A DNA stretch of 64,000 nt from Chlorokybus atmophyticus (GCA_009103225.1 RHPI01003488.1:594110-658109); one strand, 5' to 3'. Positions 1-64,000 are shown, counted from the stretch's first letter. Numbers and translations: made by a program. Notes: generated by a model not told the origin, from the sequence alone.

Positions 1-189
1 AAAAAGGGTAAAAAGCCGTTTGGCAAGAAACCCTTTAAGCCAGCCTACCAGGGCAAGGCAAGACTCTCCAGTGAAGAGAAGGAGAGAAGAGCTCGGGAAG
101 GTTTATGCTTCAATTGTGGCGAAAAGGGGCATATAGCCTCCAAGTGCCCGAAGAAGGGAGCAAAGCCGACCGAGGATCCCACCAAGTGA
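1..189 (+). CDS. gag: gag C-terminus with CCHC zinc knuckle (partial)
   Basis: Frame 1 reads KKGKKPFGKK...GLCFNCGEKGHIASKCPKKGAKPTEDPTK and ends at TGA 187-189. Confidence 0.9.
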   Translation, partial: KKGKKPFGKKPFKPAYQGKARLSSEEKERRAREGLCFNCGEKGHIASKCPKKGAKPTEDPTK

Positions 190-3100
190 CGGTGTGGGGT
201 GGTTGCTTGTATAGGAACGGCGCCAAAGGAGCAAAGTAGTGGGCGACTTGAGAACAATAGTTGTATAGCTACAACGATGAAGTTGCCTATGAAATGCGAT
301 GTTTGTTTTGGGAATGAGTTTGAAGATTTGCCAAGAATTAATTCACTTGAGGTAGGGCATGAGCGAATTCTCATATGCGTGCCACTTCGTGAGTTAACAA
401 GTACTTTGACAAATTATTGGCAACTAAAGCAAACTAACCCCGAAATTAAGGCGTGTGTTCTAACACCTAAATATTATGGTAAGTGGAAAAGGTTGTTAGG
501 CGGTATGCGCCGTATGGGCACATTACCAAGGGCCAAATCACCTTTTGCCACTGACTTGCAAATATGGTGTGATGACGCAAGTGATCGCCGAGGTTCACAG
601 ATAAATCCTAGGCTAAGTATGGTCTTCGATGCATTAGTGAATGAGAGGGCGTGTGGTGTCTTAGTCGACACTGGTGCCTTAGAAAATTTCGTAAGTGCCG
701 AATTGGCAAAAAGGGTCTCGGCCACCATTGAAACTACCAATGCTAGGGCAAGCCTAGTAGGTGAGTTACATTGTGAAGTAAGTGGCGTGACAGAGTTGCT
801 AATTCGAATGGGGGATTATAGGACCAAAATTAAGCTGTATGTGGTCAAGTCCCTTATTTCAGGCATAGACGTGATATTAGGTGATAGTTGGCAAAAGCAC
901 ATGAACTTAGAATTAACAAGCGTGCCACCTTCTATTACAATCACACAAGGTGACAAGCGTTTTGCTTTGACACCTAGTAGGAACCGTAAGCCTAATAGAA
1001 GGAGTAAACCCACCATTGACCCAATTGATCAATGGTTAAAGGGTGACTCCGAATTGGCTGTAGGTTGCCTAAGCATAGTGGGGGACTTGGAAGAGTCAAG
1101 TGAAATTGATTGGGAAAAGGTACACCCGGTGGTGAGGGAGTTTATGGATATATTCTCCGCGGATCTACCAAGTGCACCGGCAAATAGGTTTGTCTAATGT
1201 AATTTTTGCCGAAACGAAGGGAGGCAAGCTCCGAATGTGTGTTGATTATAGGTCATTAAATGCACAAACGGTGATGAATGCCTTCCCCTTACCGCGTTTG
1301 GATGATTTGTATGATCAACTAGTTGGGAAGTCGTGGTTTAGCACCCTCGACCTAACTAGTGGTTATCACCAAATACCTATCGCGATAGAAGATAGGTATA
1401 AGACAGGGTTTAAAACCCCTATGGGTCATTATGAATATACGGTGATGCCATTTTGCTTGTGCAATGCGCCGGCCACATTCCAAGCGGTAATGAATGAAGT
1501 ATTTAAAGAGGAGGTAGGGAAATTCGTCCTAGTGTACTTGGATGATGCTATTGTATTTTCAAGTACAAAAGAGGAACATGTGCTTCATTTACGAAAAGCC
1601 TTGAGTAGGCTAAGGGAGCATAAGTTCTTGGCGAATTTCAAGAAGTGTGACTTCTTTGCTAGGGAAGTAGAGTACTTGGGTAATATTGTGAGTGAAGAAG
1701 GAATAAAAGGCGATCCTAAGAAACTCGAAAGGGTTAAAGACTAGGCAGTTCCTAAGAATGTAACGGAGTTACAGAAATTCTTGGGTTTTTGCCTATGGTT
1801 CCGCCGTTTTATTTTAGGCTATTCAATTATAGCCGCCCCACTCACTACTTTGACAAGTACCCGAAAACCCTTCGAATGGGGTCTTAAGGAGCAACAAGCC
1901 TTTGAAAGGCTTAAGGCTGCTATGACCTCACTTCCGGTATTGAAGTTGCCGGAAACGGACAAGCCATTTGAGGTAACAAGTGATGCCTCTTTGGCAGGAA
2001 CCGGGGCTATACTAGTGCAAGAGGGGCATCCAGTAGCCTTTGAAAGTTTCAAGTATAAGCCCGCGAGAAGAATTACTCAACCACCGATCAAGAATTATTA
2101 GGTGTTGTGAAAGCGTTGCATAGATGGAGGTGTTACTTAGAGGGGAGACATTTTAAGGTGATAACTGATCACAACCCCTTAGTGCACCTAAATACGCAAC
2201 CTAATTTGTCGCGACGCCAAGTAAGGTGGCATGAGTATTTGGTGCGATATGATTTTGATTGGGAATATAGGCCAGGTAGGATAAATGCGGCAGATCCTTT
2301 AAGTAGGCATCCCGCATTATCCGAGGATTTGGCGTTACTTGCATTGGATTATGTGAGTGACATTCCTAACCAAATAATCGCAAGTTATACTAATTGCCCG
2401 GAGTTCCTTTTGGAATACAACCAAGTGTTAAAACCACATGGGGCATTTTGGTATAAAGATGAAGAAAAGATTGCGGTTCCAATAGATGGGTCACTTAGGT
2501 CAAAGGTGATTGAAGAATCACATAATCCCCCTTACCGTGGCCATTTTGGTATAAGGAAAACTACCGAGTCTTTGGCTAGGAGGTATTGGTGGCCGACCTT
2601 AAGAATTGATGTTGAAAGTTTTGTAAAGAATTGTGACTCATGCCAAAGGAATAAATCCGTAAGGACAAAACCGGCCGGGAAATTACAACCTTTGCCCATA
2701 CCAGAGGGGGCTTGGAAGTCAATGTCTGTTGACTTCATAGTCCAATTACCTAAAACGGTAAAAGGGAATAATGGAATGGTTGTATTTGTAGACCGGTTTA
2801 GTAAGGTTGTTCACTTAGAACCAACTCCTCCAAAATTTACGGGCGAGGATTTTGCCCATGCCTTTTTCAGGAGATGGTATTCACAACATGGGATGCCCGT
2901 GGATATGATTTCGGATAGGGATTCGCGGTTCACTTCCGCCTTTTGACGTGAATTATGTGATACATTAAGTTTGGATAATAAGTTATCCACCGCGTTTCAC
3001 CCTCAAACAGATGGGCAAACCGAGCGTGTGAATCAGACAGTGGAACAACTATTGAGGCATTACTCACTAAAGAATATTAGAGATTGGGATACATATCTCC

Positions 3101-3789
3101 CTTTCGTTGAGTATGCCATCAATGATTTAGTGAATGAGTCAACGGGGATGACACTATTTTATATTGGTTATGGCCGCCATCCATTGAGTCCAGTTGAGGC
3201 TTTAATGGAGAATATGGGGGCTAGGAAAAGAGTCAACCCCTCGGCTCAAATTTTGGCTCAACGAATAGGGCAGGTGCAAAATGAGGCCAAGAGGGCCTTA
3301 TTAGCAACCCAAAATCGTATGCGTCAATATGCCGATGCCAAGAGGGCAGAGGCCGTGTTTGAAGTGGGACAAGACGTCCTACTTAGCACAAAGAATGTGA
3401 GGATGGAGTTTCTCGATGGGGCCCGAAAACTATTACCCCGATGGCTTGGACCATTTAAGGTAATAGAAAAGATAGGGGCTATGGCATTCAAGTTAGAATT
3501 GCCACCGAGTCTTAAGATACATAATGTATTTCATGCCTCGCTATTGAGAACCTATTACTCAGATGGGTCGGTGCAGCCACCACCACCCCCAATGTTTATA
3601 GAAGGAGATTGGGAGTATGAAGTTGAGGGTATAATAACCCACAAAGGCCGGAAAGGCAGATCTCCCAGTTACTTTGTGAAATGGAAGGGTCATCCGTTCG
3701 AAGCATGTGAATGGGTTGACGAACCTAACATGCGATCACCGCTTCTGATAAAGAAATATTGGAGGGAGCTAACGGTTGCCCAAAGATGA
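190..3789 (+). pseudogene. pol: pol (Dam-like domain, protease, RT, RNase H, integrase, chromodomain), disrupted
   Basis: Fragmented into ORFs 199-1197, 1172-1744, 1781-2101, 2107-2946 and 2971-3789. Compared with copy 2 it has a ~152-bp deletion near 1195 in the RT N-terminus, TGG>TAG at ~1742, TGG>TGA at ~2944 and a frameshift near 2070. Confidence 0.93.
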
Positions 3790-3935
3790 AGTCCAGGTAG
3801 GTCCATTTCTGAAAATATATATTTTTCGCCTTTAGAAATAGTTCCACGTTTTGACCTATCAAGTTACTGATCATGGCTTGTTTTCCTACGTTGGAAAGCG
3901 TGGAGAAAGAAATTGAGCAGAGACGCTCAATAACT

Positions 3936-3945
3936 AAAGGGGGGG
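3936..3945 (+). other. polypurine tract of Gypsy A copy 1
   Basis: AAAGGGGGGG immediately before the TG start of the 3' LTR. Confidence 0.85.
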
Positions 3946-3948
3946 CAT

Positions 3949-5413
3949 TGTTACGGCCTAGCTACTACAGCTGGTCATGTACAGTGTATATATAAGTTTA
4001 ATTAGCGAGAGACAAAAGTTTAATAAACCTTGGTTGGATTATCTTGGTTTGTTATAAAAGGTTTGAATGCGTGTGTTTGTGTTTGAGCTTTAACACGAAT
4101 GCAATGCATCGCTAATTATAGGCCTGGCTAGTTAGAGCATTTGAATGCATCTAATTAGAAGTGGTTGACTAGGAATTACCCTATTCATGAATGTATGGGC
4201 GTCTTGAGTAGGAAGATAAAAGCACATGGCTTTAGTATAACGATTTATTAACGCGATGTGGGCTTATGGGGCCAATCGCGTGAAACATCATAGGAAAAAG
4301 CATGTGTAATTATAAGGTTCATTTAGGCCAATCCAAGGCGGCTTATTTGGATCAGATGAATAGAGCGAAGTAGCCTCTCTTAGGGTGAACAAAAAGGACT
4401 TCGCGAAATGAGTTCGCGAAGGGGTTGATTCACCTGCGAAGTGAATCAACATAGTGAACTAAATTAGTTCACTAGTTCAGTTACGAACATGAACTAAAAT
4501 AGTTCACTAAGGGTTCGTAAGTGAATTAAAATAGTTCACTGGTTCAGTTACGAACATGAACTAAAATAGTTCACTGGTTCAGTTACGAACATGAACTAAA
4601 ATGGTTCACTGAGTCAGCTACGAACATGAACTAAAATAGTTCACTAAGGGTTCGTAAGTGAACTAAAATAGTTCACTGGTTCAGTTACGAACATGAACTA
4701 AAAGTAGTTCACTAAGGGTTCGTAGTGAACTAAGTGAACTAAGTAAACTAAGTGAACTAAGTGAATCACCCTAATATGAGGGAACTAATAGAAGAGGGAG
4801 CCAAAAGTGAATCACTGGTGAACCAAGTTAGTTCACTAGTAGAGTGATTCATAAAGCCGACAAGGTAGTGAACTAAAGTTGATTCACTAGTGAATCAACT
4901 ATTAGATCACTTCGCGACGCGACGTCGCGACAGAAAATCGGCTAAGGCATATGCCCCCTCCCGCGTGTGCCGATACGCAGCGCGTGACAGCGCCGTCTGC
5001 CATGGCCGCAAGCACAAAAATTGCGGATTAGCATTATTGGTCACTTTGCAGAATGCCAGTGAACTAATGCCGGGTGAACTAAACTAATCACTTGGGTGAG
5101 TGAATGGGGATCTGGTAGGGGGCTTTGAACCAAGTAGGTCTTAGCCAAGATAGTTCCTAGTAAAGCTCATGGCGATGGATTTCGCCATAAAAAAGGAGCC
5201 AGTCGCGGGTGGAGGGTAGCCGCCGCACGACTTGTGCTCTGGGCTTTTGGGGCTAAGGTAGGGGTACCTAAGCTAGGTGACCATAACCCTTAAGTTGCCA
5301 AGTAGTTGTTCATTCAACGAAAGGTGGTTAAGGGAGTGTACAGTCACTACATGTAAAGTGTGTGATCACTGTACATAGTTTTAAGTGATAATTACCCCTC
5401 GCCCGGCGTAACA
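3949..5413 (+). repeat. 3' LTR of Gypsy A copy 1 (1465 bp)
   Basis: Termini TGTTACG...CGTAACA; homologous over its length to the reverse complement of 46200-47626 and 52867-54233. Confidence 0.95.
4432..4900. repeat. array of palindromic AGTGAACT-N5-AGTTCACT motifs and ~34-60 bp tandem units inside LTR A
   Basis: Repeated unit GTTCAGTTACGAACATGAACTAAAATAGTTCACT plus many GTGAAC/GTTCAC half sites; copy number differs among the three LTRs. Confidence 0.9.
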
Positions 5414-7390
5414 CGCGCATAGCTGCTCCCTTGACTGCCCTACTCAAGAAGGGAAAGCCTTAGAGCTGGTCAGCAACAGAGGAACATGCATTTGCTGCGT
5501 TGAAGAAGGTGCTGACGGAAGCACCAGTCCTGGCTCACCCCGACATGGAAAAGACATTGAGTTTTGCTTGCGACGCGTCCGACACAGCCGTAGGAGCTGT
5601 TTTGCAGCAAGACCATGGCAACGGCCTTCAACCATTAGCATTCTTCAGCAAGAAGATGAGTGGTGCGGAGCTGAATTACCCCGTGCACGAGAAGGAACTT
5701 TTGGCGCAAGTAATGGCGCTACGACAATGATGTTGTTTTCTGGAAGGCAAAAAGTTTATGCTTGAGATGGATCACTCTCCACTAAGGTACTTACAAACAC
5801 AACGTCATCTAAGTCGCAGACAAGCACGATGGCTGGAGTTCTTTCAACTTTTTGACTTCGATATCAAAAACAAGCCCGGTACGTCAAATGGTGTTGCTGA
5901 CGCGCTGAGCCGGCTTAATGCAATTGAGGCACTCGCTCAAGTGCAGCCCGAGTGGACCGACCAGATTCGACAAGTGCTTCGTGAAGACACGGAGGGTATG
6001 AGAGTGCTGCAGAGCTGGAAAGTGCAGCTACGGACACAAGTAGGCATTGGTCAATGTGCGACGGGCTGCTATGGCACCACGGGCGCTTGTACATCCCCAA
6101 CGTCGCGCATATCCGTGTGAAGTTGCTGAAGGAAGCTCATGACGTGCCCATTGCTGGTCACCAAGGGTTGGAGAGGACTTTGACAAGCTTGAAGCAGCGT
6201 TTTTACTGGCGAGAGATGCATCGCGATGTGCGCGACTACGTGGCGTTGTGCGACGCATGCCAAAGGGTGAAGGCAAGCAACCAAAAGCCAGGTGGGTTGC
6301 TGCAACCTCTCCCTGTGCCATTGTCCAAGTGGGAGCAAGTTACCATGGACTTTATCACGGGGCTACCAAAGACAAAAGAAGGGTACGACGCTATACTTGT
6401 GTATCGTCGACAAACCAGCAAAATGGTACGCTTGGCACCGTGTGGTGAGTCTTGCACGGCACCGGAGGCAGCACGCTTGTTCGTGAAGCATGTGTTTCGT
6501 TCTCATGGATTACCACGAAGCATTGTGAGTGATCGCGACCCGCGCTTTGCAAGTAAGTTTTGGGAGGCGCTGCTAGTGCACTGGGTACCACACTGAAGTT
6601 TAGCACGGCATTCCACCCGCAAACTGAGGGGCAAATGGAACGGGCCAACCGTGTGATCGAGGACATGCTGCGTTGCTACATTAACGCGCGACAAGACAAT
6701 TGGGCGGAGCTGCTTGAGTTGGTGGAGTTTGCGATCAACAACCACCACAATGCAAGCACAGGTGTCACTCCCTTCCTTATGAACTACGGGCAACATCCAT
6801 TGACACCATTGACGGCATGGACACCGCGACGACATGACGTGCGTGTGGAGGCAGCTAATGACTTCCTCACAAAGTGCGCGGACATTAATAAGGCGGCTAC
6901 GGAGGCGCTATTGGTGGCACAAAACAGACAGAAGCAGTACGCGGACGCGCATCGCCGACACCTCACATTTCAGGAAGCCGACATTGTGTTACTATCCGCG
7001 AAGCATGTACAAGTGCGTACGGGAGTTCGCAAGCTGAATGAACGCTGGTTGGGACCATTTAAGGTCAGCAAAGTTATTTTGGACGTGGCGTACAAGCTGG
7101 AGCTACCCGAATCCATGCGTGTGCACCCCGTTTTTCACGTCTCCCTCTTGAAGGCATATCGAGGACAACCGCCAGAAAGGCCGCCCCCCGAAGTTGGCAC
7201 AGATGGTGAACCAGAGTGGGAGGTAGAAGACATCCTTGGTAAGAAGTTTGTGCATGGCGTGCGCAAGTTTTTAGTGCAATGGAAGGGCTATCCATTGCAT
7301 GAAGCAACCTGGGAGCCAGAGGCACACTTGGCTAATGCTCGAGACGTTGTACGTGACTATCTTGCTCGACGCCAACCTCGCGAGCTTTGA
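5414..7390 (+). pseudogene. pol: family B pol 3' part (RNase H, integrase, chromodomain) with stops and frameshifts
   Basis: ORF pieces 5500-5730, 5758-6120, 6054-6596 and 6560-7390 in shifting frames; TGA at an expected Trp after LRQ (~5728). Confidence 0.9.
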
Positions 7391-7418
7391 GGACGAAGCT
7401 CACCTAGAAGGGGAGGAG

Positions 7419-8252
7419 TGTAACAATCAAAGCCATATTTCGTGATTTTCATGGCCATTTCAAGCCATATTTGTGAGGTATCATGTTTTTCATGACTTGT
7501 GGCGGATATCGACCGGCGAGTTGCGAGTCTGCCGCAGATATCGACCGGCCCAGGGCCAGTCTTGAAGACGCCAGAAAACGGAGGGCCAGTCGAGAAGGGC
7601 TCGACCAGATTTTCGGAAGGGCCTGGCGCCAAGTAGTATAACTTGACCATATGAGCAGCAAATGAGGAGATCTTTGGTGCGTCGGAAAGGTCTAGAAGTG
7701 TACTACAAGATTCTGCAAGAATATCTTAGCTTCTAGTTCCGTCTAGCGCTAGAATCGTCTAGACAGTAGCATGTGCAGACTGGTAGGTATAAAAGTGACA
7801 TTCTACAATTTGCAATACAACCTTTAGCTCCCTAGTTTCTTGTGTGCAAGCCTGGTGGTGGTTAGCAGGGGTTGCTAGCGTGTCCACTGGTGTGTGCTTG
7901 CTTGTGTGACGATCCAAGGCGCTACACGAGTCGGTGTGTAGCTTGGAGCGCATGCGCGTGCGTACGCGAGTGGCAGGGCACGCGTGTGTGCTTGGCAGAG
8001 GGGGCAAGGTTCCGGTGTGAATACCGTGTCTTGGTGAGAGGGTTGTTGATTGGACCAACTCACAGGTGACAAGGCACGAGCACCGTCACACATAGGCTCA
8101 AGAGCAGACTTACGTGAGAGCATACCCCATAAGCACTACACTTGCTTATGAGGAATGAGTCCCCACTGAGTCTCAACTTACTAACATAAGTAACGAACCG
8201 AGAATGACTTTTGCCAGCCTTATAAGCGTGACAGAAGACATGTGCTATTACA
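7419..8252 (+). repeat. 3' LTR of Gypsy B (approximate right end)
   Basis: Begins TGTAACA right after the PPT. TATTACA at 8246-8252 completes a TGTAA/TTACA terminal inverted repeat. No second LTR in the window to confirm the end. Confidence 0.65.
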
Positions 8253-8589
8253 CCGCCGCAGTTAGGTAACACCGTGACGCACGCACGCGCTGCACGTGTG
8301 CATGCTCACCGAATCAAAGGCTTTGGTATTGTAGGTGCGTCAATCGTACTATCGCACAAGTCCCTTAAGTATTACACACAAACAATATCATCAGTCAATC
8401 CGTACGAGGCAATCCGTAGCACTTGCGGACTCGTTTATTATTATTAAATAAATTTTTGTCAAATAGATTTTGGTCTTCAAGTCAATAAAAACTCATCCCT
8501 ACTTGATACCAATAAAACCACATTAATAAAATAGGCCTATACGTTAAGTCAGTTTTCATATTAACTTCAAGTTGTAATTGTCCAAATTG

Positions 8590-9175
8590 TACAGTGTGTA
8601 ACATACAACGCTTTACTTGAAACATGTTACATGCGGCGTACCGTAATATTGTAGATGCTTTAATATGTTAATAATTACATTTACTTTACCGACTGACTGG
8701 TTGCAGAATATCCATGCGATCGTGCTTAAGTCATGCACATGAGCAGTTGTTAGTGCGCCAATTAAATGTGTACACGTGTATGTATAATATACCCATAAGC
8801 GAAGCTCACAAGTATACCCACAAGCACATGTAAACATATACTCGGCGCACTAACAAGCACATGTGCATGACTTACGCAGGATCGCATGGATATACTACAA
8901 GCAGTCAGTCAGTAAAGTAAATATAATTAATTAACATATTAATTTGCATTTAACAGCTACATTAAGATACTTAAGGTATTATTACCTAAGTACTGTGTCA
9001 TTTTTTGTGTGTGCTATAAATAACAAAATCAACTTCTCTAATGCAATATATTATGGTTAAGTGTGTACATGAAAATGTGCACTACTTAAGAAGACACTTG
9101 ACACAAGGAATAGCGGACGCACATGTGGAAATTGTGTGATATGTGCGTTCAATACAAACTTCGCGCATTCTGTGG
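8590..9175 (+). repeat. AT-rich dispersed repeat, homologous to 28540-28950
   Basis: Collinear shared blocks such as ATCCA(T/C)GCG(A/C)TCGTGC, TTGCATT..CA.CTACATTAAG and GTGTGTACATGAAAAT(G/A)TGCA...CAATACAAACT in both locations. Confidence 0.7.
8662..8940. repeat. long inverted repeat (arms 8662-8759 and 8844-8940, ~84-nt loop)
   Basis: The reverse complement of arm 2 aligns to arm 1 with only scattered mismatches (AATATGTTAA..TTTACTTTAC.GACTGACTG..ATATCCATGCGATC..AAGTCATGCACATG..TTGTTAGTGCGCC). Confidence 0.85.
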
Positions 9176-9778
9176 TTAAGACGGGTAACAAAATCCAGCA
9201 TATACACACGCGAGTTGTGACGCATAAACACAGGCGATTATCAATAACAACATATACGACTTGAGCTCCTAAAGTATGGTTACCTCATGCACGCGGATTA
9301 ACTTGGACACATGCAATTGGGCTGTACGCTTCATGTTACAGTGTAAGGGTCTCAGTCAATTCGCAGGGTTTCGCCACTTGCACCTCCCGTCAGAGCCTCA
9401 GAGGTTGCACCACATTTTCAAACTTGTAAAAGCTGTAATGTGTTTCAAATTCTGATGCAACGGTGCTGGCGCCAATGTGTGTACGTAGCGACTCCCACAA
9501 GATCCAAGTTGACGGTGAACAGCTAACTCATGGTCTGACTGCTGGGCAATCAATCATCCGAATGCATGCAGCGTCTGTGTTGCTGGTCGTCGAACCCGGC
9601 TAGATGTGCAACCGCGGTACATTCAAGTTGTAGCCGGCCGACACTACACTAGGGCGGGGCACTGGCTGCTGCCTTTAGGCGTCCAAGTTGTTTTAGGAGA
9701 AGGTGGGGCGGGGCGGGGCGCTTGGGCTCACAGCGCAAGGACGTCGCCGCCGCCGCCGCCATTCCTTCCTGAGCGCTC

Positions 9779-10063
9779 GTGCTGGGTGATGTGCTGCCGA
9801 GCATCATGCTGACCCGCATGGTCGTGGGCAGACGGCAGGTCTTGTGGGAAGCCATGGGCCTCGGCGAAGTAGGCGGCGTTGCTGAGGCGCCGTTGGCCGC
9901 TGCAATAGCCCTCTCCGACAGAGCAGCAGAGTGCCAGCAGAAGCGGCGCAAGAAGAAGCGGAAGCAGCAGCAGAAGGCCTCGGCAGCGGCCAAGGTACGG
10001 GTCATGCATGCCTGGTGAAGCCATTGTGCTGCTCAGTTGCGCTGCACACGTTTTGCATGTGCA

Positions 10064-10141
<78 letters not shown>

Positions 10142-13100
10142 NNNNNNNNNNNNNNNNNNNNNNNNNNNNNNNNNNNNNNNNNNNNNNNNNNNNNNNNNNN
10201 NNNNNNNNNNNNNNNNNNNNNNNNNNNNNNNNNNNNNNNNNNNNNNNNNNNNNNNNNNNNNNNNNNNNNNNNNNNNNNNNNNNNNNNNNNNNNNNNNNNN
10301 NNNNNNNNNNNNNNNNNNNNNNNNNNNNNNNNNNNNNNNNNNNNNNNNNNNNNNNNNNNCCGCCCCCCCCCCCCCGCGTCACAAGTTAGTGTTGGACTAG
10401 GTGTTAGTTTGAGTGTTGCAGCAAGCATAGTCAAGGAGCTTCAGCGCCACACGTTTGTAGTCAAAATTCCGCATTATCCTATAAGCGTGGCTGGCAACTG
10501 AGCTGACACGGTGTGTGACTTAGCCCAATACTGAACGTGCCAACAACAAAAGCCAAGTGCATGCCAGCAAACGACAAGCCACAGTGAGTATTGCCCCCAT
10601 GCTGCCGCACCATCACATTGCGCTTGTCGGGTAGCATGCATGCAGCTTATAGCATGCTGCCTGCAGGCAAACGTTACTATGGCTGCAAAGGGTTGCCAGA
10701 ATGCGATCCGTAAGCCGATGAAGAAACGGAAGCAGTGCTCCAAGGATGGTGGTCGCAGCTGTGTTGAGCAGGTGCAACCACCCCCGGCTGCCACAGTGAC
10801 AGAGGCGTGTGGCAACCAGCACCGAGTGAAGCGGAGTAGGCGTGACCAAGTCGGACATCGCGAGCCGGAGAACGCATGTGTAGCTAGTCTGCCCCATCTG
10901 CCAGCTGTGCCGGCACTTGCACAGCATCTACGCTTGAACGCAGCAGAGGCAGCAGAAATTGTTGCAAAGGAGCAGCTTGAAGCGGCTGCTCTGGCGTATG
11001 CAAGTGCTCAGGTGCGACATGTCTTACATTGTGTATCCCCTACATATGTGCGTTTCAGCTGGCGAGCGTTTATCCAAGTTGTGCATGGGCAGGAACGCAT
11101 GAAGCAATTGAGGCTCGAAATTGAGAGAGCGCGTCAGTCAACACCGATGCCACCAGCAGCGGACTCTCCAAGAATAGCCATGGTTGGACCCCAACGCAAG
11201 GCGCAACCGCAAGCAGCAACCCCATCGGCACCAGAGGTAAGACCGCTGTTAGTTGGGCGCTGCATATGCCTGCTACTGCTCAAGTTTACAGTCACTGCCA
11301 TTAGTCCTTGCCAGAAGCAGCGTGGCGACCAAACATGCTGCTTTGTTGACAGATTGGTGCACGTGAGGGCGTCAAGACCCCGTGTGACGAAGCGAGTTCG
11401 TCATTTGCACAGCAGGCTCTGCACCGGCATCTGTTTACTGCGAATAGTGACCCAAAAGTTCAGAGTCCCACGCAATCTGCAAGCAATCTGTTATCGTTTG
11501 TGCCATCTACCATAGAGACTGGATGCAGTGGACAACCACACGCAGATCACCACGCTCAGGAGGACATTGAAGCGTGTGCTGATTCGGGCATGTTACCAGA
11601 AGCGGGCGTGCAGGCACGATCTGCAGGAGACATTGCCGCAACTCTTCGAACGCAGGTGCTTCTAGTAACTGTACTTGTTGCCATGCATAAAAACGCTGTC
11701 TGTTGACAAGCCATGGCTTATAGCAAGTGCAAGTCATCTGGCTTCTGCGATGTTACCTGCTATGTTGCTCAGTCATGGTGTCAACAGGAAGCTGCCTGCG
11801 GTGATTCTGAACATCAAGCCGCTCCGAACAGCGTGGATCAAGGGAAAGACTGGCGACAGCAAGCAGCCGTGCTGGATGGCGATGGGCAATCTGTTGCTGC
11901 AGAGCTGCCTACACGAGCAGCGTCGCCTGCACCAATGCTTCAGCCACCTCAACGCCAAAGGCAGGCGCAGAGGGAGACATCAGCTGCACACGGCAACCTA
12001 CAAACCTCTCAGAAGCCCGCTATGGCATCAAGGGCGGAGGACGCTGTTCCCATACCACATGCCGTCGCACAGGATGCAGTAGTAGCTGGGCACAGCCAGT
12101 CCATGCTCGCACCTGGCAGTGGACGAGCCAGCGACACACATGTGCCATCTGCTGCTTGTGATCAGGTGCAGGCAGAGGGGGAGCGATGCCACGCTGGCCA
12201 GACCTGCAGCCCAAGTCTTGGCCTGGCGAGTCCAGCGCAAACCACACATGTTCGCCAAGCTGCCAAGGCTGTCAGCGACATCCAGGTTAGTCACCGGCAT
12301 TGTTGCAACAGCGTTGTTGGCGGCACTGGTTGCGCAAGCCTGTTTCAACAGCAGACAATGTTGTGCCCCCTTGCCTATTCTCTCGACTTGCTGTCACAGG
12401 GCACTGCGATGCGTGACGATGCGCCTCCGCCGCCGCCGCCTCACCCTGAGACACATACGTCTGCTGGCACAGCAGCAGCAGAACTGCTGAACAGCTGTCA
12501 ACACACGCCACGAAAAACCAAGCGCGCGCAGCAAACTAACAACGCGCTGCCAATGGAGGCAAGTTCCATGGAGGCTTTGAACAGAGTTTGCAACGCGCCC
12601 ATCTGCAGGGGAAGCCAGGGGGCTCTTCCGTATGCTCTAGGCAATGCTACCAACGCAAGGGCGTTGGCGCGGCGGGCTAGGAGCCGCACAGGGGGCGATC
12701 GCAGCGCGAGCAATGAGCTCCCGCCTGCAGCTGCCAATAAGCGTGGCGTTCAGGAGGCGGATGCATGCCGACGTGTGTTTGCCGAAACCTCGGCGGCCGG
12801 GGCAAGACGGCAGGCGCATGCCAGTGCGCAGCAGGATGCGCAGGGGCAGAGGACTCCGAACGTGCGCAGGCCGGTGGTGCTGCCCAGTCGCATCCCTGCG
12901 GTTAACGACACCATCGTAATCGTAGTCGACTCTGACTCTGAGCCAGTGTTACAGCCCTCCCATGCCGAGAACAACGATGTCGCGTCCCGTCTAAAGGGTG
13001 GCTCGCCACAATCGGGCAAGCGCTGCCGACTGGTGAGACTCAGTGCCTCGCAACAGCAGCCGCACGCGGAAGCAGCAGGCTTGCATCCGGTGGCGAAGGC

Positions 13101-14260
13101 TGCTGTTGAGGCGGATGCTGGCGCTGCGGGTGCAACCATGGAGACCATGCCGGATCCATGTCTGTGGTGTAGCGAGGCTGTCGACCGGATGGTGGAGCTG
13201 CCATGCGGACACGAGTTCCACATACCTTGCGTCTGCAACTGGTTGATCAATTGCCAGAACACGTGAGTGGCAGCAGGCTCGTGCATTGCAGTAGTGGGCA
13301 GTGTGCTGTCTGTTGACTCTGTGGTTTGTCATGCAGGTGCCCTCAGTGTCGGGCCCGAATCACGGATGTCGGCAGCCGGTAAGTAGCAGGGTGCTGAAGC
13401 TCTTTCTTCTTCCCGTGCTCGTACTCACTGCCATCGCCGCAGACACGTGCCCTTCATAAACCAGCGTGAGGCAACGGACGCGGATCAATTGCACTTGACA
13501 AGGACGGCACAGGAACTGCAACTGAGCTGCATGGTGTGTAGCCGACGCAGTCAGTCGAAGTCTGACGAAGCCAGCTTTCTGCTATGTGATGGATGCCGCA
13601 CAGGCGCTCACTTCCAGTGCATCGGGCTTCCCACTGCTACCTTTCCAGTAAGCATTGGCAACTCGCGTTGTCTACTCAAACATGGCCTTCACAAGTGTTG
13701 CACTTTGAGTGGCCTGTGCTGTGTTGCCTGATGTCAATCTGACGTGTTTACTTGCCTGCTGCTGTGGTGCAGGGTGGATGGTTTTGTGACAGCTGCTACA
13801 TCTCTGGGACTGCTCACCAGATGGAGCCGTGTGCAAGCTGCAAAATCAACAAGTGCACGGCCCTTGAGTGTCGCTGGGTGAGTGGAACAATGCAAGCGCA
13901 TTCCTCGCATTGCATTGGGTCGCTTTGCTGAGACGCAGATTCACTACAATAAGCCATCTTTGTTTGCAGTTTCATGGTCATGATGCGCCACCATTCAACT
14001 GGTTCTACTACCGCGACATGCATGATCCAGTTACGCAAGGAAACCCTGACCGCCGCGCGCGTGCGCCTGCACCTGCCACGCGCGCGAAAAGAGTCAAGCT
14101 TGTGGATGGACTTGGCCCTTGCATGCGGTGCAAGCAACAGCGCAAGGGTGCAAAGCACTGCCGACTGGTATGTGGCTCCGTCGTGTTTTGTGTGCAGTGC
14201 ACTCAATGCGCAGCTAACACCTCCTTACAGAAGGCAAAACATCCGTCAACCATGTTGTGA
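9779..14260 (+). CDS. multi-exon RING-H2 + PHD finger protein (PHRF1-like domain order) with C-terminal Cys clusters; 5' end uncertain
   Basis: Spliced RING-H2 CLWC..LPCGHEFHIPC..WL..T|CPQCR (13156-13378), PHD CMVC..LLCDGCRTGAHFQC..FP|GWFCDSC (13530-13800), Cys motifs CASCKINKC and CMRCKQQRKGAKHC, and a SIM-like IVIVVDSDSE. GT-AG introns. The N-terminal exons cross an N gap and are poorly defined. Confidence 0.75.
10066..10376. other. poly-C run plus assembly gap (N 10142-10359)
   Basis: C homopolymer flanking Ns. Similar structures at 22649-22949, 55086-55236, 58919-59011 and 62090-62200. Confidence 0.95.
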
Positions 14261-15198
14261 AGAGTGGCAGTGGCTTCAGTCCTGTCTGCAGAGATCAGGT
14301 TGCTTGTAGTCTCAAGAACATGTTCCGATTAGAGTGCAGTTGCAAACAGCTTCTAGTGTGACCATGTGTTTGCGCGAGAAACTGTCAGGTAGCAGCGGGA
14401 CAGCTTGTGTTTCTCAAAGCCGTCTGTGTATGTGAAATCATGTCGGGAGCTTATCTGTGCTCGTGACCCTCCAAAACCCAACCATGCAGTCTTGAATTTG
14501 ACATTGTTCTACTACATTGCATACTACACTAGTAGTGCAAACCATCAGATTAAAAGTCATCAGTGTTGATACAACAGCATGCAAGCCAGCGCATTCAGGC
14601 AGGCGGGTGGTAGGATCAGGATACGTTGCATTTGACACAACCACATACAATGAACCAAGGCTCATTAGGCACAAATGCAAGGAGGATCCACAGCATAGCA
14701 CCATCAGTGCAGTCTGATAGCATTTCAACAACTAAACATGTCGCACATCACCATCACCTGCCACACCTGGCAGTGTAGTCCCACAAAGCTCCGAACAGCA
14801 CTGGAGGCACCGTCAGATAAATGATCCTTGCAAACGTGCAGGGGTTTGAGGCAACGAAACAGCCAGCCAACCTGCAGAGCATGGCACATGGGCGAGGCTG
14901 TGGCAGGGATTGGGAGTATTGCGTGCATGCGCTCGCAGTTGAGAGGGCTGGCCATTGCTGCTGGCAGCTTACAAACTGTTTCGCGTGCAGTATGCTGTGG
15001 CCGCGTGCGTATGTGTATGAGTTTAATTTACATGTATATGAGTCTAATGCAGTATGTGCCATGCCGTGTGTGGTTCCCTTCCATTTTTCAGGTTTATGCA
15101 CAAGGTGGATAGAATGCAGCAGACGCACTTCGTGTGTCAGCAATTGCAGTGCATGTGGTGTAATGAGCGAGCGTGCAACCACCTGTGCGTGTGCCCGC

Positions 15199-17131
15199 AT
15201 TGAAGACTGAGACCACGACAAGGGGCATGACAGAGACAGACAGACAGACAGACAGAGCGCGCGTGTTCCTGAGTGAGGGAGGTGAGAGCGTCTGGCCCAC
15301 TGAAGGTCGTTCCGCAGCAGTGGGACTTGGGCAGCACGCGCTCCTGCACCGCCTCGTCGTGCAAACCCCTCGACGCCCGCCACAACCACGTGCTGTGTGG
15401 CGTTGCAAAGGGTGAGCAGTGGTTGACATAAGCGTCCAATGCAGTGAGTGCGCGTCGCACGTCGCGCGCAACCAACACATTGGGCATACTCTCACCCAGT
15501 GTTCTGTGCAAACAGCGACTGCAGCCGGTCTTTGCTCACGCGCGCCAGCTCGCCAATGGTGCCGATCTCCAGCTGCTCTACAATGACCGCTCCCAGCTTC
15601 CCACCCAGCTGTTTGCTGCCGTGACACAACATGTTGTCTCAACAAGTCCGGGACATCAAAGGATATACGCCTTGCTGCTTACAGCTTTTGCACGGGCAAG
15701 CCTTTGAGCAGAGCCTCATCTGCGTCGCTGGGCACGACAGTCTGCTGGTTGGGCTTGTGCATGCCGCTGGCCATCTTCGCCAGCATCTGCGAGGGGAGGA
15801 TTGCCTTGAGCTCTCGTTCAGCTCTCATGCGCGCGTGCACGCACGCATGCGCGTACCCACGCATGCACATCTATGCATATACAGCCTCTGGTACGTCGAC
15901 CGTCATCCCACACGCCGCACCTTGTTGTGCGCGATGCCGGCGGAGCAGGTGAAGCCCGTCTCGGCCAGCACGGCCGCACGCGCCTCCGCTATCAACGCCG
16001 CACCCGCCGCCGCGTGTCGGTTCTCCCCGACGGCGTGCACCAGCCAGTCTGCGGCCCCTCTCAACCTCACCTCCCTGCACAGGAAAACCATTGATGATCA
16101 GAAAGTAGCTACTCATATAGAATCTGTGTCTGTGCGTGCTCACGTTGGCTGCAAGGATGTGGGATTGCAGAACGGGTGCGGGGATGGGAAGCAGGGTGTC
16201 CACTGACTTGTTGGCCTGCAATCTGGTGGCGGCTGCCTTTGTGAGGTCGAGATACACCTCGTCGATGGACGCGCGCTCGCATCGGCCCAGTCTTCTGAGT
16301 ACATTGATGACCTGATCACCAACCATGGGCATTGTCGTCATGAGCAATCGTCGCACATGGTTGCGCGGTGCCAAGCATACCACATCCCAATGGAGGTTAA
16401 CACATACCTCAGTTCCGGCGTCGCGGTAGATCGTGAGGTCAGCTTTGCCATGAGCCATTGGTACCTGCACAGCGTGCGTATTCTTCAAGGCTGTATCGAA
16501 CTTGCAATCTCCAGCGCGTGTGTGCATGCTTCCCTAAATGTGCCCATGGATGGGTGTGCGTGCAAGCGGGTGGGTGCGTGCGTGTTGCGCGCGTGCAAGG
16601 TGGCGCTTGAGGTGGCGTGTACATGTAGCAAACAGATGCCAAAGAGCTATGGTGAAACACTTACCGAGACCAACTCCAGATCAGGGCGTTTTTCACGCGC
16701 TTCGTCACCCTGCATATTACTGCAGCATAGTAGTAAGACAGCTACTGTTGGACAAAACAGCAGCAGCGTGCAATCCTCAGTGGTGGCGTACATGATGCTG
16801 CATGCAAGTTGACATGGCATGCAGCATCACTCCGCAACAACATTGCAAGCCAACAATGCGTGGGTAGATTGCCCCAGTGATACAGACATGTGTGCGCGTG
16901 CCAACCGTGTGACGCCTTTGGCACGGGCTTCGTAGTCGACAGCGATGAGCCCACCACCACGAAATTTCTTGTACTGCTTCACCGCTGTGGGCCTGTGGGC
17001 AACGATACCACCACAGTTGGCTAAAAGTGTGAATGCAAACAAATAAGACAATTGCTGCATGCACACCTGCCCTTGAGTTCGGGTTGCAGTCGCTGCGCAT
17101 ACTGGACATAAAAGCAATCCAGGTGCGCCAT
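15199..17131 (-). pseudogene. POLH: truncated duplicate of DNA polymerase eta
   Basis: Exon-by-exon near-identical to 19593-21490 (ASIDEVYLDLT, SAGIAHNK, MLAKMASGMHKPNQQT). Lacks the true start, most of the little finger, and the UBM and PIP exons. Confidence 0.9.
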
Positions 17132-17782
17132 GCAGGTGCTTTTAGTAACTGTACTTGTCGCCATGCATAAAACGCTGTCTGTTTACAAGCCATTTCTGCC
17201 TTGCAGCCTTGTCAACTTGCAATAGCAAATACAAGTTGACAACGTCATCTGGCTTCTGCGATGTTACCTGCTATGTTGTTCAGTCATGGTGTCAACAGGA
17301 AGCTGCCTGTGGTGATTCTGAACATCAAGCCGCTCCGAACGGCGTGGATCAAGGGAAAGGCCGGCGACAGCAAGCAGCCGTGCCGGATGGCGATGGGCAA
17401 TCTGTTGCTGCAGAGCTGCCTACACGAGCAGCGTCGCCTGCACCAATGCTTCAGCCACAGCCTCTACACCAAAGGCAGGCGCAGAGGGAGACATCAGCTG
17501 CACACGGCAACCTACAAACCTCTCCGAAGCCCGCTATGGCATCAAGGGCGGAGGACGCTGTTTCCACACCACATGCCGTCGCACAGGATGCAGTAGTAGC
17601 TGGGCACAGCCAGTCCATGCCCGCACCTGGCAGTGGACGAGCCGGCGACACACGTGTGCCATCTGCTGCTTGTGATCGGGTGCAGGCAGAGGGGGAGCGA
17701 TGCCACGCTGGCCAGACCTGCAGCCCAGGTCTTGGCCTGGCGAGTCCAGCGCAAACCACACGTGTTCGCCAAGGCTGTCAGC
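17132..17782 (+). repeat. duplicated fragment of the RING-PHD gene (copy of ~11652-12279)
   Basis: ORF 17155-17994 repeats SSGFCDVTCYV..QSWCQQEAACGDSEHQAAPN...PAQTT from ORF 11713-13266. Confidence 0.92.
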
Positions 17783-18305
17783 GACAGGTTGGTCGCCCGC
17801 CATTGTTTGCACACATGGCCCTGCTTACGGCCGCGCACACCTTCACCTCCTGGTGTAGTGGTTGGGGCTTCCAATGGTGCGGGGTCACAAGTATCGTATC
17901 ACCAGCAATGGCAACAATCCCAATGCGAGTGCACGTCAGGAACCTACAACACACATCAGGACCACACAGCCGCAACAGCCATGCCGCTGCATGAAATGCA
18001 CGCCTTGGCCTAGTCTGTTTCGCAGCAGGATGGCTGCACCAGTGTGCTACCAGCCGGCAGTTGTGTGGACAGCAACCTGGGGGTGGTGCATCAGCTCTGA
18101 TTGCTGTTGGCTTAGTATGAAACACAGCCCAACCTATACTCCAATGCATGATACTCAATGCGCATACATGTAAATATCTTGATGGTGGTGAATGCTTGGG
18201 CGCGTGTATGTGAATGTTGCATGTGCAGCAACAGAGTGCGCATATATGTCAGCATGTATGATGCAGCACCCTGTATACACCCCTAACATCTGGCAAAGCT
18301 ATGAA

Positions 18306-21300
18306 TCATGTAATGCGCGAAAAGTAGTCTTCGAGCGATTGCGATTTGCGTCTCTTTGATGCGGCAGCTGATGGCAACGCCTCAGCGTCGTCACCGGCAG
18401 CATCGACAGCACCACCATGAGCGGGAAGATGCGCAGCAGCTGTGGTAAAGTACTGCTTAATGCCACCTTTCAGCGGGATCGCTTTGGTACCATGGGTGCT
18501 CTTGCTGCTGTTGTTCACCCCTGTGGAGTTGCTGATATCTGCAGAGGAGGGACCAGCTCTGTTCTGCTGCTGCACGCGCAGAGCCGCGCGCAGCTCCCGC
18601 TGCAGCTCCTCCGGCAGCTCCGCCATCACGCTCTCATCGAGTTCGGCCTCGTCGTATGGAAATGGCACAGGCACTGCCTTGACGGGCGTTGCTGACTGCC
18701 GCTGGGCGGGCGACTGTTGTTGTGGGATACAATGCGGGTCGCCATGAGGAGTGTTGTCATCAACACCTGTGGAGGCAGCAGACTGTTCCCGCGGTGATGA
18801 TAGCTCGGCATCTGGTCTTGTGGATTGTAGGAACCTTGACATCACGCTTGGGTCCTGAGTACACAAGCCACCGGCCGAGTCACGCTTCAAAACGCTCATC
18901 ATGTCATCAGAGAAAATAAAACAACAATGTGGGAATGGCGCCAGATACTGCAGCGTTGGTTGCGCAGTGCAGGCGTGTAATGTAAACAATCGTGCTTTTG
19001 CGTATGCGCACGTGTGTCTGTGCATGCTGTGCGCATGTGCGTACATATGTTCGCATGCGCGCATCTCTATGCGTGTGTGTGCTCGTATGCTAGTGAACAT
19101 GCCTGTGCAAAGATGCAGTTGCTTGTATACCAAGAACGACACCGCTATGTGTCCACATTGCATCACGCATGTGACACAACTCGCTCACCGCGCCAGCAGG
19201 GGCCATCCCGGTGGCGGCGATGAACATGGAGGTGACCCCCCAGCCTGCGGTGTTGGGCGCAAGCATCTTGCGTGCGCACGCAAAGGCGTCCGCAGCCAAG
19301 CCCTCCGCTCCAGCAGAAGTCCTCAGCGGGCACGACCGTGACTGCGACTTCCCGCTCGGCTCCTCAGCCTGTACATGAGACATAGTGATTGTTTGTCATG
19401 TCGCTGCGTCACACACGCACCAGGAGCCAACCACACAGTGTGAAGGTGAACCTCGTACGTTGGAGAAGGTGATTTGGGTTGTAAGGAGGCGGCCCGTACG
19501 GCCGTGCTGCTGGAAATCCGCGGTCAGGCGCTCGTCCAGCTCCTGTGCCAGCTCCCCAAGCCAGTATCCCACCTGATGTGTGTCACTCAAGTATTGAAGA
19601 TCAAGACAACGACAAGGGGCATCACAGAGACAGAGCGCGCGTGCCTGGGTAAGGGAGGTGAGGGTGTCGGGCCCCCTAAAGGTCTTTCCGCAGCTGTGGG
19701 ACTTGGGCAGCACGCGCTCCTGCACCGCCTCGTCGTGCAAACCCCGCGACGCCCGCCACAGCCATGTGCTGCGTGACAATGCAAAGGGTGGGCAGATGTT
19801 CACACAAATTGCCCATGCAGTGAGCGCGAGTTGTTCGTTGCATCCGACATGTTGGGCAAGCACTCACCCAGTGTTCTGTCCAAACAGCGACTGCAGCCGG
19901 TCTTCGCGCACTCGCGCCAGCTCGCCGATGGTGCCGATCCCCAGCTGCTCCACGATGGCCGCACCTAGCTTCCCACCCAGCTGTTTGCTGCCGTGACACA
20001 ACATGTCATCTCAACAACTTGTGAACAACCGCATGCCGTCATGCTTACAGCTTTTTCACGGGCAGGTCTTTGAGTAGTGCCTCGACCGCGTCGCTGGGCA
20101 CGACAGTCTGCTGGTTGGGCTTGTGCATACCGCTGGCCATCTTCGCCAGCATCTGCGAGGGGAGCGGTTGGTCTTGCGCATACGCGCGAACGCATACACA
20201 TCTCCACGCATGCACACATCCAGCCTCTGGTACGATGACCGTTATCCCACACGCCGCACCTTGTTGTGCGCGATGCCGGCGGAGCAGGTGAAGCCCGTCT
20301 CGGCCAGCACGGCCGCACGCGCCTCCGCTATCAACGCCGCACCCGCCGCCACGTGTCGGTTCTCCCCGACGGCGTGCACCAGCCAGTCTGCGGCCCTCTC
20401 AACCTCACCTCCCTGCACAGGAAAACCATTGATGATCAGAAAATAGCTACTCATATAGAATCTGTGTCTGTGCGTGCTCACGTTGGCTGCAAGGATGTGG
20501 GATTGCAGAACGGGTGCGGGGATGGGAAGCAGGGCGTCCACTGACTTGTTGGCCTGCAATCTGGTGGCGGCTGCCTCTGTGAGGTCGAGATACACCTCGT
20601 CGATGGACGCGCGCTCGCATCGGCCCAGTCTTCGGAGTACACTGATGACCTGATCACCAACCATGGGCATTGTCGTCATGAGCACTCGTCGCACATGGTT
20701 GCACGGTGCCAAGCATACCACATCCCAATGGAGGTCAACACATACCTCAGTTCCGGCGTCGCGGTAGATCGTGAGGTCAGCTTTGCCGTGAGCCATTGGT
20801 ACCTGCACAGCGTGCGTATTCTTAAAGGCTGTATCGGATTTGCAATCTCTAGCGCGTGTGTGCATGCTTCCCTAAATGTGCCCATGGATGGGTGTGCGTG
20901 CAAGCGGGTGGGTGCGTGCGTGTTGCGCGCATTCAAGGTGGCGCTTGAGGTGGCGTGTAGATGTAGCAAACAGATGCCAAAGAGCTATGGTGAAACACTG
21001 ACCGAGACCAACTCCAGATCAGGGCATTTCTCACGCGCTTCGTCACCCCGCATATTACTGCAGCATAGTAGTAAGACAGCTACTGTTGGGCGCGACAGCA
21101 GCAGCGTGCAATCCTCAGTGGTGGCGTACATGATGCTGCATGCAAGTTGACACGGCATGCAGCATCACTCCACAACAACATTGCAAGCCAACAATGCGTC
21201 GGTAGATTGCCCCAGTGATAGAGACATGTGTGCGCGTGCCAACCGTGTGACGCCTTTGGCACGGGCTTCGTAGCCGACAGCGATGAGCCCGCCACCACGA

Positions 21301-21556
21301 AAGTTCTTGTACTGCTTCACCGCTGTGGGCCTGTGGGCGTGTGCAACATCATTATCGCATCAGTTGTGCTGAGTGCAGCAGAGTACACGTGAATCGATAG
21401 GAGAGTGGCGCACGCACACCTGCCCTTGAGTTCTGGTTGAAGCCGCTGTGCGACCTGGACATAGAAGCAGTCCAGATCCAGATGCGCCACCACGCGCATC
21501 GTGCGCTGTTGATGTTGATGACCATCACTCGCGGGAGGTGAGGCGGCATGCGCCAT
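18306..21556 (-). CDS. POLH: DNA polymerase eta (Y-family), multi-exon, apparently intact
   Basis: VAHLDLDCFYVQVAQR, AVKQY..GGGLIAVGYEARAKGVTRNMRGDEA..CPDL, RASIDEVYLD, SAGIAHNKMLAKMASGMHKPNQQT, KSHSCGKTF, UBM (ELDESVMAELPEELQREL) and C-terminal PIP-like QSLEDYF. Confidence 0.93.
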
Positions 21557-22279
21557 GACTGGCGCAAGAGCAGATCGGTTGTAGCCTCCAAATGGCTACT
21601 GTCGATCAGGTTAGAGTTGAAACTTCCTATCCCTGTCTGACTTCACTACACAACGCTAGCATTTTTGTGTCCTGCTTCTGGCTGTGTGTGTGCACCCGGC
21701 AGCTTGAAGACATGTTTCCCTAACAGCCCGCGCCTCGCCTACATGACACTGCGTTGCTGTTGCTCAAAACGCAGCCTCGTTGGGCTTCAGGCATGGCGTT
21801 GAAGACTCAGCTGCCGTGGATGACCAGGCAGCAACCACCAACATGCAGGAGGTGGCCTGGTGAGCCTGGTACACCTGGTCTGGCCTGGCCTGCTGGCGCA
21901 GTAAAGTCATGCATCTGGCGCTTGCAATATTTGCGATTTGACTCCTTCATGGAGCGCTTCCGCCGCCTCCGCCTCCGCCTTCGACTTCGCCGCCTTCCCT
22001 AACAACGACGATAAGGATACAGCGCAGGATATGAACACTGTTGCCTTGAGCGGCGGCCCCGGCGGCGGCTTGAGGCTTACCTCGTTGGCTGTCAACACCT
22101 TGACTTACTGACGATTAATTTCTCAGCAGCGTCAATGACTCTCGGCTTCTAGAAAGTAGTAGTAGCTGATGTGAACACTGGTCACATACGCATATACAAG
22201 CAGCGTGATGATGGAGAACGGCGAGGTCGGCGACTGCATGAGCTTGCCGGGTAAGGGTGGAGGACAGGAGCGGCATGCC

Positions 22280-24334
22280 ATGGCGCTGCCTATGCTGCCC
22301 TTCTGCCAAGCACTACATAAGGTGCGCGCATGCTTTCATTCCTTCACCACAATGCTCAGGCGTGTGCGTGTGCGTGTGTATGTGCATGTACATCTGCATG
22401 CGTGCATGTATGCTTGTATGTGTGCATGCGCGCAAAAGTGTGTATGTGTGCGTTGCTGCCACCGGCTCTAAGCTTTTGCACCACAGCTTCACTTCGCTTG
22501 CGCTCGAGTTACACTATCTGACTCGTCATCACCACAGCATTCCAAATCAATTGTGCCTGCACGTGCCTTTCTACACAACACTGTATTCCAGCAAAACTAA
22601 TACCATCTGTAACACTTTGATGCAACATAGCCACTGATCACCAGCTATCCCCCCCCCCCCCNNNNNNNNNNNNNNNNNNNNNNNNNNNNNNNNNNNNNNN
22701 NNNNNNNNNNNNNNNNNNNNNNNNNNNNNNNNNNNNNNNNNNNNNNNNNNNNNNNNNNNNNNNNNNNNNNNNNNNNNNNNNNNNNNNNNNNNNNNNNNNN
22801 NNNNNNNNNNNNNNNNNNNNNNNNNNNNNNNNNNNNNNNNNNNNNNNNNNNNNNNNNNNNNNNNNNNNNNNNNNNNNNNNNNNNNNNNNNNNNNNNNNNN
22901 NNNNNNNNNNNNNNNNNNNNNNNNNNNNNNNCCCCCCCCCCCCCCCCCCGTGCAACTCACCCCACCACAGCAACAGCATTTTCCCATGCTGTTGAAACAT
23001 GTGTTAAACGATAGGTGGAGCTGCACGCACATCTGAACGGCTCTGTGCGCATGGCCACCCTGCGCGAGATCGCGCAAGCCAAGGGCCTTCTCAACACCCA
23101 CCCCCAACTCATGCAGGTGTGTGTATGGTTCAACTATTGACTTCATCTACCTCTTCTCCCCTCTCCTACACGCTCGCACAGCTTCTGGCGCTGCGGGGGG
23201 AGCGCACGCTGGAGGAGTGTTTCCAGCTGTTTGGCGAGATTCACCGCGTGACCACTGACCACGCCTCCGTCGCCCGCATCACCAAAGAGGCCCTCACCGA
23301 TTTTGAGCGCGACAACGTGTGCTACGTCGAGCTGCGCACCACTCCTAAAGAGGTGTGTCCGCGAGCCACACTGCGTATGGTTGTCGTCACATTGCAGGAC
23401 AACACACTGTAGCACAGGTGGCTGCTGAAGACATGACCAAGAGGTCGTACACGGAAGCTGTCTTGGACGCCATCGACGAGTACCGTGCTGCCGGCGGGGC
23501 CACACAGGTTCGGTTGCTGCTGTCCATCGACAGGAGAGAGACGGCTGCGGCCGCAGCGGACACCGTGCGATTGGCGCATGACCTCAAATCAAGAGGTGTG
23601 GTGGGAATCGACCTGTCTGGCAATCCCCGCATCGGCGACTGGTATGTTGTTTGCAAAGGTATGTTGTTTGCAAACATCCTGTAACCTGTCATAAAGCATC
23701 TGGAGTTGTACAGGGCCACCTTTGAGCCGGCGCTGAGATGGGCGCAAGACCACCGCCTTGCCATCACTCTGCACTGCGCCGAGGTACGGCTACACGTCGG
23801 TCAGGCACGCATTTCCTTCTGTGAAATTTTCAGAAGCGTTCCACACAGCAACTTCCCCAAACCCTGTGTCTGTGCCTGAGCAGCACGCGCGCAACACTTG
23901 TGTGGTATGATCACATGACTGAGCAGGTGTACAACCCTGAGGAGACGCGCGCGATGCTTGCATTGAGACCAGACCGCGTGGGGCACGTGTGCGCGCTGGA
24001 CGACACCCTCACGGCGCAGCTGCTGGCCAGCGGCATCCCCGCCGAGCTGTGCCTGACCAGCAACGTGCGCACGGAGAGCGTGCCGTCCTATCACGAGCAC
24101 CACTTTAACGCGCTCCGCCGCGCTGGCCACCCCATCTGCCTCTGCACCGACGACGCGGGCGTGTTCGACACCACTCTCAGCAGGGAGTATGCGCTCACCG
24201 CCGCCGCCTTCAACCTTACACCAGAGCACCTCCGCAGCATCGCAGCCAAGAGCATAGACTACGCATTCCTAGACGAGGCCAGTAAGCAGCTGCTACGAAC
24301 CAAAATTGAAGCGCATCACACTTATTGTAAGTGA
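22280..24334 (+). CDS. ADAL: adenosine deaminase-like protein / N6-methyl-AMP deaminase
   Basis: FCQALHK|VELHAHLNGS, YVELRTTPK, GIDLSGNP, TLHCAE, RPDRVGH, ELCLTSN, LCTDDAGVF; six exons with GT-AG introns. An upstream start at 22205 is possible. Confidence 0.93.
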
Positions 24335-24924
24335 CATGTTGTAGCGGTGCATCAACAGGCAGAGCCAAGCATCATTGCTTTGGGATGGATACAGGCATAC
24401 AAGTCATTCTGTTATCAGCGGACGTTAGTCTCAGGCTTCTTACAGCATAGGCTGCATTGTACACCCGACTCATTCTGCAAGCATGCAATGCAAACTTCAT
24501 TGCCAGCATGTGTAGGATGCATGAGGGTGTACGTCTTGCATATACAGCTGCATTATGCGTATAATGCAACACAACTGACTGTATGCAATGCAGCTTCATG
24601 GGCAATCTGCACATGCCGCTGCCGCGGTGGCCGCAAGCCACGACAGCTCTGCAACTCAACACAAACCCAACTCGTTTGCTTGCGTCACAAGCACACCCCA
24701 TTATATACCGGTCGGGCAAACAGTGTAGCTACCAGACCTAGCCACGCACACGCAGCACATCTAGAACTGTAACACTCCCTTGCTGTACAATAACCGACAT
24801 TGCTATACACCATCAAACAACATCGCGTGCTGGTACTGTGGGCCCCAAGTCTGGGTTGTTGACTCCGCGGACATGGTGGCAGCTTCAAAAAGTGCACAGC
24901 GCTGTCTCAGCTCCAGTTGGCTGA

Positions 24925-27266
24925 TCATACTGCGCGGAGGCTGACACTGCCAGCTGTCTCTGCTGCGGCAGTGATGTTGCGGACGGTGGTGCCGCTACCG
25001 ACCACGAACACGAAGGGCCAGAAGGCTACCAGCGCTAATTTCAGGTTGTCAGACAGCGCAGCCGACTGCAGCAGGCGATACTTGGTGATGATGTCACTGC
25101 CGTGTGCATGGGTCTCTGAAACAAGCAATGCAAAGTGAGTGATGGGGATTACACATGCAGATGACATGTGAGCTGTTGATACTGACCTGTCAAAGGAAGA
25201 TCGAGCTGTGGCACGACAGCGCACACGTCTACGCTCGTTTTCTTTTGGGAGGACGGCCCTGCTCTCCGCGCACCAGAGTTGATGCCCACAAACACAACTC
25301 CCTTGTGCAGTACCAGATGAGATACCCTGTACACATCAATGCCACACGTTACGCCTAAGCCCGAGGGAGTACCACACGCACACTATATACGCATGCTGCT
25401 CGCCACGCACTTGAAGCCAAAGAGGTAGTTGCGGGCAACGGGTGTGGGTGCAGGTGGCAAGCGGATGGTGCGCACGCGCCACTGAGACGCTCTGTCCCAC
25501 ACATGCAGGAGCGTCTCATCATCACCACACCCGCAGAGCGCGTGGCCATCCATGGCCATGAATGAACTCGTAGCCTTGCTCAATGTCGGCGTGGAACACT
25601 TGCTTGCCTGCTATTACGTCCCAGACTTCGAGGGTGGCCTCTGCAGGGCGTTCATCGCTCCATTCAGGCTCGCCAGGTGACAAGGGTTCTGCATCACCCT
25701 TGCTGACCGCAAACTCCAGCAGTGCGGTTATAAAACCCAAAGCAGAATGTGGATGAGACCTCGCCCTCTGGTTTCACCCGCTTGCTTGTCACCAGTCCAC
25801 GCAGCTGCGCGTCCCATACTCGCGCCCAGAACAGGCAAAAGTACACATATGCATGGGGGCTGCGTGTGCATGGGGGACACAGAATCTGCACCATGTCCGA
25901 ACCGTTGTTGCGCTGTGGCTTTCAGGTTAGGTCATGATGTAGGTGTCATTCATGGCCACTCGAGTGATCTCAAGATGCCTTCTGTTCGGCTGGGTGCGGG
26001 CCAGAAGCTGACCAGACGGTATGTGCCAGAGGTACATCGCACCGGTGCTGTCCCCGGCCACCAGACGGTCTTTATGCCCGCTCATGAGCACGTTGCTGTA
26101 GCCGCCTCCTCCTCCCGACAACCCTTGCAGCTCGTGCAACCGCGCACCGCTCTCTGCGTCCCACACGGTGAGGCTCACGTCAACTTGAAGAGCGCTGCTT
26201 ACAGGATGCTCCTGTAGCAGCACCAGTTGCCCTTCGTGCAGATGCACCTCTATTACCCGTTGGCTCTCCATGTCTGAAGCATGGATGACAATGTCGCAAG
26301 CCAACCGTTTTGTACTAAGCACACAAGCAGGATGCATGGACGCAGTGCAGGGCACCTGTCTTGTGAGTCGACCATTGTGCAGTGCTGAAGCGGCCTGGCC
26401 ACCAGCTGCTACGCGCACGAGCCGTCCTGGCGTACGCATGCGCCCACGTCTCGCTGTCGCCGCTGCTGTCCTTCTGCTTTCTCGGCACAATGCCCTCGCC
26501 CTCGCATAGTATACGCCACAGCACTTCCGAGCGTGCAGCATCCCGCCATGATCTGCACAAGCGAGCACATGCGTGAATGGCTTGTCACTCAATCCTATCC
26601 AAGCAAATGCAACTAGCGTGCAGTGCAATTGCACATGAACTCAGTCTCATGCTTAAACTGGAGGACATTGTCAAGCAATAGTGGAAGGAGCTCTAGAACA
26701 CGCTCATGCAGGCGCACGCGTGTCATGTCACATGATGCACACCGCGCGCAAACATGGTGGACCCCAGGTAAGGGTGCCTTGCAACCGCAACTGCGAAGAA
26801 ACGCATTCCCGAGTGCTATCAACAGTTTGATTGCGAAAGAAGCGGCAGCAAGCAGCGTAGCCCATCCAGTTCCCAATCGAGGACGACTCAGCTGGGCAGG
26901 CATATAGCAACAAAGCAGCCGCACCTTGTGATGTGACCATGCAACAGTCAATCTGCCTCACCGGCACACGGTGGCGGCAACGCCAGCAGTCCTGGCCCCA
27001 GCTAAGGCGAATGCGTGCACCAGAGCACGCTTTGGCAGCGCCGCCCACCTTGTCGCCACTGCTGTCTGGCTGCGCTCTGAGGGTGCAAGCGGCTTCCCGT
27101 TGCTGAAGTAGTACTCTATACTGCTTTGCCTACCAGTGACGCTGGCATCCTCACCCTGCGTGCGCAGAGTTGTTGGAAGACTGCTCGGTCCCGGCCTATC
27201 CACCGCTGCTGCTTTCTGTTTTGCGGCCTTCTGCTTGCTCCCCTTCCTAGGCCTAAGCCGCTCCAT
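24925..27266 (-). CDS. F-box/WD40-repeat protein, multi-exon
   Basis: F-box-like WAALPKRALVHAFALAGARTAGVAATVCR|..CRSWRDAARSEVLWRILC followed by WD-like segments (LTVWDAESG, AGDSTGAMYLWHIPSG, LEVWDVIAG, LHVWDRAS). Confidence 0.8.
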
Positions 27267-27672
27267 TGCTTCGTTTTCAGCAGGCTCGCAAGCTGCTTGT
27301 CAGGTCCTTGCTACGCATGCAACGTTCGCCAAGCAGCCAAGCCACATGCATGCTCTGCAGAAGGATATACTGGGCGGCGAGAATGCTCAAAGTGCCAAGT
27401 TGCCACTGCAGCAGCGACAGCGGAGATCCCAAGACGGTAGCGAAGACGACAGCTGGCGGCAGCACGACCAGCAATGAAGGCCGTGCAAATCACGCCTCAA
27501 GAGGCATCCAAACGCTCGGGCTGCTTGTCCTTTGGGCGAGTGCACGTGTGTCTGCGTCTGCCTTGTGCTAAGAGCAGAGCACCTGTTGTGTCAAGTCGGC
27601 TGAAAACTAGCCGCGCACTGCTGAGCAAAAGCAAGCGGAGGACCACTGCTGTAGCGGAGATACAGACCACGG

Positions 27673-27673
<1 letters not shown>

Positions 27674-27731
<58 letters not shown>
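27674..27731 (+). repeat. (CT)n microsatellite
   Basis: Perfect dinucleotide run. Confidence 0.98.
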
Positions 27732-27735
<4 letters not shown>

Positions 27736-28539
27736 CTCAAGGTCATTTCAATGGGCTAATCATGACACATTGCAATGATGTAGTCGCTTTACGCATTGTG
27801 TCCAATTCAATATCGGCATTCAATGAGCCAGGCTGACGGCAATCCCTTTGAGGACAATGTGATTGATTGCAGTATAATGCTAATTTGACGTAAACACAAG
27901 TGCCGTCATTTCATGAAAATGAGAGGTACAATAAGTAGAAGGTAGACGTGTCGCGCATGTATCTATACGCGAGTCACACATAATAAGCATTATGAGCAGC
28001 GCGTCACAACACATCACGCTGCAATAAAAATTTGGATTGTTTGACAATTTGCGCGTAGCATCTACTTAAAGCATGCAAAACATGTAGCAATGACTCATCG
28101 TCAAACGACGCATGCATGATATGATAGTTGGATAGTTGATAGTTTTCGCATCTGCACAATTATGGTGAGATTTTGCAATGTTATTCATTGCAAACGAATT
28201 GTCACGCAAATACAATTTGGACATAAAAGGGCGAAAATTTTGTTGCACCTTCAATAACAGTACGGGCCATTGAATCACAATAGTATAAGCAACAATTGTT
28301 ATGAATCACATACATGAGTACCAAATGAATGTGTATGCTGCATGTAACTAGGGTTTGTGAACTTGATCATTAATATGTGAATAATTTCCAAGTTTGAGTC
28401 CTTAAAGATGTAGCATATCTACATCGCTGTTCACACAACATCGGCTCATCGTAATTCAGGTGTTCAAACCCTATTGTACATTGTCATAATATAAGCCCGT
28501 ACATTGTGTACTTATCTACGATCACTTGCAACCGTTTAA

Positions 28540-28950
28540 AACATACATATACAACACGTTGCTTGATGCATGTGCGCGTTGTAATATTAAAAAGATGCCT
28601 TAACATGTTAATAATTAATATGTATACAAGAATCTAGCAAATCCACGCGCTCGTGCGTAGGTTGTGCACGTGTGTGCTTGTTGACGCGCCGGACAAAATA
28701 ATGTGTACTCGTGCTCGTGGATATACTTGCATTCACATCTACATTAAGGTATTTCGTTTAAATCGTGTAGGTAGTAATACTTTTTGTTGAATGTTATGAG
28801 AAACGATTTCTCTACTTTAACATGTTAATGTCATGTGTGTGTACATGAAAATATGCATTGCTTGATAAGACACATGACACATTGAACAGTGGAAGCACAT
28901 GCCGCAATGTTGTATGTGCGTACAATACAAACTGTGCAGATTTTATAAAT
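28540..28950 (+). repeat. second copy of the AT-rich dispersed repeat (see 8590-9175)
   Basis: Collinear blocks as described for 8590-9175; lacks the internal inversion. Confidence 0.7.
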
Positions 28951-28976
28951 GAGGTTATAGTGAGTAACATACTTGA

Positions 28977-28979
<3 letters not shown>

Positions 28980-29050
<71 letters not shown>
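28980..29050 (+). repeat. (CA)n microsatellite
   Basis: Perfect dinucleotide run. Confidence 0.98.
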
Positions 29051-29054
<4 letters not shown>

Positions 29055-29339
29055 AGGCGATAGCCATGCATGTGTTTAAGTTGATGCCCGGTGTTAAGGT
29101 GGAATGGTGGAATGGTGGAATGCTATACAACGCCACATGGTGGGCCCTGCTATATTGCAAGCACAAAGAGACTTGGTGACAGCTATAGCACCAACTAGCG
29201 GAACGCACTCACCAGATACAGCGAAGGCGTCTACCCCTGCCCCCTCAGCCTGTGTATAAAGTTGCACGCCCTGTCGCTGCGCAAGTTGTCACCAAACCCT
29301 CAGCTGCCAGTCCACAGCGTCCTCGCCATCGCCTGCCTC

Positions 29340-30030
29340 CCAGATGAGAACGACAAGCCCATGTGCTACCCTCAACTGCCAGACATACGGGCACATCAGC
29401 AAGTGTTGCAATCAACTTGAAAGGACAAGACTTCAGCCCCAGCAAGCATCAGCTTTACGCCCAGCATTGCACAATGCTTGTGCAAATGCAAGTGACATCA
29501 GAGCAAGCGACAGCACTAGCAAAAGATTGGTACGCGGAAGACTCACCTCCACTATTGGCTTGAGAAGATTTAAATACGGACGCGTAAAGAAGCAAGAGCT
29601 CGTTGCGCGGAGGAGACCATAAGCACCTAAAAGACAACTAGTATATGCAGTGTTTATGCAAGTTGGTTACGGCAAGCGTGATGCATTCGCTTTCGTTAGA
29701 CACTCGGTCTTCTTAAGCACTATGTGTGCGAGCAACACTTGCACTTGCCTATATGCACTGCACCCCACCCCATGATTGTCATATTTGGGGACGCAAAAGC
29801 TTCATGGTCTACACCCTGTACCATAAACACATCCGTACAAATGCACAACCACAATTGCCCATACTTTCCAGCTACTACCAGGCTAATGTTCAATGTTACA
29901 CTGGGTTGGGACTTCATCTGTGACCAAGACATGACAGTAAACAAGGACTGGATCCACCTGCCCAGCACTAGAAGAGTTGCACCGGTTGACTGCGCAGATA
30001 TACAACTCAAGCAATTACACCGGTAGAAAT
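29340..30030 (+). pseudogene. decayed LTR-retroelement gag knuckle / aspartic protease relic
   Basis: xLNCQTYGHISKCC (CCHC spacing with the first Cys lost) at ~29370-29410, then a frameshifted D-T-G-like segment near 29700 and NVTLGWDFI (retropepsin ILGxDF-like) in ORF 29724-30026. Confidence 0.5.
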
Positions 30031-30829
30031 GGCCCCCCAACAGTCTGGTTTTGACCACAACTTGGTTTAAGATCCAGCTGTAACTTAATTGGGTATCTAG
30101 TAGCAACCGAGGTACTGATTTCTACCTCGTTTCTTGCCTTAGTCACAACTTGGTTTGGTATCCAGCTGCCATTAAGATGAAATAAAAGGCGTGCATTAAA
30201 ATTCGGTGTTCGTCTTTTCTTAACTTTACCAATGGCCAAATCACTAATTGCTGGATAGATCATGCATTAAGAACATTGATCTTTATGCTATGTAGTGGTT
30301 GTTTACCTCTGCATCCTCAATAATGTTTTAACCTTAGTGGGCACTTTGCAGTGAATCAGGTGTCATTATTTGTTGTTTTCAATCAGTTGTTTCGTCCACA
30401 TCTTTATCTTCGTGATTGATCTAGTTAGCATTAAGTTTGTGATCAGCATACACCTTCACATTGTGTGCTGTCTGGATCCGTAAAACGCTTTTAGCCGTAG
30501 TCTATACGCAGAGTTTTATTTGCTCAGAACATAGCCTTTAACATTTAAGCCAGATTCTAAACAAAGTGGGTTGCGGTATGCACGAAGTGTCGCAGGTGCA
30601 CACAAACTGAGTCGCAAAGTTTCAAGCCAGATCCTGAACAAAGTGTTATATGCATCTGTTGATAATGCATGGTTGCGTGCGTACATAATGCATGTGGTGA
30701 CAATGGTAGGTGATGTGCAATGCTAAAATTCAACCGTAGAATCAAACAGTTCTAGGCTAGTATCTAGCTAACTCAGCATTGCAATCAGCAACAATGCTGC
30801 TATTGAAGAGACTCCTGTGGCTATCAATG

Positions 30830-33800
30830 TGCTAGCTCAACAACCTCCGGAACATGCTCCCTTTTGCATTGCCGTGCTCCCTTTTACCCCTCCGCAACGC
30901 CACTTCCTCGCTCACCCATCTATTCCGGTGTTGGCTGCTGCACTTTTGCTTGACACCTCCCGCCTTCTTTGCAGCAGTCTTCTTGCTCTCATCTCCAATC
31001 AGGTTGGCAGGCCAGCGCAACTCATCTCCTGCCTCAACTTCTGCTTGTTCACAAGGTTCCGTCATCACTCCATGTGTGGCCCACATTTGCACCAGCAGTT
31101 GGCTTCAGTATGCTCTTACCTTGCATCATTGTCACCAGCTCATCACCACCGCGCTTGACTAGGATTGGCAGACTCGCTGCTGGAGGTGTGTTAACCTTTC
31201 CATCTACCACGCGCGGCGCTTGGGTGATGATGTGGTGCACCTGCACCATAACATTTCCCTTCCCAATGTTGGCGTCCTGGAACTCTGCGTCGGGGTCAAC
31301 CTCACTCTCTTCTCGCTGTCAAATAGCTTCCCGTGCATGTCGACTACCTGCAAATGAAGACTAGCTCGAGTCAGTTCACACCTTTGCACACACCAGCTTG
31401 CTAGCGCCCTTACCTCTTCGCAGACCTCATTCTCTGCGTCATTGTTGTCGTCTTCGCTTCTAGCCTCCTTGTCGCTCTCGCTTTCTTCGTCTTCGCTGCG
31501 GTCTTCTTCTTCATCGCAGGAGCTGCCGCTGGCTGCTGAACACTTTGACTGCGGATCACACAAGTTGTGTATGTAAGTGCGTGCGTGCGCGTGTGGGAGT
31601 CAGCAGCTGTGCGGCATCAGTGCGAGCTCACATCACTGTGCTGACTCTTTTTGCGTTTCTTGCTTTTCTTTTAAGCCTTGCCCTTCTTCATACGCCTCTC
31701 CTCACTCCTCTTCTTCGTCTTCTTCCTCCTCTCCTCCTCTACCTGCTGCTGTTTCTTCTTCTTCTCCTTGCAGCCTGCTCTGGGATGTCAGTAATTAGCA
31801 GACTATTCAGTTACAATTTCTGTTGACCTATATTACCTGAGCAGCTTGTGTTCTTGCTGGCGTAGTCGTAGGGCTCACCTTGACTACAACCGCTGCTCCA
31901 CCCTGCAGCAACATGTCATCTACTCATCTGTTGCGAGCTTGCACAGCCTCAAAGCTTCCCCTAGTTCAACATGTGCGTCAATAGCCGCCTGCGACTGGTT
32001 GCATGAGCCTTCATCGGAGTTCCTGCCAGAAGAGGAAAGTGCCGACTTCAAGTCGGCACAAGTTGTTGCTGCCTTTCCCGGAGTCTCTCTTGCGTTTCTT
32101 GCGGGCCTCCTCCTCTGCCTCTTGTTCTATGCACGTCAACTACTGGGTGAGGTATTTTTACCACAACAAGACACACATACACATGCGTGCACTGGATTGT
32201 TTACCGGCTAAGCTCTTCAAGAGTTGTTCCGCCGCAGATAATTGCAGGGTTGACCGTGCAACATTGTCATCAAGAGATCACCTTGACAAACAGAGCTGCA
32301 AAGGAGCTACCCCTTGTCCGAATGTCTCTTCAGCTTATTGAGGGTCGCCACCATGTTCTTCTTTTTTTCCTTGTTTTGCCGATTTTGCTCTTTCTGCTTT
32401 TCGCGATACTCAGGTTCACCCCAATCCTTCGTGGTTTGGCAGAAAGTCCTGAACCTACCTCGGACCTGCATCATGACCAGTTACAGAATAACCAGTTACA
32501 GGATGACCAGTTACATTAACACTAGGGTTGTAGATAAATGTACACTTAAGTGTACATGTATCTCATATGCTGGGCATTGCCAAAACAATTGCAAACCCTC
32601 ACATTTCAAGCTGAAACTTTGCACACACATTGCTAACATCATAAGCAACCTGTGTGCAAACTTTCAGCTTGATTGGCCACTTGTGTTACAAGTTACACCT
32701 CGGTAAGCGACCAAAATGGCAAAAGTCAATCACTGTACACTTTTGTGTACATTTATGCAAGGGCCTTCAAAGTGTCCTTACGGCTGCATTTGTAAGAATT
32801 CCGCGGCATTTATGAGCTCGTTGGACAGCTCTCATCAAGTAGAACAACTTTCATTGGTAACTTGTCACAAGATTCCTTTCCATAAGAAGTTATTCCTATT
32901 CAAGTGAACCCGACGGGTCCTTCGACGGGTCCGATCAGCAAACCCTAATCACAGTATCAGACATCAAATTGCATAATTTTCAAACCACTGCGCCGATTGC
33001 GACGCGGTTACTTTTCCTCGACACGTCACGCCGAGAGCTATCCAACGATATGTCACATGTTGCATTGTCACATCACCACCAGCCAAGAAGGCCGTGCCAG
33101 GGAGGGCCATTTCAATGTACACTTAAGTGTACATTTACATCCCTAGTGTTAAAGAGTTTCATTTTCCAGCCATGCAGTAGTCAGTCAACACCATCTTGCT
33201 AGCTGAATTTCGCGAAGGTCACTGCGTTGCTGCTTGATGCAATCACTCACTGACTGAAGGCAACATAGCTGTTATTTTTTGGTAGGCTCATCCGAGAGAT
33301 AGAGCATGAGGATAGCCACTGCAAGTTGGTAGTTGAGTGGCGGCTGCTTTTGTTGATTCTTCCTAAACCTCAGCCCAACATCTCTTGCAATCCGCCTCGT
33401 CTCCTGCAAAATTTCTGCTGTCCTTTTTGCAATGGTCATGTGCCGACCTCGCCATTAATACTCCATCGTCATTTGCTATCAAAAACGAAATCGTGTTGGT
33501 GCTTCAGTGCTGAGCATGCAATGCTTTAATGCTTCAGTACATTGCTGTAGTGCTGTGCATGCTTCTACTACAGTGCTTTGCATGCTTTTATTACAGTTCT
33601 GTGCATGCTTTAGTGCTTTGCATGCTTCTACAAGTGCATGCAAGACTGCCACCCAAGAAACACATGCTAAAACATTGCCTTTGTTGGCTGAAAAGCCAAG
33701 CTCATGGTCCTTATTGCAGCAGCTACATGGTGGTCTACAGCATGCCAGTTGTCATGCAGCTGCTGCTCAGAGGGTTCGCCTTCTTGGCCAAAGTGGGATC

Positions 33801-34010
33801 GCATAATGTGGATTTGGCTCCAGGGGTTCTTCGGTGATTCATTGTCCGTGGACCTGCTGGCTTCTTCTGACATTCTTGCTACCCTTCACTAGTGCTCTTC
33901 TCACCCAAAACCCGCTGCCAACAACCTCACCGCCCGCAACCACACCGCCAACAACCTAACCGCCCCTGCCGCTGACCCCTCACAGGTACCGCAGCTGAAA
34001 GCTGGACACT
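30830..34010 (-). pseudogene. unknown multi-exon, disrupted gene with acidic and basic low-complexity tracts; possibly a CACTA TnpA-like (Transposase_24) partner
   Basis: Exon-like pieces (MSEEASRSTDNESPKNP; TTKDWGEPEYREKQKEQNRQNKEKKK; DEEEDRSEDEESESD) with GT-AG boundaries and several stops. The W..PE...NR..K segment loosely resembles Ptta/En-Spm proteins. Confidence 0.3.
32520..33148. mobile_element. piggyBac-type non-autonomous element (MITE), 629 bp
   Basis: TTAA at 32516-32519 and 33149-33152. TIRs CACTAGGG/CCCTAGTG plus an internal inverted repeat TAAATGTACACTTAAGTGTACAT at both ends. No coding capacity. Confidence 0.85.
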
Positions 34011-35117
34011 CAAATTGCAGCTCGAAGCTACTCTCGCAGCTCCCGCAAACAAACCGTGTGTTGCACCATTGGATTGGACGATCAGCAGCGAAAACTCAGA
34101 ATGGTGACTGTCCGAATGCTCACGCAAAAATAACACAACTCTACTATATTTTACTCTACTTTACTCTACTCTCAAGTGCGGTTGACACAACGTGTGCGGC
34201 AGTTAGCACTTGCCGCGTGTCACATATGGCTAAAAGGTGACATCTGAAGTTTCATTTTGAATTTTCAATGTCCAATGCTGCAAATGTTTTTTGGCATACC
34301 TTATGCCCAATGCTGCATTGCCAAGTAGGTTAAGTTACTTTATAAGCACATCCGAACATCCGCCTACTTTGACACGGTGGTGGCGGCGGTGGTGGTAGTT
34401 TTGCTGAATAAATATCGACCCCCCTATACCCATGCGCACCATGAATGAGGCTCTAACGCACGCTCCTCGCAATCGGGCGGCGATGAGTGGGACTAGGTCA
34501 CGTTTTGACACAACCGTGGAACGGCTATGTGGACTCTGACGATGCTCGCTATCATCAGGTACCTTTCTCTCTATACATGGTGTGAGTTGCATGCGCTATG
34601 TCACTCTGCATGCTGCTGACTATGCATGCCACCATGCATGTGCCACACTGTTGCGCATTGTTTGTACATCACCGGTAATTTTGAGACCCTTAAATTTATG
34701 AAAATTCATGGCAAACGCACTGAATATTCTTTTGATTTACCGTTTCAGCTTTTTATCGAGTGATATTCAAGTGTTTTCGTACATTCTGTACAATCCCTGC
34801 CAAAACGAAATCGCGACATTCACCTATGAATCGCGTGAATATCCACACGATAAATCAATGCCACCTTTCAAAACCCATATACCTCGTGTATTCAGTTGAA
34901 ATCGATTGAATGTTCAAGGGCATGCAGTTGTGAATGGACACAGCATGTGCTCTGCTAAATATTCAGCTATACATTGCCTGAACATTCATGAAGGGGCATA
35001 AGCTTGTGGCTATAACAGACAGCTTAAACTCACCAAGTCCCAACTGCCTGTGAATAACCAATTGATCAGCTTGTCACACATGTATATTCCTAACCTTCAT
35101 CAGTTTCATGCCACAGA

Positions 35118-35320
35118 TGTGAGTGAACATTCAACACCAATCTAAAACTACGCAATACGATTCACACTAAGTCCTAGCTTGAAGTGAATTTGCAACACCA
35201 TTCCAAAACCAAGCAATACGTTTTGCACTAACTCCTAGCTGTGAGTGAATATTCAACCCCACACGAATAAACATATACTCTCATTTTGGCCAAGTCCCGA
35301 ATGTGATTGAAAATCAAGTA
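35118..35320 (+). repeat. 61-bp degenerate tandem repeat x3-4
   Basis: Units start at 35118, 35179, 35240 and 35302 (TGTGAGTGAA..T.CAACACCA..C.AAAAC.A.GCAATACG...CACTAA.TCCTAGC). Confidence 0.85.
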
Positions 35321-35466
35321 GATCGCACTGCTAATTCTAATATACAGTCTAGTATATGTCAAAGCCAGAGTTGCTCAGCAATTCTACACAGCTGGTTTGA
35401 GTTAATGGTGGGGGACAGCTCTGATATGGATTACAGCATTGCTATGCTACACACCACCTGCTACTA

Positions 35467-36780
35467 CTAGCTCAACTCATGTCTTTGCTGTGATAACATA
35501 CTGTCCATGAGTGTTCGCAATCGTCTTCTCAACCTGTCTGCCACTTGAGGATGAAACCAACTCCTTTGCATCTGCACACAACCACACAGCAATAACATGT
35601 AATTACTAAGCACGTGTCGGCCTACACGACAGTGCCATTGAAGCACCTTCCACTTGTAAACATTGCAGTGCACATGCATGAATTGTACCTGTTGAAATAT
35701 CCGTGCGTTTGGGTCAATTGGACCAGCTTGTACCCCGTCTATAAACTTGTCAAGATAAAGCATGACAAACAACCCGCACGCAACTCCATCCTTCTGCTGA
35801 GGGACCTGCACAAACATGTGTCAATGCTTGCAAACCAAATGCATGTGCATGCATCCAATCAGTGCTTGTGACAGAATGCATGCAAACTCAACACTAGTGC
35901 AATGCAACGTGTGCTACCTGTGGTACAAGAAGCTGTACATTTTCGGGAGAGAAGCGTCGTTGTGAGTCACTTCCATGCTTTCTGCCCCACATGCAGTCAA
36001 GGTAAGCGCGCATAGGTCCATCAACGTTGCGATGCAGGCCAAGGGAGTCGAGATGGACGAGTAAAGGCGGCGTGTCACTTCCAAGTTGGCCTTCACGATT
36101 GCACACAAGCAGCAGACTCCTATGAGTCCAGTGTACACAATCAAAATAATTCCAGTTTGCAAATACAGCAGCAATTTAGCAAGATAATCTTGGCGCTTAT
36201 TCTCACCGCGTGTCTGGGTTGACAATCACTCCCAGCAAGTCCTTGGCAAACGGATCACTCTCCCACCTGTCTATCCTGTGATTGCTCGTGTGCCAGTCAT
36301 TTTGTCTATGGCAGCGCACGATCTTGGTGTAGAAATGCGGGTGGAACAGCTTCACCTGAATGCCATCTGCTCTGCCTAAGATTTCCTCTTCCTTGTATCT
36401 GCATGTGCATCCCACGTACATATGAGATACACGAATAACACAGACGCAACAAATCACATACCTGCAAAAGAAGTGGAGGATGGTGTCATTGAGCTCTTGT
36501 CTGCCATCCAGCAACCTCCTGTCCGTTTCAAGCACTGGCACCGCATCACGTGCACTTGCACTAGGGTAAATGAATAGTGGCTGCGGTGTTGACGACTGCG
36601 GGTTGCTGACTGGATCGTCCAGCACCATGATATCATCATCGCTGCCCACGAGGTCCACAACTGCCGCAGCCGTCGTGGGTTGCTGATTACAGCCCTCTTC
36701 GTCTTCATCGTCAACTTCCATCGTGACTGCCTCTGCAGCCATAAATGGTTCAATTGGGCAAGAACCACAACGCAAATCAA
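35467..36780 (-). pseudogene. Ulp1/SENP (C48) SUMO protease domain preceded by tandem SIMs
   Basis: LFIYPS..AVPV..D...L..RQELNDTILHFFCRY, VKLFHPHFYTKI, HW..LLLVCN, LVHLDSLG, VPQQKDGVACGLFVMLY (catalytic Cys). VVDLVGSDDDIMVLDD lies upstream. Confidence 0.88.
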
Positions 36781-36899
36781 CAAGCTCAAGCACACAGCAG
36801 CTTACCATTGTTAGCCTCATCCCCACTCTCTTCAACGTGTTGAACCCCACTCTGCACAGGTTGTGAAACCCTACCGCAACTGCCCGGCAGAGAACGACG

Positions 36900-37310
36900 A
36901 GCAAGGCTCTCCCTTGAGAGCTGCGCTGGAGCACCACCTTCTTCGTACGCAGCGCATCGCGAGCACGTAACTTCAACCATGCTACCCACAGCGTGCCGTC
37001 GACAGAGGCTATTTGGACGTCGCGCAGACTTGAAAAGATGCTTCGTCGCAGTTCTTCACATGGCACCTGTGTTTTAGTTCAGTACAAATGATGATGGTTC
37101 TAGGAGTGAAGTTCCTCACAACGAGATGCCAAGCATTTGCTGCAATGAAGTCCACTTACTCATGCCTTGGGCACTCCCAATATTCATCCTCCACAGGTGG
37201 CATAGAGACACAGTGCGCGTGGTAGCTTTTCCAGCAACCTTCCACATCGCAGCCAGATATGGTGCCCCCATCCTTGCAGACAAAGCAATAGTCTTCATGT
37301 TCCCAATGTT
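36900..37310 (-). pseudogene. NSD-type PHD finger plus C5HCH module
   Basis: HEDYCFVCKDGGTISGCDVEGCWKSYHAHCV....WECPRHE|CHVKNCDEASFQVCAT(fs)PNSLCRRH, matching the Cys/His spacing of the NSD PHD5-C5HCH module. Confidence 0.82.
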
Positions 37311-37399
37311 CCAACGCATCCAGCTCCAGTCTCGGTCTCATCATGTGAACAAAGGTTCAGTGGCCAGGTCTACAGTCTCACAGTAGGGATATGAGGCAT

Positions 37400-39702
37400 C
37401 ACAATCGCAAACAGTACCTCTTGTACTCAAAATGCCAGTCGCGGCGTGTGGTCCATGACACCTCGCTCGAGGCGCTATTGGTTTCGCTTTGGGCACCCTG
37501 CACCAAGTTCACAAGATGGTTGTATGTGATGCCAAAACCCTGGATATATGAGGACATCCAGATTCTAATGGACAACGTTGTTAACTCTCCTCTTACCGAA
37601 GTGTCCCGGTGCATGCCTCGACGCATGAGACTGCGCCTGTCTTTAACAAGCGCTACTGTTACTTTGTTGTCATGGGGATCAATTCCCTCAAACCACTGGC
37701 CCTTGACCTGCCAGCAAGAAGGGATACTCATCAGCCATTTTCATACTACTATTTCAATTTACTATCATCACACCAAGCACACGCCAAAACGATTGCAACA
37801 CAGCCACTTACCAGGTTGCTATCAAGGTAGGTTTGTTCTGCAAAGCGGGGCTTGTCTTTGCTTAGGTTTGCAAATCCTCCACTGTGCTGGACTTGGTTGC
37901 TAATGTACCACCTAGCTCTGAGCAGCTGGTGCTCCCAACCAGCTATCACCACAACATCAAAAGATTGCACCCTGCCATACCAATGATTCTTCTTGGTTGG
38001 GTCATCTGAGTCACGCCCAATGGTAAACACGCCACAGTCCATGGTGCGGAGTTTCTTCTCCATTTCCTCTGCTCTGAACTGACCGATGTCCTTGTAGCGT
38101 GCTTTGAAGTATCGCTTGATGTACTTTGGAAAGATTGGACCGCTCAACAGCTCCATCTCGTGCTTTGTAAGCTCCCTAGCAGGTCCACGCCAATGATGCA
38201 GCTCAATCATATGCTCCATGTCCTTTGCCACGACATGTCTTGGGTTTTGAGCCCTTTCCCTTGCCATCCTGCGTTTGTTCACCTCCCGACTGAACTCTCT
38301 GTGTAGTTGCAACCCATAAATAAATCATACTGTCTGCGCGTTGGACATCACGTACAAAACAGCAACTCCCAAAGCAACTTACTCTCTTAGCAGCCTGTAT
38401 TCATCGTCATTTTCAGCCAACCACCACTCGAGCTCCTGCCTTGTCTTACTATCTTTATCCCCAACCTCAATACGGTGTCTCCGTCCGCAAAGCACATAGT
38501 CGTCATCATCTCGTTGCTTGCCCGATCGCAAACTGATGTCGGAGAAAAGTCGCTTTAAGGTGTCCATGTAAGTGTTTAGCATGAGCTGGATAGAGTATCT
38601 GCAGATGCAACTGGCACTTGAACAAGGCAAACAATGTGGAAAGTTTGCACGTAACTCTCAGTGGGCCCACACAAAACTTGCCTTTTGCAGATGCTTGCTT
38701 CCACATGCTGCCTCGCAAATATCATGCCCTTCACCCACTGCATAAAGCGTTCATGTGCCCACTCCCAGTGGTCACGCGTCGGACCAAGCCACATGCACTG
38801 CTCTGGTAGATGGCCAAGGAGGTGCAGCATCATTGTGAGAGAAGTGCGCGGGAAGAACAGCTCCACTTCAGACTGTGCCTCATGCACCAGCACTTGCACT
38901 AAGTAATAAGCTATGCATGCCATAGGAGCTGGGCATGCAGAGTAAAGTGTTATTGAAGCCAACCATCAATTCTTCGAGGTGAAACTGCTTTACTTCCAAT
39001 GCAATCAGCCGTTGATAGATGTCGCATAGTTTGAAGATGGTTCTCTTCTGATCTTCTCCAATGTCGTGTGCAGAGCGCAGCACGTACTGAAAAACGACTG
39101 ACCATAAGTTGTGCTTGTCGTGCGATTTCATCGAGCCTGCATGTTCCATGTCAAAAGTTCCATGCATGGAGAATCATTGCTTTAGTGTAAACACAAAACA
39201 TTTAACGGCTATCTGCAACGGCGTGCCTGTGTCAACATGTTCAGTAGCGTCGTTCCCAACTAGCAATTGTTTGGTGTCATGGAGAGCTTCACCTGGGGCA
39301 AGCCAGATCAATGATCAGACAGCCTGTTGTATAGATTCACAGCTGTAGAGAAGTTGCTCTTGTACCTGACGACATGTGTAAGGATGCAGCAGCAACAGCA
39401 GCATCAGCTTCTTCAAGTTCATGGGGTTGTAGTCAATTACGGTATTCAGGAGCAACAGCTTTTGGAGTGCCACACCACATGTTTTTGCCAAAGTTTTCAT
39501 GATATTCAACCCTTCTAATGTGGTTGTGTGTGAACACTTTGCTCCCTTTGCAGTCGCGGCAAAAACACCTGCGAAAGTAGCTCATGCTACAAACATCAAA
39601 AGCAGTCAGCCAACATACTGCAAGCAACTTCCAATCAACTTCCATACAGCCAAAGCAAAGACCTGCAGGCACGCTGACCCCGCCCGCCGTCGCCGTCGTC
39701 AT
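37400..39702 (-). pseudogene. CACTA TnpD-like transposase, with the N-terminal DD part apparently deleted
   Basis: N-terminal CFCRDC cluster, GSMKSHDKH, DUF4218-like FFPRTSLTMMLHLLGHLPEQCMWLGPTRDHWEWAHERFMQWVK, and DUF4216-like WYGRVQSF..LLRARWY and VKGQWFEGIDP. In-frame TGA near 39175. Confidence 0.85.
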
Positions 39703-39867
39703 GACTGCCTACCGTAAATTAGGGTTTAGGAACCATCCAATCCCGATTCAAAACAAGCCGGAAAGTCAATCCGGATATGCTCCACAATTTGCGTGCGTGC
39801 TCCTTTTCTTCTTCCGTCCAGTGCATTAGCTTTCTAAGGTTTGTATGCCAGGTAGCGTGGCGCCAGC

Positions 39868-41529
39868 ATGCGCGGCGTCAAAGTGTGTAGCTTCTGCAAA
39901 GCATACTTGGTTATGAATGGCAACAACAGACGTCTGCAACAGCATGAAGAGAAGTGCAAGCTGTACAGTGAGCAGTATCGCTTCTATGAAGCCAGCTGGC
40001 ACCACAAGGCCAGGGGAGACAATGTGAGGCAATGCAGACTGCTAGCAAAATGCATGAGGCCAGATTTTTTTGGGAGGAGTGCACTTGCCTGGATTGCTCG
40101 CTCTCCAAGTTCGAGTGGGACGGCGAGCCTATGGATCACCTGCCTTGGGCTCGGCCTAGAGCATATCGAGATGGGCAGGTGTGCAATGTGGTTCGACGTC
40201 AGCTCACACGCAATGGCCGCGGCAAGTCCACTACTGCCCAAGATGATCATGACCACAGAGTGAGTTCAACTGTCCTTGCAAGCAGCAAAACAGTGCTCGC
40301 ATACATGAACAACTCACTTCTGATAGATGGTAGGGAAACACAGTTGTCGACGCCGTCAACGACGTCGCGACACTGGCTGCTTGGCGAAAGGAGATCATTT
40401 ATGGGGGGCAGACTTTGGTGGCAAGTCATGTTGTGGTGTACTGGCTTGGAATGAGCACCTGGTATTCAGGCCGCATCATCAATTTTGATGCAAATACAGG
40501 TATACAGGTAATCATATACTTCAGAGTATGCAATGTACATATGTGTACTCATTTAAGCACTTGCCGTGGCATAGGAAAACATACCATCCATTACGACGAT
40601 TACAATGAGGATCCACGGCTGCACCACATCTTGATCAAAAAGTGGAACATCGCGGCGTTTCAAAGCAGAGCCTTGTTCCGGACATGCAGGTAGTGATGGT
40701 TCGCGTTGGGGGTCAATCCTGCCTGAAACTTCAGGACTTGCCTGGGAGAGAGCTCAATCCTTGGCCCAAGCCGCTGCCACTTCTTTTAACGCGAACTCCA
40801 TGCGACCTAAGCGGCAGACGTTACAGGCCTCGTGCACTGGACCTTTTTTGCGGCGCGGGTGGAGTAGCAATGGGCCTGTACAGAGCAGGTTTTGATGTTG
40901 AGGGCATAGACAACAAGCCTCAACCATCATACCCATTCAAGTTCAGTCAGCTGGATGCACTAGACGCCGACCTGTCCCCATACCATGCATTATGGGCGAG
41001 TCCTCCATGTCAAGCGCTCAGTGGTGCCATCCCTTCTTGTTAACGAGCCATTTTTGGAGATCGCTGGGATCACGTCAACCTAATTGCACTCATGAGAACA
41101 AGATTGCAGTTGAGCGGCAAGCCATGGGTCATAGAGAACGTAGCATGGGCATCTACGCACATGACTGCACACCTCAAGCTATGCGGCAGCATGTTCAACC
41201 TTAACGTTTATCGGCATCGCATTTTTTAGATGAACTCCCCGCTGCGCTCAGACTTGAGATGCAACCACGCTGACTCTGCCCTTGGAGAGCTGTCCACCCA
41301 CCCGGAACAGCGCAGGCAATTGCAACCTGGAGAGAGGCAGATCTACCCGGTGTATGGCCAGGCATCTTGTCGTGGCACGGTTGCACGATGGCAGTCAGCA
41401 ATGCAGGTTGAATGGATGGAAGAAGAACATGAAATAAGACATGCAATTCCACCTGCTTACTCTGAGCATGTAGGACGACTGCTGCTAGAGGCCATGGGCT
41501 TCATAGTGGACTATGCACCATTCTACTGA
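39868..41529 (+). pseudogene. Zn-finger / Tudor / phage-type C5 cytosine DNA methyltransferase gene
   Basis: CSFC..QHEEKC; spliced Tudor-like VVVYWLGMSTWYSGRIINFDANTG|KHTIHYDD. MTase motifs [47 protein letters not shown] and X WMEE..IRHAIPPAYSEHVG lie in one frame with TAA 41041-41043 and TAG 41227-41229. Confidence 0.9.
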
Positions 41530-41599
41530 GATGGTCAGAGTGTAGTCATGATGACTTACAGCACACTTGTTGGTATGACGAACAGACAAAGTGTTGTTT

Positions 41600-44500
41600 G
41601 TCAATGCCAAGATGCACAGGCACCGCAACAGTATATGTCAATAACAGCAATGCCAACAATGATGTGCCTGGTGCAAAGTGTATATTCAAACCTGCAAGGC
41701 GTGTAGTGCTTCACTGCTGCTGCTGCTGCTTCTGCTGCTTCTGCTTCTGCTCTTGCCGCTGCTTTCGCTGCTCCTTCTCCTTCTGACAGTGCTCTCATTT
41801 CTTCCACCGCTCCTCCTCCCGCTGCTCGAACAGCTGCTGCTTCAGCTCCTTCTGCTGCTCAGGTGTCGGCTGCTCGGCGATCAATTCCCGCTCGCGCTCA
41901 TGGTGAAATTTCATGGCCAGCTTCCTGCTCTGCCTTCGGCCTGCGGTGCGCTCCAGCCAATCCAGTTTCTGCATGTTATGACGAGATATTTTGCCTTGCG
42001 CAAAGGTATTGCAATCGAGCTTGCCTGCATCCTGGATATCACGCAGGGAATTTTCGAAGTGTTGGGCTTAAAGCACGAGGTGGGTGAACTGATCACCCCG
42101 CCAATCTCGGTTGCAAGGACCCTTTCGGACCCCAATGAACACCTCCTTTCGAAGTCCCTTGAGAAACAGCTCTACTTTAAGAGCCTCAGGCATCTTTGCA
42201 ACACTGCACAACGATTCAAACTCCTTGTGAAACTCTTGCACTGTGCGAGTGCCCTGCTGCAGCTGATGCAGTTTCTCAACAGCGCTGGCAGGCGTGGTGG
42301 CCATTTGTGGAGCGTGCAAAAATTTACAGCGATCGCCAAACAAGCACTTGCCACGCGCAAAGTAACTGCATGTCTGCTCTTTCTCGACAGCGTGTGATTT
42401 GCAGCGATTGCCGAACCAGCACTTGCCCCGTGCAAAGTGGCTGCATGTCTACTCTTGGCCGCTTGTTGGCGTCGACTTTTGTTTTTTGGTGGCGGGTGCT
42501 GGAGCAATGCTGTCGGAACTGTCGGAACTAATGGGAGGAACATCCCCAGCAGCCTCAGCCTCCTCATCAACCTGCAAAGCATCATGCTTAGTTCCACGTG
42601 GACTATGCGCAGACATGTGGACCATGTTCATCCGTACATCCGGAGTACTAGTACCTGCTTGCCCCTGGCAGTAGCATCCTGCCTGGCCTTGGCTTCAGCA
42701 GCCTCCTACCTAGCTTTATCATCAGCTGCCTTGGTCTCTGCCTCCTGCCTGGCCTTGGCTTCAGCAGCTTCCTGCTTGGCTTTTGCCTTGGCATCATCTT
42801 CCTGCTTGGCCCTGTGCTCGGCCTCCTGCTTTGCCTTGGCTGCAGGGTCCTCGGCATCAGCTTTCTGCTTGGCCTCCGCCTCGGCTTCCTGCTTGGCCTG
42901 GCCCTCAGCTTCCTGCACAGGGGTCTACTGCAAGACGAGGGCGTATGGAGAGGCGCAGAGTCTGCACTGGGCGCTGATGTCGGCAAACCATTGGGGTAAA
43001 GGAAATGGCTGATTTCTGATGGCATGTCACCAAACTCCCAGGAGAGCTTGCCACTGTGATCACCAATGGACAAGTAATGCGCCTCCTTCGAGCCCGGACT
43101 CGTATTGCCAATGATCACATGACCGACCGGGTCATCAACATCCTCGCCAAGCAGCATGACCGGTTTCACATACTTCCGTTCTTGTCTACCTTCTTTGTTG
43201 GTGGTTGTTTGAAAGTAGCTCCCATCTGCACCCTCGAAGAGTCCGCTCAATTTTTCCACGTTCAAGCAGTACCTGCCAGCTGCATCTGCAATAATCTGCG
43301 ATGTGCCGATGCGACGAGCGTTTGCGCCATCAAAGCCAAGTGCAGTTCATCTGCATAAACAGTCTCGTAAGCAATCATCTTGGATAGAGCAATAACGCCT
43401 TTGTCATCATCGTTCTTGATATGCTCCTCCAAATGCAATCTTGCAGCACACTGCTCGTAGTCCTTGCCCATGTCTGAAGCCAGGTAGTTGCGAAACTCCT
43501 TCAACCAAGCAAGGTTGACCTGCTTGGCACACAACTTGCGCAGCTTGACTGCTTGCACTGCGAGTGGCAGCTCTCGTCCTTTGTTCAGCACAATGCTGCG
43601 CCAGAAATCCTCTTTGTCAAGTGCTTTCTCGCGCTGCAGGCATCCAGCCTTCACGGTGGGGCGCGACTGGGCAATGCAGTAGTAAAAGCAATTCCCATCA
43701 CCATAGGCATCAAACACACGCAGGCCTTTCTCCTTCAACAACCCACCCAGCCTTCTCTCAGCACCCGTTTGTTCAGCAGGCAGACCAGACTCCCAAATGT
43801 GAGTGCGCGAGGTTGAAGGGCCAGCTTCAGGTTTGTCGACGAAGTCCCCCAGGTCTATGCCGCCAGCTGCTGCCTTCTTATCACATTGAGTGAGCTCCTT
43901 CACCAGGAATTTGTATAACTCCATCTTTGAATCATCATCGAGCGCGCAGTAGTCCATGCTGTTCTGCAGAGCTACTTTGATGTCGAGCACCATGTTGTCC
44001 CATGAGATTTCGTCGCGCTTCTTGGTCCGTCCGGCACTTTTCCACTGTCTTAATAACGCTTTGTAATAAGCTTTTGCTTTAGCCACAACGTTTTCGTTGG
44101 ACTGGGTTGCCTCAAGCTTCTCAGGCTGCTCTGGTGTTTTCATCTTCTTCTCTGTTGAGAATGGGCATACATGTTGAGCACCAGTATGAGCAAGCATGTG
44201 ATTCATGAGAAGTATGAGATTGGAGCTGAGAAGTTAAAACATCACAAAGTTACCTGCAGGCAGCTGGTCTCCAATACGAACCAGTTTGCGCTTGGCAGGC
44301 ATGATGAACAACCTGGTAAGCCACTAAGCAAAACAACGAGCACAAAGAGGAACACAGACAAGAGGCCTTAACGCACGAGGCCTTAAGCACGAGGCCGCCC
44401 CTGTGCACCAACCAGCACAAGTATTCATTCGTCGGACTGGGTTGCCTCAAGCTTTTCAAGCTGCTCTGGAGTTTTCAGCAAAACAACAAGCACAAAGAGG

Positions 44501-45040
44501 AACACAGACAAGAGGCCTTAACGCACGAGGCCGCTCCTGTGCACTAACCAGCACAAGCATTCATGCAACCACAAACAAGAGGCCTTAAGCACGAGGCCGC
44601 CCCTGTGCACCAACCAGCACAAGCATTCATGCAACCACAAACAAGAGGCCTTAACGCACGAGGCCACCCCGGTGCACCAACCAGCACAAGCATTCATGAA
44701 ACCACAAACAAGAGGCCTTAAGCACGAGGCTGCCCCTGTGCACAAACAAGCATTCTTGCAACCACAAACACGAGGCCTTAAGCACGAGGCTGCCCCTGTG
44801 CACAAACAAGCATTCTTGCAACCACAAACACGAGGCCTTAAGCACGAGGCCGCCCCTATGCACAAACAAGCATTCATGCAAATGGAGACAAGCACGGAGT
44901 TTTCTGCACCTTGTTGCACATTTGTCAGAACCCTGGAGCAAGCCGCCGCACTGCAAGACTGCTCCACGCCGCGAATTGCGCACCCAATAACAAAGATGCA
45001 AGTACTTAAGCAAGCACAGCGCCAGCCCACGACACCAACC
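41600..45040 (-). pseudogene. OTU deubiquitinase - charged repeat - 2x CCCH zinc finger - retro-gag-like domain protein; 5' end ill-defined
   Basis: GLRVFDAYGDGNCFYYCIAQS and EAHYLSI (OTU Cys and His), KAKQEA/KARQEA repeats, CSHFARGKCWFGNRCKSH and CSYFA.GKCLFGDRCKFLH, AVEKLHQLQQGTRTVQEFHKEFESLCSVAKMPEALKVELFLKGL. Frameshifts and a TAG are present. Confidence 0.78.
44340..44880 (+). repeat. 60-67 bp minisatellite, ~7 units
   Basis: Unit AAACAAGAGGCCTTAAGCACGAGGC(C/T)GCCCCTGTGCAC(CAACCAG)CACAAGCATTCATGCAACCAC. Confidence 0.93.
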
Positions 45041-45310
45041 CAACTCCGCCGCCCACGTCGCTCACAACCGTACGTAACTCCACAACCCTAAGCAAAGTCA
45101 TGGACTTAGGGTTTTGGAGTTACAGCAGCCATTTCATGCAGATTTTAGGCAAGGTCGGCGGCGGCGGCGCCGGCGCAGGCAAGGTCATCGTCGTCGGCGG
45201 CGGCGGCGATGCTGGAGTGCTAGCGGTTACACAGCAGATATGTGCATGCCGTGCTTCCTTGCGCATGCCATGCATGTGTGTGTGTGTGTGTGCATGCTGT
45301 GCGTGCTGTG

Positions 45311-45520
45311 TTTGCTGCAAGCCGCTGGGGCAGCCTTGTGCATAACCCCTCAGTGGCCTTGCCTGTGCTGCAGCAAAAAGGTGTTGGCTGCAAGCCGCTG
45401 GGGCAGCCTTGTGCATAACCCCTCAGTGGCCTTGCCTGTGCTGCAGCAAAAAGGTGTTTGCTGCAAGCCGCTGGGGCAGCCTTGTGCATAACCCCTCAGT
45501 GGCCTTGCGGCAAAAAGGTG
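45311..45520 (+). repeat. 73-bp tandem repeat x~2.8
   Basis: GCTGCAAGCCGCTGGGGCAGCCTTGTGCATAACCCCTCAGTGGCCTTG recurs at 45314, 45387 and 45460. Confidence 0.93.
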
Positions 45521-46199
45521 TTCTTTCTGTGTGTGCTTGCGCTAGCATTGTGTCTCTAAAAAGTTATTTCCCTGCTCTATTTCTGACTCTACTGTTGGTT
45601 AACTACGGTGTGTGATCCACAGGTAAACAACTACCATTCAGCAATGGGCGGTCGCTTTAGGTCCAGTGTAGTTGATCGTCGAACATGAGGTAGGTATTTG
45701 GTCTTGACTCAGATGCTTGCATGCATTCAACAGAGGGTATGATGATCCAGCCGGCTGCTTCCAAGGCAGCAGGTAAACCAGAGCTCGCATGCCAGGCATG
45801 GTGTGTTTGTGGATGAGACTCAGATCAGAGTATTTGGCTCTGTGTTTTGGGTGTCTTGGCATTCTTACAGCTGCTATCAACAGGTTGAGCATTGCCTGCA
45901 GCATGTTTGCAGGACACCGCCAGTAACGGTGCCCAAGAAGTTGGCAAGAGCTCCAGCGACTACAGGGACAGATACATGCATCCTTGCATGCGTATCACAT
46001 GAATGTGCATGTGTGTGTATGGTGTCCAGTCAGCTGGGGCAGTTGATTGCAAGCCCTCATGTGTGTGTATGCGCGCGTGTGTCGCAAAAGTCCGTGTTCA
46101 CTTCTTCTGCTGCGCAAACATACCTTGTATTTGTGCATATGCGAGTGCAGTTGTGAGGGTTTTTTTTAAAAGCATGTTTGGGCAATTCTACTGCCAGTG

Positions 46200-47626
46200 T
46201 GTTACGAACGCGGAGGGGAAATCACACCAAAAACTATGTACAGTGATCACACACTTTTACATGTAGTGACTGTACACTCCCTTAATCACCTTTCGTTGAA
46301 TGAACAACTACTTGGTAACTTAAGGGTTATGGTCACCTAGCTTAGGTACCCCTACCTTAGTCCCAAAAGCCCAGAGCTCAAGTCGCGCGGCGGCTACCCT
46401 CCACCCGCGACTGGCTCTTTTGTTTTGGCGAACTCTATCGCCGTGAGCTTTACTAGGAACTATCTTGGCTAAGACCTACTTGGTCCAAAGCCCTCTACCA
46501 GATCCCCCATTCACTCACCCAAATGATTAGTTTAATTCACCCGGCATTAGTTCACTGGCATTCTGCAAAGTGACCGACAATATGAATCCGCGATTTTTGT
46601 GCCTGCGGCCATGGTAGGCGGCGCTGCCATAGCGCTGCGTATTGGCACACGCGGGAGGGGGCCAATGCCTTAGCCGATTTTCTATCGCGACGTCGCGTCG
46701 CGAAGTGATCTAATAGTTGATTCACTAGTGAATCAACCTTAGTTCACTACCTTATCGGCATTGTGAATCACTCTACTAGTGAACTAACTTAGTTCACCAG
46801 TGATTCACTTTTTGCTCTCTCTTCTATTAGGGTGATTCACTTAGTTCACTTACGAACCCCTAGTAAACTACTACTTTAGTTGATGTTCGTAACTGAACCA
46901 GTGAACTAATTAAATTCACTATGTTGATTCACTTCTCAGGTGAATCAACCCCTTCGCGAACTCATTTCGCGAAGTCCTTTTTGTTCACCCTAATACTTAT
47001 TCGAGGATTAATACTTACGAAGTGTCTTCCTACCTTAGGCCGGTGGGGGGGCGTGCCCCCGCGTTTCCACTCGCGGTTGCGTCCCCCACTTATTCGTGTG
47101 GCGGACTTAGCGATTTCGCAAAGTCCGCATTCATTCGGCGATGGGGTATTTAACCCTATTTTAGGCTTTTCGCTAATTCATTAATTAGCGAACCTAGGTA
47201 GGCTACTTCGCTCTAGTCAACTGATCCAAATAAGCCGCCTTGGATTGGCCTAAATGAACCTTATAGTTACACATGCTTTTTCCTATGATGTTTCGCGCAA
47301 TTGACCCCATAAGCCCACATCACGTTAATAAATCATTATACTAAAGCCATGTGCTTTGATCTTCCTACTCAAGACGCCCATACATACATGAATAGGGTAA
47401 TTCCTAGTCAACCACTGCGAATTAGATGCATTAAATGCTCTAACTAGCCAGGCCTATAATTAGCGATGCATAGCACTCGTGTTAAAGCTCAAACACAAAC
47501 ACACGCGTTCAAAGCTTGCATAACAAACCAAGATAATCCAACCAAGGTTTATTAAACTTCTGTCTCTCGCTAATTAAACTTATATATACACTGTACATGG
47601 CCAGCTATAGTAGCTAGGCCGTAACA
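46200..47626 (-). repeat. 3' LTR of Gypsy A copy 2 (1427 bp, includes ~200-bp extra segment)
   Basis: TGTTACG...CGTAACA termini; adjacent to the PPT. Confidence 0.95.
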
Positions 47627-47785
47627 ATGCCCCCCCTTTAGTTATTGAGCGTCTCTGCTCAATTTCTTTCTTCACGCTTTCCAACCTAGGAAAACAAGCC
47701 ATAATCAGTAACTTGATAGGTCAAAACGTGGAACTACTTCTAAAGGCGGGAAATATATAATTTCAGAAATGGACCTACCTGGACT

Positions 47786-50700
47786 TCATCTTTGGGCAAC
47801 CGTTAGCTCCCTCCAATATTTCTTTATCAGAAGCGGCGATCGCATGTTAGGCTCGTCAAACCCATTCACATGCCTCGAACGGATGGCCCTTCCATTTCAC
47901 AAAGAAACTGGGAGATCTGCCTTTCCGGCCTTTGTGGGTTACTATACCCTCAACTTCATACTCCCAATCTTCTTCCTTTAAACATTGGGGGGGGGGGGGG
48001 GGGGGGGGGCACCGCCNTGAGTAATAGGTGCTCAATAGCGAGGCATGAAATACATTATGTATTTTAAGACTCGGTGGCAATTCTAACTTGAATGCCACAG
48101 CCCCTATCTATTCTATTACCTTAAATGGTCCAAGCCATCGGGGTAATAGTTTTCGGGCCCCGTCGAGAGACTCCATCCTCACATTCTTCGTGCTAAGTAG
48201 GACTTCTTGTCCCACTTCAAACACGGCCTCTGCCCTGTTGGCATCGGCATATTGGCGCATACGATTTTGGGTTGCTAATAAGGCCCTCTTGGCCTCATTT
48301 TGCACCTGCCCTAATCGTTGAGCCAAAATTTGAGTCGAGGGGTTGACTCTTTTCCTAGCCCCCATATTCTCCATTAAAGCCTCAACCGGACTTAATGGAT
48401 GGCGGCCATAGCCAATATAAAATGGTGTCATCCCCGTTGACTCATTCACTAAATCATTGATGGCATACTCAACGAAAGCGAGATATGTATCCCAATCTCT
48501 AATATTCTTTAGTGAGTAATGCCTCAATAGTTGTTCCACTGCCTGATTCACACGCTCGGTTTGCCCATCTGTTTGAGAATGAAACGCGGTGGATAACTTA
48601 TCATCCAAATTTAATGTATCACATAATTCACGCCAAAAAGCGGAAGTGAACCGCGAACCCCTATCCGAAATCATATTCACGGGCATCCCATGTTGTGAAT
48701 ACCATCTCCTAAAAAAGGCATGGGCAAAATCCTCGCCCGTAAATTTTGGAGGAGTTGGTTCTAAGTGAACAACTTTACTAAACCGGTCTACAAATACAAC
48801 CATTCCATTATTCCCTTTTACCGTTTTAGGTAATTGGACTATAAAGTCAACTGACATTGACTTCCAAGCCCCCTGTGGTATGGGTAAAGGTTGTAATTTC
48901 CCGGCCGGTTTTGTCCTTACGGATTTATTCCTTTGGCATGAGTCACAATTCTTCACAAAGTTTTCAACATCAATTCTTAAGGTCGGCGACCAATACCTCC
49001 TAGCCAAAGACTCGGTAGTTTTTCCTTATACCAAAATGGCCACGGTAAGGGGGATTATGTGATTCTTCAATCACCTTTGACCTAAGTGACCCGTCCATTG
49101 GAACCGCAATTTTTCCATCATCTTTATACCAAAATGCCCCATGTGGTTTTAACACTTGGTTGAATTCCAAAAGGAACTCCGGGCAATTAGTATAACTTGC
49201 GATTATTTGGTTAGGAATGTCACTCACATAATCCAATGCAAGTAATGCCAAATCCTCGGACAATGCGGGATGCCTACTTAAAGGATCTGCCGCATTTATC
49301 CTACCTGGCCTATATTCCCAATCAAAATCATATCGCACTAAATACTCATACCACCTTACTTGGCGTCGCGACAAATTAGGTTGCGTATTTATGTGTACTA
49401 AGGGGTTGTGATCAGTTATCACCTTAAAATGCCTCCCCTTTAAGTAACACCTCCATCTATGCAACGCTTTCACAACACCTAATAATTCTTGATCGGTGGT
49501 CGAGTAATTCTTCTCCGCGGGCTTATACTTGAAACTCTCAAAGGCTATTGGATGCCCCTCTTGCACTAGTATAGCCCCGGTGCCTGCCAAAGAGGCATCA
49601 CTTATTACCTCAAATGGCTTTTCCATTTCCGGCAACTTCGAAACCGGAAGTGAGGTCATAGCAGCCTTATGCCTTTCAAAGGCTTGCTGCTCTTTAGGAC
49701 CCCATCCAAAGGGTTTTCGGGTACTTGTCAAAGTAGTGAGTGGGGCGGCTATAATTGAATAGCCCAAAATAAAACGGCGGAACCATAGGCAAAAACCCAG
49801 AAATTTTTGTAACTCCGTTACATTCTTAGGAACAGCCCAGACTTTAACTCTTTCAAGTTTCTTAGGATCGCCTTTTATTCCATCTTTACTCACAATATTA
49901 CCCAAGTACTCTACTTCCCTAGCAAAGAAGTCACACTTCTCGAAATTCGCCAAGAATTTATGCTCCCTTAGCCTATTCAAGGCTTTTTTAAAATGAAGCA
50001 CATGTTCCTCTTTCGTACTCGAAAATACAATAACATCATCCAAGTACATTAAGACGAATTTCCCTACCTCCTCTTTAAATACTTCATTCATAACCGCTTG
50101 GAATGTGACTGGCGCATTGCACAAGCCAAATGGCATCACCGTATATTCGTAATGACCCATAGGGGTTTCAAACCCTGTCTTATACCCATCTTCTATCGCG
50201 ATAGGTATTTGGTGATAACCACTAGTTAAGTCGAGGATGCTAAACCACGACTTCCCAACTAGTTAATCATACACATCATCCAAACGCGGTAAGGGGAAGG
50301 CATTTATCATCGTTTGTGCATTTGATGACCTATAATCAACACACATTCGGAGCTTGCCTCCCTTCTTTTCGGCAACAATTATATTAGCCGAATAGGGGCT
50401 TTGCGATTCAACTATCAAACCCCTTTCTAGGAGATAGTTCACCTGCTTCTTTGCTTCATCACGTTCCTTAGAACTTAGCCTATACAATGGCCTTAACGGC
50501 GGAGGCCCAGCCCCTTTCTTTAGTGGGATTAAATGGGAGACAAATCTGTTTGCCGGTGCACTTAGTAGATCCGCGGAGAATATATCCATAAACTCCCTTA
50601 CCACCGGGTGTACCTTTTCCAATCAATTTCACTTGACTCTTCCAAGTCCCCCACTATACTTAGGCAACCTACAGCCAATTCGAAGTCACCCTTTAACCAT

Positions 50701-51541
50701 TAATCAACTGGGTCGATGGTGGGTTTACTCCTTCTGTTAGGCTTACGGTTCCTACTAGGTGTCAAAGCAAACGCTTGTCACCTTGTGTGATTGTAGTAGA
50801 AGGTGGCACGCTTGTTAATTCTAAGTTTACGTGCTTTTGCCAACTATCACCCAATATCACATCTATGCCTGGAATAAGGGACTTGACCACATATAGCTTT
50901 ATTTTGGCCCTATAATCCCCCATTCGAATTAGCAACCCTGACACGCCACTTACTTCACAATGTAACTCACCTACTAGGCTTGCCCTAGCATTGGTAGTTT
51001 CTATGGTGGCCAAGACCCTTTTTGCCAATGCGGCACTTACAAAATTTTCTAAGGCACCAGTGTCCACTAAGACACCACATGCCCTATCATTCACTAATGC
51101 ATCGAAGACCATACTTAGCCTAGGATTTATTTGTGAATCTCGGCGATCACTTGCATCATCACACCACATTTGCAAGTCAGTGGCAAAAGGTGATTTGGCC
51201 CTTGGTAATGTGCCCATACGGCGCATACCGCCTAACAACCTTTTCCACTTACCATAATATTTAGGTGTTAGAACACACGCCTTAATTTCGGGGTTAGTTT
51301 GCTTTGATTGCCAATGATTTGTCAAAGTATGTGTTAACTCACGAAGTGGCACGCATATGAGAATTCGCTCATGCCCTACCTCAAGTGAATTAATTCTTGG
51401 CAAATCTTCAAACTCATTCCCAAAACAAACATCGCATTTCATAGGCAACATCATCGTTGTAGCTATACAACTGTTGTTCTCAAGTCGCCCACTACTTTGC
51501 TCCTCTGGCGCCGTTCCTATACAAGCAACCACCCCACACCG
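47786..51541 (-). pseudogene. pol: pol of Gypsy A copy 2
   Basis: ORF pieces 50762-51532, 50263-50622, 49000-50160, 48108-49007 and 47856-48098 with protease, RT, RNase H, integrase and chromodomain motifs; several frameshifts and stops. Confidence 0.93.
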
Positions 51542-52806
51542 TCACTTGGCGGGATCCTCGGTCGGCTTTGCTCCTTTCTTCGGGCACTTGGAGGCCATAT
51601 GCCCCTTTTCGCCACAATTGAAGCATAAACCTTCGCGAGTTCTTCTCTCCTTCTCTTCACTGGAGAGTCTTGCCTTGCCCTGGAAGGCTGGCTTAACGGG
51701 TTTCTTGCCAAACGGCTTTTTACCCTTTTTCTTTTAAGGGGTCTTTCAAGACTTCTCCTTTTCAACCGGATTTTCCATCTCCGATTGGGGGGCAAGTCCT
51801 TTTCTTTTCTTTCCCTTTCCTCCCCCGGATTTGTCTCCACCCTCTTCCCTATCCCTTTTGTTAATGTTAGCCAAATTCCGGCCGACCCATCTTGCCGTGT
51901 TCTCAAGCTCCGTGAACTTCTCCTGAGTCCACTTCATATCAATCTTTTGCAACCGCATAATATCTGGTTGCTTTTGGAGCTTAGAATCCAAGGCTCGAAT
52001 GAATAGGTTGGCCTTCTCAATCTGGCTTAATGGCCTTCCCCCATTTGCAGCCTGAGCCGCTAACAGGTTGAATTGGCTCACAAATTCCGTGATCAATTTG
52101 CCCGATTGTTTCAAGTCGGATAGCTTATCCCTGGCATCAAGCCCGGGGTCCACTGTCCTATATTGGCTAAACAAAAACTCCTTTAGGGATTCAAAGGTGG
52201 GCTCAACCAAATGAGACCTATGGTCCTTCCACAACTGAAGTGGTTCTGGACCTAAGTATCCCGCGGCAAAACCCAACCTTTGCCTTTCCGGAACCGTAGC
52301 CAAAGTCATTTCGACTTGGTTCCACCAAGCGTCTATATCCTCCCCTTTTTTGCCAGTCCATGCCGGGGGAATTTTTAGAAACTTGGTACTTGGTCCTATT
52401 TAAACCGAGTCTATTTTGTCCTCGAGTTCTTTCATTTTCTGCTCCCCAAGGACACGGAGGCGCGTGAGCTCCTCCTCATTCTTCTCGAGGTTTTTTACAA
52501 GCCTCAAGATGCCTTGCTTGGCCTTTTTGCCCTCTATGCAACAAGCCAAGGCTATTTTCTTATATTTTGGCGACAACTTGGCTATCCTCCGTTCCATTTT
52601 CCCCCCCTAGTTGGGGTATCGGTGGATTCGAAGCTTCCGCTTGTTCCGCCATTGCCGCGACTAGCCTTTTTTTCTTCGAAATAGGCTTCTATTTCGCGGT
52701 AATCCTCTTCACTGGCGCTACTATTAAAAGTCTCACGCCACTTGTGATAATTTCCAATCCGGCGTTGTTTCGGCATGCACTTCGGAAACGCGAATTTCCG
52801 AATCAA
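51542..52806 (-). pseudogene. gag: gag of Gypsy A copy 2
   Basis: KIPPAWTGKKGEDIDAWWNQVEMTL..., DARDKLSDLKQSGKLITEFVSQF, LFIRAL and a CCHC knuckle at the C-terminus. The N-terminal pieces are joined by a frameshift in a G run and by in-frame stops. Confidence 0.85.
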
Positions 52807-52852
52807 AGTGGTCCCAAACCACGGCCTGAGTGGTTCAAAATGGTATGTTCAA

Positions 52853-52864
52853 GCTCCGAGGCCA
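52853..52864 (-). promoter_or_regulatory. primer binding site, degenerate tRNA-iMet type
   Basis: TGGCCTCGGAGC two nt downstream of the 5' LTR; 9/12 identical to the canonical iMet PBS TGGTATCAGAGC. Confidence 0.6.
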
Positions 52865-52866
52865 GC

Positions 52867-54233
52867 TGTTACGACGCTCGGAGGGGAAATCACACCAAAA
52901 ACTATGTACAGTGATCACACACTTTTACATGTAGTGAATGTACACTCTTTTAATCACCTTTTGTTGAATGAACAATCACTTGGTAACTTAAGGGTTATGG
53001 TCACCTAGCCTAGGTACCCCTACCTTAGTCCCAAAAGCTCAGAGCTCAAGTCGCGCGGCGACTACCCTCCACCCGCGACTGGCTCTTTTGTTTTGGCGAA
53101 CTCTATCGCCGTGAGCTTTACTAGGAACTATCTTGTGTAAGACCTACTTGGTCCAAAGCCCTCTACCAGATCCCCATTCACTCACCCAAGTGAGTAGTTT
53201 AGTTCACCCGGCATTAGTTCACTGGCATTCTGCAAAGTGACCAACAATGTGAATCCGCGATTTTTGTGCATGCGGCCATGGTAGGCGGCGCTGCCATAGC
53301 GCTGCGTATTGGCACACGCGGGAGGGGGCCAATGCCTTAGCCGATTTTCTATCGCGACGTCGCATCGCGAAGTGATATAATAGTTGATTCACTAGTGAAT
53401 CAACCTTAGTTCACTACCTTATCGGCATTGTGAATCACTCTACTAGTGAACTAACTTAGTTCACCAGTGATTCACTTTTTGCTCTCTCTTCTTTTAGTCC
53501 CCTCATATTAGGGTGATTCACTTAGTTCACTTACGAACCCCTGGTGATCTACTTTAGTTCATGTTCGTAACTGAACCAGTAAACTAATTTAATTCACTTA
53601 CGAACCCCCAGTGAACTACTTTAGTTCATGTTCGTAACTGAACCAGTGAACTAATTTAATTCACTTACGAACCCCTAGTGAACTATTTTAGTTCATGTTC
53701 GTAACTCAACCAGTGAACTAAATAAGTTCACTATGTCGATTCACTTCACCTGTACATCAACCTTTTCGCGAACTCATTTCGCGAAGTCCTTTTTGTTCAC
53801 CCTAGGTAGGCTACTTCGCTAGTCAACTGATCCAAATAAGCCGCCTTAGATTGGCCTAAATGAACCTTATGATTACACATGCTTTTTCCTATGATGTTTC
53901 ATGCGATTGACCCCATAAGCCCACATCGCGTTAATAAATCATTATACTTAAGCCATGTGTTTTTATCTTCCTACTCAAGACGCCCATACATACATGAATA
54001 GGGTAATTCCTAGTCTACCACTTATAATTAGATGCATTTTAATGCTCTAACTAGCCAGGCCTATAATTAGCGATGCATTGCACTCGTGTTAAAGCTCAAA
54101 CACAAACACACGCATTCAAAGCTTGTATAACAAACCAAGATAATCCAACCAAGGTTTATTAAACTATTGTCTCTCGCTAATTCAACTTATATATACACTG
54201 TACATGACCAGCTATAGTAGCTAGGCCGTAACA
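52867..54233 (-). repeat. 5' LTR of Gypsy A copy 2 (1367 bp)
   Basis: TGTTACG...CGTAACA termini; adjacent to the PBS. Confidence 0.95.
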
Positions 54234-55895
54234 CATGCGATTACGATACTATCAATTCAACCTTAATCCTTAATTCACGTTAAAGCGAGCAAGTGCGAAA
54301 CACAGTTATCATGACCGGTTGTGCATGATAAGTATTAAAGTTGTTTATAAAATCGCATTGAATAATATGCACATGTGATGTACAATACCTCAATCATTTG
54401 CTATGAACTAGTATAAAATGTTTGGTTACCATACAACATGAGTCTTTTGCTATGACACGGACATTACAGTGAACATAACAATATCGACTGATGAGTACAA
54501 ACCATGTGATCGTACATACCCCTTTGATGTGCTGTTGATAGAATCTGTAATTACTGATGCAAATACTTAATGCTACACACACTTATATACACACAGTTGT
54601 TAACAAATAATTGCATGGTTAATATATGCTAACATGTTTTGTATTAAAAATACACATATAATTGTACGGGTATATTATAGCAAGCTTGTTATGCTATGAT
54701 AAGATGACGGTAACAAAAAGGTTGCGTTGTTGATTAGCATGTGTCCAACAGCATGTACAATTTCATTACATATTCTTTTGTATGATGCATTACGCATCGC
54801 ACTCCGTATGCTTTGATTGTACAATTTATGGGATCGCATCAAGCCAAATGTATTAATGATTTGATGTGTGGATTCCGCTATGTATAGCAATACGCTTGTA
54901 TGTTGCATGCATGCGTTTACATGTTTTGAACGTAATGCAATGTACATTATACTACACTCTCATTTTAATATAATAGTTGATTAGACCTCATTCATAAAGA
55001 AGCACGATTTTTCATTGCATTCAGTCATGTATGATTTTTTTTTTTTTTTTTTTTTCGCGACGCTTTGCTTCACGTGTACCGCGTANNNNNNNNNNNNNNN
55101 NNNNNNNNNNNNNNNNNNNNNNNNNNNNNNNNNNNNNNNNNNNNNNNNNNNNNNNNNNNNNNNNNNNNNNNNNNNNNNNNNNNNNNNNNNNNNNNNNNNN
55201 NNNNNNNNNNNNNNNNNNNCCCCCCCCCCCCCCCCTCCAATCAATGGGGGTGTTGTAATGTTTTTGTTTTTTTATTCGCACAAATACGGTACCGGTATTG
55301 CAGCACACATGTCATCGATTATGGCCGCTTGCTTGTGAATCACAACATGTGATCCCCCGACGTGCCAATTTTGGCGAAGAGGCCGTCTGCGGTTATCGGT
55401 AATCTCGTCTTGCAGCAAACCCTGACTGCGAAGCCTAACGGAGCGAGCAGCTCATTCGCCATACGTGGCATATTTTCGCAGCGGCGGGAGCGGCGGCGGC
55501 GGTGGAGGCGCATTGACTGAGGGCAGGAGAGGGGTGGCGAGAGTGTGTAGTAAGGGAGCGGCAGGAGGGCAGGGCAGAGTAGAGAGGATTAGCAGCAGCA
55601 GGGCACCACGGGGCAGGCGGCCGGCAAGCAGTGCGTGCCACTCAGATTCGGTCCGGCTGGTGGCGCCAAGGCGGGTGAGCAGGCCTCCAGTCCAGCCAAA
55701 GGCGGCCGCCGTCGCGCCGGCGGCGGCGGCGCCGTCGTGCCGGCGGCGGCCAGCGAAGGTGTGTTGCCCGACAAACAGAAAGTCGCTGCGGTCAGCGTCA
55801 AAGTCGTGACGCCGCCAGAGTCTGCACCGAGGAAGCAGGACCAAGCCGGGCGAACGCGACCCCAACCCGATCCCCATCCACCCCGCCACAAGCCT

Positions 55896-55931
55896 ATGGA
55901 AGTCAATGGCGGAATGGATCGCTATGAGATG

Positions 55932-55978
<47 letters not shown>

Positions 55979-56249
55979 GTGCGTGTGTACTGCGTTGCTG
56001 ACCAAGGTGCACGCAGGTTAAAGACATTGGCAGTGGCAATTTTGGCGTTGCAAAGCTCGCGCGGGACAAGCTGACTGGTGAACTGGTTGCGATCAAGTAC
56101 ATTGAGCGTGGTGACAAGGTATGCTTTCGCAGTCTGGCTTGTGGTGCACACGCAGGGGACTGACTGTCAGTTGCAGATTGACGAGAATGTCCAAAGAGAG
56201 ATTGTGAATCATCGCATGTTGCGGCATCCCAACATCATTCGCTTCAAAG

Positions 56250-56280
<31 letters not shown>

Positions 56281-57723
56281 ATGTGCGCGCGCGTGTACTT
56301 GCCTGCGCAAGCAAGCGCTCGCACGCAGACGCAGACGCAGACGCACACGCTGCTGCTGGTGCGACTGTGCGCTTGCGCCTCAGGTGTTGCTAACTCCTAC
56401 GCATCTGGCGATTGTGATGGAGTATGCTGCTGGAGGGGAGCTTTTTGAGCGCATCAGTGCCGCTGGTCGCTTTATTGAAGACGAGGTGAGGTTGCATGCG
56501 CGCACATGGTTGAACGTGTCCTGTGTGATGACTGACGCACGACACTCTTGTCACAGGCCCGCTTCTTCTTCCAGCAATTAATATCCGGTGTTGAGTACTG
56601 TCACGCACAGGTGAGAGGTTGGTCTCACACTCAGCGCTGCAGTGCAGTGCAGTGCAGTGCAGCGTCTTGGTTCGTTCAGAGCGCGTGTGGCATGCATTGC
56701 GCTGCGCATGGTTCAGGCAGGCGTTGCCGAAGGACACTGTCTTGACGCGTCTCATCTATGGCGTTGCTCTCTGACTGCAGCAAATCTGCCACCGCGACTT
56801 GAAGTTGGAGAACACCCTTCTGGACGGGAGTGCTGCTCCTCGGCTGAAGATCTGTGACTTTGGCTACTCCAAGGTGTGCTGCTGGTCCTGGTTCGGTCTG
56901 CTGCCTCGCTAGTCTCGCTCTGCTTCCTGTCACTCACTTCTGTGCCTGCAGTCGTCACTACTCCACTCCCAACCCAAGTCGACAGTTGGCACCCCAGCAT
57001 ACATTGCGCCGGAGGTGCTGTCGAGACGAGAGTATGACGGCAAGGTGAGGCGTGTGGACATTGGTGTAACCTTCTGATCAACCGAGGTAGTGACCGTTGT
57101 GCAGATTGCAGACGTATGGTCTTGCGGAGTGACGTTGTATGTCATGCTGGTGGGTGCATACCCCTTTGAGGATGCCGAGGATCCGAGAAACTTCCGCAAA
57201 ACGATACAGGTACCATGTCATGGCGCAATCCACATGCAACGCCCAGGCTGCTCACGGCACCTTGCATGCGCAGCGCATCATGAGCGTGCACTACACCATA
57301 CCTGACGGCATCAACGTGAGTAAGGAATGCCGCGAGCTGCTGGCGCGCATCTTTGTTGCTAATCCTGCACAGGTGCGAGTGCAGCCCTTCCGTTCAGTCG
57401 GCTTGTGACATACGGATATGTTTCGGTTGTGACCCAGTTTGACGTTGCAGAGGGTGACCATCTCAGACATCAAGCGCACGGCATGGTTTAGGAAAAACCT
57501 GCCAGCAGATCTTGAAGATGCTACTGCCAGTGGAGTCAGCGCTGGCCCAAACTCATGGGGTGAGAGCACGCAGAGTCTGGAAGAAGTTGAGCGCATCTTG
57601 AGGGAGGCGAGAGTGCCTACAGCTCGCGCTCAACGTGAGGATGATGACGACATGGATGAGGATGACGAGGATGATGATGACGAGGACGAGCTTGATGTAT
57701 CGGACCTTGTGGTCGATATGTGA
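55896..57723 (+). CDS. SnRK2: SNF1-related protein kinase 2, 10 exons
   Basis: MDRYEM|[20 protein letters not shown]|[13 protein letters not shown]..|[24 protein letters not shown]..|[16 protein letters not shown]|[31 protein letters not shown]|[23 protein letters not shown], SnRK2 box [10 protein letters not shown] and an acidic tail. Confidence 0.96.
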
Positions 57724-58916
57724 TAAGCGTATAAGCCATGATATCTTGTTGACATGTTGCGCATCATGTTGGTCACACATGCATCGCGTTGTTGTGGAGT
57801 GTTCCTGCTACCAGTGGGGTATGAACTAATATAAGTCATGACAGAAAAGGCATCCACAATGGTCCGCCATTAGCAAATGAGGTATCTTTACCACACCATA
57901 TCACTGTTCCAATTTTAATCACTGACTTCCAGATGTTATGCTGTGCAGTAACATGCGCACATAACCCACAACACCTTGCCCGCTCAAGCTGTGTGCCTCC
58001 CCCAAGAGTCTGCTTCCTCCACATGTGGTCGCGTTCATGTGAAAGCTCGTAACCATCATCTGTTCTCATGAACCAAGTTACAAAGGTTGGTTAGCAGTTT
58101 GCATGCCATACCTGACCGCGCGCGCCATACACATGACACACCAGATGGAGCGCAACTTTGCACATCAAAACGTTCATTGTGTCTCAACAACAACTTGCGT
58201 TGTGAGGCATCAATTAGCAGTTTGCATACCTGAGCAGGAGCACCGTACGCATGCTTGCAACTAACACGCACATATATCTTACGAATACAACATTATATAG
58301 CAGATACATTACATCATTGCACGTCAGAGCTTGCGCTGTGTCGTAAAGTTATAGTTATACTTGATTGCAAGCCACATGTGCATGCAAGTTAATCCTCGAA
58401 GATTGCAACATTTCATCTGCGTAGTAGATCACGGCGGTAGCTGCAAAGGCCTTCTTTGCAGGGCTGGCGAGCACGTTGGCAATGCTAGCAACGACAGCCA
58501 CTGACTTCGGCAAGTCCCAAGTACAAAACGCCAAGGGCATAAAGACGCAAGCCTAACTGCGGCAATGCACCAAGCGGTGACCACAACGAAAGCAATAGTG
58601 CCATCACCCATGACAATCCCATCATACGTGTGCCCATCATGGAGAGACACCNTCCCCTTCCTTTCTCCTCCGGAGTGGCTGCGCGCACGCGCACGCAAAT
58701 CGCATTCTTTGCACACAATTTGAACTGTTTGTGTGGTGCGGATAACATGCTCGAGACGCATATGGGACCTGAACTTGACGCACAAGGCGTGGGCCAAGCT
58801 TCGCAGCGACCCCTGTGCGTGTGCGTTTGTTGAATGCTAATCTTCCAATCTGATGCAGCTGGTGGCGTCACTGTAGTCTGATGAGATGCGGCCCGAGCGC
58901 AGCCGTTGGAGCGTAC

Positions 58917-59010
<94 letters not shown>

Positions 59011-60499
59011 NGTGACGATGACCACAGTGGTTGCAGAACCACCGAAGGCGCATATGCGTGTGGTGCGTGGGGGAACATGCGAGTGTGGGTGTGTATGAGT
59101 GCCTGCACAGACACACATGCGCACGCGCGTGCTTGCACAGTCTTTTCTTGCGGCGGAGCCAGTCGCAGAGAAGCGCTCGTGGGTGCAAGCATCTAGGGGA
59201 GCATGATAAGTACACGCACAATGAACATGTTGCTATGCAGTCACAGATGTTACGCACATGTTACACACACATGCACGGACAAGTACACGCAGGGCGGTGA
59301 TTGCTGACCCAGCCCAACGTTAAGGCTCCAAACAGCAAAGAGCCACGGGGTTTGGTCACAATGCCGATAACTGATACCCGCTGCTACCATTTATTATGCA
59401 CATCCGATCAAAAGGCCCCCAACTACGCCGTGAAGAGAGTAAAACACAAGTGTAGCAAAGTGAGGGAGAAAGGCGCCACCAAATCCCCTCAACACTTTGC
59501 TGTGCATCGTCCACATCGCAGGACTGCAAGATGTCGAGGTGGTAACGCTCTTGTCGTTTGCTTTTGGGTTGGCGTACACCCTCACATCAAGGCTGCATCC
59601 TGCGCTATAGCACTTGATGTCAAGACAACACGAGCAGGCTTGCATAGTAGGTACACCGCGATGAGTGATCGACTGTCAAACATACGCACTACTAACCACC
59701 GTTGACATTGCTTCCCCTGCTACTGTTGCAACATCTTGTGCGCTCCTGTGGCAAGTAAACAATGTTGTTGCAGATGCGATCGTCCTCCGCGTTCGCGACC
59801 TCGCGAGTCAGGTGCCCCGCCAGAGAGTACGAGGGGCTGGGGGACGTCAGCTGAGTGGTGTGTGCATGTGTCACAATATATGGTATCACTGAGAGAGGAG
59901 TTGAGTGATACAAGCGTGCGCGCGTGTGTGTATCAAGCAGCTCATTGGTGCACAAGTGACTTTTCCACCAGGTTGTGTACCACTCTGAGTGATTCACATA
60001 CATAACCGCACAGCTCATTCATGTACATCACCCCCACTCACGTCCAGGTTGAGGTAGACCGCTTTGGCTGTTCCAGCCGCCTGCGCCAGCTGCTTTTCCG
60101 GCGATGTGGCCACCGCGCCCAGTGAAGTAAGCTGCTCCAGCTGCTGCTGTTGCTATTGTTGTGGCGGGTGCATCGCGAACACGGGTGGCGCCAACGCCGA
60201 GGCTGGTAACAACAACGCAACAACATACACATGTTGGGTTGATACAAATGTCATATGCGCGCGCACGCACGCACACATACATGCACACTGACACGCGCAC
60301 GCACGCGCATGTGCATAGATTGAGTGGGACTTAATTATAGGCATCCCGAGAGCAGGCGGGGGGTAGAAGCTGCCCATGTTGTTGTTGTGTAGGAAGTGCG
60401 CGGCTGCAAGGGCCGTGGACGCGTACAGCTCACTATCATACACCTGCAAGCAGATTCATGTTAACAACCACATTTACACACATACACTCAAGTGGCATC

Positions 60500-63400
60500 T
60501 TCGATTGTCACACCAACAACACACACACCTTGGCTGCCAAGTTGTCGTACACGCGGTACGACTCGCTGCGGTGGTCCCGATGCGGCACAGACTCATGGTT
60601 ATTGTTCTCATCATCATCGTTGTCGTTGTCTCTTCTTCTTATATTTGTTGTTGTCACTTGTTGTTGCGATCGCCACGCAGCACCGGAACATCGCGGCGAG
60701 GACGGTCGAGAGGACGGCGAAGCGGGCAGCGAGGATGCCGTGCTTCCAGGGGAGAAAGAGGACCTGAGGAGAGAGAGTACGCGCGTATGCGCGTGCGTGC
60801 CCGTCAGTAATTGCAGGTTTGTTGTTGCTCACATGTCAGGTTTGAGATAGAATACCAGCAATCGGGTTGGGTGCCTATGTGTGTGCGGTTGGTTTCAGTC
60901 CTCACCGATGCCGACGCCACGGCATAGCACACACACTCACACAGGCACGATATCATGCAAGCACATGCACGCACGCATGGCATGTGTTAGCGATATGAAC
61001 TCGCCTTCGTGCAAATACGGGCACTCGCGCCAGTGCGCACATGCGTGGGTGCACACACATACATACCCGCAGCCGCCCGCACGCGCCCACCCACATCTCC
61101 CAACTCACTCACCCACTCCCCGCATACCCACCTGCATGAACTTGCAGTCCGAGCACGTGCCCGTGCCATTGCCCCTACTGCCTTTCCCCTTCCCAGGCGT
61201 CGTATCCACAGGGTACTGACAAAGGCCATGGCGTTGGTCTTGAACGCCACGGGGCTCGTGTCCGCCACGACGCCGCGCGAGTCGTACAGCACAACGACCT
61301 GGGGTGGGGGGATGTTGGTTGTTGCTGTTGGTGTGTGGGTGTGTGGGTGGTGTTGTCACTTTGGTACCTGTTTGTGCCTAGGTCGTCTTCGGTGTGGACG
61401 CTGCACGTGAGGTTGGCTCTCTGGCCCGCTGCTATGGACAACGTCTTGGCCTTTGTGGGTGTGTGGAGGTAAATTATGCGAGCGCGTGTGTGCGTTGGTA
61501 AGAGTGGGAAGGACGACGGAGGGACATAAACCTCAACTGCAAATGGGGACGTAATGCATGTAATTAGGAATCTCCCTTCGGGTCAGGCTGCAATAGTTAG
61601 TGACCGGCTACATGTTACAGTATACTACCACTTAACAATCACTGATACTTGTACGTATCAGCAGCAGTGCTGCAACAATGGTAGTGATACCATACCATCC
61701 TGATAGGAACTGACTGCCATGACAACCCTGGTAGTAGTAGAACTGACGTACTACTGCCACTGCTTCTGCCATCAGGAAAGAGATAATCCACACAGTACAC
61801 ACTGCCAGTGCTACCAGTAGCACTGGCAGCACTAGTATCACAAAACTTTCCTCCCCAACCTACTACCCAGTAGTAGTACACCCAGCACACAACCATCCCA
61901 TATCTCTCTCCTCCCTCCCCCTCACCTGCACCGGTGCAATCCCCACGGAGCGGTTGACCACCCCCACGGTGTAGTCGGCATCCACAGTCCCCGAGTTCTG
62001 ACACTCGGCGGTCAGGGTGCCGTCGCGCGAGAGGGAGGAGAAGGTCGGGGCGGATACGGAGAGGAGCTTGCTGGGAGATCTGGGACAGAGGGGGGGGGGG
62101 GGGNNNNNNNNNNNNNNNNNNNNNNNNNNNNNNNNNNNNNNNNNNNNNNNNNNNNNNNNNNNNNNNNNNNNNNNNNNNNNNNNNNNNNNGGGGGGGGGGG
62201 GAACTGAGACTGAGAGTGAGTCTCTCTTGCCGGTTGATAACGAAGCGGATGTCGTCTGCGTTGAGCTCGAGTTTTTAGAACGGACGTCTAGCTGCGTGGA
62301 GTTGTCGAGAAGGTAGAGGGGCTGCTGACCAGCGGGTGCGCTTGGCCATGTTAGCCTGAGGAGAAGGAGAGTGTGTAGTGCGTGTGCGCGCGCACACATG
62401 TGCATGTGTATGGGCACGCCGCCTCTGTGTGCATACGAGCGTGTGTATATGTTGTGGTAATACTCCCTTGCTGTTGACGGCTATCTGAAACGTTACCTCG
62501 TGGTATGAGAGAGTGCGAGTGTGTTGTTGCTGCATCAACACTTACTGGTAGGCTGGGAAGGAGGTGCCGATGTGGTTGCGTGCCGTCCATCGAGACTGCG
62601 TCTTGTCCACCACAAGCCACTGGTCCCTCCTCACATTCTTTGTGGGGGAACGCACACACGCACACACAAGCGACAACAAGTCACCACATCTGTTGCAGCC
62701 ACCTCACCAAGAGGAGCATTCATACACGCACGCATACCCAAGTTGTGAAGTGGGGTATGAGCAGGAGCTGCGACGTCATCACCCTCAAAGACTGCACACA
62801 CAATCACACGCACACACACACTCAGTCAACAACGCATAACCTCAAGACACCACATACAAAGTCTCCCTGCAGCTTCGCGAGCAGCGTGCGATTGGAGTCG
62901 ACGGCGACCGGCGTGGAGGGACTCAACACCAGAGACTCCTGCGTGACATGTTGGCATGTTGGGATGTTGGAGGTGTGTGGAAGAGTGACGGAGTGTGCGC
63001 GCGTGCTTGTATGTGTGTGTGTGGTATTGAGCACAACAAGCTGCAGGTACGACCACACTGAGAAGACCGAAACTTGGCCTTGCCGGTACTGACCCCCACA
63101 CAACATGCGTGCACACATTGTACCTGCATAGCAACGTGCACATGCACAGACGACCATCACACACGAAGGCAAAACACGTGCGCACGCGCGCACAGGTACC
63201 TTGACAACGATCGTCTTCAGCACATCAGCGGCAGAGGCAACACCGTCCTGGCTTCGGCGGCATGGAGGACCGCTTCCAATTGATCTTGGAGCCCTTCTCC
63301 GGCTTGTCGTACCCGTCGACGAAGCACAAGGATTGCTTGAATTGCTCGTGGACGACCCAACAGACCGAAGTCGCTGAGGGCGAAGCAGCCGCACACGCGT
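60500..63400 (-). pseudogene. HAP2: HAP2/GCS1 gamete fusogen, frameshifted and internally deleted
   Basis: LVLSPSTPVAVDSNRTLLAKLQGDF, QWLVVDKTQ(fs)SMDGT(fs)NHIGTSF, GQQPLYLLDN(fs)LELNADDIRFVINR|SPSKLLSV..TF..L..QNSGTVDADYTVGVVNRS.GI, VVLYDSRG...F.TNA. 5' exons and TM segment not located. Confidence 0.75.
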
Positions 63401-63769
63401 ATGCATGTACGCACTCACGTTTGCGCGTATATCTGTGCATACACACATGCGCACACACACACACGAGTGCTTGCATGCACACATGTGCATGCGTGTTTCT
63501 ATATATGTGTCTATGTATATGTGCATTTCGCCTTGTATAATGCTGGCACCGGCCTAGACCAAGTTACAAAGTGGTACAGCTGTTCTGTCTAACAACCGCC
63601 TCCTTCTCTGCTCAACCTCATCAGGACCCTCCCGTCCTCCCGCCGCCGCCGCCGCCGCCGTTCAGTCCTCCGCCACGTCTCTCTGCGGCCCTGTTCGCGC
63701 GAACCCCGGTTAACTGGTCGGGTTCTCTCTATGTCTATGGAGCTTGCGACCGCTAGACCAGACGAGACT

Positions 63770-63909
63770 CGGATGCACATCGACGGTCACTGAGAGTCGC
63801 AAAACTCCGTGCACGGAGCTGCTCGTTCACCTGGCGCCGTCGGATACACATCGACGGTCACTGGAAGTCGCACGATTGTGCACGGAGATGCTCGTGTGCT
63901 TGGCGCCGT
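63770..63909 (+). repeat. ~70-bp imperfect tandem duplication
   Basis: CGGAT(G/A)CACATCGACGGTCACTG..GTCGCA...GTGCACGGAG.TGCTCGT...TGGCGCCGT at 63770-63840 and 63841-63909. Confidence 0.85.
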
Positions 63910-64000
63910 GTGCTAGGTCAAGGAGCTCCGTGCCACGAGCAAGCATGGTCCGCCTGCCCCCCCCGTTAATGTGGGTTGGAAAATGCGTTTATGATCTTAT

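Follow-up and report, generated by a model that had tools for sequence, protein, structure and literature searches.

The tight cluster of three genes at ~35.5-44.2 kb of the window (the entire 64,000-nucleotide stretch of DNA from the streptophyte green alga Chlorokybus atmophyticus that was analyzed) is probably a defunct and rearranged copy of a multigene locus belonging to a DNA transposon of the CACTA/EnSpm (CMC) type. The combination of modules is unusual, and this copy is non-functional. The analysis establishes the domain content and order of the genes, their lesions, and the multi-copy status of gene 1 and of exon 1 of gene 2; under the CACTA/EnSpm assignment, the three genes would belong to a single mobile unit. 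The start codons of gene 1 (39702) and gene 2 (39868) lie head-to-head, 165 bp apart, and the stop codon of gene 2 (41529) faces the end of gene 3 (~41795) tail-to-tail across a gap of ~270 bp, in agreement with the close packing described in the initial annotation of this DNA. The locus and its surroundings comprise the following features:

≤34579-40133, no strand: multi-copy block (covered at depths of ~28 and ~37 by the contigs of two related strains)
35480-39702, minus strand: gene 1, remnant of a transposase joined by splicing to PHD-C5HCH, acidic SIM-like tract and Ulp1; pseudogene, exons from gene models
35480-36394, minus strand: Ulp1/C48 protease (PF02902), exons 36206-36394, 35936-36127, 35686-35802 and 35480-35530
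36614-36661, minus strand: two SIM-like hydrophobic/acidic motifs (VVDLV.., IMVLDD), motif level only
36985-37155, minus strand: C5HCH-like Cys/His stretch, read by eye; broken (stop 37009-37011, 2-nt deletion 37016)
37162-37287, minus strand: NSD-type PHD finger (PF22908 PHD_NSD, E 1.2e-6, 29.1 bits, cut-off 23.9)
38579-38965, minus strand: DUF4218 of a TnpD/CACTA-type transposase, the sole transposase domain left (PF13960, E 2.7e-9, 37.3 bits, cut-off 27)
39139-39214, no strand: rearrangement hot spot, where related-strain contigs contain different sequence (1.2 kb or more)
39868-41529, plus strand: gene 2, C2HC finger, Tudor and C5 DNA methyltransferase, pseudogene; exons 39868-40259, 40334-~40499 and 40574-41529, GT..AG introns 40260-40333 and ~40500-40573, in phase
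40334-40612, plus strand: Tudor-like domain, intron-split (LBR_tudor E 0.1; PDB 7de9_A E 0.15; weak)
40819-41526, plus strand: C5 cytosine methyltransferase domain of the small phage type, interrupted by two in-frame stops (tblastn, relatives)
41795-44206, minus strand: gene 3, OTU-like region, KA(R)QEA repeat, two CCCH fingers and Gag-like segment; pseudogene, three-frame reading
42140-42445, minus strand: two CCCH zinc fingers and Retrotrans_gag-like segment (Pfam, both above cut-offs)
43065-43699, minus strand: OTU-like protease region, motifs only (Cys loop 43679-43699, His loop 43065-43085)
44327-45526, no strand: arrays of tandem repeats lying upstream of gene 3, with units of 60/67/133 nt (44327-44881) and 73 nt (45308-45526)
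46200-54238, minus strand: Ty3/gypsy-type LTR retrotransposon, LTR-internal-LTR-internal (LTR pair; Pfam RT, RNase H, integrase)

Domain architecture and decay of the three genes

The exon structure of gene 1 was inferred from the C. atmophyticus gene models P0001-P0008, with which the window exons share 335 of 351 residues (95.4%). In one of these models, P0003, the C-terminus of the transposase is spliced to the PHD finger, which is followed by the SIM tract. A Pfam search of every stop-free piece found neither Transposase_21 nor any other DDE core, and just 737 nt separate DUF4218 from the ATG of gene 1. The contigs of related strains are longer by at least 1.2 kb at 39139/39214 (in one of them, a stretch of 1211 nt left of 39214 is absent from the window), so that the DDE core seems to have been deleted from this copy. 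The additional sequence is probably the missing core; the letters at the loose ends of these contigs do not occur anywhere in the window. The PHD region is also matched by the zf-HC5HC2H profile (27.9 bits). A Pfam search gave no match for the adjacent C5HCH-like stretch, in which related-strain contigs have a G at 37011 and two additional letters after 37016. The SIM-like motifs are kept in all eight gene models. The Ulp1 piece of the window scores 18.1 bits against PF02902, under the cut-off of 20.7, and the 95%-identical gene models carry this domain. The catalytic positions can be assigned for His, Asp, Gln and Cys (THR.., HLDSLG, QQKDGVACG), with a W>R substitution adjoining the histidine.

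In gene 2, a 74-nt GT..AG intron joins exon 1 to the Tudor exon in phase; the C2HC finger was identified by eye only. The 7de9 match (E 0.15) spans the pattern VxVWW..YxG..xxD and suggests a plant-type (PDS5/MSH6-like) Tudor domain, the resemblance being weak and the query split by an intron. The C5 methyltransferase (PF00145) is encoded in one frame, intronless and complete apart from the stops; its N-terminal piece alone scores 21.1 bits in a Pfam search, against a cut-off of 22. A tblastn search aligns the domain over its full length with phage-type C5 methyltransferases of ~200-245 aa (40-46% identity over 217-240 columns; 44-46% for enzymes of ~210 aa aligned end to end); 4140 relatives are detected at E<=0.001, with 65-75% identity over the N-terminal 65 residues. 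Motifs I (FxGxGG), IV (PPCQ), VI (IENV), VIII and X (AIPPAYSE) follow in order. The homolog P0012 is encoded on a phage-like contig next to RecT, HNH and N6_N4_Mtase genes. The enzyme is not of the DNMT1, DNMT3 or CMT type.

The CCCH fingers and the Gag-like segment of gene 3 are identified with 37.5 bits (zf-CCCH, cut-off 20.5) and 37.7 bits (Retrotrans_gag, cut-off 24.1), respectively. The OTU-like region contains the loops DGNCFYY (Cys) and EAHYLSI (His); a Pfam search (PF02338) gave no match. Its best PDB match, a nairovirus OTU, is weak (E 0.05). A frameshift splits the domain. Atlas OTU clusters are matched at 0.87, and the AF2 model, with a pLDDT of 45, is unusable. A search of 5.8 billion clusters and 1.84 billion representative proteins (C. 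atmophyticus included) yielded no detectable relative of the OTU piece. Thus, all the modules listed in the initial annotation are found where it placed them, with unequal support: strong for the methyltransferase, CCCH, Gag, PHD, DUF4218 and Ulp1, weak or at the motif level for OTU and Tudor, and by eye only for C5HCH, the SIMs and the C2HC finger.

The viral or prokaryotic type of the closest relatives of the methyltransferase, together with the weak PDB match of the OTU loops to a viral OTU, would be compatible with an origin of both the methyltransferase and the cysteine proteases in an integrated large DNA virus, now a relic that transposons have since overrun. Such an origin is highly improbable given that spliced exons fuse the methyltransferase to a eukaryotic Tudor domain and a zinc finger, that the flanks contain no capsid, polymerase or other viral hallmarks, and that the block amounts to only ~9 kb of genes.

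The shared decay noted in the initial annotation holds, with frameshifts and in-frame stops in all three genes. Compared with the related-strain contigs, gene 1 has deletions at 39683 (8 nt) and 37016 (2 nt), along with an in-frame stop at 37009, and gene 2 has 1-nt deletions at 40064 and 40660, along with in-frame stops at 41041 and 41227. Gene 3 is read through frames 0>2>1>0 and contains at least three in-frame stops (42451, 42070, ~42708). These lesions and the loss of the DDE core imply that the copy is now inactive. With every gene broken, the suggestion that the element edits its own chromatin is untenable for this copy. The observed/expected CpG ratio is uniform at 0.58-0.69 across 28-46.2 kb, compared to 0.80-0.85 in host and LTR-element DNA; this uniform depletion over the block was counted in favor of a shared history of the genes. 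Where the window copy differs from the multi-copy contigs, its changes are skewed to G>A and C>T, which fits a silenced, methylated relic.

Copy number, linkage and boundaries of the locus

The transposase-PHD-SIM-Ulp1 gene represents a real, multi-copy, young repeat family: the eight C. atmophyticus gene models, ~95% identical at the exon level, come from eight different scaffolds. In the two related strains, whose contig sets both behave as DNA, the depth over 40140-41539 is only ~2-6 (~4), and that over the multi-copy block is ~7-10 times higher; translation of depth into copy number assumes ~4x as the single-copy depth, a value estimated from contig fragmentation. Related-strain contigs cross the divergent spacer into exon 1 of gene 2. 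Because this exon is part of the repeated block and is joined in phase to the Tudor exon, gene 2 crosses the depth boundary, and genes 1 and 2 are physically linked in several copies. Repetition is observed only for gene 1 and exon 1 of gene 2: at 90% or greater likeness, the Tudor-methyltransferase part is found at roughly single-copy depth in the two strains and is not multi-copy; the OTU part likewise has roughly single-copy depth there. At least one diverged paralog of the methyltransferase exists in both strains, represented by a contig that matches just 41104-41153.

Single-copy depth of the methyltransferase and OTU parts, at ~99% identity in the related strains, is what would be expected of an orthologous locus, and the Tudor-like domain weakly resembles the plant type. 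Accordingly, the Tudor-methyltransferase and OTU-CCCH-Gag genes could be host or domesticated genes, once or still cellular, with a CACTA element inserted alongside. This explanation is unlikely: both genes are pseudogenes here, the methyltransferase is intronless and of the phage type rather than DNMT1, DNMT3 or CMT, the Gag-like piece suggests an origin from a mobile element, and exon 1 of gene 2 is multi-copy.

With respect to the CACTA/EnSpm assignment, DUF4218 and genomic repetition are present, whereas a DDE core, 5'-CAC.. TIRs and a TSD are not found. A search for CACTA-type TIRs (CAC[TA][AG] ends, any 9-mer inverted pair, blastn-short) returned only (CA)n/(TG)n microsatellites, and no TIR pair in the window is accompanied by a matching flanking duplication of 2-3 bp. 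Thus, the shared TIRs and 3-bp TSD expected of the single giant element proposed in the initial annotation did not emerge from the window searches, so that the ends of such an element are not defined at this locus; the findings in favor of that proposal are the joint repetition of gene 1 and exon 1 of gene 2 and the uniform CpG depletion. Position 46199, taken previously for the transposon terminus, turned out to be the insertion point of the LTR retrotransposon, the LTRs of which (46200-46992 and 52867-53804) are 94% identical, with 47197-47630 repeated at 53805-54238. The LTR element or the N gap (55086-55219) may conceal the actual right terminus.

The repeat island at ~28-55 kb sits between host genes and has also caught the nested LTR element. 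In such an island, independent relics could have piled up, with a truncated element of the CACTA type (gene 1) ending up next to decayed genes or other transposon fragments unrelated to it. The end of the high-depth block near 40133, the failure to find common TIRs or a TSD and the lack of an annotated paralog of the OTU piece are all in line with this scenario, which nevertheless appears rather unlikely. An accidental pile-up does not readily account for an exon of gene 2 that lies in the repeated block and is spliced in phase to the Tudor exon, for the very close head-to-head and tail-to-tail spacing, or for the uniformity of the CpG depletion.

Putative activity of intact copies and related elements

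Given a multigene CACTA/EnSpm-type locus, a mechanism can be proposed for its intact copies. The product of an intact gene 1 would be a transposase continuing, by splicing, into the NSD-type PHD-C5HCH region, the SIM-like motifs and the Ulp1 (SUMO-type) protease. Intact gene 2, transcribed divergently from the 165-bp spacer, would encode a single protein in which a small C5 methyltransferase of phage ancestry follows a zinc finger and a Tudor reader. Intact gene 3, convergent with gene 2, would encode the OTU-like protease together with a helical repeat, the pair of CCCH fingers and the Gag-like piece. The accessory proteins would then act on the chromatin of the element itself: cytosine methylation might be guided by the Tudor domain, and the two proteases might strip SUMO- or ubiquitin-type marks, tuning silencing or transposition. 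It is tentatively conceivable that intact family members are single mobile units with a self-contained chromatin-editing system, in which the Tudor-guided, phage-derived methyltransferase writes 5mC on or around the element, and the transposase-linked PHD-Ulp1 and OTU-CCCH-Gag proteins remove the SUMO or ubiquitin marks of host silencing.

If so, the element would be the first known DNA transposon with its own fusion of a cytosine-methylation writer and a reader, and a testable case of reader-guided self-methylation. Mobile elements that carry enzymes of the host silencing machinery reveal how the chromatin arms race is fought. C5 methyltransferases are known from retrotransposons; N6/N4 methylases, SET and TET/JBP are known from giant DNA transposons, the hosts being red algae, brown algae and fungi. 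A cut-and-paste element with a Tudor-C5 methyltransferase and two proteases of ubiquitin-like proteins in an early-branching streptophyte would extend this list to the plant lineage. The value of the present relic lies in the evidence for linkage of genes 1 and 2 in several copies. The concept as such, considered possibly new in the initial annotation, has precedents in the known giant EnSpm/Plavaka, KDZ and Sola1 transposons with chromatin-related accessory genes in red and brown algae and fungi.

A close parallel is provided by the giant Plavaka (EnSpm/CACTA) elements of red algae, which are 17-19 kb long and carry the accessory genes PAG1-3, a cassette common to different transposon families (Bostrychia moritziana, doi 10.1101/2025.02.11.637652, preprint). 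As in Chlorokybus, several genes for DNA- or histone-modifying products lie beside the transposase, tandem repeats adjoin an accessory gene, and most copies are degenerate. The Plavaka genes, however, encode an N6-adenine methylase with SET and ParB with a 2OG oxygenase, as opposed to the Tudor-C5 methyltransferase, OTU-CCCH-Gag and PHD-Ulp1 transposase tail of the streptophyte locus, in which the transposase core is missing. The TET/JBP dioxygenases of fungal KDZ, Plavaka and other DNA transposons, for which an anti-silencing role has been proposed (PMC12730594), are likewise enzymes acting on cytosine methylation in cut-and-paste elements from the wider EnSpm/CMCT group, but represent a single accessory gene for a 5mC eraser or oxidizer, whereas here a 5mC writer is fused to a reader and joined by two protease-bearing genes.

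C5 methyltransferases are encoded by retrotransposons of Symbiodinium and of the charophyte alga Klebsormidium, with a proposed role in self-methylation (PMC5890265); those elements (LINE, DIRS and others) encode enzymes of the eukaryotic Dnmt3 type, in contrast to the ~210-aa phage-type enzyme in a DNA-transposon locus. Ginger1 transposases with C-terminal Ulp1, OTU or PHD domains resemble the fusion of transposase, PHD and Ulp1 in gene 1, and Ulp1 in Mutator-like elements and OTU in Helitrons are also known, a role of the ubiquitin/SUMO pathway in transposition having been proposed (PMC2836005). Ginger (integrase-like), Mutator and Helitron elements, however, belong to other superfamilies and carry a single protease each, with no DNA methyltransferase alongside. 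Finally, Sola1-1_Ec32 from Ectocarpus (PMC12477816) is a giant algal DNA transposon with an opposite-strand accessory gene that combines a targeting domain with a prokaryote-type DNA methyltransferase, in that case ParB and an N4C/N6A-type methylase, within the Sola1 superfamily.

The genes of the cluster

The cluster lies in a GC-poorer repeat island (~28–55 kb) with host genes on both sides, in a window of eukaryotic DNA that contains seven runs of N and that its protein matches assign to Chlorokybus. The initial annotation correctly placed chromatin-, SUMO- and ubiquitin-related modules at this locus, and both the domains and their order are found in three genes:

39702 (ATG) to 35480 (stop), minus strand: gene 1, transposase remnant, PHD, SIM-like tract and Ulp1
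36458–36721, minus strand: SIM-like acidic exon of gene 1 (splice pattern from gene models)
36206–36394, 35936–36127, 35686–35802 and 35480–35530, minus strand: Ulp1 exons of gene 1 (splice pattern from gene models)
39868–41529, plus strand: gene 2, C2HC-type finger, Tudor and C5 methyltransferase
40819–41526, plus strand: C5 methyltransferase domain of gene 2, no intron, single frame
about 44206 to 41795, minus strand: gene 3, OTU-like region, KA(R)QEA repeat, two CCCH fingers and Gag-like segment

The sole transposase domain that Pfam detects in gene 1 is DUF4218 (38579–38965), and only 737 nt separate it from the ATG, so that a DDE core cannot be present in the window copy. The PHD scores above the Pfam PHD_NSD cut-off; the C5HCH part is recognized by eye only. 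The closest relatives of gene 1 are the EukProt/JGI ‘Chlat1’ models of Chlorokybus atmophyticus: a 291-aa stop-free piece (36206–37078) matches three clusters that comprise eight gene models from C. atmophyticus, each on a scaffold of its own, and exon-by-exon mapping of the window against the models gives 335 identical residues of 351 (95.4%). In the model P0003, the C-terminal transposase exon (37417–37557) is spliced to the PHD exon (37243–37341) and the latter to the SIM exon, which supports a predicted transposase–PHD–Ulp1 fusion protein. A metagenome scan with the C-terminal transposase piece as the query yields no matches.

Comparison with contigs from sequencing runs of two related strains (X1 and X2, matched to the window at 90% identity or more) reveals that gene 1 has lost 8 nt at 39683 and 2 nt at 37016 and carries a stop codon at 37009–37011 and a W>R substitution adjoining the catalytic histidine of Ulp1. 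Gene 1 is also broken at 39139/39214, where other copies hold at least 1.2 kb that is missing from the window. The X1 and X2 contigs branch three ways at 39139–39214, suggesting that a large indel distinguishes copies of the family here; the loose ends of these contigs match nowhere else in the window.

The C2HC-type finger is encoded by the first exon of gene 2, whose phase-0 end is at 40259 (AGA|GTGAGT); intron 1 (74 nt) ends at 40333, the Tudor exon continues in frame from 40334, and intron 2 (~40500–40573) interrupts the Tudor domain. The Tudor call is weak (LBR_tudor, E 0.1; PDB 7de9, the H3K4me1-binding Tudor domain of Arabidopsis RDM15/PDS5C, E 0.15). The methyltransferase contains all catalytic motifs and aligns end to end with metagenome C5 methyltransferases of ~200–245 aa, with 40–46% identity overall and 65–75% over the first 65 residues. 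Gene 2 is interrupted by stops at 41041 and 41227 and, relative to the related-strain contigs, by 1-nt deletions at 40064 and 40660; at these two sites, the contigs hold the zinc finger, Tudor and methyltransferase in one frame. A methyltransferase assembled from pieces joined by introns was considered and ruled out, the domain being one frame with two stops.

Gene 3 carries in-frame stops near 42708, 42451 and 42070, and its parts are spread over frames: the OTU-like Cys loop is in frame 0, the His loop, after a shift, in frame 2, the KA(R)QEA repeat in frame 1, and the two CCCH fingers and the Gag-like segment again in frame 0. The fingers and the Gag-like segment both exceed the Pfam cut-offs. 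The OTU call is based on the loops and weak matches only: Pfam finds no match in the OTU-like region, the 323-aa OTU piece has no relatives in either a word-indexed protein search or an exhaustive search of representatives, and its AF2 model, built with no alignment, is unusable (pLDDT 45).

Setting and edges of the cluster

The following features lie to the right of the cluster or flank the island:

44327–44881: tandem array of 60/67/133-nt units, upstream of the OTU-like gene
45308–45526: tandem array upstream of the OTU-like gene, three 73-nt units with 98–99% identity
46200–54238, minus strand (RT, RNase H, integrase): Ty3/gypsy-type LTR retrotransposon, LTR–internal–LTR–internal (partial)
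start near 56075: kinase-like host gene flanking the repeat island

The proposed right end of the transposon, 46199, is not an element end. The first base of an LTR is 46200, so that 46199 marks an insertion point and is ruled out as a transposon terminus. The two LTRs (46200–46992 and 52867–53804) are 94% identical, with RT, RNase H and integrase between them; the segment directly past the second LTR (53805–54238) repeats 47197–47630, hence the LTR–internal–LTR–internal layout. Another copy of this retroelement family is present, inverted, at ~3945–5414.

Four kinds of search, with left ends at 24–36 kb and right ends at 43.5–46.2 kb or 53.8–64 kb, identified no terminal inverted repeats (TIRs), with or without a target site duplication (TSD); the matches were microsatellites only. 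An identical (CT)n microsatellite occurs at both outer edges of the island (27674–27733 and 55935–55978), probably by coincidence. Pfam detects no domains in the flanks (28–34.6 kb and 44.2–46.2 kb), and there is no second copy within the window. The two tandem arrays (44327–44881 and 45308–45526) may represent subterminal or protein-binding repeats. The ends of the 73-nt unit are partly palindromic (TTTGCTGCA..TGCAGCAAA).

Copies in related strains

The X1 and X2 contigs, including those of X2, the candidate RNA run, contain no splicing, so that both runs are DNA. Between 34579, or further left, and 40133, the window is matched by contigs of 0.3–2.9 kb at ~98% identity and a depth of ~28 (X1) and ~37 (X2); at 40140–41539, there are only 170–250-nt contigs at ~96–99% identity and a depth of ~4. 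Given that contigs in these assemblies average ~116 nt, ~4x is read as the single-copy depth, and the left block would represent ~7–10 collapsed copies. This block spans the divergent spacer and exon 1 of gene 2, and because that exon is joined in phase to the one encoding the Tudor domain, the 5' end of gene 2 belongs to the repeated locus. The identity of the multi-copy contigs to the window falls from ~98% at 39214–39963 to 92% at 39975–40133.

To the right of 40133, matches of at least 90% identity are confined to low-depth contigs, a diverged paralogue contig that matches 41104–41153 only, and one repeat contig. The latter, of depth 12–18 in both strains, runs from 40386 via six other letters back to 40262, so that some copies carry a tandem duplication of intron 1 and the beginning of the Tudor exon. 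Other copies would either lack the Tudor–methyltransferase part or contain one whose divergence exceeds 10%; the coverage hole by itself proves nothing. Judged by word shares, X2 would contain the OTU region at a low level, as expected of an orthologous locus.

Thus, the claim that 34700–46199 is a single giant CACTA-like transposon holds in part: gene 1 and exon 1 of gene 2 share a repeated block, but no TIRs or TSD were identified. The most likely reading is that a multigene CACTA-type transposon family left a dead copy here, and genes 1–3 may form a single mobile element. CpG observed/expected is 0.58–0.69 all along 28–46.2 kb, compared with 0.80–0.85 in host and LTR-element DNA. Across 35540–40133, the window has A where the multi-copy contigs have G at 30–31 positions and T where they have C at 23–24, with 9–11 of each reverse change, so the window copy has an excess of G>A and C>T substitutions. 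This skew fits what would be expected of a long-methylated relic.

Comparison with known transposon cargo

Ulp1, OTU and PHD domains attached to DNA-transposon transposases are already known from Ginger1, MULEs and Helitrons (PMC2836005). Dinoflagellates and the charophyte Klebsormidium have retrotransposons that encode C5 methyltransferases, and DNA transposons encoding such enzymes have been noted in marine viruses (PMC5890265). In red algae, the cargo of giant EnSpm/Plavaka elements includes a mobile cassette of an N6-methylase–SET gene and a ParB–2OG oxygenase gene (doi 10.1101/2025.02.11.637652), TET/JBP enzymes occur in KDZ, Plavaka and other fungal elements (PMC12730594), and an Ectocarpus Sola1 element carries a ParB–DNA methylase (PMC12477816). 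A full-text literature search found no paper on a Tudor–C5 methyltransferase gene or on the three-gene set, either for CACTA-type elements or for Chlorokybus. The accessory set of this family appears to be a new combination within a now-recognized kind of multigene transposon, and its products may act on chromatin.

A relative of the gene 2 methyltransferase, P0012, is encoded on a phage-like metagenome contig next to RecT, HNH and N6/N4-methylase genes. This contig (L001:1-12708), which also encodes a cell-wall hydrolase, resembles a piece of a tailed-phage genome.
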